A stretch of 64,000 nucleotides of DNA. It comes from Balanoglossus misakiensis (lineage: Eukaryota; Animalia; Hemichordata). The position numbers and the translations under genes are program-made. This document shows, piece after piece, positions 1-64,000 of this stretch. The notes under the pieces are model-generated. The model was given only the letters and a program-made list of their open reading frames with translations, was not told the DNA's origin and made no database searches. The stretch covers positions 8,977,677 through 9,041,676 of the forward strand of contig CM082592.2 in assembly GCA_040954595.2 (NCBI GenBank). The letters are read 5' to 3'. Numbering within the stretch: the first letter of the stretch is position 1; every line of letters starts with the position of its first letter.

Positions 1-3000
1 ATACACACGGATGGAAGTGGGAATATTTTTGGGGCTCTGGGGATATTGAGGAACTATAATTTGATGTTTTTGAGAAACATTTTTATTTATAACATTGAAT
101 GGGGGAGGAGCTAGGGGAGCCGCATTTGTTGAAAAAATAACTTTGATAGTACGACACCAACCCCAAGGTTGTTGGAGGCGTTATTTTTATCAACAAAGTA
201 TAAGTTGAGTTGTGACAACCTCTCATTGCGCGAACAGAACATCATCAGGAAGGTCATTCACTCATGCAAGTAGTTATGATTGACACCACAACTTTTTAGA
301 TGCACGTAGTTCTAAACCCTACCCTCCATCCCAAATGTTTGACCACAAATCTCCTGTGTCGTCTACGCACCCTCCCCCTCCAGTCCCTCATTTTCATACT
401 GCACACAAATTTCTCCTGATGGAGGCTGGCACTCAAGCAAACCAGAAGGACATATACAAACGCAGAAACCTTTAAAAGTATTAACAATTCCACAGATACC
501 ACTTAACAGCTGCCTGGACAATTTCACATCATCCACTTCAAATATCAAAGTATGTCAATCTGGATTATTATAATGGATGTTCCCTAACGCAGCTATATCT
601 GGCATTTCATACCGTATCATGAAAAGTATGCCAAATATGCAAACATTTGCTTTTGGCGATAACACTTTCGCCTATACGGGATCATCAATCTTAAGAAAAA
701 GATTAAAAAAATAATAATGTCAAGGCTACTGTACTCTCATTTGATACGTTCAACTGTGAAATGTACTTAAAGAAAATATGGAGCCTAATAGCATGAGATA
801 TCAATGTGATATCACAACTATGTATACATTAGAAAGTCAGCTCAGTTATAAACCTTTCACCCAAGAATTTTCAATGATAAATCATTCAGAAAGCATGAAA
901 CTCTTTTTTTTTCTGAGGTCACTGGCATTTGTATCTCGTATGTACTAGCTGTGGTCCATAACAGAAAAGACTTTATCATAACATAAAACATTGAAGACTC
1001 TTTGAAGATATTACAGAAGACCATGCTCACAGAATACGGCCGTCCAAAAACACTTACGAAAGCACACAGTCAGTGCTCTAGACAGAAGTATTCATTACAA
1101 AAGAAGGGAATTATATAAAATATACTTCTTTCAAGCAATCAATTGCTTTTACACAGATTGGTAACTTTACCCCCTGACATTTAGACAATTTTTTTTCTTT
1201 CAAGAACCCTGCCGAGTGTTTCTCTATTATCGTACTTCATTTTCTGATTTTAACTGATTGACATACATGTGGCAGTAGATGTTACCACGGTAACTCTCCC
1301 TTGTAATGTGCTCTGATTACTTTTCAATTTTAGATGGCGGATATTAATTGTCCTCCCAGGGCCCATGGATAACAAATTATCCGGCATCGCTGTCCGCACA
1401 CTCCAGCAGGAAAGATTGAAGCCAGTGACAGGCACCTGGTCAAAGGCAGGCCTATCCCCAAATGCCCAAAGAGAGTCAGACATGGCATGATGGCCAACAC
1501 TGGGAAAATGATTTTGATAAACGAGGGAAAATTATTTTATCTCGCCTTCCCAAGCAGAAGATCAAGAAGAAAATATGTTATTGATCAACGTTGTGAAGAA
1601 AATCCTTGCACTTCAAGCCCACAAAATAAACATGGCAAGAACAGTGGTATATTTAATGAAAGCCGGGAAACGTGATAGTTTTAAAAGGATTCACAGACTT
1701 GCGTGTTTCCTGTATTAACCTCAGACAATGGACAATATTGATGTTCTGTATGTGGTGTGTTATATTCATTTCCCTCATGTCATCAATTTCATTGACGTTA
1801 TTTATAAGTAATAGCTGGATATATTATAATAGGGTTACTTTTAATATACAGCTGTCATGAGAATCGCTCACGGATTCTATTGTAGCTGTCACTGTGTAGA
1901 AATATCAGATTCAGTTTTAAATTTTGTCTGCCTGTCAGGGTTATGATGGCCTTTTTTCACTTTATGTTGTGTGTATTATTATTATTATTATGGAATTTCA
2001 AACTGCATATCAGATGTGTTACTACACACTATAAAATTGTTTTCATTAGGAAGTACTAGCTCTGCTTTATATATGTCAGAAATGGATAAACTAAGATTAT
2101 TACAATAAACAGTTTTGGATACACAGGTTTCATCACACGTCATGTCGCAACCATGAATACACAGTATTTGCACATTCTGATTATTCAATTAAAATGAGAA
2201 TTAACTCTACGTTTATTCCTAATGCAAACATATACATGCCTGACAAATATTACATTTCACAGTGTACACCAGCAATTGTTGAATATAGACAAATATTGGA
2301 ATGGTGACACTTCGTGATATATGGGAACGTGCAGTCATTAAAACATGTTAGCTTTTTGAGTTAGACATGGTTTCGGGCTGACTCATCTAAATTAGAAATT
2401 TCAGAAAGATAATTTCAGAGGGGAGCAGGTTACGTAGGAGATTGTACAATAATATTGAATGCACAGGTGTGATTAATTTAATAGTTCAGAATTTTTTATT
2501 TCAAATTTATGCATTTATGCAAACCAGCAGGAGGTGACCACATATCACCCTTGTATAGTCATACATGAGGTCAGGTAAAAGGTCACCAGGGCATCAGAAG
2601 TTCATATAAATTTACTCTCATTTTTATTGATCAGTATCATTCACGGAGGAAGCGACAATAAAATGAGCTAAAAGGAGCAAACTCTCTTTCTGTGTTCATA
2701 AAAGAAATGCTTTCAGGCAGTAAAACCAATTTAACGACAGATCTTCCCAACAAAAGAAGAGGAGATCTTAATTTTCATTACACGGAATTGTCTCTGTGAT
2801 AAAATGAATGGGAGAATATAGACAATATGCTAGATGCCAAAAACATTACAGTTCTGTTGGCTGTATCACCATGGTAACAAAGAAATGGGTATGTTAGCCA
2901 TGAGTGCCTTAGACACAAAGGTCATCGACCCTTCCATATATTCACAGTCAATTCCTGACATATTTCAGGAAAATTTACCCAGTTTCAATATTGGCATTTG

Positions 3001-3422
3001 GCTGTTTTTGCTACCAAATGAAAATTCTTCCATGTTTTCACTTGATAGGATGAGAAACATATCCTTAAAAACATATCCTTATTATGACAACAGCTGCATT
3101 TATATTCCATAAACGAAATAACCAATCAAGTGATGAAAAGTGTGCTTTTCTCTGTGAAAACCAAGCCAACATGCATACTATACCCAATACAGATGTGCAT
3201 ATTGTGATTCAAAATCTATAATTTTTATACCGCTTTTTGACCAGGACATGCCATTCTGATTCAAAAAGGTGGTGCTATCTGACAGAGAAATGAGAAAAGC
3301 CGGCAGCACCGCAGTCATAGCCCCTGAAAAGTGATGTGAGCCTCAGAACAAAGATGCAGAAGTGGATACAGGAAAAGGCAATTGTGTGTCTGTTAGCATC
3401 TGCTGTTGCCTTGACTACTCAC

Positions 3423-3605
3423 CCTCCCCTGGTATGCCGGCCTGCCTGTTGCCAGTAAGCGTGCCTCCTGCCGGAGTCTTTCCTGTGTTGATGAAGCATG
3501 GCATGAAAGCAGGTGTGACAATGGAATGGGTGGATCTGAACCCTGGGGGACGGCAGGCGTGTGGGAGAATGGTGCCAACTGTCTTGTCCTGTAACTTATA
3601 CTCAA
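3423..3605 (-). CDS. Probable further (possibly cassette) exon of the RIMBP-like gene
   Basis: Pyrimidine-rich acceptor ending ccgacag, 183 nt open in phase 0 (LSISYRTRQLAP...GRPAYQGR), and a gtgagt donor. Phase matches the upstream exons, but there is no recognisable homology. Confidence 0.45.
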
Positions 3606-4441
3606 CTGTCGGACAATGAACAACAAGACCGGGCGACCAATACAGCCTTACAAACTTTTCTTTTTCATGTTCAAATAAGTAGCGTGGTAACACTTTTAAA
3701 TGAATATTCCTCATATCAATACAGCAAAACACATCAGACGAGAGAAGATAGACCACTGTGAAGATCGTTCCAACCTTTGTGTAGAGTTTGAACGATGCAG
3801 GCGATGAGTGAGAGAGAGACTGAAAAAGACAACCTTCAGACTATTGACACCCAACAATAACAGAAGGGGAGCTGTACAATACAAGTACCAGATGCTACCA
3901 CCAGAAAAGAAAGAAACTATAATTTCAGTGACATCTCAAGGTACCAAGAGAACACCTGGAATCGTACACGGTTAATGGTATTTCTCAGAAATCCATTTGC
4001 AGTCAGAGGTGAAAAGTCACAGGTCTTTACAGAGGTTTTGGAAGTCTACGAGTGTTACACTTTCGCATGCAGTTTACCAGTACAGTTTGAAGACTCATGC
4101 AAAATTAAGTCACAATGTACCATGGTTTCGTGTGAAAAGATGTCTGTATTTAGAGTCCCAGAAAAGTTTAGTGCACTGACACTTCATGTACAGGAAACTG
4201 AAGGAAATAATCCCACATAACATTTTGCCAACTGTGACAGCAACAATAAAAAGAATAGGTTTCTGCATGCACGTATGGCTTGACTGACGCGCGATATTGG
4301 CTGCTCTAACAGATAGCGCCCTCATAGGTGAATTTGTCGGCTTATAACTCGCATTTCTGTGAAAAACAGCGCTTATGAAAAGCTGAACCATTTCCCCAAA
4401 TTGACCAAGTGAGGGCAGCATTGCAACCAACGGCAACTTAC

Positions 4442-7400
4442 CCCGATTCCAGTGGAGATCTGTCTCTGAAGGCGGAGTTGTTCCTTGGCATGTTGTTTGA
4501 CTATGCTTTCCAGTTGTGCTCGGTCAGTGAACAATTGACTATTCTGTGGGACAAATTGGAAAAGATCATTCCATTCCATAGGTGTTTATTCAATTACATA
4601 CAAATCAAAGTAAATATGTGAACCATGAAGTCATTTTCAGTCGATCAGATCTTCAATTCCCCCTCACCCCCCAAAAAAATGTTTGTGAACGATATTGTAA
4701 TTCCTGTCAATTTCCTTCATTCCACTCACCTCTACATTGGGATCCGGTTGACTGACTTTGAGTTTGGTCACTTCCCTCTTCAGTTCATCAATCTCCTTGT
4801 CTTTCGTCAGCACCTTCTGGGCGTGGTCGGCTAAATCCTTCGCCCTTTGCCGAGCAAACACCTTCTTGTAGTGGTCGATGTCCTGGGACAGCCCAGGGCT
4901 CCCTTCCTTGGATTTCTGCAGGAAGAGAGTGGAAATCAGTGATGTCATACTCAAAAATCAGTGATGTCACCATAAAATTATGTTGACAACAACTCTTCCA
5001 TGGTACATCTACTACAAATGACTTTGATTTTTGGCTTTTCTGTAAATGTTGTAAAATCTCACAAAACCACATCCAGTGATTAAAAAGAGTAGGTGATTAC
5101 ATACAAAATAACTTGTTTCATGACATAAAATTATGAAGTCTTTATTTAATAATGAAATGAAACAGTGGTAAAAAAGGTGAAAAGAAGTTTTAATATTTTA
5201 ACATTTTATTTGGGTTTGCCTGCAAAAAAGAGTACCGTAGCAGACATATATGGAACACAGATGGAAGTGTCCTCAAATGACCCCAACTGTGACTGTCAAA
5301 ATGTCTGACTTGTTATTAGTGAAAATGACAGTTTATATAAAAATACAGAAGAACTGATGGATGCTTTATTGAAAAGAATTAAGATTGTGATTTACTGGAG
5401 CCTAAAGATCTGTTAAAAGATAATAATACAGTGAATCTTTTTTGTGCATATTGCTTGTTCTATTTATCAAATTTCTTATAGATCATGATGTTTACTTCTG
5501 AAACAGGTCTTTTCATAAAGCCATGACGTCATGCGTCAACCATAAAATACAGTATAAAGTCACTGTGGTTTTGCGACTGGTTGATGTGTTTCCTGTTGAC
5601 GATTACTGGCTGGAGGTTGCAGCGACATCACTCAAACTCTGACCACAACCGAGGCCCAGCCTAGTGTTCACATGTGAAACACATAGGCACTCTATATGAA
5701 ATGACATCTAATGCAACAATATTGTTACACAGCAAATCACTGGCAAAACTTGCAAAAAGACAGACACACAAAAAGCAAGCAGTTGGGAAGCACAATTAAG
5801 CCACGGTGATCATGTGCAAACAAAAACCACATTATTTCATTCATATTTCGTTTTCACAGACATCAAAAACTCTATAGTACTGATCTATACCTGAATTTTT
5901 TCATACTTACAATATAGAACAAGGGAAGACTAACATTTACCGAGATGAGAATAGTGAGCCCTAAATACATTGTAATTATCAATTTCAAATTTGACAGGCA
6001 GTAGGCAGATGATTATTTGTTCAGTGGACATAAAGTATATATTGTAAATTGTATGGCGGTGGATAGTTTAAGGTGATTGATTATTTTGGCGTGGATGTGG
6101 AACAGCTGGCATATATTAGGCTGTATAAGCCGGGTCGCATGCTGTGTGTTATTTTCAGGCTGAAACTAAGTCTAATATTTGCAAGCAGACTTTCTAAATA
6201 AGGGGCACCTGGATGTGTGTCTGTGTGGGTTGCCACAATGGAAATATAATGTGCAAAGCTGCCATCTGTTTTGTGATGTTTTTATATATCATATTTGTTT
6301 AATAATATCTGTTCTCATTTAGTAAAATATCACGAAATATGTTTTGCTGGGAGGGCAAGATCTCTTTGGTTACTGGTAGTCCTCAGACCAATGTCGGCCA
6401 TCAGACCACCAGTGTCAGTTGTCGAGCCACCACACATCAGTGGTCAGGACACTGTCAATCAGAAAGTGACCTTCAGGATATGTTTTTTTAGTTGAACACT
6501 GATCACGTTCATAGACAAATGTGGTCCATTTAATGATTTATCAGGGCGTTTGTAAGAAATTTAAATTTTGTGTTTATCCCTATTTGTTTAGATTCTTTGA
6601 AAAGATCTTGAAACTTGTTCTGTGCTGGACCAGTTCACTGTGCTTAAAAGGGGGAGTTCACCCACTCACCTGGTTAACAGACATGTGAGAATGACGAGTT
6701 ACATGTAATATTAGCGCGGACTTAGTCTATGTATACGTACGGAATACGAATACATGTAACCGGAATGACGGTTCGTGCTGACATTCCCATACGTCCAGCA
6801 GGAACAAGATGTTTGAAGTTTGTCCGGGGTTTAAGACTGTTGCTAAAATTAGACAGATTACATGTACCAGTTCCTGTGCAAACACACAGGCGCTGGAGGG
6901 ATATCTGTAAAGGTTGATAGCCATAGGCATGGCAACAGGCGTATTTGCATTGCAAAACTGTGTGGAAGTTCATGAGTGTGTTAATTCAGGTGTGTGTGTG
7001 AAACAGGGGGCTCCACAGTGGGAGCGAAAACCGAGCAGCCCTGCATGTTGGGATGCTGAGAGAGTTCAAGAGAGGAGGTGACCCATTTGCGGGAGAATGC
7101 TGCAACGTACCTGTGGGGTGTCGGGCTGAAAGAGCTGCAGTATTAAATCCATTGCTGCAAATGCTTCTGCAGGCTACACCAGCAGTAAACTAAGAACCTT
7201 CATTACTAGGGGAGTGGAGTTCGGTGGGCATCAAGTGCCTTACATAACGACTTAACCAAGTCTCAGCTTTTACAAGTGGGTGTCAGACAACAGCTACATG
7301 GTTGTTCGGGGACCATCGAAGAACACCACATATACACACACAGACAGATCACTCAAGATACGTGTTTGTGTCCATGTGAACTGTGAAGGAATTTGCATGA

Positions 7401-10400
7401 CACCCTCACGAGTCCATGGCACAGTGTATTGTGCCGCGGTTCTCTCAAGACAATAGGTGCATGCCATTCTCTTTGTATCGAATGCAGAAATAATTGATTT
7501 TTCCGCCACGAAAGCATCAGTGTCCACAGATTAGCGGGTAAATGACCAACGCTATGTTTACATCAACAAAACACAGCCGAGTTTGCGTTTTGTCTACTCC
7601 GTTCTCTGGGACTAAAAGTTCGTAAACACAAGTGTCTTGTCAGTTTGGGGTTCTTAACAAGGGGAGAGTTTACTAAAATTGTACTATCAAATTATGTTCT
7701 CGCAGAAACCACGACCTTGTGTGGATCTAGCCACCCTAATCTACAAATGGAACAGTTTGTGTATATACACTGCTTTGTAAATAGTTCCCTTTCATTACTC
7801 CATTAAAATCCAATGACATCAATAACTAATTCCTTAGGGACATAGCCTTGCTGACAGGGCCAATCAGGCTCTGGGTCACAGTTGTATAATAAATCTATGG
7901 AACTCTTACATGTAACAATTTCACTAACAGTACATCTGTACTGTTTGATATGATATGATATTATCATAAATGTTACATCTAGAGGAAAGTTATAATTACA
8001 CTATTTTGGTGCTTTGACTGATTTTTGGAAGGTGCTAACGAAGTTGTTTAATGCTATGAGATGTTAATATTCATGAAGTCGAAGTTCATATTATATGATA
8101 TTACGATGCATTATAGTCATGTTTTACATGATACCACTGGTCCTATTTCAGATACAGGGAGTTTGACACTCCCTGGAATAAATGGAAAAGTATATAATCA
8201 AGGATACATTTTAATGATGATGTCATAGTGAAAACTTTGTTAGTATTAAAACTCTTACTGAGGGTAGAGCCTGCGTTTTACACAGAGACACAGGGTGGCA
8301 ATAGTTATACTTGGACGGACGGGAAAGCGCACACAGAACATAGCTGAGCCACACACACAGTTGTCTTACCACTCTCATGTTTTGTTGCTGTAAGGCTTTT
8401 GCCTTCTCTTCCAGCTGCCTGGCTATGGTTGCTAGCTCAGCGTTTCGTTTCTTTAGTTTGTTGATCTTATCCTCGGCGGGCTTATGATTGCTTTCTAGTT
8501 GCTCTTGTTTCTTTTTCTGGGAGAAACACAGTCATTATCCAGTTTCCATCGTCACACTTTTCTCGTTTCATTTATTTTCTCAGTTTCTATGTCTACTTCT
8601 TTTTATTACAATAACTGGGGAAATGGATGATGAGGGGGTCTGGTTGTCTTATGACCTATAGAGGGCGGTAGGCATGCATGCATGAGTGAATCCCCGAGCT
8701 AATGATGCAAAAACCAGGGCTTCCTCTGTCAGCAGTAGCAAAAAACAGATACCTGAATAAATGTATGCAAGCGGCAAGATTCTTTCAATGTATGCGAGCA
8801 GCGAAACTTTCAAATTTAGATACAGCGACAGTCTTTTTCATTTGTCGTTAAGCTTGTCACCAACTTCAATAACAGAAGGAAGCCCTGTTTAGCAAACCCC
8901 ACCACATACAATGAAAACACCCAGTGCATTTCTTGCATGCGCTAGGTATGATCATGACATGTCACCCCAAAAAGTGTGCTCAGATAATGATCCATAAATT
9001 CGGATGAAAGCGCTCATCTTAAAATGAAGTATAAATGTATACACCAGCTCTTAAAATAACAAGCAAATTTCACGACACTCTCTCATAGCAGCACACACCT
9101 AATACCACATGTCACCTGACAGATCATGCATTACACACAGCGTTAGGAGCACATGGTTGTGTGTCTCACGCTTGACTGATACCATGGATATGTGCTGAGA
9201 GTTTTGGGTGGGGTTGGGGCTTTATATACAGGGTGCAGTTTGAATTGCTTATGATTTACCATGGTGCATTTTGTGGCGTTGGTGTGAACATGCAATGACG
9301 GATAAAGTACAATTATGCGAAGGAAAAAATACCTGAAACAAAAATAATGCAATCATGCAACCCTCAACATAAACACCTTCTCCCTTGCACCAGCCAACAT
9401 AACTTTTAGTCCCCGTCCTGCAGATACATGCACTGAAACCAGACTTGAATTTATCAGCATTTCAGGAACAAATATTTTTCTATATTAAAAATGTTGTTGT
9501 TTTGTTTTGATTCTTTACATCTGCACTAGCATAACTTCCATTCATCACACCGAATTCTAGATACATGTACTACTTTCTAATTTACAGCAAGAATTACAAG
9601 CTTTATATGACAGTTTACATTTCTGCCAGATTTTTATTTACTAGCTTAAGATTATTGCTATAGCTAGCTTTAAATTAGCTACAATCTAATTATATTTTAG
9701 TGACAATTAACTATTAACAATTCATTAACAACATCTACCAGGACTACAATAACTACCGCCAGCAACTAGATGTATCAGTAACTACTGGTAGTGCTACAGA
9801 TACACAAAGTGCAGTGACAGCTTTCTAAGTGTTGTTGACGCTGGGGCCCACTGTGAAAACCACAACTTCTCTGGCAGTTCCACTTCCTATTAAAATCAGC
9901 GTTTACTAGATAATGAATTCATTTATACAGCCCAACTTACCAGAGTCTCATTGTCAGTTTTCAGAGCAGAAACCCTCTTCTCCAATCTCTGGACGTGAGA
10001 CTGCAATTCACTGTTCTTGCGCAGAAGACTCTTCTCTTTTTCTTCGTAAATCTTTTTGGTCTGAAAAAAAGTTGGAGAAAAGACCTCATTAGACTGTTGT
10101 AGAATATCAATCAATCCCTTAAGTTTCTCACCAATGGGCGCAATGTATATTTAATAGCCAACACTTCTGAGATGTCTGTATCTTGGAAGTGGTGTAGTGA
10201 ATACATGTATACAGACAAATGCTTTGCATGCTGGGAATTGCAATGCATCATGGTCCCTCAATCTCTGCATGCAATTTCCAACCCCTGTCAACCCCAAATT
10301 TCCAAACCATCGCTATAATATCTGTGGCACAGTTACACCTCTTGTACAATTACATGTACAGAAACCTGCCACACAAAACTAGGGGTTCTTTTCAATTTTA

Positions 10401-13400
10401 CGTGATGAGACGATAGCGGTTGTCAGGTCTCAGAACAACAAAAGGCCCCGATGCGAACATGTACGTCATTCAGTTTTTATGCCGTATACAAATCCAGGAT
10501 GTGCATTACTTTTTATCTGCAATTGAAATCAGTGTCACATATTGTAAGCACACTCACAAAATATGCACACAGACTATTCAATGCACCGTGCTGATGATAA
10601 CGCATTTAGTTTTGATCGAGAGATACTTGCATAGCAATGAAAACAGTTTGTAATAGTGAACCTCTTTGACTCAAGCACGTTTTCAAAGGACTACAACAAA
10701 GAAAAGAGAAAACCTTGAACAAGCTTGTCACCTGTACACAATTTCCTGATAGATGAGCATAAAATTGTGTCAACTCTTCGGGGGAGCAATTAGAACTGTC
10801 AGTTTTATATCCAGAAGGTTTATAGTTTAAATCCTGCCATCGTAATAAAATTCTGAAGCACGGTTTGCGGACTTTACAGATTACCATTTAGTAACTTAAC
10901 AGATTACCAAAGTAAGGCTGGAGGCTTGTTTATCAATTGTCTAGCATGCTATTCGACAGTGACGCAACAGTGTATGAAATTAATCAATTCAATTAAACCC
11001 TTCAGCAGTACAGGCGCAACATACAGCTACCATCGTATGAAATTAAAAGATTGCTTCCATTCCCTTACACTTAACATTTCACTCGGTCTGGTAGACCATG
11101 GTCACCAACTTAATTGTTCTCTAAACAGTAAAATTTGACCACATAGAGAACGGGTCGAAATCATTTACATGGATATTGATGACTATCCTTGAAATGTATC
11201 AACATTCAAAATGACATGTTTTTTACTGGTATCATTGACGTCATTACATAATGATTTATGTGATGTATTAATTACTTCAGACTCAAACTTCAAGTTTACA
11301 TTGTCAACATACATGGATGCACATGTACCGTGTTCAGAAAGACATCTGACAGACTCTAATGAAGTTCACAGTATCAAATCTGGGATCATGATTAGAGGAT
11401 TATGGTAATCACTTATTCGCTGGATGGGACAGAAGATGAATTGAAACTTCTTATTATAACAACACTGGCTGTACACACTAAGGTTTGGCATTTCAGCATA
11501 CATGTTTGCATTTTGATGGAAAAAACAAGGAACTATTGCAGTTGTCATAAAGTACAGAACAAAATTATTGGGAGAAAAACAATTCAAATTTTTCCGTCAT
11601 TATTTTTTCAGCCGTTGCTATCATTAAGATGCTTGTGTAAGAGCCACAAGTGGATATACTTCAGTTTAAGTATTAAAGCTGTCATGTTTAAACTAACAGC
11701 ATGACCATTTTGAACACTTCCCAGCAAACCACATACACCACATCTACATGATATATTTTTTCCGATGATGTCATACATTCCTTGCACAAAAGAGTATGTA
11801 CTATACACATCTGTTGGTTTCAGCATCTTTTCACATGTATGCAATGATGTGTGCACAGCAGTAAATTTTGGTTTCACAAACAAACACAAAGATATAATTG
11901 ATTAAATAGGTTGCATGTATTGAGTTTTGCATCAAAGACTGAATTTTGAAAATGATCCAGGTACTCCAAAAATGGATTAAGAATTCCTCAATATGTTCTA
12001 CCTTGTATGGAAATGCTCTAATGTCTCGGGAAGAAGATACTAAGGAAGTCAATACAGAATTTAAAATGTCGATAGAGTTTGAATAATCAAATTCCATAAT
12101 AAAAGATTTACAATTGTCAACCCTGATTTGTTTCAAGTTATATTTTATGCCAATAGTATAAAGTTAGATCATTGGAGTTTATACAGAAAGGATTATGACT
12201 TCGACTTTTGGGGTCTGTGTACACCTACTGCGTATACTGAAATTCTGCAACTCAGCACAAAATTTAAATCGTTTATTACATGCATCTGTGTAAACGAGGC
12301 ATTATATCAGTATGGCTCAATCATTGTTGGGATCTCATAAAACTACGTCAGTAATATTCACAGCTTATCGTATAATGTCATAAGGTTGGAGTACCAAGAC
12401 AGGTCATGTGAATTTATGCAAGCGTAGGATTACGATGATTATACATGGAGTGTCATCCTGCCTTTGAAATGTTGAATATTTGTTGAATATTACAAAGAGA
12501 TAATTGACAAAACAAATAATAATTAATAAATAAACTTCCTTATAATTATTTAGAATGAGTCACACATGGACACACCCTTGAATGTCAACTTAATATGATA
12601 AACATATTTTTAAAATAAATAAAAATAACATTACAATAACATAGTTTTAGTCGCATTAGATTGATTCTGTTATAAGTATTTCAATTAATTTCATTCACAC
12701 ACATATTTTCAATGTAGTTTTTGACATAACAGATGCTCAGAAATAAACCTCTGGTATATAAAATGAGAGAGTTTTTATCAAAACTTTACAGCATGACACA
12801 ATTGTCATCTGTCAAGTTTTTACTATATATGCAACTCATCATATCACACACTATTCACAAAGGCATAAACTTTATTACATATTTCATAATGACTGCTTCA
12901 TCATATTTTTCTCTAATATTATATGACACTTTATAACAGGTTCTCATAACTACGCCTGTGTCCTTTTAACAATTATTAACAGAAATGCAACACGACTATA
13001 TTTGATTACACAATCCCTTTTTTGATTCAATTATAATCCGAGTGCGTGACACAGTTTACTCATTATCACCCGGGGGAATTTCAAATGAGAAATGTAATTA
13101 AACTCTCGTTAAGATGAATACTGACGCTTCAATTTGATCTTTTTTTTCTCCTTGTCAATTATACTGTCTGAAGTTGCATCAAAACTGAATTGTGTGCGAT
13201 ACAGTGTGATATTCAGGTTAGGGTAGTCAGAGAACAGCAACAGGTTGGAGAACGCTGACAGAACCACGCCATATGGTTTTAATTATGACCTTCTAAATAA
13301 CAACCACGATATGTTTACTGGTGCTCCGACATTTTTAGATAAATTTGCTTCCAGATGCAACAAAAACTGAAGTTTTAATAATATCATTGGTATAGTAGTG

Positions 13401-15543
13401 ATAATTTTTTTACCAAAAACTTGAAGTTTTTTATTGGTGAAGGAATTCTCTTTTGAAATCGGTATAAACATGGATATATTTAGCTTTATCAGCGATACAC
13501 ACGGTAGCCAGTAGATACCAATGAATAGGCATTTGATAATCATCACTGCAAACTGACAGTTCTATCAAAGCGTGAGAATACTGACAATTACAGGATTAAT
13601 ATTTTTTCAGGCAACCGACACAAAACCAGTACGATGACATTAGAAATTTCACAGAACCTACCTGGTAGAGGTGTATATTTTGGTAAAAGCGCTGTATATC
13701 ATGGTTATCCATTTTGGGTATGTTTCTATCATTTGCATACATGGTGTGAACGTCCAATTATTCTCTTTTTTCTCTCTCCTAAACTACACAACTTTGCCGG
13801 GCTACAAAATTACAGTCCTACATCTACGATGTCTACGGTAAAGTTGTGGAATTTCCGATCCAGCGCGTTTTCACGGAGGCATGATTTCCCTTTTTTCCTT
13901 TCAGCTGGTCGATGACGACATAGTTTTCCAAAATGTTATCCGGCGTATCACGACACACTGGCAGAGGACAAACATGTTGGGGGACTAGTATCAGCGTCAA
14001 CCGCCTGACTCACACTGTACGTACATTCTATTATTATTCTAATATATGCAGATTTTCTGTAACATATGTTCCGAAATGAGCTCAGGCCCAGAAAGAGGCC
14101 AGTAACATATGCTGGTAGGCATCTCACCCTGACACTGTGTGGTACAGTTAACCAACGAAACGAGCATTTACATTAATTTGCCAAAATATGACATATAGTT
14201 TTTACCCAACAGGCATATCACCATGCCAACGAAAATTCTATGCCAACAAAAATTCTATCATACATGCATACGTGTATTTTGGTATGACCCTCACTGTATA
14301 ATAAACTGTGCTATTTTAGATTCTTTTCATATTTAAATTTTTTATCACAATTTCGGACTGCTGCACATCTGATGATGTGGTGATCCCCAGAACACTGCAG
14401 TTTCTGTGTGCTGGGCAAATGCAAGTGCAAAAGTGATTGTCTACATGAAATAATATTTATAATCTTGTTCCTGCATTAAGTTAATAATGATAAAAATCAT
14501 GCATGCCGGCAGGTAACCAAATCAAAAGAATTTTATTATCATTGCCAACCTTTTTGCATTAAAAGAGCACTTCATGTTTTCTTCCTTCGAAAACTGACTT
14601 GGCTAACAAAGAATACCTGGGAAAATTTTCTCTTGAGTTCAGACTACACATAAAAGAAGACTGCACAAACAGTGCTCATTTTTGCTGAATGTTGCAGAAC
14701 ATTGCTTTTGAGATGAAAGCGCCCTCTAGTGGCGCACACTGCATGTATGGATCCGAGGTTGCGGCAATGAGAATTTCAGACACAAGAGTGATGATACCAG
14801 TCACTATGGCAACAAGAAAGCACCATCAAAATTGTCGTTGAATTCATTCATTTATTTCACTCATCAATCCGCACAATAAAGACACTGAGTTTGATTTCTA
14901 TGCTGTAGAGGAAATGGGCTTGGTTAGGAAGAGCATAATTTGGGTCAATTAGATGTTTTGTTAAAAATGAACAAACTTGAATTCCATTGCTGTAAACAGA
15001 GTGTCTATGCCAATTTTTTGACTGAAGTAGAATAAAACAATCCTCTCTATATAAAGAATCTTATGTTAATTTTACAACAAAGAATTGCATGGCAATTTTT
15101 GTTGGATTATTGGATTGTTGTTTTTTACATGATGGGAAAAAGATAAACCAGCCCCTAGCATGCACTTTGGCACTCAGAGACAATCCTAGTTTGATCTGTG
15201 ATCTGCTTGATTGCCGGAGCAGAGAGTGAGAGAGAAAGGTCTAGCCCAGAGAAGAGGCCACACAATTGTTGCTGGATGGATTGGCTGCGACAATAGCAGC
15301 ATGCTAGGAGATCGTGATAGTCTAGGTTACAATCGTACCAACACTGGAATGTCACTTCAAACTCTGTTGACATCTTTTATTCAACTCCACTTCAACCGTG
15401 TCACCCACAGTGAACTCTGTGAAACTTATTCTATACATGTACAAATGAAATTGTCAAAGATGCACGGTGTATTCTGTCTGTTCCTGTCTCTCTTTCTTGC
15501 TGTCTGTGTCCAGTGTCTGTCTGTGTGACTGTCATTGTCTCTG

Positions 15544-15576
<33 letters not shown>

Positions 15577-18500
15577 ACTCTGATAATGGTTTGTTAGGGT
15601 CAGATACTGTAGATGCCTTAATTTTTTCAGGTCAGGTAACACTTGCAATATGGACCAGAATAAGTTAAAGAAACACACTGATTTACATTGAAAGGGACAT
15701 GATCTCATCTTCGAACCCTGTCAGAAACCTCATCAAAACCTAGCCTGGTACTCAGTTCCTTTTCAATGATTGACACAAGCAATCAAACAAACGGACACAT
15801 TAAACATTTTTTCCAAAAAGCTGTTACGAATCCTTCACTTCATGCAAGGTGTGCATGCCCTGAAATAACCCACATGTTGCTAGCCACGTCAGATATGGAA
15901 ACAGTAGCCAATTTACTACCAGGGGTATTACACCATATGTTAGCAGACTATATGTATGTTAAAAAAGCAGTCCCTGAACTGCTGACATTTACACTGCACG
16001 ATGAAATATGTAAATGTAAATTACAGTATTTGTGATTTATTCATCTCTCTGCTTTGACAGGTATAGACTCTCGATTCATAGTCACAAGGTCATGACCTTA
16101 ATACTAAATATTGTGCTACTCACTTTTTTGAGTGTTGGCCACAATTCCATGACAAAAAAAATGGTCTGTTTATAAGAAACTTTAATTGACTGAAATTGAC
16201 AAGTTGGCAGGGTCAATTTGGCAAAGTTAATGTTTAAAGGACAACCTCACTGATGTAGACGTGGCCAGGATGGACATGAGAGGACTGGTACACACACAGT
16301 CTGTCCACTCCAAAGTTTTAGCCGATCACCTGAACACAATCTGTGCTGCTAGGCAACTCTTGAAATCACCTGTTGCCTGCAACATGATCTGATGATGGGC
16401 AACCAGTAGAGATGGGGTGGTGGTGGCAGTTTACATGTCATGCAGTTTACAACAAGTAAATAAGAAAACTTAGTAGCCACATCCTGCACTACTTCCATCA
16501 ACAGAGAACAAATCCAATCAACCAAAGTCCAAGATCGCAACTTTTTGTCATGCTCATACGAACAGACTCATGATTCTACAAGTCCAATGGAACAATAAAT
16601 ATTGAACCAGGCAGGACAACCAATGTTGGTTACAGGACAACTAGCTTAAAACCCTCATACAAATTCTCAGGACCACCAGATGATAAATCACCCATTAAAT
16701 ATTATATACAGATTCACTCTGCCCCACTGTTGTTCATAAATTTAATCAATGAAAGCACTGACTGAACAGTGTATTTATACATAGTGTTGACTTGACCTCA
16801 CCTGCGGTTCTAAGGTCAGAGGAGGGATTAGTCATCAGGCCACTAATGAAAATTTCATGAACATAATTTACACACTTCGCTGCTAAACTTTATTGAGTTT
16901 CAAAGAGAACCAAAAGTTGTTCCTCAGTTTCCCCACAATTATATTATTCAACACTGGACATGGACTAATTTAAATACATGATATTCTGGCAATAAATGAC
17001 AATCTCAGAGACCAGACTGGCACTGTGACCATTCCATCTTTAAGCCCGTCCTAGAGTTTCCGTGGTAACCCCCCTCCCATGTGATTTAACAGCTAATTGA
17101 GACAAATGTATTTAAACAAGTGGGTATTAGTAGCAAACCAATTATCACTTCCCTCAATTGAAATGCCTCTTATCAGATTTGCTTGGCTCTTTTGTGCCTC
17201 ACTGCACACTCTCCATCAATGGAGTATTACTATAACATTAGGGCATCAGCCGAATAACATGCAACTAAATACTCCCAACATTTGAAATGGATTAATGAAC
17301 AGTTACTGTAATACAAATTAAGGCAGCTGTTCATGCATCCATTTCCAGGACATTTCTCATTTTCCTGAATGTGAAAAAACAACAAGCGATGTCAGATACG
17401 TACAGGATTTACATGTAATGATAAATGGCATCATAAAAGTACTGCTGACTCAGATGTGGTCAGCCAGTGGCCACAAATACTAATGTACAACAATTGTACA
17501 TGTATCACTTCAACAGTTGAAGGCCAGCTGTTCAAAAGGCCTCATAGACCATTGTTGAGTGTTCACTCGCTATAGAACATAAACGCTGTGGATTTTGTTG
17601 ACTGTAGGTGTCAATTGTTGCCATATAGCACTTTGCTTTACATGACAATTGTTCGATACTGCAGATGGCTTTGACCATGAACTCCACAGCCTAGTAGTGG
17701 TAGCCGTGACCAAGACAGTGTGTGTGTGTGTGTGTGTGCTAGGGACCATGCACAGGGAACGTAACACAGATCCTGCCAAAGCCTGCAATATGCATAGTTG
17801 ATTCTCTGTTAAGAATACGATTGCGGACAGATAGAGATGATTGGTGATATCATTAGACTGAGTGGGGGAGTGACCGTTGTCTTCCAAGGTTGCCTGCACT
17901 AGTTGTTTGAATGAGCTACCATCCCCACTCTCCCTGAACATGGATCTACCCAGGCCACTGACAACTGCACGGATCAAACCAAATCACAGAGGTGGAAGGG
18001 TTACATGTAAAACTTGGGACTGATTCATGTACACACTACAAACACGCCACATTTACTGTTGACCAAACTGTACAAATAGTCACACACAATTGTTTTGGAA
18101 CTACAATGGAAAATATCACAATGCTGACCTGTAGAGGAAAGGTCGTGGCTCACACATAAGAAAGTTTATCAAATCAAGCACACACATCAAGAGGTTAGAT
18201 TGCACCGGGAGAGATGGAGCATGCCATGTCATAACCATATAGAGAAAGCCTTTGTTTCAGTTGATGTCAACATTTTGAACAACTATGACAAGTATTCAGA
18301 TGGCACTCTCAAACCATTCTTTATAATTACGAAACCTCCCTGTTAATTGTTTGCGACTACATGCTTATGAACTCGACATTCCTAGAGGGAAACTATTCTT
18401 TCAATGGGTTTCTTCTACTTCTGGTTTTATCAGAATTCCGAACCATTGTTATGAACACAGGTGAAGTTAAGCCTACGTAAAGCAAGGTATATTGTACGGA

Positions 18501-21500
18501 TAGCATTTCAAAGACCCGGCAGCGGTAAAACGTGTCGGAACACGTCACTTTTGTCCGTTGACTCAATAGTTTGTGTGTGGCGGAGTTTCTTGTTTCCCGG
18601 CACAAAGCGCACACACCTTGGGCCGTTGGAATTTCAAATCCATCAATATAAACTTGTTATACTACAACGTCATACGTTGACATTAAAACACCCAGTACTG
18701 AGATTTTCGTCAAGTGTGTGTCAGATTGTGGCTAGTTCACCAGGGGAAAATAAACACTGAACGAGTGATCACATGTCTCGTAAACATGAACTGGTACGCT
18801 TACATTGAATGATGGAGTGGCAAAATGGGTGATTTTTCCCTCAAACAGAAATATGTTGAGCGAGATACAAAAATTCAACTTTGAAAAACCTTCTGCTGAT
18901 GTTAGACATGACCATATACTGCCACGTTCGAGTGGTTGGAGTAAATAAGAGCTCTCTACTATTTGAAAAGTTGAAAAAAGTACAAGGCCTACTCTGGACC
19001 CCTAGTGTGTGACAAGGGCAAAAAACCTTATTACTGAATTAAACCCTGCATGATGTGTACACATGGCAAACAATTTCGATTCAGGTTCGGACACAGACTT
19101 GACTTTTCATGCCCGCGTAATACCTGTGGGCAGCGTGCCAAAAAAACATTGTGATCACTGACAAACAGTGCACATGTCATCAGAACCCACCTTTATTATC
19201 CAATCCCTCCTTTCATCCCAGACAAAATAGAAGCAAGCAAAACAATTGTAAAATGGTTTCTTTGAGGTAGTTTCACACTCCTCCTGTTCTGGTGATGTAA
19301 GTGTATTGATTTTTGGTCAATGCGAAACGACCTGTTGTTTCGAACACAATACCGAACTCAAGAGATGCTGTAATTTCAAGTACCTTTCAAACAACAGAAG
19401 ACAGATAGAATCAACATATATACATATTATCACTCTGTTATTATCCCTGGCTATTCCAAAGTCTTGTATCATCATCACCGCAAAACCAATCTACAGTACA
19501 TTACTGCTTAATCAATAAAAGCAGTCTGGCTGCCAGCAGCGAGTGGAGATTCAATCAATTGCGTTCCAGTTTGATGCTTGAGTAATTAAATAATGTGGAT
19601 TTGAGAAAGAGAGATTCCAGAACAAGTAAATACACAACACTTTACGCGTTGTAGACATCATACTTCTGTTCATACTCTACGTTATAAGAATATGAAACAA
19701 ATGCCTACGCCAAACAGAAACACCTGAAAATGCTCATGCACTTGTGAATGTATGTTATTACTATCCGAAGCAAAATGTTTTGCATAATAATTCTAAATGA
19801 TCTCTTCTGTAGTCAATTCTGTACTAAATGTTTCCTTTCCTTTACAAAAAGGCTACTGTAATTACAATAATCATATCCGGGTTAACGAATACACATCTTT
19901 ACTTTATACAATGATTATTGGCCTTCGAAGTATCAATCAATGGGATATATCGGTCTGACCTAGAAAAATACATGTTTCTATTGACATATTGGTTTGTACA
20001 ATTAGAGACTTCTTACTTTACAAACATGAAAAGATTCCACTATGGCCATTGATATCCGAAACTGGTACATTCAATCTATAATAAATGCACCACATATATA
20101 GAACATGAGTTTGCAAGATGGATGGATCCTGCAACTCTGGTATTAGGCTAGCTATCCATCAGTACAAAGAATGCTGCTGAAATTTGCACAGCAAACTACG
20201 AAATTTGCACAGCAAAACAGTATCATAAATTATGTAGGTGGCAGACCGATGACTGTGTACATGGTCTGATTTTGTGCAAGAGCTGCTTCCCTTCGACTGC
20301 ATCTGTTAAAATTTAAATGATCACCCAAATTTATAAATAGCCCTGATCATGTTTACGTCATATATATTACTAATTTGTATTTATTTAATTTATATTTTCA
20401 ACCAAGTCATGCGGACCAGGACGGGAATGTTGGAATTCATCAATCTGGAGCCTGTCTCCATGACAACCTTAGTTGACAGGAGTGACAACAATTCTGGAGT
20501 AGATTGCCAGTGAAGCCCTGGACCCGCCAAGGATTAATCGGCATGCAATGATAAGCACAGGTGACCACACATACCCAAAACCCTGGGCCCTGATATCTGC
20601 GAGGCAGATCTTGCCTCCCCTACAACACTGAAATGAATCAACACAACATCAAGTGTAACCAACAACCGAGAAATTGTCCTTGGTGAAATCTGGCCAAACA
20701 TTCAGATGATATGGTACAGTGTTGGTTTTCCACTTTACACTGAGCAATAAATTATCGCTTTGACGAAAGAATGAAACATATGTCCGTCGATTACGGTTCT
20801 TTCTCAACAGACAATGACAATGAGTTGCCTAGTGTACACGTCAACATCTGATCTCTACACACTGGTTGCTGCAGCCAGACTAACCGAGTGCTTTCTGAGA
20901 GATCAGAACATCCTAGCACCTTGGTCACAAAGTTATGGGCACTGCTTATTCTTCCCGGGAGAGAAGTATGCCTTTTTAAATACAGCCCCATAACCCATGG
21001 CCCATGCCGAGTTTGTTAGTAAACAAGCAACAGAATCAGGCCTGCAAAACTCTTACAGTCTACCAGCGACCAACAATACAGTGTGTGCTACTTCGATGAA
21101 GGTCATTTGGAACACAAACTGAATAGGTGAAAATTTATTATCCTACACAGTCCCAAGACACCAACAGTTCTGTTAAACACAAGCACACCATTTCTTGCAA
21201 TAAATGTTCTATTGATGCATGTGTTAACTCCTCTTGCCAACACATGACATCGCTTTGCTGACAGACAGATACAGAAGGAGACAGTAATATATCCAGAATC
21301 CCTCCGGACACACTAAACCACACAGCTTACATTACAATGATGGCCTTTTTATCTCCTATTGTTTTCTATTGTTACTGCGCCAGAACAGAAGAGATCTGCA
21401 ATCTCCCCTGCTGACTGCCGCAAACTGCCAATCTTGTTCATTGTGTGGCAAAACACAGCATGTATACGGAATCATTAACAGAATCCCAACATCTGGAACA

Positions 21501-23687
21501 TCACTTTACATCAGCCGGTACCAGAGCTACTAAGACAATACGCCCTGATACTGTTACATTCAGTGCTTCTCTTTCTGGAGTCTGAATTATTAATAATAAA
21601 ACAACAGCCTGCTTGGAGCGAAATTTCATACTCTAAATATTGTACCACTATTATATTTTTGATAGGATTTAGCTGTGATAAAACTTACTACCTGCATTTT
21701 TTATTCTGTTTTAAATATTTAAATTTCAATTATACTAAGCATTATGAATAAAAGGCAATTCAACAGTAACATGTTTGTGTATTCATATATGCCCAATATA
21801 CCTTTAGGTTACTGTTCTATAGAAACTGGGATACGTTGATTTTCACTTCATTCTGGGTAAAAATTATTGTTTGGTCCTCTTTTGTATCTGCTTCCACCTC
21901 AACCCATTTTTCTTTCCCTCCCCAAAATTCCTGATGTGCTACACACATTTTAGTTTTGATGAGGAACAGAACAGAACAGACTAAGGTTTTATGTACTTTT
22001 AATTAAGGCACCCCTAGATGCCTTGGCTCGTAAGACTTTTATCACCGTCTGCTGTTACTATCATCTCAATAAAAAAAGCCAATACCTGCACCATTGCATA
22101 TGGACACTTTTGTAGTATCAAGAATTGCATCCACCTGGTCAAAGATATTGATCACCGATATCATTGTCACATAGTGCTTGGTGAAAGTTTTGGCTTTAAC
22201 AACATAGGCCTTCTTTAACCCTTTCACCACCATGGTTTGGTCCAAATCAATTGCTCTCTATGGTAAAGCTGGACCTGTATGGGGGTGGAAGGGTCAAAGT
22301 TTGCTTTTTCTTGGAGTTACTGGTAAAGGCAGACTCTGCCAACAACGGCTATACTTATATTAAATAATAACACATGATAGCGAGGCCAACATCACGATTT
22401 GAAGCCTGCACGAGGGATGGTGCTGTCTGACCATAATATTGATTTGGCCCGAGCCGCAGACGAGGGTATCATCAATATTATGGTCAGAGAGCACCAGCCC
22501 GACATAATAGTGAGGTGTAATGTTTATGTAGGTATTTTCAGGAAACTGCAAGTGTACATTGTGAAGACATCTTGCAGTCATATACCTGAGTGGTCATTAT
22601 GTGTGTAAAAAAATCTCTATTTATGATTCGTCAATCTAACAGTCCGCAAGCAGGAATACCGCGACAAGGATCCGCATCATATTTCGGATGCCCGGTATTC
22701 ACAACTTGACTGTTACACTGACGTACCAACATAACGACTGGAAAAACAATCACTCACCGTATTATCAACCGACCCATCCGTGTCGTCAGCACTTAAGGCA
22801 CGCTTTGGTGTGGAAGACAGTGAAGGGCTACCAAGTGCTTCAGGCCCAGTACTACTACTACTTGATCTCGACAACTGATTGCCCGCTCTCTCTGCATCCT
22901 TATATTTCTGCAGTTCAGCTAGTAACGTATCCCTCTCCCTATGCAGCTTCTTCGATATGTTATCCTTCTCCGCAATCTCCTGATCTTTGAGTTTCATCGC
23001 TCGTTTGATCCCTTGCATATTATTGGCTTCTTTTTTGTCATCCTTGACCGGCTGCAATATCCTTTTGATCTCCGCCTCGTAATGAGACTTCATGCGCCTT
23101 ATATCTTCTGCCTTGTCGTGATCACTCTTGCATTTCAACTGGTAGAGCTGTTCCGCTCTTTCCTTTGATTCTTTCAGCGACTTAATCTCTTGCATGAGCC
23201 TGTGCTCCAAATCGCTGGTGGCACCGTGCAACTGGTTGGCCACTTGTTTTCTGGTGTTCTCCTGAGCTTGCCTGACGCTCTCCTCGTACTGCTGCAGCAA
23301 CTTGGCATGAATTTGCTTCAACTCTTCCTCCTTGTACTGCAGGACCTGTTTCACTTCCTGGTCTTTCTCCTTTGCAAGGTTTTCCCTGAGCCTTTGTAAT
23401 TCCAAGTGTTTCTCCGAAAGAAGCTTCAAACTGACCTGTTCGACTGCTCGATCCTTTTCTCTTTCCAACTGGTCGCGAACCGCTTTCACTTCCTGGACTT
23501 TCTCCTTGTGGACCATTTTGCTCCGCTGCTTCACAGATTCCAATTCCGATCGCAGTTTATTTATTCGCCTTTTCAGTTCCTCGTTGGCCTTTTTCATGTT
23601 GACGTTGGACGGGGATGATCTGAACGGCGATCCCCTCGTCGGCGAACTATAGTGGCCGTTCTCGAGAGACTTTGTCGATGACATCAT
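4442..23687 (-). CDS. RIMS-binding protein family (RIMBP2/TSPOAP1/RIMBP3-like), N-terminal coiled-coil exons; gene continues beyond the left edge
   Basis: Phase-0 GT-AG exons at 22758-23687, 9941-10060, 8370-8516, 4730-4915 and 4442-4543. Translations recall the TSPOAP1/RIMBP3 N-terminus: EKDQEVKQVLQYKEEELKQ, KINKLKKRNAELATIARQLEEKAKALQQQNMRV, KKVFARQRAKDLADHAQKVLTKDKEI, KEQLRLQRQI. SH3/FN3 exons are not seen in the window. Family call is from remembered motifs, not a search. Confidence 0.8.
13662..13712 (-). CDS. Candidate alternative first coding exon of the RIMBP-like gene (MDNHDIQRFYQNIHLYQ)
   Basis: caaaATGG context, 17 open codons, and a CAG|gtaggt donor in phase 0 compatible with the exon at 10060. 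CpG-richer sequence lies just upstream (~13790-14000). Confidence 0.4.
14719..14733 (-). promoter_or_regulatory. CTCF-like site
   Basis: gcgccctctagtggc; the reverse complement GCCACTAGAGGGCGC closely matches the CTCF core consensus. Confidence 0.55.
15540..15576. repeat. (CT)n(CA)n compound microsatellite
   Basis: ctctctctctc followed by acacacacacacacacacaca. Confidence 0.9.
17718..17738. repeat. (GT)n microsatellite
   Basis: gtgtgtgtgtgtgtgtgtgtg. Confidence 0.85.
22215..22297 (+). mobile_element. Short MITE copy, TTAA-flanked with CCCT termini (piggyBac-like)
   Basis: ttaaccctttcaccaccatgg...gggggtggaagggtcaa has terminal inverted repeats and aligns by eye with the reverse complement of 55095-55187. 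Confidence 0.65.
22418..22496. repeat. Inverted repeat / hairpin, likely the core of a palindromic non-autonomous element
   Basis: Arms tggtgctgtctgaccataatattgat (22418-22443) and atcaatattatggtcagagagcacca (22471-22496) pair at 25 of 26 positions around a GC-rich loop. Confidence 0.75.
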
Positions 23688-24689
23688 GTATACAGTTGGG
23701 GATATATTCACTAAGGGTAAAACTAATGTAAACACACACACGTACAGCTAGCTATATACTTACGATACCTAACAAATCTACGGTCACAGTGGGGATGATT
23801 GGCTTCAGATCGTCGATCGGATTAGCCCATGATGACAGACGAGGTGATCGCAAAAGGTTCACTATCCGCAACAGTTGTGAAGCGAAGTGCACACGTTAGC
23901 AATCGGCCACATAGCTTCCTGTGCGAGTTGCCATATTACCACCACCACCAACGGCCGTTCGTAAGTAGCAAAGCGATACGTTGACAGTAACAAAATAATT
24001 TAACAAATCCAGAAAAGTAGTCACCCGATGAAAGAACTTCGACGACTTTTCCGTTCAAGAGGTAGATACAAAAGTATTGCGAATCAACTGAATAATTTGC
24101 ACGATACGTACAGTATAGATTTCGACTCAAAGTTTAACAGCAACAAACACGAAGTTGGACGCCATTGAATCGCTGTACTGTACTGAACTTATTTAACCTT
24201 TGACCCGGTTGTCATCAAATCTGCATAAATTCACACCTACGTGTGAAGTACACAACAATGGCGGTGTCACAGAATGCGGGCGTCATACTCAGTACGTCTC
24301 ACACCTAGAACTTTCAACAGGTGCAAACATTTGCGCCAACTCGCGGCCCGTATACACGTACAAGTTCAACGTCTGTTCGAAGTGAAACTATTCTGAGCCT
24401 TAGTTTTCCAATGCGGCAAGTTTGCAACAGACACACAAATGTTAAACATCCTCTTCACAAAATGTAAAAGAAGTCAACATTTTCCAGCAAAATGTACAGA
24501 CGCGTTCAACTTCTTTTCCACGTTCCAATTGTTCACAAAATGACGTAAATTTTCGTCGGATACCGGATAACATACTTTCTGTTACTTGAATATCTTCGCT
24601 ATCCACAAGCTTTGGTGGTAATCCTGTCCCGACAGAGGGGAATTCTTGCTCTTTTTCTCTGGAAGTTTGAGAGAAACGGACTCTGCAGA

Positions 24690-24740
24690 CGACGCGTCAC
24701 GTGTCCTGATATAAACTTTCGTTTCGTCACGTGACTAATT
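24690..24740. promoter_or_regulatory. Probable RIMBP-like promoter with two E-boxes
   Basis: GTCACGTG at 24696-24703 and the perfect palindrome GTCACGTGAC at 24726-24735, at the upstream end of a CpG-rich stretch leading to the ATG at 23687. Confidence 0.45.
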
Positions 24741-26419
24741 TCTCAACGAATCCGTAGCTTCTAATAGAAATTTCATGGTATCATCTCTCATACACATAAC
24801 ACCTGCGCAAATATTAATATTCACATTCTTTATTTCTTTCATCTTGGTAAGTATACCATACCACTTTTAAAACAATAACTTTAAAACTCTGTCAATAAAT
24901 TATTTCGTTTTTGATAACTAGTCCGGTTAATCCTTCAAAAATTAAAATCAAACACATATTTGATTAACACTGAGATACAACCAGAGGGAGCATGGGTAAT
25001 ATACGACTCACAGTCACAAGATTTCCACTTTGAACAAAATCTTTTAGAAGAAATTCATTTCTTGAGGGTACCGTCCCTGTCAGCCAATTGTAAAGGTTAG
25101 ATGGAAACATTGTCCTGAAATGGTGATCAAACAGCAGGCACAAGCTGAATTCAGAAACTATACAGCCAGTACTTAAACTTTACAAAAAAGAAGAAAAAGT
25201 CTACTTCTGGTAAACTGCCATTGCTTTAAAATCATAAACAGACAGCAAGGATTAATTTCACAGAGAGTCTCAAAGTTTAAAATAACATGCTGAAAAAAAA
25301 GTACAGAGCTGTTGTAAGTCACCAAAATTCAACACATTGGAGTTGAATGGTTGAACACATCAGCCATGCAGGTCTCAATGGTTGATGAGCTTCAAATATT
25401 TCACATATTTGGTTATACCTCTTTTGACAACAGCAAACAAGAAACAAAAAGCTTTTTATAGTCACCTGCATAACACAAAACTAATTTTAACATTGCTCAG
25501 AAATTCACCGATGTACTCAATATGATTCCACTTTGGTATGAAATCAACACTAAGTTGTTTTGGCCAACTTGAACTTGACAAGCATGGGGACAAAGTTTTC
25601 AATGATAAATTAGTAAATTAAAGTTAACCCCTTCAGAACTGGTGCAAATTACAATGTAAAATTACTTCTACATTACATTTAACATGTCTAATATGAATTT
25701 AATTTAATTATATCACCGATTCATGAATATATTCTACATTACATCTTTCAAACACTGAATAAAACAAGCAAAGTTAATATGGTTATAATAATATAATCTG
25801 CTTTTGCACTTGAATTTTATATATTACAGAACACAATGCATCTTGACACATGCTCGTATAATTTATACAACACAGTTTCACAAGGCAGACCTACTTTAGC
25901 TAAAGTGAGTTAAAGATTACATTGCACTTAGTCCAACTATGTGACATTGGGTGTTGTAGTATGGTGTGGATATATGGAAGTACATGTATTATACAGTGGA
26001 GAGCTCAGCTGCAAGAACATGAGATGTGATAGTGGGGCCATATGGATGTGCAGAGCTGCACTAAATTAATACCATATTAATATGTTGTCTCCATTGTCTG
26101 TAAATTTATAAGCCTAGTCTGGATTGAAAGCCATTCAATTTTATATTGACCAGTGTCAAAAAAACCAATCATACCAAAGATGTCGTCAATCTTAGCACAT
26201 TTAGACAGGAGACAATCTTAGCACATTTAAACAGGAGACGTAGGCCAACCTGCTGTAAAGTGGTCCCACAAGGCTGCATCTGGTTGGTCGATTCTTCTGT
26301 CGACTCGCTCTTCGAAACAGGTGCACAGCATACACTGACAGACAAAATATCCAGGTTAGGCTTATAGATAGGGGGCGTCCTGTAAATTTGTTCGGACCGA
26401 GTCCCTACTCATGCACAGT

Positions 26420-29400
26420 TTATAACAGTAACGATGGCAATGGCAGTGCAGGTAAAATGGAGTCCACCAGATTCACCCAGAAATTAGCACACATGGCATG
26501 GTACTGCCGACCTCCGTACGTCAGCTTGTGACTGTCTTCGTGGCGGTCAAACGCTTTGCTCCGCGAGTCAACGTTAAGCAGACACACACCACATGCTTTG
26601 TCCGCGTTGCTGGGATCCGACTTGAGAACCGCGGCGGTAAACACAAACAGGCTATCCTCAGGCTGAAAGTAGACAAACAATGATCAAATATTAGAATTAA
26701 ATTCAGCAAGGAGTTATGTATGAATCAGTGATTGGTGTATAGTTTTGACTATTGACTACATTTCTGCATATGTACTGGTACTCACCATGAGAGGGCTGCC
26801 AGCAAGGAAAGCTGCCAAATTATTCCACAGTAGATTGGTATCTCGCAGCAGTTTCTGGAGGTCATCAGTTTCTAGACCTGTGAATAAAAGCAAAAAAGAT
26901 GTTTTGTACAGAAGCCAGACTGTAGACATATTCCAGATCTGCAAAGGCATACACCTTTGTGTTATTTTCTCTAGTATCAGCTGCTAGAAACAGTGAAAAA
27001 ATTCAACTAACCTGATGCTTTCATTGCTGTGCCCACACGGCAAGACACACGGTAAATTTCAACTAAAGCTGCAAAGAAGAAAGAAACAATATAATTATAA
27101 TGCACAAAAAAGGTCTAAAATATTCCTCTGAATACTGAATTCACAATGACACTACGATTTGGAGGTGGAAATACAAACAAGTTTGTAGAACAACATGAAA
27201 AAGAAGACTTACCTTGTAAATAACTGGAACCTTCTTCGGACTTGATTATTTCCGCACAGATAGAGGAACTGCTAACACTGTTGAACGTTTCATTGGCTTG
27301 TTTCAATGTGTGATAACAACTCTGTAGGCATCTCTGCCACTCATATGTATGCCTTTCATTGTCCTACAAATACAGATACACATGTACAACTTAGGGACCA
27401 TCTCAGAGAGTTGCACAAATTCAAGCGAAATTTGTGATCCAAATGAACTCTATAGTGAAGTGATACTGAGATGGTCACTGAAAAGGTAAGCTAAACCCAG
27501 AGCCACTGGGTCATGAGGTCACTATTTCTGGTATTGACTAAAAGGTCAATATATGCCATACGTACCTCAATGTCCCCTACCACACCGCCGTATCTGTCCC
27601 CAAATAGTGGCAGTGGTGGTCCTGTGCTGAGAGGTGGCGGTGGTCCCGTGGAAATAATCATGGCACCACTTCTACCATCTGTGAATCGAACAGGAAAGCA
27701 AAAATGTTATATGTGTATTCCCCTAGGAAAAACACTGTGGCATGGCAATGAGTTTCCCCCGCCCTGGTAAATCTCAACTGTCTATTGAGAAATGTACATA
27801 CCTAGTGGTTTAGGAGGCAGGCTGTCAACAGTGTTCATGTAAGGCTCTGTAGTGGCAGAACCCGAATACCCCATACTGTCACTCGCATCGTCATCATCCC
27901 CACTCGGCGTCGCATCAAAGCTCCTCAAATCCAAACTGGCGACCGACTCCAGTTTAGGCAGTCCCTTCTTGACAGGACCGGTATCGGGACTGGAGGAGTC
28001 CGATTCCTTGGAGTTGATCGAAATGCTGTCCGGTGTCTTGCTAGCCATGGAGCTGTTGAAATCACTTATGTTCTCATGTGACGTGTTCGATGGAGGCGAG
28101 TATCCCGGGGGATTTGGACCCAAATTGCCAAATAAATCATCGTCACCCCCGATTTGATATCTGCTCCCGCTAAAAATATCATTTCTTGTCCTGTTTTCAA
28201 CATCATTCCCGCCCTGTACAGGTGTTAAATTGCTAACATGCAAATTACCGAAATCGTCCTTCGTGTCCTCCGTGTCTCCTTGGATTTCAATTTCAGGAGT
28301 TGTTGGTTTGCCTTGTCCTATTTCTCTGAACACACTATATTTCTCCTCGGATGGGGGTGCCACACTCGGCTTTTCAAGTTCCCGAAAGATACTGTATTTA
28401 TCCTCCTCAGCTGCGGTAACTCTTTTACTTTCATTGGTTTCTTTAACAACTCCACGCGTATCGGTTTTCTCCTCAGAATCCAGATTCTCCGTTATTGTCG
28501 GGAAAAGTTCATGTTCATGTTTGTCAGATTCCTGTTTCATACCAGTCGGAGATTCATTGCTTTTCTCTGATCGAATATTTCGCACAGTACTTCCTTTCCC
28601 TTTGAACTTCTGTCCACCAAACATGGAAAGAGATTTTTCCGGCTGTTTTGGCTTCGGTTTAGAAATGCTGGTAAATAGATCGTCATCCACAACGTGAGGA
28701 GCACTGCCAAAATCCCCAAATTCATCATCGTCTTGGTCGAAGTCTGTCATAGCTGGTGGCTTTCTGCCAAATAAATCATCTTCGTCATCATGTGAGGAAA
28801 TTCTACGCGCTTCGAACTTCCTCTTGTCTTTTTTCTCAGGTTTAGGGGGCTCGAGATCAACGGGTTCCTCAGATCTGGCAGAGTCAAAAAATCCACCGGC
28901 CATTCCACCTCTGTAGTCTGCTTGCAATTTGCTTTCCGTCCCGGAATGGGTGGCGCCGTGCTGGAAGTCGGAAAAGTCATCATCTGCTGCTGGTGTACCT
29001 TTCCTAATTGCATGCACTGAAGTTGCAGGTTCATCTGGCAGTTTCGGTTCACTGAAGTCTGCAAACTGATCGCTTGTTATTGACGTGTTTTGCTGGAAGT
29101 CAGAGAAACTGTCGTCCGCGGCGTTTTGGAAATCAGCGAATTCATCCTGGTCATCAGACTTTTTGAAATCTGCAAATTCATCTTGATCATCAGACTTTTT
29201 AAAATCAGCAAACTCATCCTCGGGCTCAGGTACATCAACTGACAAAACGCGAAGGGCTGCATACTTGTCGCCGTCATCCTCAAACTTAAAGAGATCATCA
29301 CTTGATGGCTGCTTTGGAGGCTCGGCCGCCTGAAAATCAGCAAATTCGTCCTGTCCGTCATTCGGCTTCACTGCCGGAAAGCTGGCTGGAAGTGATGGCG

Positions 29401-32400
29401 GGATTGGGAGGGATATCTTCTTGGGCTGCGGGATGCTGGAAAACTGTTGGGGTTTTGGAGCTGTCTGGAAATCTGCGAACTCGTCGTCTTCGCCGTCACG
29501 CACCAGCCCAAATTTCGACGGAGTCAAGCCGGCGCCACTTACAGCAGGAAGTTTAACTTCCACTTTCTGTTTCTGTTTAGTGGCGCGCTTAGTGTCAGAC
29601 CACTTGCGTTCAAACGTTGGCGACTCGCACGGCAGTTTCATAGATTTGCCACCCAGTATACCAGGGTGCCTTATTGAGCTGGGTGAGGAAGATCCGCTGG
29701 TGGGAAGGTCGGGGAAGACATCCTGCTGTCCGACGCGGGGGAATCCCGGAAATTCCGGGTCAGTATTCTGACTGCTGGACGTTCGAGATGAAGCCCTGGA
29801 ACTCGACATACTGCTGCTGGAACAGCTGTCCACAGATTTGAAATCCGCATACTCGTCTTCGCTGGACATTGGGGGATACATGCAACCTGCAAGACCAGAT
29901 AAAACAGTGAAGTACACATGATACACAGTATGTCTATGCATAGAGTTTGAGTAGTGCTGAGCGAACTAACAATTCAGTGCATTTCAATAAAACAGAACAT
30001 AACCCCAAAACGGTAACGGAAATCACCAATAGGAATTCAATTGACAGCAACTTTGTCCCTTCACCCAAACATCAGGAACTAAAAAGAACTTTTCTGGCAG
30101 GTCAAGAAGAAACTACGAAAAATAGCCAAAAGTTACAAGGTAGGCATGACCACCTCATAAATAAACCATCTCCTGAAATAAATGAACTATACTATGATAG
30201 ACAAAAGAAGTAGCTCTCTTCACATCACACTCAAACGAACCATCACACTCCCTTCCCAAACTGTGCTTTCAAGACACATGCACGTTTACAAAACCCATAT
30301 TACAACATACATGTGCATTAACACCTTATTTTGACACACATCTAATTCAGTAACTGCGATATTTGGACATACAAACACAAACACATGGATACAGCACCTC
30401 TCCCACAAACATGAATACAGAAAACCATCATTATAATAAACAAATCCACATCCATACAAAGCAAAAGGTGTACGTAAAAACAACATCACTCATCCAAAGC
30501 ATTCATCCAGATACAAAATGTCCACATACACATGCAATGGATCACAATCAAGGCTACCATACCTATGACCACCCATCAAGTGGCAGCATGGCTGACTTAC
30601 AACGCATAAACTTGTTTTCAAGTACATTTCAGGTATGTAAATGTACACGATGTGTCGCAACAGACTGGCGCAGCAAATTTTTGGAAAATCAGTCTTTATA
30701 CTGATTGTGTGATTGAAGCTTTATTTGCAGAACAGTAGCACTGTCTGTATGTTGCATGGCTGATTGTCATGGTTATAGATGGGAAGATCAGGAGGAAATT
30801 ATTGCAGTTTTTAGTTTGACCTTAGGACATGCATTATCTGATAGAACTATAAACCACACAGAAAAAGGAATTTTTCATATTGGAGATACTTGGGGGCTTG
30901 AGATTAATCAGATTGACTAATTTGTAAACAACATTCACATTTAGTGAAACACAACTTGTTAGGTAGGTCATAGGTCAAGGTAGGTCAAAGATCAAACATG
31001 ACGAGAAACGTAATGATGAAAAGGAAACATGCAACAGACCTGATGGAATAGAGTTATTGGAACATGTGTCTTGATCTGAGGCCATGTGAAATGCCGAAAA
31101 CTTATCCAATATATCGATGCCACCTGCAGAGCCTATACTGCTGGCAGAGTGGGTCGGGGATGGGGTGGCCATCTCCTCCGTAGTTTCCGCGGCGGCAGCC
31201 TCAGCGGCGGCCGAGAAAGAGTACTGAGGTGGAGCGGGAGGCGGGGGAGGAGGAGGAGGAGGTAGGAGAATGAAACCAGATGATGATATTGACGATGAAG
31301 ATGATGATGATGGCGGTAATGATTGAGGTGGTGGTGGTGGTTGTTGTTGGGGCAGAGATCTTGCCAGACTCGGCTCTGCAGTGTTTGTAAGACCTGCAAT
31401 TTACCAGATTAGCACCACGTTGAGATGTGTGGACGTACATACACCACGGGTGGCGTGTACTCATTCTGTAAAGTAGATATTTTAAGTCACACGAAATTAT
31501 GCTGTAAGAGTGGGTGGGGATGGCATCATTTCATTTCAGTGGGTATATTATAACTAATAAAATGTTTGATCTTGCACATTTAAGACACAGAACAAACAAC
31601 AGTAAAAGGCGCATTGACCACATGCAGAAGATCCTTAAAAGATGAACACAAAGCAGAGGGGTTGATGTATGCAAAATTTGGTAGTCTGACTCAACTGACT
31701 GGTAAATTACAATACAGTCATGCAGCACACTGGCCCAAACAACCTGCACAGCAGTCAAATACAGGGACAATGGTTCGCACGGTTGGCACACTCAGTCACA
31801 AATGTATCTGTACTTTAACACATCAACTGATGACATAGTTCTCAAAAACTCAGCAGCCATAATACCAGCCACAACAAAAAAATGTGCACAGACGCAAATA
31901 CTGAAAATCTACAGCCATTGCAAGCACAACATCAAAGCACATGTACTACACAAAAATGCAAAACCGATGAGCATTATCTTTCTATGTCCTTGCTAGCCTC
32001 AAAAGTGAACTCTATCCAGAACCCCTGCAGTGTGAGGATCATACAATGCATTAACCCTTTCACCGCTGATGGGCAGCTAACTCATCTAGTGCCTGTATTA
32101 TGAATAACACACAACTACAACAAGTGGTCTTCCAACTAGAAAGAAACAAAACTGACTGCAATACCTGTTGTTGGTGGCGGCTGGGCTTCTTGAAACGGAG
32201 CGAAGTCATCGTTGGCCACAGGGGGTGCCTCGATAGGAGTCTTTGCAACTGGTGTTGCGGGTGTGACAGTGCCACTAGAAGGCGCACTGGCCGGTGTGCT
32301 AGGAGTGGATCCCCCTGGCGGTGTCAGCACTGGGGCAGGCGGATGTGGCAGCTTGTACAGGGCCTCTAGTGTGACATTCTGGGTTTGACCACTCTGAAAT

Positions 32401-35400
32401 GAGGTGAACTTCATATTATCAGTCAAAATTCAAAACAGTTAATAAGAAAGATACGAGATTATGACTAATACTGCCACCGACAACTAGAGTAGACTAAATG
32501 TTTGTATGCAAGTCAACAGGCAGTGTATGATTGATATTTACCTGTGCAATAGCAATCAGTGCTAGTGCCATGAACATTTCCTCTTTGGTGAGAACACCTG
32601 GGATTGTCTTGTTACACATGGCCCAGATGTGACCTAACACAGGTCTGTCCAATCCCGATAGCACTAATATAGGATACAGTAATTCAGTCTCGATTTTGCC
32701 ATTGCGAAACGTGGCCTCCAGGACGTGTTTGTAAACTATGGGAAGATTGGCTTCATTGTGGCACCTGCAGGGATAAACAGACAAATTGATATCAAGAACT
32801 CACTGTAAATATTCCTCCTGTTGTAGAGGCAATAACATTGTCTGATATCCAAAGATATTTTCCTTTCCTATACCAAGATCTGGTGAAAGTCTGTTTTCAT
32901 GTTTTAATGACTCCACTTACCAAGGAGGGGGAGTAAAAGTTGAAGGACTGCCCTGACCACTAGATGGCAGTGTTGACGGAGGAGTCACCTGACCGTGAAC
33001 TGTACTGGGATTGGGCGCAGAGGTGTTCACACTCAGAGGTTGTTGTACATTCTGTGCCTCTGGAGTGACATTTTCTTGTGGCGTCGGCATCTTGAATAAG
33101 TCAGATATGTTTTCTCTGTTCATGTCCCACTGTATTGACTTTGAGCTCTCTGAAAGACAAACATGTCATCAGCACATTCACTTGCAAGATTGAAGCAGTT
33201 TACCAAATCCCAAATGTTCTGCAAAGTTAGCTACTCCCAATGGTGACAATTGTACCTGTAAATGAGGTAGTCTGTATTTTTGTGCTTTGTCCGTGTGCCT
33301 CGCTTAATGTTGTCTTCTGTTTGAAGGTCTTCTTGGCTTTTTGTGGTCCTGCCAAGTCTGTGATTGACTCTAACATCATTGACTCCAGGTCTGCAAAACA
33401 AGAAGGCAAATCCTCAGTCCATGTTCAAACCCACACATTAAAAGAAAGGTGTTTTTTTCAATAGAATTGTTGTTTAATAACAAAACAAAACCACTCACTC
33501 TGTTTTTCCTCAACTTTTGGAGTTTGTTTGGTGGCAGGTGAAGGTGCCAGAGTCTGTTTGGTGTCAGCTGGTACAAGCGTCTGTCCTGTCGACACAGCAG
33601 GTGTTGTTGTCTGGAGTGAAGTCACCGCTGCATTGGCATTCACCATAGGAGTTGGTCCTGCCATGAAGTCTCCAAACCCATCATCATCATTCACTGGTGC
33701 TGATGGAACTGTTGCTGCTGGCTGTGCAACTTCTACACAACAGGGAAGAGGAAAATGAATTCTCACATGACTACATTCTTTTGTCACGTGACTGAACAAT
33801 GTCACGTACATGCAATGTTTAGACTGTGTATCAAATGTCTTCTCCTATATGTACACACAAATCCTTGTCTGCACCAGCACCCATTTGAAAACCAGCTTTC
33901 GCCAACAGCAAAACTCACCCTGTTTCATGGGAGCAGGCGTCTTGCTAGCATTCATGGCAGGACCACTTGTCGTCTTCTTGTTCTTACCACTGCCAAACAT
34001 TCCCATCATGCTCTCCAGAGATGACACATTACTGGGACCCCAAGTGGCAACACTGCCGGGCTGACTGAGGGCTTTCAGTTTCATCTGCTGCTCCTGAAAG
34101 TATCTTTCTTTTTTGAATTTTTCAAAACTTTTTTTCTGCTCCTCGGTCATGTTCTGTGGCTGCATTTGTACTGGCCTGTCAGGTAAAATTAAGAACAAAA
34201 TCAGAGTTAGAAAATGTTTCTGGAAGTGATAACAAAGGCAAACTATCTTTACTTTCTATCAACAGAAATGAAAATGCTTCGGATCCAGAAAATATTAAAC
34301 AGCATAGTAAGTGTCATAAAAGACTTCAATGTTGATGCAAACTATTTTAAGTTGACTGTAATTGTTCCTTTAATAGAGGACTGTATATTATAAACAAATC
34401 AGAGCAGAAAGACTTACATTTGGTTCATTGGCATGTTGAAGTTTTGTTGACCATACGCTGCTGCTACTTGTGAGTACGGAGGTGGCTGAAATTGTGGCAT
34501 TGGTTGATTTGGGGGCATGTAATAACCCTGTAGTGAATCAAAACTTGGTGTTAGAGTATGTACTGTGTTTAAAGTGATAAGATAGGCTGTCAACACACTT
34601 TGGTTAAACGAGATTCTGTGCAATATAAATCCTCTTCATTAGTATTATTTGTATTACACAACCTACCTGCGGGTGCATTTGAGGGGGCATCATCTGCTGC
34701 TGATTGAAGCCGGTATGATGAACTTGAGGTTGTGGCATGGGCATCATGCCACCCGTGGGGGCCATCATCATGTTGCTCTGTGCCGGTGGCATGCCTGGTC
34801 GCGGCTGTTGAGCGTAGGCGTTCCCTACTGGCATCATGGGAAGCCGACCATGGCCAACGACATTCATACCTGGCATTCAACATGTACATATGAAGTTTTA
34901 ATTAATTTGATGATCTTCCACGTCTTAGGCAAATTTCAAAATTACCAGAAATTCCAAAACTGTTAAAGAATACCTACCAGGTTGGCCTGGTCCTGACATT
35001 GGCGGCCTGAAATCGTAACAAAAGACAAAATGGTACATTTATTCAAATTCAGTAAAATAATAAGTCATTTAAAATCACAGTGAGTTAGGGAATTGACTTT
35101 ACTTGCGTTGAAGAAAATCACACTTTTGTGAGTTGACAGCATGGTATTAGTCATGTTGCATATATGTGAAGGGCGTTAGGGAGAAGCTTAAATGCCAATA
35201 CTATGAACACTATACTTTATAGGCTAAATATCCGAAATGTGGAATTTTTGTGTGTAAATATATGTTTTACCAACGTGTATCACCCTGCACAGTGGACAGT
35301 GTAGTGGTGAAATATGTGTGTTTAGAGTAAACAGAGACACATTGCTGGAATCTGGCGAGGTAATACTTGTTTTCATGTTCCACCACACAAGGTGCATAAT

Positions 35401-36522
35401 TCCTATGCAGGTGAAGTAAAATTGTATTCACATGTTTTTTTTGTGGAGTTTTGTGCAGTGAAAAAGATTATAAAAAATATTATCATTTATTTTCCATTTA
35501 ACTCTGAGGAACGTACTCATCAATCAAATCAAATCTATGTGTACATAGGCTAAGAGTAACATGTAGAATTATGAATGAAAACCCAACTGCTTACAGCTTC
35601 CCTCTTAAAGCTTCGCAAGTGGCTTAGCATTTGGATTGAAATCTTAAATTATTGTGTGCTACATAGAAGACATATAATAAGTATTAACAAGAGATTAAGA
35701 AGAGATTGTCAGCTATTTATAAAGTGATGGGTATGACTGGATATGTTGTTGCGGTGATACGACACACTCCAGACTTCACAATGACTCCCTACCTCCCCCT
35801 GTGGAAGGTGGACCGATCTTCACGATACGGATTCCGTCTTCCTCCTCTATCAAGACTGCTTGTTGAAAATTGTGAAAACAATTTATAACACCCATTTTAA
35901 CATCTGAAGTGTTACTCTTACCCCTGTTCTCTTTGATTTGTCTGCTTGACTTTATTTCATAAGTTAATGGTTATTTTAGACCACATGTAATATTATGCAG
36001 TTTGGTCGTCCATGGGTATTTTTCCACAAGTTAATTAATGTAGCATTATAACATTAGTTTGTGTTGAAAACAACAGGAAATTAGGTCTTATATGTGATAT
36101 AGACATGATGTCTAGATCACATATAAGAACTCATTTCCTCCGTCACTGGAGTGACCGGCAATGTATGACATGACACTTACAAAATGTTTACAAGGCACTT
36201 TAAAAGTTGCTAAAGAATGTATGATGGATTTGACTTCCAACTTTGAGATCAGCATCAGTTTGTAGACGATCGCCTACGTCACTCGTCGAGTCGGTGAGTT
36301 GTAACGTGGATGGATGCGCCGCGACCGTCGTTCATTCGGTACGCGGACTCGTCATCGACACGCCCTTCTCTCGTTTTATCATTCTAAACATTCGTTCGAC
36401 CCGACGTGTGCCATTTGCTTATGTATCATATGTATTTCACAATACGCGTTGAAAAAAACACAATATTCACAGATTTTTCAGTAAAAAATTGACGAACGGA
36501 AGACTACTTACCTGTACGCCAT
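26420..36522 (-). CDS. SYNRG: Synergin gamma (AP-1 gamma-ear-binding, EH-domain protein), complete, 17 coding exons
   Basis: Exons 36512-36522, 34978-35006, 34667-34869, 34418-34527, 33919-34175, 33499-33732, 33256-33390, 32921-33149, 32542-32764, 32165-32393, 31040-31393, 27802-29886, 27566-27678, 27213-27363, 27012-27068, 26786-26877 and 26420-26662 join in phase. Protein has a Met/Pro/Gln-rich N-terminus (MAYRPP), an EH domain (LYPILVLSGLDRPVLGHIWAMCNKTIPGVLTKEEMFMALALIAIAQ), many [DE]FxDF motifs, and the C-terminal ACGVCLLNVD...LTYGGRQYHAMCANFWVNLVD. An upstream in-frame ATG lies at 36555. Confidence 0.92.
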
Positions 36523-36555
36523 ATTGATATAGGGTTTGTTTGTTCGGTTATTCAT

Positions 36556-36995
36556 TTCACCAATCATGATGGGTATGGGTCAGCGCAAGGGCGTATCTGA
36601 TCACATGAGAATATAGCAGGTCACCTGATGTTGTCAGCTGATCAATCGGCCAGCTTATGCTCGGGGTACCCACAATCAGAAATGGCAGTATGTTGATTTC
36701 AACAACAAAACTCCGCATTACTCGTCTTAAACCCAAGTTTTTCCCTTTGCATAATATTTTAGGGAATAAAACACAGGTCGTGCACAACGGAGACTGACGG
36801 CAACGTGCAAGTCATTTGTCATAATTACAATGCCACGCATTATCTGCCGGTTAGATATCTGTATGGGGAGCGTTCCCCCGCACTACCTCAGCCAAGGAGG
36901 GTGAAACAGAAAGCCGGGTAACAAGGGACTTGAAAGGTAGAGTCCAGTCCGGCGATCGTGTGTATATTCAACAGTGACGAGACAGTTAACTATAA
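36556..36995. promoter_or_regulatory. Probable bidirectional promoter for SYNRG and the ATP7-like gene, with a candidate non-coding first exon of the latter
   Basis: The genes are divergent and the interval is CpG-enriched. A + strand donor AAG|gtaaat lies at ~36995 and an acceptor ttttttccacacag ends at 38466, just before the ATG at 38553. Confidence 0.5.
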
Positions 36996-37676
36996 GGTAA
37001 ATTGATCATCTTATATGACTTGATATCAAGCGGTTAAATGTCTATAGTGTGTGTGGATAGGGACGCGGAAATCGACACATTGAGATCCCAGCCTCAGTTG
37101 GCCTTGATGGGCAAGCAAAGTTATACGTTGTCGTTATCGATCGAAAAGGGATCTGTGGTTTGTCAAGCCTCTTGGCTTTCCCATGTACTGAATTGTTTGT
37201 GAATATCCGATCTGTACCTCGGTTATTCACACTCGTCCATCCACTCACCGACACGAACACACTGGGGAAGGCCAGGGAAGCTGTGTACGTGCTACAGATT
37301 GGAACCACAGACAAAGAGAATTGTAGCATTGGTGGTGGGCTGGTGGACTGATCAGTTTTAATGGAATCATCTGGAAAGTATTACATTTCCCACACTGATG
37401 CCTGCATAGAAGGATGCTTATTGGTACAAACAGAAAGTTATTAAGTTTATCAATCAATAGTTATCACAACACATAAACAAACAAACAAATAAATAAATAA
37501 AAAGAGATCAGATTAAAAGAAATAATTCCAAAGTGGACCCATTATAAGTAAAATCAACTGAACTGTCAAGTAAATTAGGCTTAACATTTTTTTTTTTAAA
37601 AGACAAATTTGGAAACAAACAAAATCCTGATGAGGGTCACATTACTGTCCAGCTTGGTATACCGGTAACTACAAAA

Positions 37677-37803
37677 TTTACTCAGAATTAAGCAAGTCAC
37701 TATACTGTATGTATTGTATCAATACAGTATGCATCTTTTACTCAGAAAACCTGATGAGTCACTGTACTGTATTGTATGTATTGTATCAATACAGTATTCA
37801 TCT
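37677..37803. repeat. Imperfect ~60-bp tandem duplication
   Basis: tttactcagaa...agtcact.tactgta...tgtattgtatcaatacagtat.catct occurs twice in tandem. Confidence 0.75.
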
Positions 37804-38552
37804 ACGTATATTGTAATGAGAATGTTTGTGCTGTGTGCAAAGTCGTCGAAGGTTGTGCAGTGTGCAAAACACTTGTTTAAAAATAAATTGCAGTGCATTA
37901 CAATATCATTTGACCAGATGTTGAAAGTCCCTGCCTACATTGTCCATTACATCCTTCCATGAATGTACTTCAACCTGTACGGATCTGATTATATAAGCAG
38001 CTACTTTGACACAAGTGTAGTACACGAGTAATAAAAAAGAGGACGGTACATTGTTCCGGACTGCAGGTACTGTGTACATAAAGCGAGAAATGTTGTGTTT
38101 TACCAAAATATCTGGCTACACACCAGCGAATATAGCCTACATGTATAGATACACTATTGTCGCACTTTTGTGTTGTTATAAATGACAAGCTTTCACAAGT
38201 TGGAGGCAACTCTAAGTGTTCGCTTAAAAATGTGTCACACCCTATTCCCAGTGCATGGTAATTACTATAACTCATTACGTAATAACCATCCTTTTCACTG
38301 TGGAAATGCCTTTCTCTTATTCAGTGTGTTTGTAAGAGGATTCTACAATTAGAATACATGTACTATATCTTCACTTGAAGGGATCACCTGCTCCAGCAAG
38401 TGCAATGGATATGGTACAGATATTGGCACGGATGTTAACAATGACTTTCTATTTTTTCCACACAGGCAACATCGTCAGTCCATTCAAACACGGTCGGTAT
38501 TTGAAGACAGTGAACAGTTTGCGCACAAGTCATCCAGAAGGATCGCGTAGAA

Positions 38553-41500
38553 ATGGCTGCAAGATCTTACAGCAGTTTGGTCAACCTCAGCGATGACTCC
38601 GGGGACGAGGGCGGCCGTCAGCCTCGAGACTCCTGCTGCTCTGCACGGAACGACAAGAAAGAGTGTCCCCGGAGCTGCTGTGATGGTCCGGACAAGGGAC
38701 CTGGCAAGTGTAAGGCCAAACCGTGCTGTGAAAGCAAAGGGTGTGACGTGACGACACCGTTGTGTGACACTGGAGATGATGGTGATGGTGATCATGGTGA
38801 AAGTGATAGTGATGACGATGATGGTGGTGGTGGTGATGACGATGATGATGATGATGAAAAAGAAAATGGTGATTCTTGCGTAGATGATTGCTGCTCCAAA
38901 ACCGAGCAACCACAGCAACAATCCGAAGAGTCTTGCTGCAGCAGTCCAAAGAAGACGTGCACAGCATCTCCGACAGATACTAACAACACCAATGGCTGCT
39001 GTGGTTCTGAAAGTACAGGCAGTTGCTGCTCTAAGCCTTCAGAAAGTCCAGCAATGAAGAGCACACCCTGCTGTGCAGAGAACGGCAACATGGGAGAAAG
39101 TTGCAGCTCTGATGATGCCAAAGGAGATGCCTGCTGTGCCGAGAAACAGGAAGACAAAGCCGATTCATGTTGCAGAAAATCTACTGGGGAAGATGACGCA
39201 GTTGCTCAGAAAGAGCCCAAGACATGCTGTTCCAAAAGCTCCAGCAAAGAAAATGCTGCTTCTGATTCTGGAGATGCCTGCAAGTCAGCAGAACAACCAG
39301 CCGCCGGTTCCTGCTGTTCAAAATCAAAGAAGCCTGCCCTGCCTACAACAGAGGAAACACCTTGTAGGAGTTCTGCCAATAAATGTTCTGAAGGTGAAGT
39401 AACTCCTTGCGGTTCCGAGAAAGGTGATGGTAAAGATGATTGCAGCAGTGGTACTGCAGGCTGCTGCGCCAAAGAGAGTTCCTGCGAGAAACCAGTGGAC
39501 CCCTGTTGTGCGGATCCCACAAAGAAGTGTTCAGGCCCAGCAACAGAAGCAAAATCTCCCTGTTCGAAAAGCAAAGAAGCTCTTTCCGGCGCCGGCGATT
39601 GTTGCGCCAACGGCAGCACTTGTCAGAAACCGGCTGATCCCTGCTGTTCGGGTCCGTCCGCAAAAGCCAAGCCCTGCTCCAAAAGTTCTGCCGGCCCCAG
39701 CAAAAAGGAGAGCTGGGCCGTTTTCAGCAAGCGTGACGACGACGTCACCATGTCTCTGTTGCCGGGCGCTGACGAAAAGTCCACGGTGGTGAAGGTGACG
39801 ATGACGGTGACTGGAATGACTTGCGTGTCTTGTGTGACAACGCTGGAGAAACAGCTGATGAAACAAACAGGTGAGAAACTTAGAATGTATCATGGGAGAT
39901 CCCCTTGCAGCTCGACTATTTTGACCCTTCCAACTCTCTTGACATGACTTGTGAATAAAATCACGCCGGTCTTCTCAATCTGACAAATTCTGTTTTTTTG
40001 TGGATAAATTGCTGTTTGTGTTTCAATAATAATGTAAATTTGTTCCCATGTAGGTGTCGTTGAAGTGTTAGTGGCATTGATGGCACAGAAAGCTGAAGTT
40101 CGTTACGACACCTCCATCATCAAGATTGAGAAAATTACGTCTCTAATCACCAGCCTGGGATTCAAAGCAGAAGTACATGAGAATGCTGATGGATTGACAA
40201 TTCTGGAGCTTTTAGTGAGTTGGGTGTTTTTGTCTTTCTTCTTCTATGGTGCAATCGAATTTGACCAAAGATAGAGGGAAAATGTATTTTAGTGAAGTGT
40301 GTCATATTAGACTAATTTTGGAATAGAAACTACACAATGCATGAAATTAGTGACTTGAATGAAAGCCTGTGTTTGTTCTGACATGTCTGTGAACATAAAA
40401 CATCAGTTGCATTGTGAATATGCATGGCAGACATATCAAAGGTCTTTTGTTTGCACACATATGTACATAGATCTTTCTTGTTCAGTTGGAAATGTCTAGA
40501 ACAAAATTGCTGCCTCATATTAAACATGTTTTCATTATTATTTTTTTCTGTTAGAAACGGGCGAGGTTTTTCGTGGAGTGTCTTTTATACCTGAACAAAA
40601 ACTTAGCTGCCCCTGCTAAGAGACATATGTACAAACAAATATTTTTTGTTGTTGTAGATTTCAGGTATGACCTGTTCTTCCTGTGTAAGCCTTATTGAGG
40701 GCGTTGTTTTGAAATTAAAGGGCGTTGACTATGCATCCGTTTCCTTGTCAACCAGCAAGGGAGTATTCAAATATGACAACAGTCTCACAGGACCAAGAGA
40801 TATAATAAAATCCATTGAGGTTAGTATGGCATTGTGTATCATTCCTAAGCCCAAATGTAACTAATTTGTTGAGTTGCTAATTTGACCTCAAATATCTGAA
40901 GAGGAGGATGGAATATGTCACACACACAAAACTGCAGATTTTAATTCTGTCTTTTTTCTCACATTTCGTGACATTTTGATGACTAGGATGCTGGTTTCAG
41001 TGCAGATATTGCCACTGGTGGTTTGCAGAAGTCTTTGAAAGTTATTCGACAAGAAGAAGCAATAAAACAGTGAGTACATGTTCAATATCAACTACATTCA
41101 CAGCTTGTACGTCAAAGAACAAGCATGGTGACCATTGTATTTTATTACAGATTTTCATTATACTCACAAAGGAGAATCCACAATTAACAGAATTGACCAC
41201 ATCCTTATTTTTTCTTCATTTTGATTTCCTTACGTACAGGTGGCGCAATTCTTTCTTCTTCTCTCTGATCTTCGGTGTGCCGGCATTTCTCATCATGTTG
41301 TATTTTATCATCTCTGGCAATGAATTGATGATCTGTCCCGGCCTGTCCTTGGAGAACCTTCTGCTCTTCCTGCTGGCGACTCCCGTGCAGGTACGAGAAT
41401 GGAATCTCCACTACTTCATTGATCCAACCTTTTCTTTTAGCGAGATACAGTGATTAGTCACTTTCCGAAATCGGCAAAATACAATGTAGTTGTGTAGCAG

Positions 41501-42211
41501 TGGGAGCTACAGTGTCACCGGCGCTAATTTCACTCTATCTCGTCCTTATTACAGTTTCTGAGTGGCTGGAACTTCTATGTCCGTGCCTACCAAGGACTGA
41601 AACACAGAACGGCCAACATGGATCTGTTGGTCTCCATGTCAACCACAACTGCCTATGTGTACTCTGTTGTTGTACTGTTTGTTGCCATAGGAATGATGAC
41701 ACCAACAAGTCCAAAGACATTTTTCGACTCGCCACCACTATTATTTTTGTTCATTTCTCTGGGGAGGTGGCTCGAATATATCGCAAAGGTATGGATATTA
41801 TTCCTTTTTGTTTGTACCTCAGTGTCATAGCAGTATACTATGAATTTGATATACACAGATCTTGTTGTTCCATATTAACCACATCTGGTAGTGTGTAAAT
41901 GTGTGCCTTTTTCTCTGCTATGCCGCAATCCAGGGCAAAACATCGGATGCACTTGCGAGGTTGATATCCCTGCAAGCCACAGACGCGACTCTGGTCGTTC
42001 TCGGGGAAGACAATGAGATCATGTCCGAGGAGCAGATCGATATTGATTTGGTACAGCGAGGTGACACACTTAAAGTTGTACCCGGTGGCAAAGTGCCAGT
42101 GGATGGACGCGTCCTTGTGGGTACAACCATGGCAGATGAGTCGTTGATTACGGGCGAGTCATTACCGGTGTTGAAAGAACCAGGTATGTAAATTAAACAG
42201 GAATGACATAT

Positions 42212-42243
<32 letters not shown>

Positions 42244-45200
42244 CCTCTCTCTCTCTCTCTGTTTCTTCCCATTAAATCTGTCACCAGCTCCGTGGAACAA
42301 ATGAGCAGGATTTCAAAAATAGTTTTGGCCACAAAGTGAAACTACCGGTACCTGCATATTCCAAAATTTCACAGTGTGTAGTGAAAATACATTCTCCTTT
42401 TGGCTATGTTTTACCAAAAAACGACAATGATATACTGTTTCATGTTCCGATACGCTAGAAACAGTCATGATGTGAAGTAGAATATCATCTCTCCTATCAC
42501 TGATTTTTCCGTTTGAAATTTTCTAGGTAGTGTAGTAATCGGCGGCTCAATAAATGGCAAAGGCGCAATTCTTATTGAAGCCACCAATGTCGGCCCAGAC
42601 AGTGCCTTATCGCAGATTGTGAGTCTGGTTGAAGCTGCCCAGACATCCAAGGTAAAAACAAAAATTGCATTGTTTGCAAAGAAAACAGAAGGCCATTGTC
42701 TGAGTCAAAGGGATTGTACAGTACTTTGTGCCAATTGCCTTGAAAAAAAAGATTGTTTGCTTTAATATATTGCTGTACTTGAAGGCTCATAGCAGTGAAA
42801 CACTGCAGATTTTCTATTATCGGGAGATAGAAGTTGTTTGGAATATCGTCAGATATGTTACTTCATTACTAAATGTACATCTAGTTACGATGATTTCTTT
42901 TTTTTTTTGCTTCTTAGGCACCAATCCAGAGAATAGCTGATAAGATTGCTGGGATATTTGTACCGATGGTGTTAGTGTTGTCTCTGACCACTCTGGTTGT
43001 GTGGCTCATCATTGGATACGTAGACGTGAGTCTGGTCCCGCACCGAGGGGAGGTCAGTGTAGTAGTGAAATTACAAGCAAACATACATAAAATGTACATA
43101 TATACCAAGCAATGGAATCTCTCACATTGTTATCTTTGTGCTTCTTTTATAAAATATCTCATCTGAATTGTGACAGAGCTCTGTCCAGAGGTCAGTAGAC
43201 ATAAAAGTGCAGTGGTAGTTTGATAGATATCCGTCTGTCACCATAGAAACATGTCCTCTCAACTTTTTTTGTCTTCAGACTGAAGCCATGGGGAAAGAGG
43301 AGATTGTCTTGTCTTTTGCCTTCTCGTGTGCTGTGGCAGTCATGGTCATCGCGTGCGCATGCGGTCTCGGGTTGGCTACCCCTACAGCAGTAATGGTTGG
43401 TACCGGCCTGGGTGCCCAAAATGGCATCTTGATACGGGGAGGGGAACCGTTGGAGACGGCCCATAAGGTAGGTTTTAAATGATGTCTTTAATTTATCTCG
43501 TTAGTGAATTGGCGGCAATCAACGTAGCGTTATCAGCCAATTTCATGGTCTGTAGGTGAACTTGCACAGCTATTTTGTGTGATCTCTGGTAAAATGGTTC
43601 CATTCGTCTGATTGGCAGGTGAAAACAGTGGTGTTTGATAAGACTGGAACCATCACCCATGGTGTTCCCAAAGTGGTTCGGGTCGTGACGTTCAAACTGA
43701 TCGAGTTCACCGAAGAACGTATCCTGGCCATCGCCGGCACTGCAGAAGCCGACAGCGAACACCCTATCGGTATGGCCATAGTCACGGCCGCAAAAGAGGT
43801 AATGAAATCAGGGAAACTGTTGCCCAATTCTCTGCGTAAAGAGAGTCAAATGTCAAGTATACTGATACCAGCTTGAAATTTGGGCATCTTTCATCAGATT
43901 CTCAATATTGTCTGTTGTGCCACATTCTTTTTAAAATCCTGTGTACTTAAGTATTACCACAGCATGGTGGTACTCAATTACTAATTTTATTTTTTCTGGC
44001 ATGTCCCAGGCGTTTGGAGTTGACATTCTTGGCAAATGTGACGACTTTCAGTCAGAGCCCGGATACGGATTACAGTGTACAGTGAGCGGAATCGAAAAAC
44101 TGGGCAGTGAAGTGGAAAATACGCTTGAAGACCATGGAGAGGATGGAAACGGTGAAGTAAAAAGTCAAACGAATGGTGAGTGACATACAAGTTGATTTTC
44201 TTTTCCTCCTTCCGACACTCAGCAGTTCAAAAGTCACACCTACACTCAGACTACACTATTCATGTCCATGAAACCCCCTTTTTTATTCCTTCCATTGCAA
44301 AGAGCCCTACAATGTGTTGATAGGCAACAGAAATTGGATGAAAAACAATGGTTTGAAGGTGACTGACCTAGCTGACCACGCTATGACCATCCAGGAGCGC
44401 AAGGGTCAAACATCTGTATTGGTGGCAGTCAATGGTAAGGTCACATGGCAATTTTTTCAATGCTCTCGATGTATGTACCAGTAGTATTATTTTAAATACA
44501 AAACAGGATATGTAAATTGGATGCTATAAAAAGTAACTTATTTTTTATCACAGCCAAATTTAGCTGACTTTTAGTACCCAGTCAATATGTCCTTTTTTAT
44601 GTTTAACACCATTTAATAGTTCGAAAGATGTTGAATGAATGCTATTCACACAAGGTATTGAAGTTTGACTGAAAGCGTATCAATATCTGTAGAGCGTATT
44701 AATTAACACAGTTTGTAGAATTTTCACTGAACTATTTTCCTCTTGCTTTCCTGTTTGAATTGGCAGGCGAGGTTGTCGGAATGATAGCTGTGGCCGACAC
44801 GATAAAACCCGAGGCCTTTCATGCCATTGGACACTTGAAACACCTGGGTTTACGTGTGGTGTTGTTGACAGGTGATAACCGCAGGACAGCCCATGCCATT
44901 GCTGAACAGGTACGGCCATTCTGTGATGTAAAAGAGGTTTTGATTGGCTGAAATGATGGCATGTCTCAATTCAGTGTAGTTGATCAGCCAATCATCAGAG
45001 AGAACTGAATGTGTTAAGGATGTATATGTAAAGCTCAGCAAAACAAGTGGCCTGTGGTTTTCCAGTGCAAAAGTATTTCTCACATTGGTTCTCCTTTACA
45101 GGCCGGCATAGATGAAGTCTTCGCAGAGGTCTTGCCATCACATAAACTTGACAAGATCAAAGAGCTTCAGCAAGATCACCCAGTTGCCATGGTAGGGGAC

Positions 45201-46111
45201 GGGGTCAACGACTCGCCAGCCCTTGCCCAGGCGGACGTGGGCATCGCCATAGGAACAGGAACTGACGTCGCTGTGGACGCCGCTGATATTGTCCTCATCA
45301 GGGTAAGTTGTCTGGTCACCGTAGTAACCCTTTGTTTGAAAATCAATTATTACGAACCGTGTCCATGTCATAAATTGTGCTGTCTTCATTTCATCTTACA
45401 GAGTGACCTGTGGGATGTGGCAGCAGCCATCGACTTATCTCATTATATTGTTCGACGAATCAGGATCAATTTCTTTCTAGCTGTGGCCTATAATTTCTCT
45501 GCAATACCAATTGCAGCTGGTGAGTATAATAACAAAGACACACAACATTGTTTTCCTGCACAGTGAAGTAAGTTGCATACAGTGTCACGCACACATTCAG
45601 GTACTCTACCAGTCTTGGACTGTTGGAATAATTTTCTACTTTGTGCTTTCAGGTGTATTGGCTCCAGTTGGAATCTATTTACAGCCATGGATGGCTGCCG
45701 TGGCGGAAGCCTTCTCAACTTGTGCTGTCATCCTTTCATCTTTACTGTTGAAACTGTAAGTTCTTCCTGAGGATCCCTCTTGAGAAGTGGTTTAATGTGT
45801 GACATCATCGAGAACTAACTTATTTGAATGAAACTGAAGCTGTCAGATGCATTTTTTCAAATAACTGTTGAAGTTTTTAAAGCGAAAGAAGTTGAAGTCA
45901 CAGGATTGTTTGATATAGCGCCACCTTGTGGCACTGAATTGGGTTTACATGTATTTTGTTTTCTTTTGGCCTACAGCAAACAACCTCATAATCCTTATTT
46001 TCAATCTCATTCAGGTACAAGAAACCGAACTATTCTGAAATAAAGAAGGAGAAACGTGCAGGACAGTACAAGTCTATAAAGGGTGATGAGGAGCTTGGCG
46101 ATATGAAGTAG
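38553..46111 (+). CDS. ATP7: ATP7-like P1B-type heavy-metal-transporting ATPase with Cys-rich N-terminus and two HMA domains (~1315 aa, 18 coding exons)
   Basis: Exons 38553-39870, 40054-40214, 40658-40819, 40987-41069, 41240-41390, 41555-41788, 41934-42183, 42527-42651, 42918-43052, 43279-43467, 43619-43798, 44010-44175, 44303-44434, 44767-44909, 45102-45302, 45402-45519, 45653-45755 and 46015-46111 (3948 nt) join in phase. Motifs: [73 protein letters not shown]. Likely a divergent paralog rather than the canonical Cu pump. Confidence 0.93.
42223..42260. repeat. (CT)n microsatellite in an ATP7-like intron
   Basis: ctctctctct... with one ccc interruption. Confidence 0.9.
45918..45932 (-). 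promoter_or_regulatory. CTCF-like site in the last intron of the ATP7-like gene
   Basis: gcgccaccttgtggc; reverse complement GCCACAAGGTGGCGC. Confidence 0.45.
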
Positions 46112-49100
46112 CAAGCATACTGATAACCAGTTTTCTTCAACCATGACACTATTTAAATACATTTACGGTTGCCAGTTGTTTACTCCTTTACCAGTCTCCT
46201 ATTTTTTCACCATGCCTCATTTTTCTTAAACATATAGCCCCTCCACTTTTAGCTTTTAATGGCGCCCGTTTTCTTCGTCTCATCAAAAATTAACAAGAAC
46301 AAGTCTTGCGTAAAAAGGACACATACTGACCTACTTCTGGGTTGAGCAGATTTTGATTTCCTCGCCCACTCTCTTGGCGTCTGATATAGACATTTTGTTA
46401 GCCCTACGGCAAATGACTTTATAACCTGGCTACACGGCTGAAGATTTTAACAAGATTATGAGTCGTTCGATGTTTTTACTTCGCATCATTTGCTTTCTTA
46501 ACATCATCAAACATCGAGGCTCTGATTTCACTGACGGATCTACGCCTCGTTGGCACAGGTAGCTTTGTTCTAAATATGGAATCGTGCACAAAATTGAACT
46601 CGGGGGTCATCTTGGGAAAAGTGTCAGATGATATGTTCTGTCAATCACAAAGAAATCTTAGGCTTTTAGTGTTTATCATAGTCTTATACTGGTATTTTGG
46701 TAAACTTGGATTTAATAAATATCCTCAGGTTGAAAAGTTTCATTTTGATCACTTGCACAATGTTATATTTTTGTATTAATATACAGTGTCACATACTAAT
46801 CAAAGTTGAAATGCAATATTTAATCTGTTGTGAGAATTTTTATCAAGGACATCATGAGGCTTTTTGAAGATCTAACATTGGTGTACATGTTAGTTCATCA
46901 CATGATACCGGTATGTATAAAATGGGTTCTTTTTCTTCATTTACTATCAGTTTGATTTCTGCCATTTATTGTAGTTGTAATGATGGTTGTTAGAGTGATG
47001 TAGGTGTAGGGTTTTTTATGGGTGGGCAAAACAAGAAATGTTTGGTAGATTTGTGATTATTGGTCACAAATTTTTAAACATACTTTGTCAACAAGATGAA
47101 ATGCATAATATATTTTAAACTAAATATATATTTTCAAGTTTAATGTTGTAGTTGCCCACTTTGGAATTTTGAACCAAAAAAATATTTGTTATTTTGAAGT
47201 GAATGAGGCTTTTGTGAATTTATCACAATTTGCCTTTAATATTTCATCATCATGATATCAGGGAGGATTTCTGAAGTTGTATTTTTGATTTTAGTGGTCA
47301 ATTTTGTTAAAGTATTTGTAGTTACATTTACGCAATGTATGAAGTGTTGGTTGGGAATGCAGCCTTTCAGAAAAATTTGTACCATCATGTCTAGCAACTG
47401 GCTCTTCAGTCTGAGATATCAATTTTTAAATAAACATCTACCATGAATTGAAATGAATTCAGTTTTATCTTTCCAATTTTATAACATTCCTACATTCCAG
47501 CTTGATTGATTGATTGAAGAGAACACCCCCCCCCCCACACACACACCAACACACACATTCAGTTGCATAGCTCCCTCAAGCAGCCAAGCTTTGGATGTAA
47601 TAGCCACAGCCCTGTAATACCCATAACCTTCAGCTATAATTTAAATGTGTCCTACATAAAGCTACTTGTTATTCAGCACGACTTGTACTAATGGATATGC
47701 TTGAATGTCAAAAACAAGCAAATCACACAGATTGCCAATTTCAAACATATCAAAATCTGACAAAACAGATCACTTTATGAAATTGCTAATGACAGACCAC
47801 CCAAAACAATTCTGCATTTTTTTATATGTTCACTCTTTAATATGAAACGCATCGCAAAATATTTACAGCCTATTTTAACTTGTATATGAAATCCAGATAA
47901 AATAGTTTCCTCTTCTCAAAAATATATACAAAGACAAAACAGCACGGTTAGGTTCAGGATATTGCTCATTGAATTCTGAACAAATTATATATTACGGAAC
48001 ATCAATAATTTATACTAACATTCTGTACCTTGTACTAATGGATTTTTTATAATTTTCACATCCTGTAAGATTTGTTTGGCATTTTAAGCTAATGGGCAAA
48101 TCATACTTATATATAACAACATATATAACAAGTGATTCTGAATATTTACTTCAAATTGACATTTTGTTAGTTTCAAGTGAAAACAGACATCAATGCTTTT
48201 GTTCTGGTTTCATGCCTATCCATAGATATATTCATTCCTGAAAATTTGAGAGAAATTTCCTGAGCTCCTTGCATATCATTTTGTTAATTATTTTAGAAGC
48301 ATCTTTCACTCCAGTGTTTATGACAAAAGGCACATTTGAAGGATTCACAAGAGAGCTTCAATCAAATTACGCATTCCTACCCTTGCTATAAAAAAGATTG
48401 ACTTTTACACACACCTTTTTGAAGGCACATTTTGGGGATGGGTCACATCACGGAAAAGTACAAATGATTAATTTTTGAAAATTTGAAAACTACTTTTGTT
48501 CTATAGATAACAGAACAGATTTGTACCTTCAAAGTCACTCAAAATCTCACAGGACTTTCCTGAAGTATGTGAGATCAAAGATGCACGTTTAAGTTTTACT
48601 ATTAAAGTGACTGGTTTTACTATAATGTATAAACACAACACTGTTTGCCAATTTTAATCTGCTTTTATACTTTTTTTCTGAATATGCCTTCAGGATAATC
48701 TGATCAGACCATATTGTTTATGATTATAACATTGACTCCAAAATCCCGAAGACTGAATATCAACTCACGATTCTACGGATGTGAGCTCCTCTGAACGTCA
48801 CTGCTCAGATCTGAAACACGGCTGAACTCAAACCTCAGCTGAACTATGACCTCAAAACTAATTAAAAATGGCAACTTTGCTTCAGAAAGTCTTTTCGTAA
48901 AGCATTTATACTGGGCATACAATCACGAATCAATGAAATAAATGTTGTAATTACCGACGGAAAGCTGGTCAAAATTTGACACACAAATATACAGATCACG
49001 AAATATGATTGAGATTTAATATCTGGACTTATCCGAAGATCACGGACGAATCCATACACAGACATGATTATTATTTTTTAAGTGAACATCACGCATCATT

Positions 49101-49527
49101 TTCCTCCACATGGGTTCATTGAACCCCTACTTATACCTGTATAATGACGATTTGACTTTATACAAGACCCCTGTTCCAGCAAACGGCAATACCTATGCAG
49201 TATTCAAAATAGTATTTAGTTTACAACTGCTAGGACGGAATAATAAAAATTTGGTTGAAACTGGAATGCCAAAGATTTGTTTGACATCACAAACAGCAAC
49301 TGGCTGCTGTTGCAACTAATGGGAAACTACTACTACATTATATTGTACATTTTAAAAATAAATGTGAAATGTTCTGCACAGCAAATCAAGTGACTACAGT
49401 TGGTTGGGTGACGTATAAGATTCAAAATCCAATCTGTTCTGTGTCCTGTTCTTGGGATTCTGTAGTGAATGGAAGTTCCGCCCGACATGAGGCATTTGTT
49501 GAAGACTTTTGAATTTTTTCTCTGTCT

Positions 49528-52500
49528 CTAGACGGCGACATGAACTAATACTGCGGTTGACCCTGAATCGTCCTCTTCCATCTTCTTGTTGAAGTCCGAG
49601 GTGGTCATGACAAGCTCACTGTGAGAGGGAGGGGGAGGGAGAGATACGTTCGGATTAAGTGTACAGATCTTGCAGCGTTGGCAAAACACTTCCCCGGGTC
49701 AGAGCTCCTATGTCAGTAGTTGAATTTACACTGTTTCCATCAAATAACAAGACTCACAATTTATACATTAATTACTACAGACACGTAAGCTGGACAAAGC
49801 TTCACTGCAATGGGTCTGCAGTTGTTGTTTTACCCGCAAGTATTCACCATTAAAACAACAGAGAATAAAAGGCAAATTAACAAACACAACAAATCACAAC
49901 CACACTGATATTTACAGCTTAATAGCAAAAGGAAGCCTATATGATATACAGCAAATGCATCGTACACTGTCGCATGTCTGACAATGCAGTTCACAGATAG
50001 CTAATTTTACATATGTCCAGTTAAAACTACCAGCAACACACAGTATGTTCTCTGAATGTTCTTTCACGACCCATGGAAATTAAGCCCCAAATAGCTGTAA
50101 CTTTTTCAAACGAATTTTTTCCCCCAGTCTTTTGGATGTACACAAAGCATCGCGACTTCTTCATCCTGTTTGTTGCACGTTTAAAACTGATTGGAGAACA
50201 GTGCTAAGACTAGCAAAGCATGCAGTTGCCCGCCCACTCTCATCCGGCTTGTGGTTCAGACCGGAATGTATTCTTCATTACCGGGAATATCCCCCGGGGG
50301 GTGCAGGGGGCAAGATGGCAACTCCATGGGGATGCCGTAATTAAGTGTGTTTGGTGAGATTACTCGCAGAATATTCATTTATTTCGGGTGCGTGGCTGCA
50401 GGCAAGCTGATAATTCCACGTCGTGATCGAGTCATTCTTTTAGATTTGTTGCCAATATGCCATGGCACGGAAGTTGGATAGCTATTGACATAATTATGAA
50501 AGTGGTGCTTTATCAATGTGTTTTCTCTACAGAAACAGATTGCTGGGTAAGCACACCAAAAGGCTGGGGAAAAAACCTAAGTCACAGCTGATTGGGACCA
50601 GAAACACTAAAATCCTTCCCCGCTTAAAACATCACACCCTCCGACACCTTGGAATTCACGACACACAACATAATATGTAAATTTTTGCAACTAATTTGCA
50701 TGGCATTCTGCACACATCTGGTCTGCTTTGTATATAAAGGGGTTCAGAGAGATTAATTTTTAATTAAGAAATATTAATAAAAGTAAGAAGACATGCCTGA
50801 TCAGGCTTGTACTGTGCCTTGAAAGGTGAAGAAAGAGAAACATCAATATGAGTGCATTGGTTAGGTGAATTGGTCACACACAGGTGTAACAGCAATGGGA
50901 TAAAAAAGTTACCAAGATTTACACTTGTACTTCAACCACAGGAACTCTACTACTCAGAATGCAATGAAAGCATTTCAGTTTTTCACACCATTTTAATACT
51001 CTTGCACGTGGCAGGAATTTTTTAAGTTTTTGGCATGATTTGAGATTGTTTTTAAAAAAAGACATTTCGGATTCTGAGTTTTAATACAGAGGTGCTTGGG
51101 AACTCATCCTTTTGCTGTTGTGTGAATCTGGGGTGATGGATGTACGAGCTGCTTGTTATATACATCCTGGTATAAGGTGAGGACAGGTTTTTAACGGATT
51201 CGACATGATATCACAACACATTATACAGAAAAATTACATACACATAATATCACTCTTTAGGTAAGTGTCATATTGTCCAATATAAGAATTAAAACTCACA
51301 ATTAGAACACATTTTTATGCAATCTTTCAGAAACCACTTTTGTTCAAAAGTAATAAAATATTCAGACCCTTTTCAACAGACACACATTTCAACTGCACAC
51401 ACCAAATTCTACACCGTCTAGTTTCACAAAATGAAGCCATAGGTTTATAGGTCAAATGTACATTAATCAGACCCCCTAAGAAGGAGGGCATCTTAAATGA
51501 GCCCCCTTAAGGAAGTCATTCTTAATGAACTACCCAGGCTGTAAATTATTAGCAAACCACCTAGAGTGCAGATAATTCACCATGAACAACCCAGGTTTCT
51601 GATCACTTAGTTGAGCTCCTGGAATATTTAAGATCACACCACGGTGACCCCATCCAGGTCACCCAAACAGGACTCCCTAGGATGACTTGTTCACAATGAA
51701 CCATCTAAGTTACTGTTGATCTTTGTCAATAGCTCCCTAGGTTAATGAAAATGTGATGAACTCCCTAGTGAAACACAGGCAGTGTGGACCTTGGGGGGAT
51801 TAGTACGTTTTGATTACTTCTGCACCCACCTTGTTTACATAGCCAAGATATAACTCACTGAAAGTGGCGTGGATGAGATGAGAGATCAGATCAGATCATT
51901 CAGCATGCAAATGATGCAGATAAATGGCAGTGGTGATTGACATACCAAACAGAAAGACAGAGAGAGAGAGATAAAAAAACAACAACACCACACAAATTCG
52001 TGAGGGTGAATTGACCTTCATGCACTGGTCAGTACGATTAGACACGGCACACGGTGAAAACATGTGTTAAAAACATGAATGGGTTATAACAATTATTCAC
52101 ACGTAACGATGGTAATGAGTGATATGCAGAAATCAGGGAGTAACCCAAGAAATATTTTCACACATGATGCGATGTGTGTGTATATGTGTGTCTGCGTGTG
52201 AGTGTGCAAACGATTACAATGGAGAATGCGGCATCTGTAAGCACAAACACAGTGACTGTCGAGCTGAGAGAGGCTGTCTACTAAAATCTTTAACACACGA
52301 TTTTTCACAAAATCATTGTTAGTTTCAAAAACAGTTTCACAAAATTGAAAACTTAAAGGACGGACAATTCTCTAATTTTTTTAACAACTACAGGAAACAC
52401 ATTAAGATGAGGCAATGAACACCAGCTAGGGTTAGTCTCTACATTCTTTTTTCTCACAAGCAAGCAAAGTGGCAGTTGTGTTCTGTTTACTCTTACCTTC

Positions 52501-55500
52501 TTCGAGTAGCACATATAAAGCTCACTGATTTGGGGAGGCATGCAGAGAATGGGAGAAGCACAGGAGGGAGAAATAGGAGAGAGAGAGAAATTGCAACATG
52601 CAAATGAGTAGCTAGAAAATGGAACATGCAAATGAGTAGCTAGCAGTGGTATGATTGGTGGATAGATGATATTTAAATATTTAGCATGCAAATGAGTAGC
52701 TTGGGTGCCAAAGCACTGGTTGCCATTTTGTTTTTATAACGTCTTCAAAACTTCAACATCAGTAGTTTTTGAAAATCAAACATTATGATTTACTGTACAA
52801 GGCAAAATAGCACCAGTGCTGGCAACTACTGTTCTACATAGAGTAACATCTGATTTCAGCCATGCAACTTACACAAGCTCACACTATGCTCATATAATTT
52901 GTATGGATTATTTAACATCCTATGAGAGAAGAGAGTGTGTTATTTAATATGCAAATATATGCAGTGTATGTGAATATATGCAAAATCATGCAAATTGTAA
53001 TGACAGTATGCGGTGTTCTTACATGGACACTTTAATAATGCCTTAAGTGTCTGTGCCTTCAATCATTTTATTTATCTATTGCTGCAGTTAACTCCACAAG
53101 TAGGCTGTTGACCCTCTACCACATTGAAACTTAGAATGCTTTTCTTATTAATGCTGTAAGGGGTTAAGCGTGTTTGACCTCATCTTGATTCAAGATTTAA
53201 ATATAATTTCTTTGCCACATGGAGACAGCATCCCTTCAACATAGTTTTGTGTCGCGATTTTGAAGTGAAGTGTGTTGAAACAACTGTAGCGATTTTGTGT
53301 ATGCATGCATGCATATGCATGTGTGCATGTGTTTGACATCAACTTCTGTACCAAGCATTTCTGATTTGAACATATCTTCAAAGTAAACGGCATTTATTAT
53401 AAATGTATGGGTTTTCTTTTCAATTACAAAGGTCTCCATAGATCTGAAATCAGAAATGCTTGATATTCATGTATATACATATTTACTTTTTTTGGCATGA
53501 AAATGTGTGCACCCTTTTGGTCAATAACTGCTTTCTATGCAATGCAATGCACATGACGCAATACACACTTGCCACACACAATATCAAATGCAGCATTTCG
53601 TGTGTGGCTTCAAAACTTGTACATGATAAAAAAGAAATCAAGATAATTGTGTTCATGAAAAGAAAAAAGGGTTGCAGTATGTGGTGAGCAAAATCTCCAT
53701 GGTGATCATTAACATAAATAACTGTCACACACAGTTTACGGCGCGGTGTACAATGTTCATTTTCCCATCACCACAATGACAAAGCTCTGTAAGAACTCGA
53801 AGTTTAATTTCTGAAAACTATTTCTAACACTGACTCCCACAAAGGGACCGTGAATGAACCATATCACAGCAAAGATTTCTACCATTGTTTTGTCTGTACC
53901 TGGAGTCGTTACATTTTCACAGCTTTGGGCAGATGTGACCAATTATTTATGATCACCGTGGTGTTATATATTCAGTGTGAAACATGCAAAAATGTGTGTA
54001 ATTGCTGTTAAACTTCGAGTTCTGAAAACGCAACACCCGGTGTCTTCCGTCTAATCCACACGCGGCTGGAAAATCGGTGTCTATCCTTTTTTTTTTAAAC
54101 CTGCCGTGAAGCTTTGTACTTACCAGGGTAAAGAATTAACAAACCAAAGAGTGTTTCTGAGAGACTTAACTTTTACAACAATTAGTGACACACGATTACG
54201 AGATGTGCAGGTTAGACACCTTGCTTTAGGCAGGCAGCATGCATTACAGACTGATCGATCACATTGTATGCACTTTTACCATTCACAGTTCAATTTACAA
54301 TGACCTTGACTTACAGCTTGCCGGGTGCATGCAGTTTTCTTGGTGAAAATTTCACGTTCTCAAATGGCTATATCCAAATAGGGGCCATTGTCCATTGATA
54401 TTAAACAAAGATGGGACATTACAAGTATAATGGGGAGAGATGGCAGAAAACTGCATCCACTGTGAAATTCTATAAGTCAAGGTGTGAAATACCATACATG
54501 CATACCACACTCCTTATATTTACATGCCTAGATCTAGAACTATGTGCCAAATTGCAATTACATCGCAGCTCTATACAGCGTTAGACTTAGCTTTAAAACC
54601 AGATGCAAAATACCCTTTTTCAAATTAGAGTCTATAATCTACAGTTTAAACTGCGCCATCATTGGGATAAAACTTAGTATCGTATTAACAAGCAGGGGAA
54701 GGAGGTTTACATCTATACCGATTAAAATTCTATCATAAAATAAAATTGGAGTGGCATTTGTCTTTAGTCTCGGATGGGGTGGCCATATACATACCAACCG
54801 CAGTGTAATAAGCCTGTTGTAGCGTCGTGCACATTATTTACAGGGAATAGGAAGAAATTACGACAGAGAAAAAAAACAAACGAGAAACTCGGAATTAGTA
54901 AATTGGGATTCCGTGACTGGATGTAGAAAAACGGGGAAATGGTTAGATGAGTGGAACGTAATCTGACCCAGACAACAACATGTACACGTAGACACACATA
55001 CACAATGTGAGTGAATGCTGCGTGGAGTGCATGAGTGTGCTTAAGATTTGATTTTTACATTTTATTCAGATTGTGTAGAATGGCAAGTGTCCTTTTAACC
55101 CTTTCACCCCCAGTTCCCTCTTTAGTGGTCCAACCTTGCCATAGAAAACAATGGGTTTGGACTGAACCATGGTGGTGAAAGGGTAAAGACAGCGTTGCAT
55201 CTGGGATTGCTAGTGAAGTTCTTGGAATGTCTACCGTGGGACTGCTATTTGCTTGTTTTGAAGAGTGGTGTTGTTTTTTGTGATCTGCTGCGTCAACTTC
55301 AAAGCTGCAACTTATCTGTACACAAAGAATCCGAAATTACAAGATAAAGGAGTTTCCCTAAGAATGCCAGCAAATGGGTTTTGAGCCAGGGATCAATTCA
55401 GTAGCGAGATCTACAGCACCATGTGATTGTTGCAGCCAAAATTACACATGTAACAAATAATGGCAAAAACATTGCAGACATAAAGACAAGCATGACATCA

Positions 55501-58500
55501 GATGGGAGGGAATTAACACATACTAATAAATGTTTTGATGGTGATCATTATGATAATAAACTTCTACTCTTTAATATTGATTTTCTTTCATTTTCTTGGT
55601 CAAATTTGTTAGTAAGTTTAGCTTAGACCAACATGAAACAGGGTTTTTTGTTAATACTGTTAGCACAAAAAACAAGTATTTCTACCATCCTACATACCAA
55701 TCTGGTTGGCCTACAATAGTGAATCTGAGCGGCTGGCATGCATTTCGAGAACTTTTTATCCTCATGCAAAGAAAAAATTAGTTGTTTTGTATTCATGCAA
55801 TGCAAGACATGCAATGTTTCAAGTTAAAACTAGTCTCCTTCATGCAAATTACATGCAGTAGCTGCTGATTTCTGACCCCTAATATTAGTTCATTCAAAAT
55901 TTCATGCAAGGAAGCGAACGATTAGTTCCAAATCCTCAAGATTCCATGCTCAACTGTTTTATTAGTTCATGCAAATTATAGTAGTTTTAATTTCATATCA
56001 ATAATTTATGTTTATTCCTGAATTATCATCAAGACAACTATGACTGCCAACAAATGAGAATATGTAAAATGTGATATAAATTGCCTGCACCTTCCCATAC
56101 AAAAATGTCTCAAGAGCAATGCTGGCGCTGCAAAATGTGGACATTGGATTTGGAGGCATAGTTGCTGGCAGTGTACGTGTGCAGTGCATCTTTAAATCAT
56201 CAAAATAGCACGTAATGATGAAGAAGAAGCCAGATCTCTGAAACAATACTGCAATTAAAAAGCTGTTTGCTCGTTAGATGTTTTGTCCGCTTGTTTGTAA
56301 GTTCTCATCTCACACACACTCATTAGCAACACATTCCTTCAGTCCAAAGTGCTGGGATGTGGTTACGACTGGGTAGGAGGAATATTTGCATATTTAAATT
56401 AGTGAAGCCCATGTAAATATGCTGACACCTGATTGGACAAAAGTATTATTATCATGCAAATGTATCCAAGGAGAGATGCCTTTGTCTACCTGTCGACATG
56501 CGACAAAATGTACTTTTTGGACAAGTTTTTTAAAGATTCAGATTGTGATTTTAATTTCTGTTATTTAAAATTTCAAAATTTCATTTCTCATTTCACCATG
56601 GAGAACACAAATATGCATCTCTCCTTTGAACAAGTGCTCTCAACAAATGGCAGTGCAGGTAACAATATTGTGGGGTGGCTTAGTCTGCTAGGCTGTGAAA
56701 TGCAAAATAAAATATTCGGTGAAGATTAAAACGAATTAAACATCAGTAATAATAGTATAATAATCAGTGATGGTTAGAAATATATAAAATCAACCAGTAC
56801 TATCACTAATCGGGTGTCATTTTTACTTGTGCAACCCTGAGAATAAATTTTTCAATCTTTCACAGTCGACAAATTATGTTAGTCATTTGCAATTATTATT
56901 GTAATATATTTTAGTACACAGTGTAGTTAGTTGTTTTTAGTCGTTGTTGTTTACTTGGTACAGCGTCGTCAATTCCTGGAGCAGTGTTTCCACCTCCTGT
57001 CTATCTGAAAGAAGAAACTGATTAAACGCTGCTACAAACACAAACAAGAGAATGGTTATTTGATGTTTCATGCATGCAAAGATACCTTAAACCCTATTTA
57101 TTATTATTAACACATGCATTGAATTTTAGATCTAGGAAGAAGGTGGCAGTACCTGTAGTTTATGTCTCCGTCTCCGTCCCTATCAAGTTCCGCTATCAAC
57201 ATTTCTATCTCATCCGGCGACATATCAATACCAGTTTCCTGAAATGGTACCAGGGAGAGGTTATCCTCTCAAGATTCAATATGCCGGTTCTGAGTTCAAA
57301 GTTCAGGGGTCAGCCCAGAGAGTGCCCGGTTTAACAGGTCTCTGTGTTGAGTTTTGATACCCTTCGACTGAACTCGGAGCTGGCTATAGTGAATTGTGGT
57401 TACATATCACAAACTGGTAGTGATGAGATACGAAATGGGGGGGAAAATTGCAAAAGAAAGAAAACATGAGAACGGAATGACTGACTGCTATTTGGACACC
57501 AATTGCTATTTTGTTTTCTTTTGCTATTAAAATAGTGTATGTTGTTCTGCTTGTCGCATCTCAACTCAAACCCTCTACATGACATAAAACTCACAAATAA
57601 CTTTTAGTCACTATCAAAAACTTTTGCTGTAGTTATACTTGCATGCGATGTCTGATATTCACAGATCGTTACACTGAGCAGTAACAAGCAATACTCAGTA
57701 CCCATGACAACAAAAAAACAAATAAAGTAACCCATTTAATGTCATAAGTGGGCGTTCATAAGTTTAAATGATTTTTGAGTTTAAATTACTATTTTTTTCC
57801 TCTTCTTTTCAATTTCTTTAATGGTTTTGACATTCAATTAAATATCTGGACCCGCGACAGACCCCAGATTCTATAAGTACCCAAAATAATGCATTTATGC
57901 AAATAATGCAGAATGATGTAGTGTAGTAACACAATGACCTGCTTATTGTGTACAAAGAGTCAGACAACAACTTAGTTTGACATTTTCCATCAAAAAAAAT
58001 TCCATTAATTCATAAATTTCCCCCGAAAAACTGTGGCACATAATAATCCCTTATCTTGTCTTTGCGCTGATGCCAGAGAATTTGGCCTGCGGCCGAAATC
58101 TGTATCGCATGACAAATTTCCAATTACAAAAATATCAAGTGAGATGTAATATCACTAGATCTTTGATTTATAAGAAAAGCTGCAGTTAACGAAGTAGAAG
58201 GAAGTACCGGCAATCATCTTAATACAGAATTCGAAAATGTCATAAGTTGTCTTCTGCATATTGTTTTACATAGTAACAGTGACCGACAATCTCTGATGCA
58301 GATGTTTTTCATTTTTTTTCCTCGTGAAGAGGTCCCTATGGTATCAGTATCAGAATTTGGAATCGACATCAGCACTGGTTTCTGGACATTCATGGTTGTA
58401 AGATATTTTCAGCAAATGTTGCTGTGTTTTTTTTCTTGTTGTGCAGTCCATAGCCCTTGCATGTACTGATTAAACAACAATCCAATACTGCTATATTTTG

Positions 58501-61500
58501 TGTCGGAATTGTGAGCGGCCTACAACCGGACATTTTCTACCAGAGTTGATTTCTGTTTTGATTCAAACGGAATTTAAGTCCAGAATTGATTTGACTTGAC
58601 TAGTTCACAAACCGCAATGTTCACAGCACAGGCTATATACAGACAAGTAGAATACCGCGCATTTGAACAAAGTAAGGAGTTCTATGGTAGAGTGAGACTG
58701 TTCCAAACTGTCAGTTTCCAATCTCCAGTTCGACTGCATTGGCTAGTAACGTACCAAACTTAATTGGCGTAACATATATCAAGCTATAACTTAGCTTGGT
58801 ATATCAGTGAATCTTGATACCGAACAAATCAATCCATCCATATACCGAAATTCAATCGTCACTGACATTTACAATGTTTTTATCTTCAATGTTTGGCTCG
58901 ACTTTTGCAATTATCGGTGAATTATTGATGTGCGCACCATGATTTACCCTGGATATTTTGTTTGTATTTCCTGAAATGGAGGAGTTTGATATTTCAGCAT
59001 TTTCTATCTCACTCTGCTCCACTGAAAGTTCAGACTTTAACTACGGTACTCTTGAATTATTGATGTGGACTGAAAATTCTGTTTCCTGGAAACTTCCCAC
59101 AGAAAGTAGAAAGCACTCAGAGCGAGAATCTGGAAGATGGTTTTATACCCAGTGATGATTTTCACATATACACCCAACAAACACAATTTCTGGTACACAC
59201 CAGAAATGACATCATCACAACGCAGGATGCCAGTGGAGTCATGGCAACCAACACAACAGAATAACACAAGCAACGTCATAAAATGGTGACTTCATGAAAT
59301 ATAAAAAAAAAATGCCCCCCAAAATCAGCCAGCATACCTCCAGGCCCTCCCTAAACTCATCATAGGACACACTCATGCTGCCATCTTTGTCAAATTTATT
59401 GAAGAAATCCACCAATCGGAGGTTGTTCTTCTGGATGTACTTCTGTAGTTTCTGCATGGGGTTCACTTTGGGCTTCTTCTTCTTTTCTTCCTCGGAGCCG
59501 CCATGTCTGACTTTCAGCTCCGGCCTGGCTTCCTTCAGTTCCTTGTAGAGGTCCTCAAAGTCCTTGTTTACTTGGATATCCTGAAGGATTTCAACAAGAA
59601 ATCTTACATTTTTTCCCCAATTTTTAACGACGTAAAATTATTTCACTTGGACAGTTGGCAGAGAAAAGAAGGGGGACATTTGTGAACAGAACTTACTGAG
59701 AAATCCAATTCTTCTATTGCTGTGTTGGCGTTCTCTTTGACCGCCTTGATGACAGCGTAGCAGCCTGCTGTCTGCATGGGATTTTTTCCTAACTGTTTGG
59801 AGAGAAAAATTGGGATCTTGTATGAATGACGGAATTGGGGGGAGGGGGGTTTGAAACAACATGCTATTAAATCACCCAGGGAGCTCAATGCGGGTACAAT
59901 AACAGTCACTAGTCAAGTGTTAAAGGAACATATGTTTCTCTGTAGTTTTGATCAACAGCTTCAATAAAACTGATACAGGCTTACCTTAAGTACTTTTAAC
60001 GTTTCATTGACATACAACCCTTTGGCCAGAAGGACAGCTCCTTCCGGAGAAATACGGTTATTCCTGCAAATTTGAAATATATCAGTATTGCTCAATTAGC
60101 CCCAGAATTGGCCATTATATTTCGACTGACCCCATTATCACTAATTTTTATTCTCAATTTGTAAAAATATTCGGTAGTTGTATTGAGCAAAATATTAGAA
60201 AAAATTTAAGACTGATTTTTGCGGCGCACACGTTCTCAAAAATAGCAAAATCATAACCACCCCAGGGGCATTAGAAACAGCCAAGAAGATAATCTTCTTA
60301 CGTGAGATCCAGTTCTTCTAGGGAACTATTGGCTTTAAGCGCCTCACCCATGGCCATGGCTCCTTCGTTACCTAAGCCATTCCACGAGAGATCGACTTTC
60401 CTCAAACCGATGTTACTCTACAGAGTGTCAGAAAAACGGTGGTTAATGCAGGTGTGTGTGTGTGTGTGAGTGCAGACACAAAAATGGCTCTCTTTCACAG
60501 GTGGGTCACGATTGCCATTTTTATCTTGTTTTTCATAGCTCACACAACAACTAGTTGCCTGAACTACTAACATTTGGGGAGGGGGAGCTTTGTTGGGCTA
60601 ACAACAGGAACATTTTCCAGGCCAGTTGTAGATTCAGAGACACCAATACGTTCATTCACCTCCAAATTTGTGCCTTCAATCTAGATGAACGAGATAGATT
60701 GCGGCTGATTTATTCCCATGTGTTCATATTACCACACATTATCCATGTGTATGAAGGATGAATGACACCAAGTGACCCCCACAAACTTATCAATTTGACA
60801 AAAGAAACAAAATTGATGAAAGAATCGTGATAACTGCAATAATATGTCTAGCCATCTCTACATAAGGATTTATTTTCAGGTATCAATATAATTGCCCCGT
60901 GGACAACTGCTGTGTACGATAATTGCCTCCTGGACAGAGAGACCCAACTGTGATACCATTAATAGACAATTGATGTATCATGCCCTCAAAGAGCAAGGTC
61001 ACTGACACTGCCACTGCATTGGTCGTTCCCAAGAGGAAATCTGTAATTTGCCAGATGTCAACTTTTCATGGCGTTTTCCCTGTATGTACTTTGAACAGAA
61101 AACTGCACTGAAGGTGTAAATTTGAAACCACTATCAGTGATAATGTAGAATTGTGAATAATCAAGGAAAAGTAAACCCCCACCCCCCACCCACCCCGTAG
61201 CAATGAGCTGGTTACCAGCTGTGTAAGAGCAACTATACATGTGGGAACTTGTGCACATTTTTTGCAGGGTTAATTCACATAAAATCTTCGACTTGTTGTG
61301 TCATTAGTAAAAGATAAGGGAGTGAAGTGCTGATCTGGCTGTGGACCTTTTTTTTTCGTGATATTTTCCGTCGAAAGCGAGAATCTAGAGCGCGCACTTG
61401 GATCAGAAAGCGACACTCAGAAAAAAAGGGGGGGAGGTCCTGCTTGTGAAAAGGAAATGAACACAGAACAGTGCAGTTGTACACACAGCAGGTGCAGAGC

Positions 61501-63554
61501 AGATAAAGACCGTGATTTCTTGGTCAGATGCTTGAGAAAAGAACAGTTTTGGAGATATTATTTTGAAGGCAGTGAGCTTGGCATCAGTTCAGACACCTGT
61601 CATGCAGAGGGCAATTTCACAGACTTGCAAGAGATCTTTTTTTCTCTGTCCAAAAAAATAGTTCCACAGCGTTTAAGGCCAGACACTTACTCCAATGCCC
61701 TTAGCTAATGCCACGGCTCCCTTCCGACGGATGTAGTTCCAACTGAGGTCAAGGTGGCGGATGGTGATGTTCTCCGACACGGCCGGACCCAAGGTCAACC
61801 CTGCTTGCTCGCTGAATGCGTTCCTGCTCAGGTTGAAAAACTCCAGTTTGCTGTTGTTCTGGAAAAGGGGGGAAAATCACAGGGATGTAGGCATGATAGC
61901 TGGTCACCAGTCAAAACTTTTCCCTAAACTCAGCATGCATGCGACAGTCTATATGTATAATGAATTGTTTCAAAACCCCAAAGAAACATACATTCCTCTC
62001 TCAACTCTCTAACCACTGCTGTACGTATGAAATGTGTGTAATTATAAAATGCCACCGGTACTGAGCCCTCTGGTGGTGAGAGCTGACCAGGTCACTCTCA
62101 TGGGATGCAACACGCACAAGTCTCTCTTGGTGGCTTTGGCTGCACAAAAAGAGCCTAATTGAATGCCATCTTGTGATTCTGCAATTTGCAGTTCACTTGA
62201 CTATTAAGAGCTGGTCACTACTGGTAACATGAGACACTCAGAGCAACTCATCATCATCATCCCCAACCCAACAAACACATTACCCCGCCCACACATACAT
62301 CTTCAAGCCACTTTTCATTCTGATTAGCATAATTGCTTTCATAACTCAAACTCCTGTTGAGTACATTGCAACCTTTACATTTCTTTTATTTGTCAAAATG
62401 GAACTCTGATACATAATGGTTAGTGGCAAGAGACTTGTTTCTGAGTGTCCCAAAGGAACGAGATTATCCGGTGTTATGAGTCAGCACAGTCCATCTTTCT
62501 ATTCTCATATAATAGACAACCTTGTTTTCGTTATGGTGCATCGTGCAATTCAACAACATCTCAGTTTCACAGCCCCCTGTGAAGAACGTTCAAATTAGAT
62601 TTGGACCTGAACCATGGTGGTGAAAGTGTCTACTCACAAGGATGACTTCGGCAAATCCTTCCGCACTCTTGTCCGCAAAGCCATTACCGGCCAGTGTGAT
62701 GTGGGTCAGATAAACGTTCTGAAGCAACATTTCTGACATGGCTGCTGCGCCCGCGTCACCAAGACGATTGTCAGACAGGTCCTGCAAGATTAGAAGGCAC
62801 ATCAAATGTTATAAACAACAATGAGTGAGGGACTGCTGATTTCTATGAAAACAAGATGGTGAACACCAACCATGTTTTTTTCTTTATTTTCTCCCCACAC
62901 TTTATAATATAGCAAATAATTGAAACGTTTGGAGGACTATCATTTTTCTGAAATCTATTCCCGGGGGCACATACATGTACTACGTTTAACTCGATTTGAC
63001 TCTGTTGTATGTTATCTAGGTCCTATTGGTGGAATCAGCGGCCAGCAGTTAATTTCACACCTTGTCCATTCCTTCGCATATAAATATCAGACTTTTCTCT
63101 AGCGACAGCATCTACAAACATTTAACACGCCAGCTGCATTCTTCCTCAGAGACAACAACAGGACACACGGTTATGGCAATGCTGCGATCAGAGAAGCGCG
63201 GAAATCACAAGAGACTGTAATCCGATCAAAACAGGATGTCACGACACGAGCAGAACTTCGTCACGGAATACACGGGTATTAGAGTGATATCTTTGGATCG
63301 TAGGTGTCACAATTTGTACCACTAGAAACTCTTCCACCCTGCTGTCTGCTCAATCTCAGTTCTCAAGGGGCAGTATCCGTTCTCTAGATAAAGTTAACAC
63401 TTGCCACTTGCACGAATGGCATACATGCCACAAAGATGAAACTCACCAGCTCAGCTATGTAACAGTTCTCTTTCAGCATCTCAGCAATGGCGATACCGCC
63501 CTCTGAATCAAGCCAGTTGTCTGATAAGTTAAGCTTGAGAATTGTGGTGTTTGC
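49528..63554 (-). CDS. LRRC74-like protein (RI-type leucine-rich repeats plus C-terminal EF-hand pair); 5' part lies beyond the right edge
   Basis: Exons 63447-63554, 62638-62781, 61691-61858, 60302-60417, 59985-60063, 59697-59792, 59338-59580, 57153-57238 and 49528-49618 join in phase. LRRs: LKLNLSDNWL, DLSDNRLGDAGA, LDLSWNYIRRKGA, VDLSWNGLGNEGA. EF-hand loops: DKDGSMSVSYDE and DRDGDGDINYSE. Stop TAG at 49528-49530. Confidence 0.85.
51470..51768. repeat. Degenerate tandem array, ~11 units, period ~25-33 bp
   Basis: A recurring core resembling GAAC/GAGC-(T/A)CCC(T/C)AGG starts at about 51470, 51499, 51527, 51554, 51584, 51613, 51646, 51671, 51698, 51731 and 51758. Confidence 0.55.
52597..52701. 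repeat. Three exact copies of CATGCAAATGAGTAGCT (octamer-containing)
   Basis: Copies start at 52597, 52625 and 52685. Confidence 0.85.
55095..55187 (-). mobile_element. Short MITE copy, same family as 22215-22297
   Basis: ttaaccctttcacccc...ggtggtgaaagggtaaa with terminal inverted repeats. A further fragment (tttggacctgaaccatggtggtgaaag) lies at ~62600-62626. Confidence 0.65.
62063..62077 (-). promoter_or_regulatory. CTCF-like site (weaker)
   Basis: gagccctctggtggt; reverse complement ACCACCAGAGGGCTC. Confidence 0.35.
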
Positions 63555-64000
63555 CTAGGGGAAAAACACAAAGACATACTTGAAAACAAGACGGACAATG
63601 TCCTTTCTAAGAAGTAATGGTAGCTTTCTCAGTAACAGAACTACTATTTTCAAGGCACTGCCTTTAAACCCACCAGGTTTTTGTGTGCGTGTGCGTGTGT
63701 GTTTTTTTACATAAATGCCCCTCATGTCACGGGAACATTGCGTTCTGGTTCTTGTGTGAACCCAAGGCATCTCCGCCTTTACCAAGAGTCAAGTGAGTAA
63801 ATTACCCAATCAGTGAGTGTGAATGCCACGTTCAACAGATGGTGCTTGCGTGAAAACCTTGCGTTATAATGGCACTAATCAGTCCATGTATAACGTCACG
63901 CTTTCACTTCTGCGTAATTGGAGTCTGAATTGCCTGATGTCACCAAATATGGTGTAAAAATTGCAACTTCTTCAAGAAAGTCAATAGTCACAATTAGCGT

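What the first reader, a model, noticed from the sequence alone, without database searches (positions are those of the whole stretch)
38553..46111. Animal ATP7 paralog that looks re-tuned from Cu(I) to another metal (candidate Cd/Zn detoxification pump)
Seen: an intact 18-exon P1B-ATPase with ATP7-type sequence and all catalytic motifs (TGES, DKTGT, SEHP, TGDN, GDGVND). It carries three departures together: a ~380-aa Cys-Cys-rich N-terminus with only two HMA domains, CAC instead of CPC, and EAFST instead of MxxSS in the last helix. Established: characterised animal P1B-ATPases are ATP7-type Cu(I) pumps (CPC, YN, MxxxS). Cys-Cys-rich tails occur on Cd/Zn pumps in other kingdoms (yeast Pca1 N-terminus, Arabidopsis HMA4 C-terminus). 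Inference: a duplicated ATP7 has converged on a divalent heavy-metal exporter or sequestration pump with its own chelator/sensor domain. I know of no description of this in animals but cannot check the literature.
Basis: partly seen in the sequence, partly recalled or inferred. Interest (0 to 1): 0.9.

Follow-up and report, generated by a model that had tools for sequence, protein, structure and literature searches.

The report
Acorn-worm copper pump with zinc-type site
An intact gene, likely from an acorn worm, encodes an extra copy of the animal copper pump ATP7 in which a copper-binding methionine is replaced by an acidic residue at the position where bacterial zinc/cadmium pumps have theirs, a change shared with two named acorn-worm species, so it likely exports cadmium, zinc or a similar toxic metal, which would be unusual because animals are thought to have only copper pumps in this family.

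Summary
Observation confirmed. The gene has 18 GT-AG exons and encodes 1315 aa with all catalytic motifs, a 408-aa tail with 16 Cys-Cys pairs, two HMA domains, CAC for CPC and Glu1268 for the M6 Met. The changes are not private: orthologues in Ptychodera flava and Glandiceps talaboti carry CAC, Glu and the CC tail, and both species also keep canonical ATP7 paralogues. The three form a 100/100 clade inside ambulacrarian ATP7. Glu1268 aligns with ATP7B Met1359 and with the ZntA zinc ligand Asp714. Shared changes hit 14 of 127 conserved membrane positions but 2 of 167 cytosolic ones (p=3e-4). Allelic differences in core exons are 9 synonymous, 0 non-synonymous. Best reading (0.55): an active pump re-tuned to a Cys2-carboxylate site for Cd/Zn/Pb/Hg-type ions. 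Against: the copper entry residues and YN are kept, ZntA's Lys counter-ion is absent, and no expression or activity data exist. It is not a P1B-2 member. No paper describing it was found in 10 searches, and the scan had not noted it on other DNA.

The parts
38553..46111 (+). ATP7-family P1B-ATPase gene ('ATP7-X'), 18 coding exons, 1315 aa. Exons: 38553-39870, 40054-40214, 40658-40819, 40987-41069, 41240-41390, 41555-41788, 41934-42183, 42527-42651, 42918-43052, 43279-43467, 43619-43798, 44010-44175, 44303-44434, 44767-44909, 45102-45302, 45402-45519, 45653-45755, 46015-46111
   Evidence: GT-AG, open frame; 78% identity over 907 columns from HMA1 onward to P. flava P0016
38553..39776 (+). Cys-Cys-rich, acidic N-terminal tail (aa 1-408; 49 Cys, 16 CC pairs, 1 His, 3 aromatics), predicted unstructured; likely metal buffer or sensor
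   Evidence: single-sequence AlphaFold pLDDT 38; no Pfam or NCBIfam family; same character in P0016 (17 CC) and P0017 (12 CC)
39813..39833 (+). HMA domain 1 metal motif GMTCVSC (aa 421-427)
40664..40684 (+). HMA domain 2 metal motif GMTCSSC (aa 496-502)
41738..41740 (+). Leu687 in M2, replacing the release-path Met (ATP7B M769, rice HMA4 M391)
   Evidence: role of M391 from PMC10973460 passages
42150..42161 (+). TGES actuator motif (aa 776-779)
43354..43365 (+). M4 motif C899-A900-C901-G902 (canonical CPC[A/S])
   Evidence: Pro in 47 of 47 canonical animal rows, Ala in 3 of 3 ATP7-X
43637..43651 (+). DKTGT phosphorylation motif (aa 943-947)
43754..43765 (+). SEHP nucleotide-domain motif (aa 982-985)
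44868..44879 (+). TGDN motif (aa 1130-1133)
45195..45212 (+). GDGVND hinge motif (aa 1175-1180)
45489..45494 (+). M5 YN motif (aa 1240-1241), retained; N1241 is at the register of ZntA Lys693
45706..45720 (+). M6 E1268-A-F-S-T1272; E1268 = ATP7B M1359 = rice HMA4 M941 = LpCopA M717 = ZntA D714
   Evidence: Met in 47 of 47 canonical animal rows

Best explanation
This is an intact, conserved acorn-worm paralogue of the ATP7 copper pump whose membrane site has Cys-Ala-Cys plus Glu in place of Cys-Pro-Cys plus Met, and it likely works as an ATP-driven detoxifying exporter of divalent thiophilic ions (Cd2+ most likely, also Zn2+, Pb2+, Hg2+). Shown: intact catalytic domains, the substitutions, their conservation in three species and their clustering in the membrane helices. 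Inferred mechanism: metal arriving on thiols or on the two HMA domains passes Met647 to Cys899/Cys901; occlusion completes a 2S + carboxylate site with Glu1268, the ligand set that ZntA builds from Cys392, Cys394 and Asp714; phosphorylation of Asp943 opens the site to the outside or to a vesicle lumen. Two methionines of the soft Cu(I) release path (M2 and M6) are gone. Ala900, Gly902 and Ala1244 would reshape M4/M5 to fit the longer Glu or a larger ion. The disordered CC tail would buffer metal and possibly control stability or targeting, as the tails of yeast Pca1 and plant HMA4 do. Canonical paralogues would keep the copper-delivery job.
For: Glu1268 aligns to E. coli ZntA D714 and CopA M813 and to ATP7B M1359, HMA4 M941, LpCopA M717. 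The Cu(I) high-affinity site is proposed to be CPC cysteines plus that Met (PMC10973460 passages); ZntA binds Zn, Cd, Pb, Hg with two Cys plus the M6 Asp (PMC10246665 passages). Among 226 fetched proteins, 2 of 238 M4 motifs were CAC and 2 of 181 M6 motifs had Glu, the same two proteins, both with CC tails. Shared changes: 14 of 127 conserved membrane positions versus 2 of 167 cytosolic (Fisher p=3.2e-4); six control groups of canonical pumps changed 0, 5, 1, 3, 1 and 0 membrane positions. Allelic differences: 9 synonymous and 0 non-synonymous in exons 13-17, 7 and 1 in the HMA region, and no Cys lost in the tail. Canonical paralogues: P0123 and P0037 in P. flava, P0124 in G. talaboti. Cys-rich or di-Cys tails are Cd/Zn sensors in Pca1 and HMA4 (PMC10654040 passages).
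Against: No activity or expression data. The copper entry residues (M647, D648, E699, D836), YN, S1271 and M1263 are all retained, and the HMA motifs are of the ordinary GMTCxxC type. The Lys counter-ion of P1B-2 pumps is absent (N1241 at K693), and the acid is Glu, not Asp. CAC occurs sporadically in prokaryotic CopA-like pumps that keep the Met (6 of 8 readable records), so it is no sign of a new cargo. Pca1's Cys-rich tail also binds copper. The AlphaFold model of the P. flava orthologue draws M4 as one unbroken helix with pLDDT 63 at the motif (no canonical control), which could mean an impaired site. Only three sequences support the clade, and the allele counts come from one sample.
Confidence: 0.55

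Rival explanations
1. It is still a Cu(I)/Ag(I) pump, re-tuned in affinity or speed, for example a dedicated copper-detoxifying exporter with a copper-buffering tail.
For: It nests in ATP7; keeps the entry Met/Asp/Glu, YN, both Cys and two CxxC domains; scores higher on the copper model TIGR01511 (589 bits) than on the cadmium model TIGR01512 (366 bits), tested on the orthologues; Cys-rich tails bind Cu; CAC appears in CopA-like pumps.
Against: The M6 Met is invariant in 47 of 47 canonical animal rows and YN/MxxSS substitutions impair Cu binding in AfCopA (PMC9433437 passages). A carboxylate is a poor Cu(I) ligand (established coordination chemistry). The M2 release Met is lost too. The canonical paralogue P0123 scores similarly on both HMM models (625 and 375 bits), so those scores reflect ancestry, not cargo.
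Confidence: 0.25
2. It is a poor or non-transporting pump retained as a metal sensor or buffer (the tail does the work), or it moves another thiophilic cargo such as As(III)/Sb(III).
For: Loss of a proline present in 47 of 47 canonical rows; unbroken M4 in the model; a very large chelating tail; eukaryotic P1B pumps have been discussed as transceptors (PMC10654040 passages). Vicinal Cys pairs bind As(III) (recalled, no call).
Against: 165 of 167 conserved cytosolic positions are not among the shared changes, and all catalytic motifs are intact; the second M4 proline (P908) is kept; the changes are the same specific residues in three species rather than drift.
Confidence: 0.15
3. The oddities are assembly errors or decay of a redundant copy.
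For: The window has no RNA support in the tools used; only three members were found.
Against: The same CAC, Glu and CC tail are in two independently sequenced species; contigs confirm the codons; the frame is open over 18 exons; core allelic differences are 9 of 9 synonymous.
Confidence: 0.03

Closest known systems
ATP7A/ATP7B and invertebrate ATP7 (P1B-1 Cu(I)-ATPases; PDB 7xuk, 7si3)
   Same: Ancestry, fold (top Foldseek hits), catalytic motifs, last two HMA domains, entry Met, YN, first Ser of MxxSS; 53-59% identity to canonical animal pumps from HMA1 onward.
   Different: CAC for CPC, Glu for the M6 Met, Leu for the M2 Met, 14 shared membrane changes, a 330-510-aa CC-rich tail in place of the further HMA domains, no C-terminal acidic dileucine.
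ZntA/CadA (P1B-2 Zn/Cd/Pb/Hg-ATPases; PDB 4umv)
   Same: Predicted ligand set: two M4 cysteines plus a carboxylate at the D714 position.
   Different: Different lineage (27% identity of the P. flava model to 4umv); Glu not Asp; Asn instead of Lys693; no CPC proline; YN kept.
Fungal Pca1/PcaA cadmium pumps
   Same: Cadmium pump first described as a putative copper-transporter gene (title of Shiraishi 2000 seen in a reference list) with a Cys-rich N-terminus (8.2% Cys in PcaA; 12% here). I recall that Pca1 also has Glu at the M6 Met position; I could not verify this with any tool.
   Different: PcaA has CPC and one HMA domain. The tail search found no homologue and the core nests in animal ATP7, so any likeness is convergent.
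Arabidopsis HMA2/HMA4 (plant P1B-2)
   Same: Tail built of Cys-Cys pairs (13 in HMA4, binding at least 10 Zn).
   Different: Tail is C-terminal and ends in a His stretch; the core is a true P1B-2.
Bacterial P1B-7 (CSC) and P1B-6 (SCA) subclasses
   Same: M4 motif without the central proline.
   Different: Different motif letters, prokaryotic, cargo unknown; this protein groups with animal ATP7.

Membership tests
P1B-type ATPase | TGE, DKTGT, HP, GDGxND motifs and MA/MB/M1-M6 architecture | tested here: met
   TIGR01525 637 bits versus cut-off 346 for the orthologue; fold matches ATP7B
ATP7 lineage (by descent) | Nests among animal ATP7 sequences | tested here: met
   inside a 100/99 ambulacrarian clade with the 16 diagnostic columns removed
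P1B-1 (Cu+/Ag+) subclass | CPC in M4 | tested here: not met
   C899-A900-C901
P1B-1 (Cu+/Ag+) subclass | YN in M5 (Nx6YNx4P) | tested here: met
   N1233, Y1240, N1241; signature from PMC5924815 passages
P1B-1 (Cu+/Ag+) subclass | MxxSS in M6 | tested here: not met
   E1268-A-F-S-T
P1B-1 (Cu+/Ag+) subclass | Cu+-stimulated ATPase activity and transport | not testable with these tools
   needs biochemistry
P1B-2 (Zn/Cd/Pb) subclass | Asp in M6 (ZntA D714) | tested here: inconclusive
   acidic residue at that column, but Glu rather than Asp
P1B-2 (Zn/Cd/Pb) subclass | Lys in M5 (ZntA K693) | tested here: not met
   Asn1241 at that register, counted from the conserved Asn
P1B-2 (Zn/Cd/Pb) subclass | CPC in M4 and descent from the P1B-2 clade | tested here: not met
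   CAC; nests in ATP7; ZntA itself was left out of the trees
Pca1/PcaA-type Cd pump | Cys-rich N-terminal domain before the HMA domain | tested here: met
   12% Cys over 408 aa; no sequence homology detected to any protein of 712-2030 aa (weak test)
Pca1/PcaA-type Cd pump | Orthology to fungal Pca1 and its M6 residue | not tested
   no Pca1 sequence could be obtained
Pca1/PcaA-type Cd pump | Cd-masked degron in the tail | not testable with these tools
   needs cell experiments
P1B-7 | CSC in M4 | tested here: not met
   CAC; motif definition from PMC13460109 passages

The most novel reading that the evidence does not exclude
Acorn worms have turned a duplicate of ATP7 into the first dedicated divalent heavy-metal (Cd/Zn/Pb/Hg) P-type pump known in animals, by convergently rebuilding the ZntA-type Cys2-carboxylate site inside a copper-pump scaffold and adding a Pca1/HMA4-like di-cysteine sensor tail; its 14 membrane changes are a natural map of what switches a P1B pump from Cu(I) to divalent ions.
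Probability: 0.5. Interest if true: 0.85.

Novelty: new variant of a known kind. Interest (0 to 1): 0.72.

Why it matters
Reviews state that animals have only P1B-1 copper pumps and that zinc-type P1B pumps are absent from animals (PMC10654040, PMC3355532). A native animal paralogue with a ZntA-like ligand set would be an exception reached by convergence rather than gene transfer. It also makes an old question directly testable: which residues decide Cu(I) versus Zn/Cd selectivity in P1B pumps, and whether the M6 Met, the CPC proline and the Lys counter-ion are really required. ATP7-X sits about 56% identical to canonical paralogues of the same animals, so a short list of swaps can be tested in a human-like scaffold that is relevant to Wilson and Menkes disease residues (M769, M1359 of ATP7B are altered here). 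It may also explain how sediment-eating acorn worms cope with toxic metals (inference).

Tried and rejected
No genome is held for the window, so a canonical ATP7 in this individual could not be sought; tblastn finds no second ATP7 in the 64-kb window. No RNA holder listed. The tail found no homologue among 5315 candidates, no Atlas hit, no Pfam or NCBIfam family, and gave an unusable single-sequence model (pLDDT 38), so it is not filed as a metallothionein domain. The M6 exon against 1.84 billion representatives returned 6 hits, only the Glandiceps orthologue with Glu; this 33-aa query is insensitive. No Saccoglossus or echinoderm CAC/Glu protein appeared among the 120 rows listed in each (only the top 120 of about 7,800-8,000 hits are shown), so the range outside the three species is open. 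Co-occurrence of CAC and Glu in prokaryotes was tested and not found: 9 genome and 14 metagenome pattern matches, 9 in ORFs with DKTGT, 8 with a readable M6, of which 6 have Met and 2 (one protein seen twice) have Gln; the pattern covers only one narrow spelling of the motif. A lysosomal targeting argument from YxxPhi motifs was dropped as weak: all three tails have one, but so do many canonical pumps. Metal-response elements are not enriched (34 matches in the window, 43.8 expected). HMA count was rejected as a diagnostic. The first tree run timed out and was repeated with fewer rows and a simpler model. The Pca1 M6 residue could not be checked: two papers not held and the alignment rows in the PMC3922081 supplement were cut. 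PMC7578549, PMC4613667, PMC7746681 and PMC5447758 (passages) had nothing on a CAC or Met-to-Glu pump. The alignment made was not used.
Full report
Observation. The window holds an intact gene at 38553-46111 on the + strand. Joining 18 exons at GT-AG boundaries gives 1315 aa without an internal stop. An in-frame stop lies just upstream of the ATG (the open frame starts at 38514), and the start resembles that of the P. flava orthologue. All catalytic motifs are present. The three departures are as described: a 408-aa tail with 49 Cys and 16 CC pairs (0 of 20,000 shuffles reach 16) ahead of two HMA domains, C899-A900-C901 in M4, and E1268-A-F-S-T in M6. Contigs from two runs of one sample cover both sites without a change in those codons; this sample may be the source of the window, so it is a check on assembly, not independent support.

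What it is. Exon 10 as a query returned two proteins at 86-87% identity, from Ptychodera flava (P0016, XP_070572961.1) and Glandiceps talaboti (P0017, XP_077995940.1); the next best were at most 79%. Both have CAC, Glu at the same M6 position and CC-rich tails with 17 and 12 pairs. Of the 226 proteins fetched by then, only these two show CAC (2 of 238 motifs) or Glu (2 of 181). The window protein is 78% identical to P0016 and 68% to P0017 from HMA1 onward, so the animal is likely an acorn worm nearer to Ptychodera. Both named species also carry a canonical paralogue (P0123, P0124; CPC, YN, MALSS) on a contig of the same length as their CAC gene, with nearby accession numbers, which suggests linkage (inference). 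P. flava has a third, nine-HMA ATP7 (P0037). In trees built without the 16 diagnostic columns (38 rows; 21 rows; rows chosen by me from the 226, ZntA left out, LG+G4), the three form a 100/100 clade inside a 100/99 clade of acorn-worm and echinoderm ATP7. Grouping them with P0037 is rejected (p-AU 0.0003); grouping them only with P0123/P0124 is weakly rejected (0.034), so the duplication dates either to the ambulacrarian stem or to hemichordates with a long-branch effect.

Signs of re-tuning rather than decay. Of 294 columns conserved in at least 90% of 47 canonical animal pumps, 254 are identical in all three and 16 are changed in all three. Fourteen of the 16 lie in the membrane domain (14 of 127 versus 2 of 167 cytosolic; Fisher p=3.2e-4), whereas six control groups of canonical pumps changed 0-5 membrane positions. 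Differences between the window and a second haplotype-like contig are 9 synonymous and 0 non-synonymous in exons 13-17 (all 13 differences seen), 7 and 1 in the HMA region, and 11 and 10 in the tail with no Cys lost and one gained (from the 40 of 171 differences that one search printed). The tail therefore drifts but keeps its cysteines.

Mechanism. Glu1268 aligns with ATP7B Met1359, rice HMA4 Met941 and LpCopA Met717, and with E. coli ZntA Asp714. The Cu(I) high-affinity site is proposed to be the two CPC cysteines and that Met, with release along Met391 (M2) and Met941 (PMC10973460, passages; PMC9433437, passages). The M2 Met is Leu687 in all three. ZntA-type pumps bind Zn, Cd, Pb and Hg with the same two cysteines and the M6 Asp, with Lys693 as a built-in counter-ion (PMC10246665, passages). 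The simplest reading is a Cys2-carboxylate site in a copper-pump body, hence a divalent thiophilic cargo (inferred). The tail resembles in composition the Cys-rich Cd sensor of yeast Pca1 and the 13 Cys pairs of Arabidopsis HMA4 (PMC10654040, passages; PMC5909057, passages), with no detectable homology and no predicted fold. I put Cd first because Cys-only tails with almost no His favour soft ions (inference).

Results against this reading. The copper entry residues M647, D648, E699 and D836, the YN pair, S1271 and M1263 are kept, and Asn stands where ZntA has Lys693. CAC by itself occurs in scattered prokaryotic pumps that keep the Met (6 of 8 readable records; none with Glu). Pca1's tail confers copper resistance by binding copper. 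A model of the P. flava core (742 aa, 40-row alignment, pLDDT 80) matches ATP7B best but draws M4 as an unbroken helix at low confidence (63) where solved pumps are unwound; with no canonical control this may be an artefact, a changed geometry or an impaired site. Canonical ATP7B and worm CUA-1 already contribute to cadmium tolerance by trafficking and sequestration (bioRxiv 10.64898/2026.05.16.725294, abstract and outline only), which lowers the surprise of a link to cadmium but does not describe a changed transport site. There are no expression data.

Comparison and novelty. By descent it is an ATP7; by motif it fails two of the three P1B-1 membrane signatures (signatures from PMC5924815, passages) and also fails P1B-2 (no Lys, no CPC, wrong lineage) and P1B-7 (CSC; PMC13460109, passages). 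It should be filed as an ATP7 variant that likely works like ZntA or Pca1, not as a member of either. Reviews say animals have only P1B-1 pumps and that Zn pumps were not identified in animals (PMC3355532, passages); one survey saw a P1B-2 in Nematostella and judged it transfer or contamination, and its data set had no Saccoglossus entry (PMC3922081, passages and supplement search). Ten literature searches (listings and abstract starts) showed no paper on a hemichordate ATP7 paralogue or on a CAC/Glu pump; none of the 20 listed papers held the word hemichordate. The library lacks most subscription journals, including the primary Pca1 papers and the Smith 2014 classification, and the supplement rows that hold Pca1 were cut. 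My recollection that Pca1 has Glu at the same M6 position comes from no call and is unverified. RefSeq names both orthologues simply as copper-transporting. Earlier scan notes held no report of this gene type.

Verdict. A real, conserved, apparently undescribed variant of ATP7 in acorn worms with a rebuilt membrane metal site. Divalent heavy-metal exporter 0.55, altered Cu/Ag pump 0.25, sensor or other cargo 0.15, artefact or decay 0.03. Interest 0.72.

Noticed in passing
window 27782-29965 and about 33458-36522, - strand: A multi-exon gene lies head-to-head with the pump gene. One 727-codon open frame holds 7 [DE]F[AGS]DF motifs of the AP-1 gamma-ear-binding type; synergin-gamma/aftiphilin-like by recall, no Pfam hit. 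A candidate start with a splice donor is at 36522-36512, so the two genes may share a promoter.
   Followed up: partly
window 38466: A good splice acceptor lies 87 bases upstream of the ATG, so the pump gene likely has an upstream non-coding exon; a possible donor is near 36997.
   Followed up: no
window 22713-23747, - strand: 344-codon coiled-coil-like open frame with no Pfam match.
   Followed up: partly
window 59239-59637, - strand: Exon with an EF-hand (PF13405).
   Followed up: partly
window about 41120-41180 (intron 4): Short high-copy repeat: summed contig depth 5287 and 8298 in this bin against about 50-150 elsewhere, with many loose ends.
   Followed up: no
window 37700-37800: Two copies of a short AT-rich, partly palindromic element upstream of the gene (seen).
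   Followed up: no
proteins P0092, P0118, P0136, P0137: Crinoid and sea-cucumber-like ATP7 proteins have FN instead of the M5 YN motif (4 of 47 canonical rows).
   Followed up: no
proteins P0037, P0123, P0016: Ptychodera flava has at least three ATP7-family genes, one with nine HMA motifs.
   Followed up: partly
protein P0017: In the Glandiceps orthologue the second HMA motif has drifted from GMTC to a DIIC form while keeping CxxC, and the tail has an 18-residue repeat.
   Followed up: no
L007:2601-2629 and L016:2601-2629: A Dehalococcoidia P1B-ATPase without HMA domain has CAC, YN and Gln at the M6 Met position followed by Pro-Asp, an unusual ligand set.
   Followed up: no
L018, L021, L022: Three metagenome records of a P1B-like frame end in a stop shortly after a CAC motif, possibly a frameshifted copy.
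   Followed up: no
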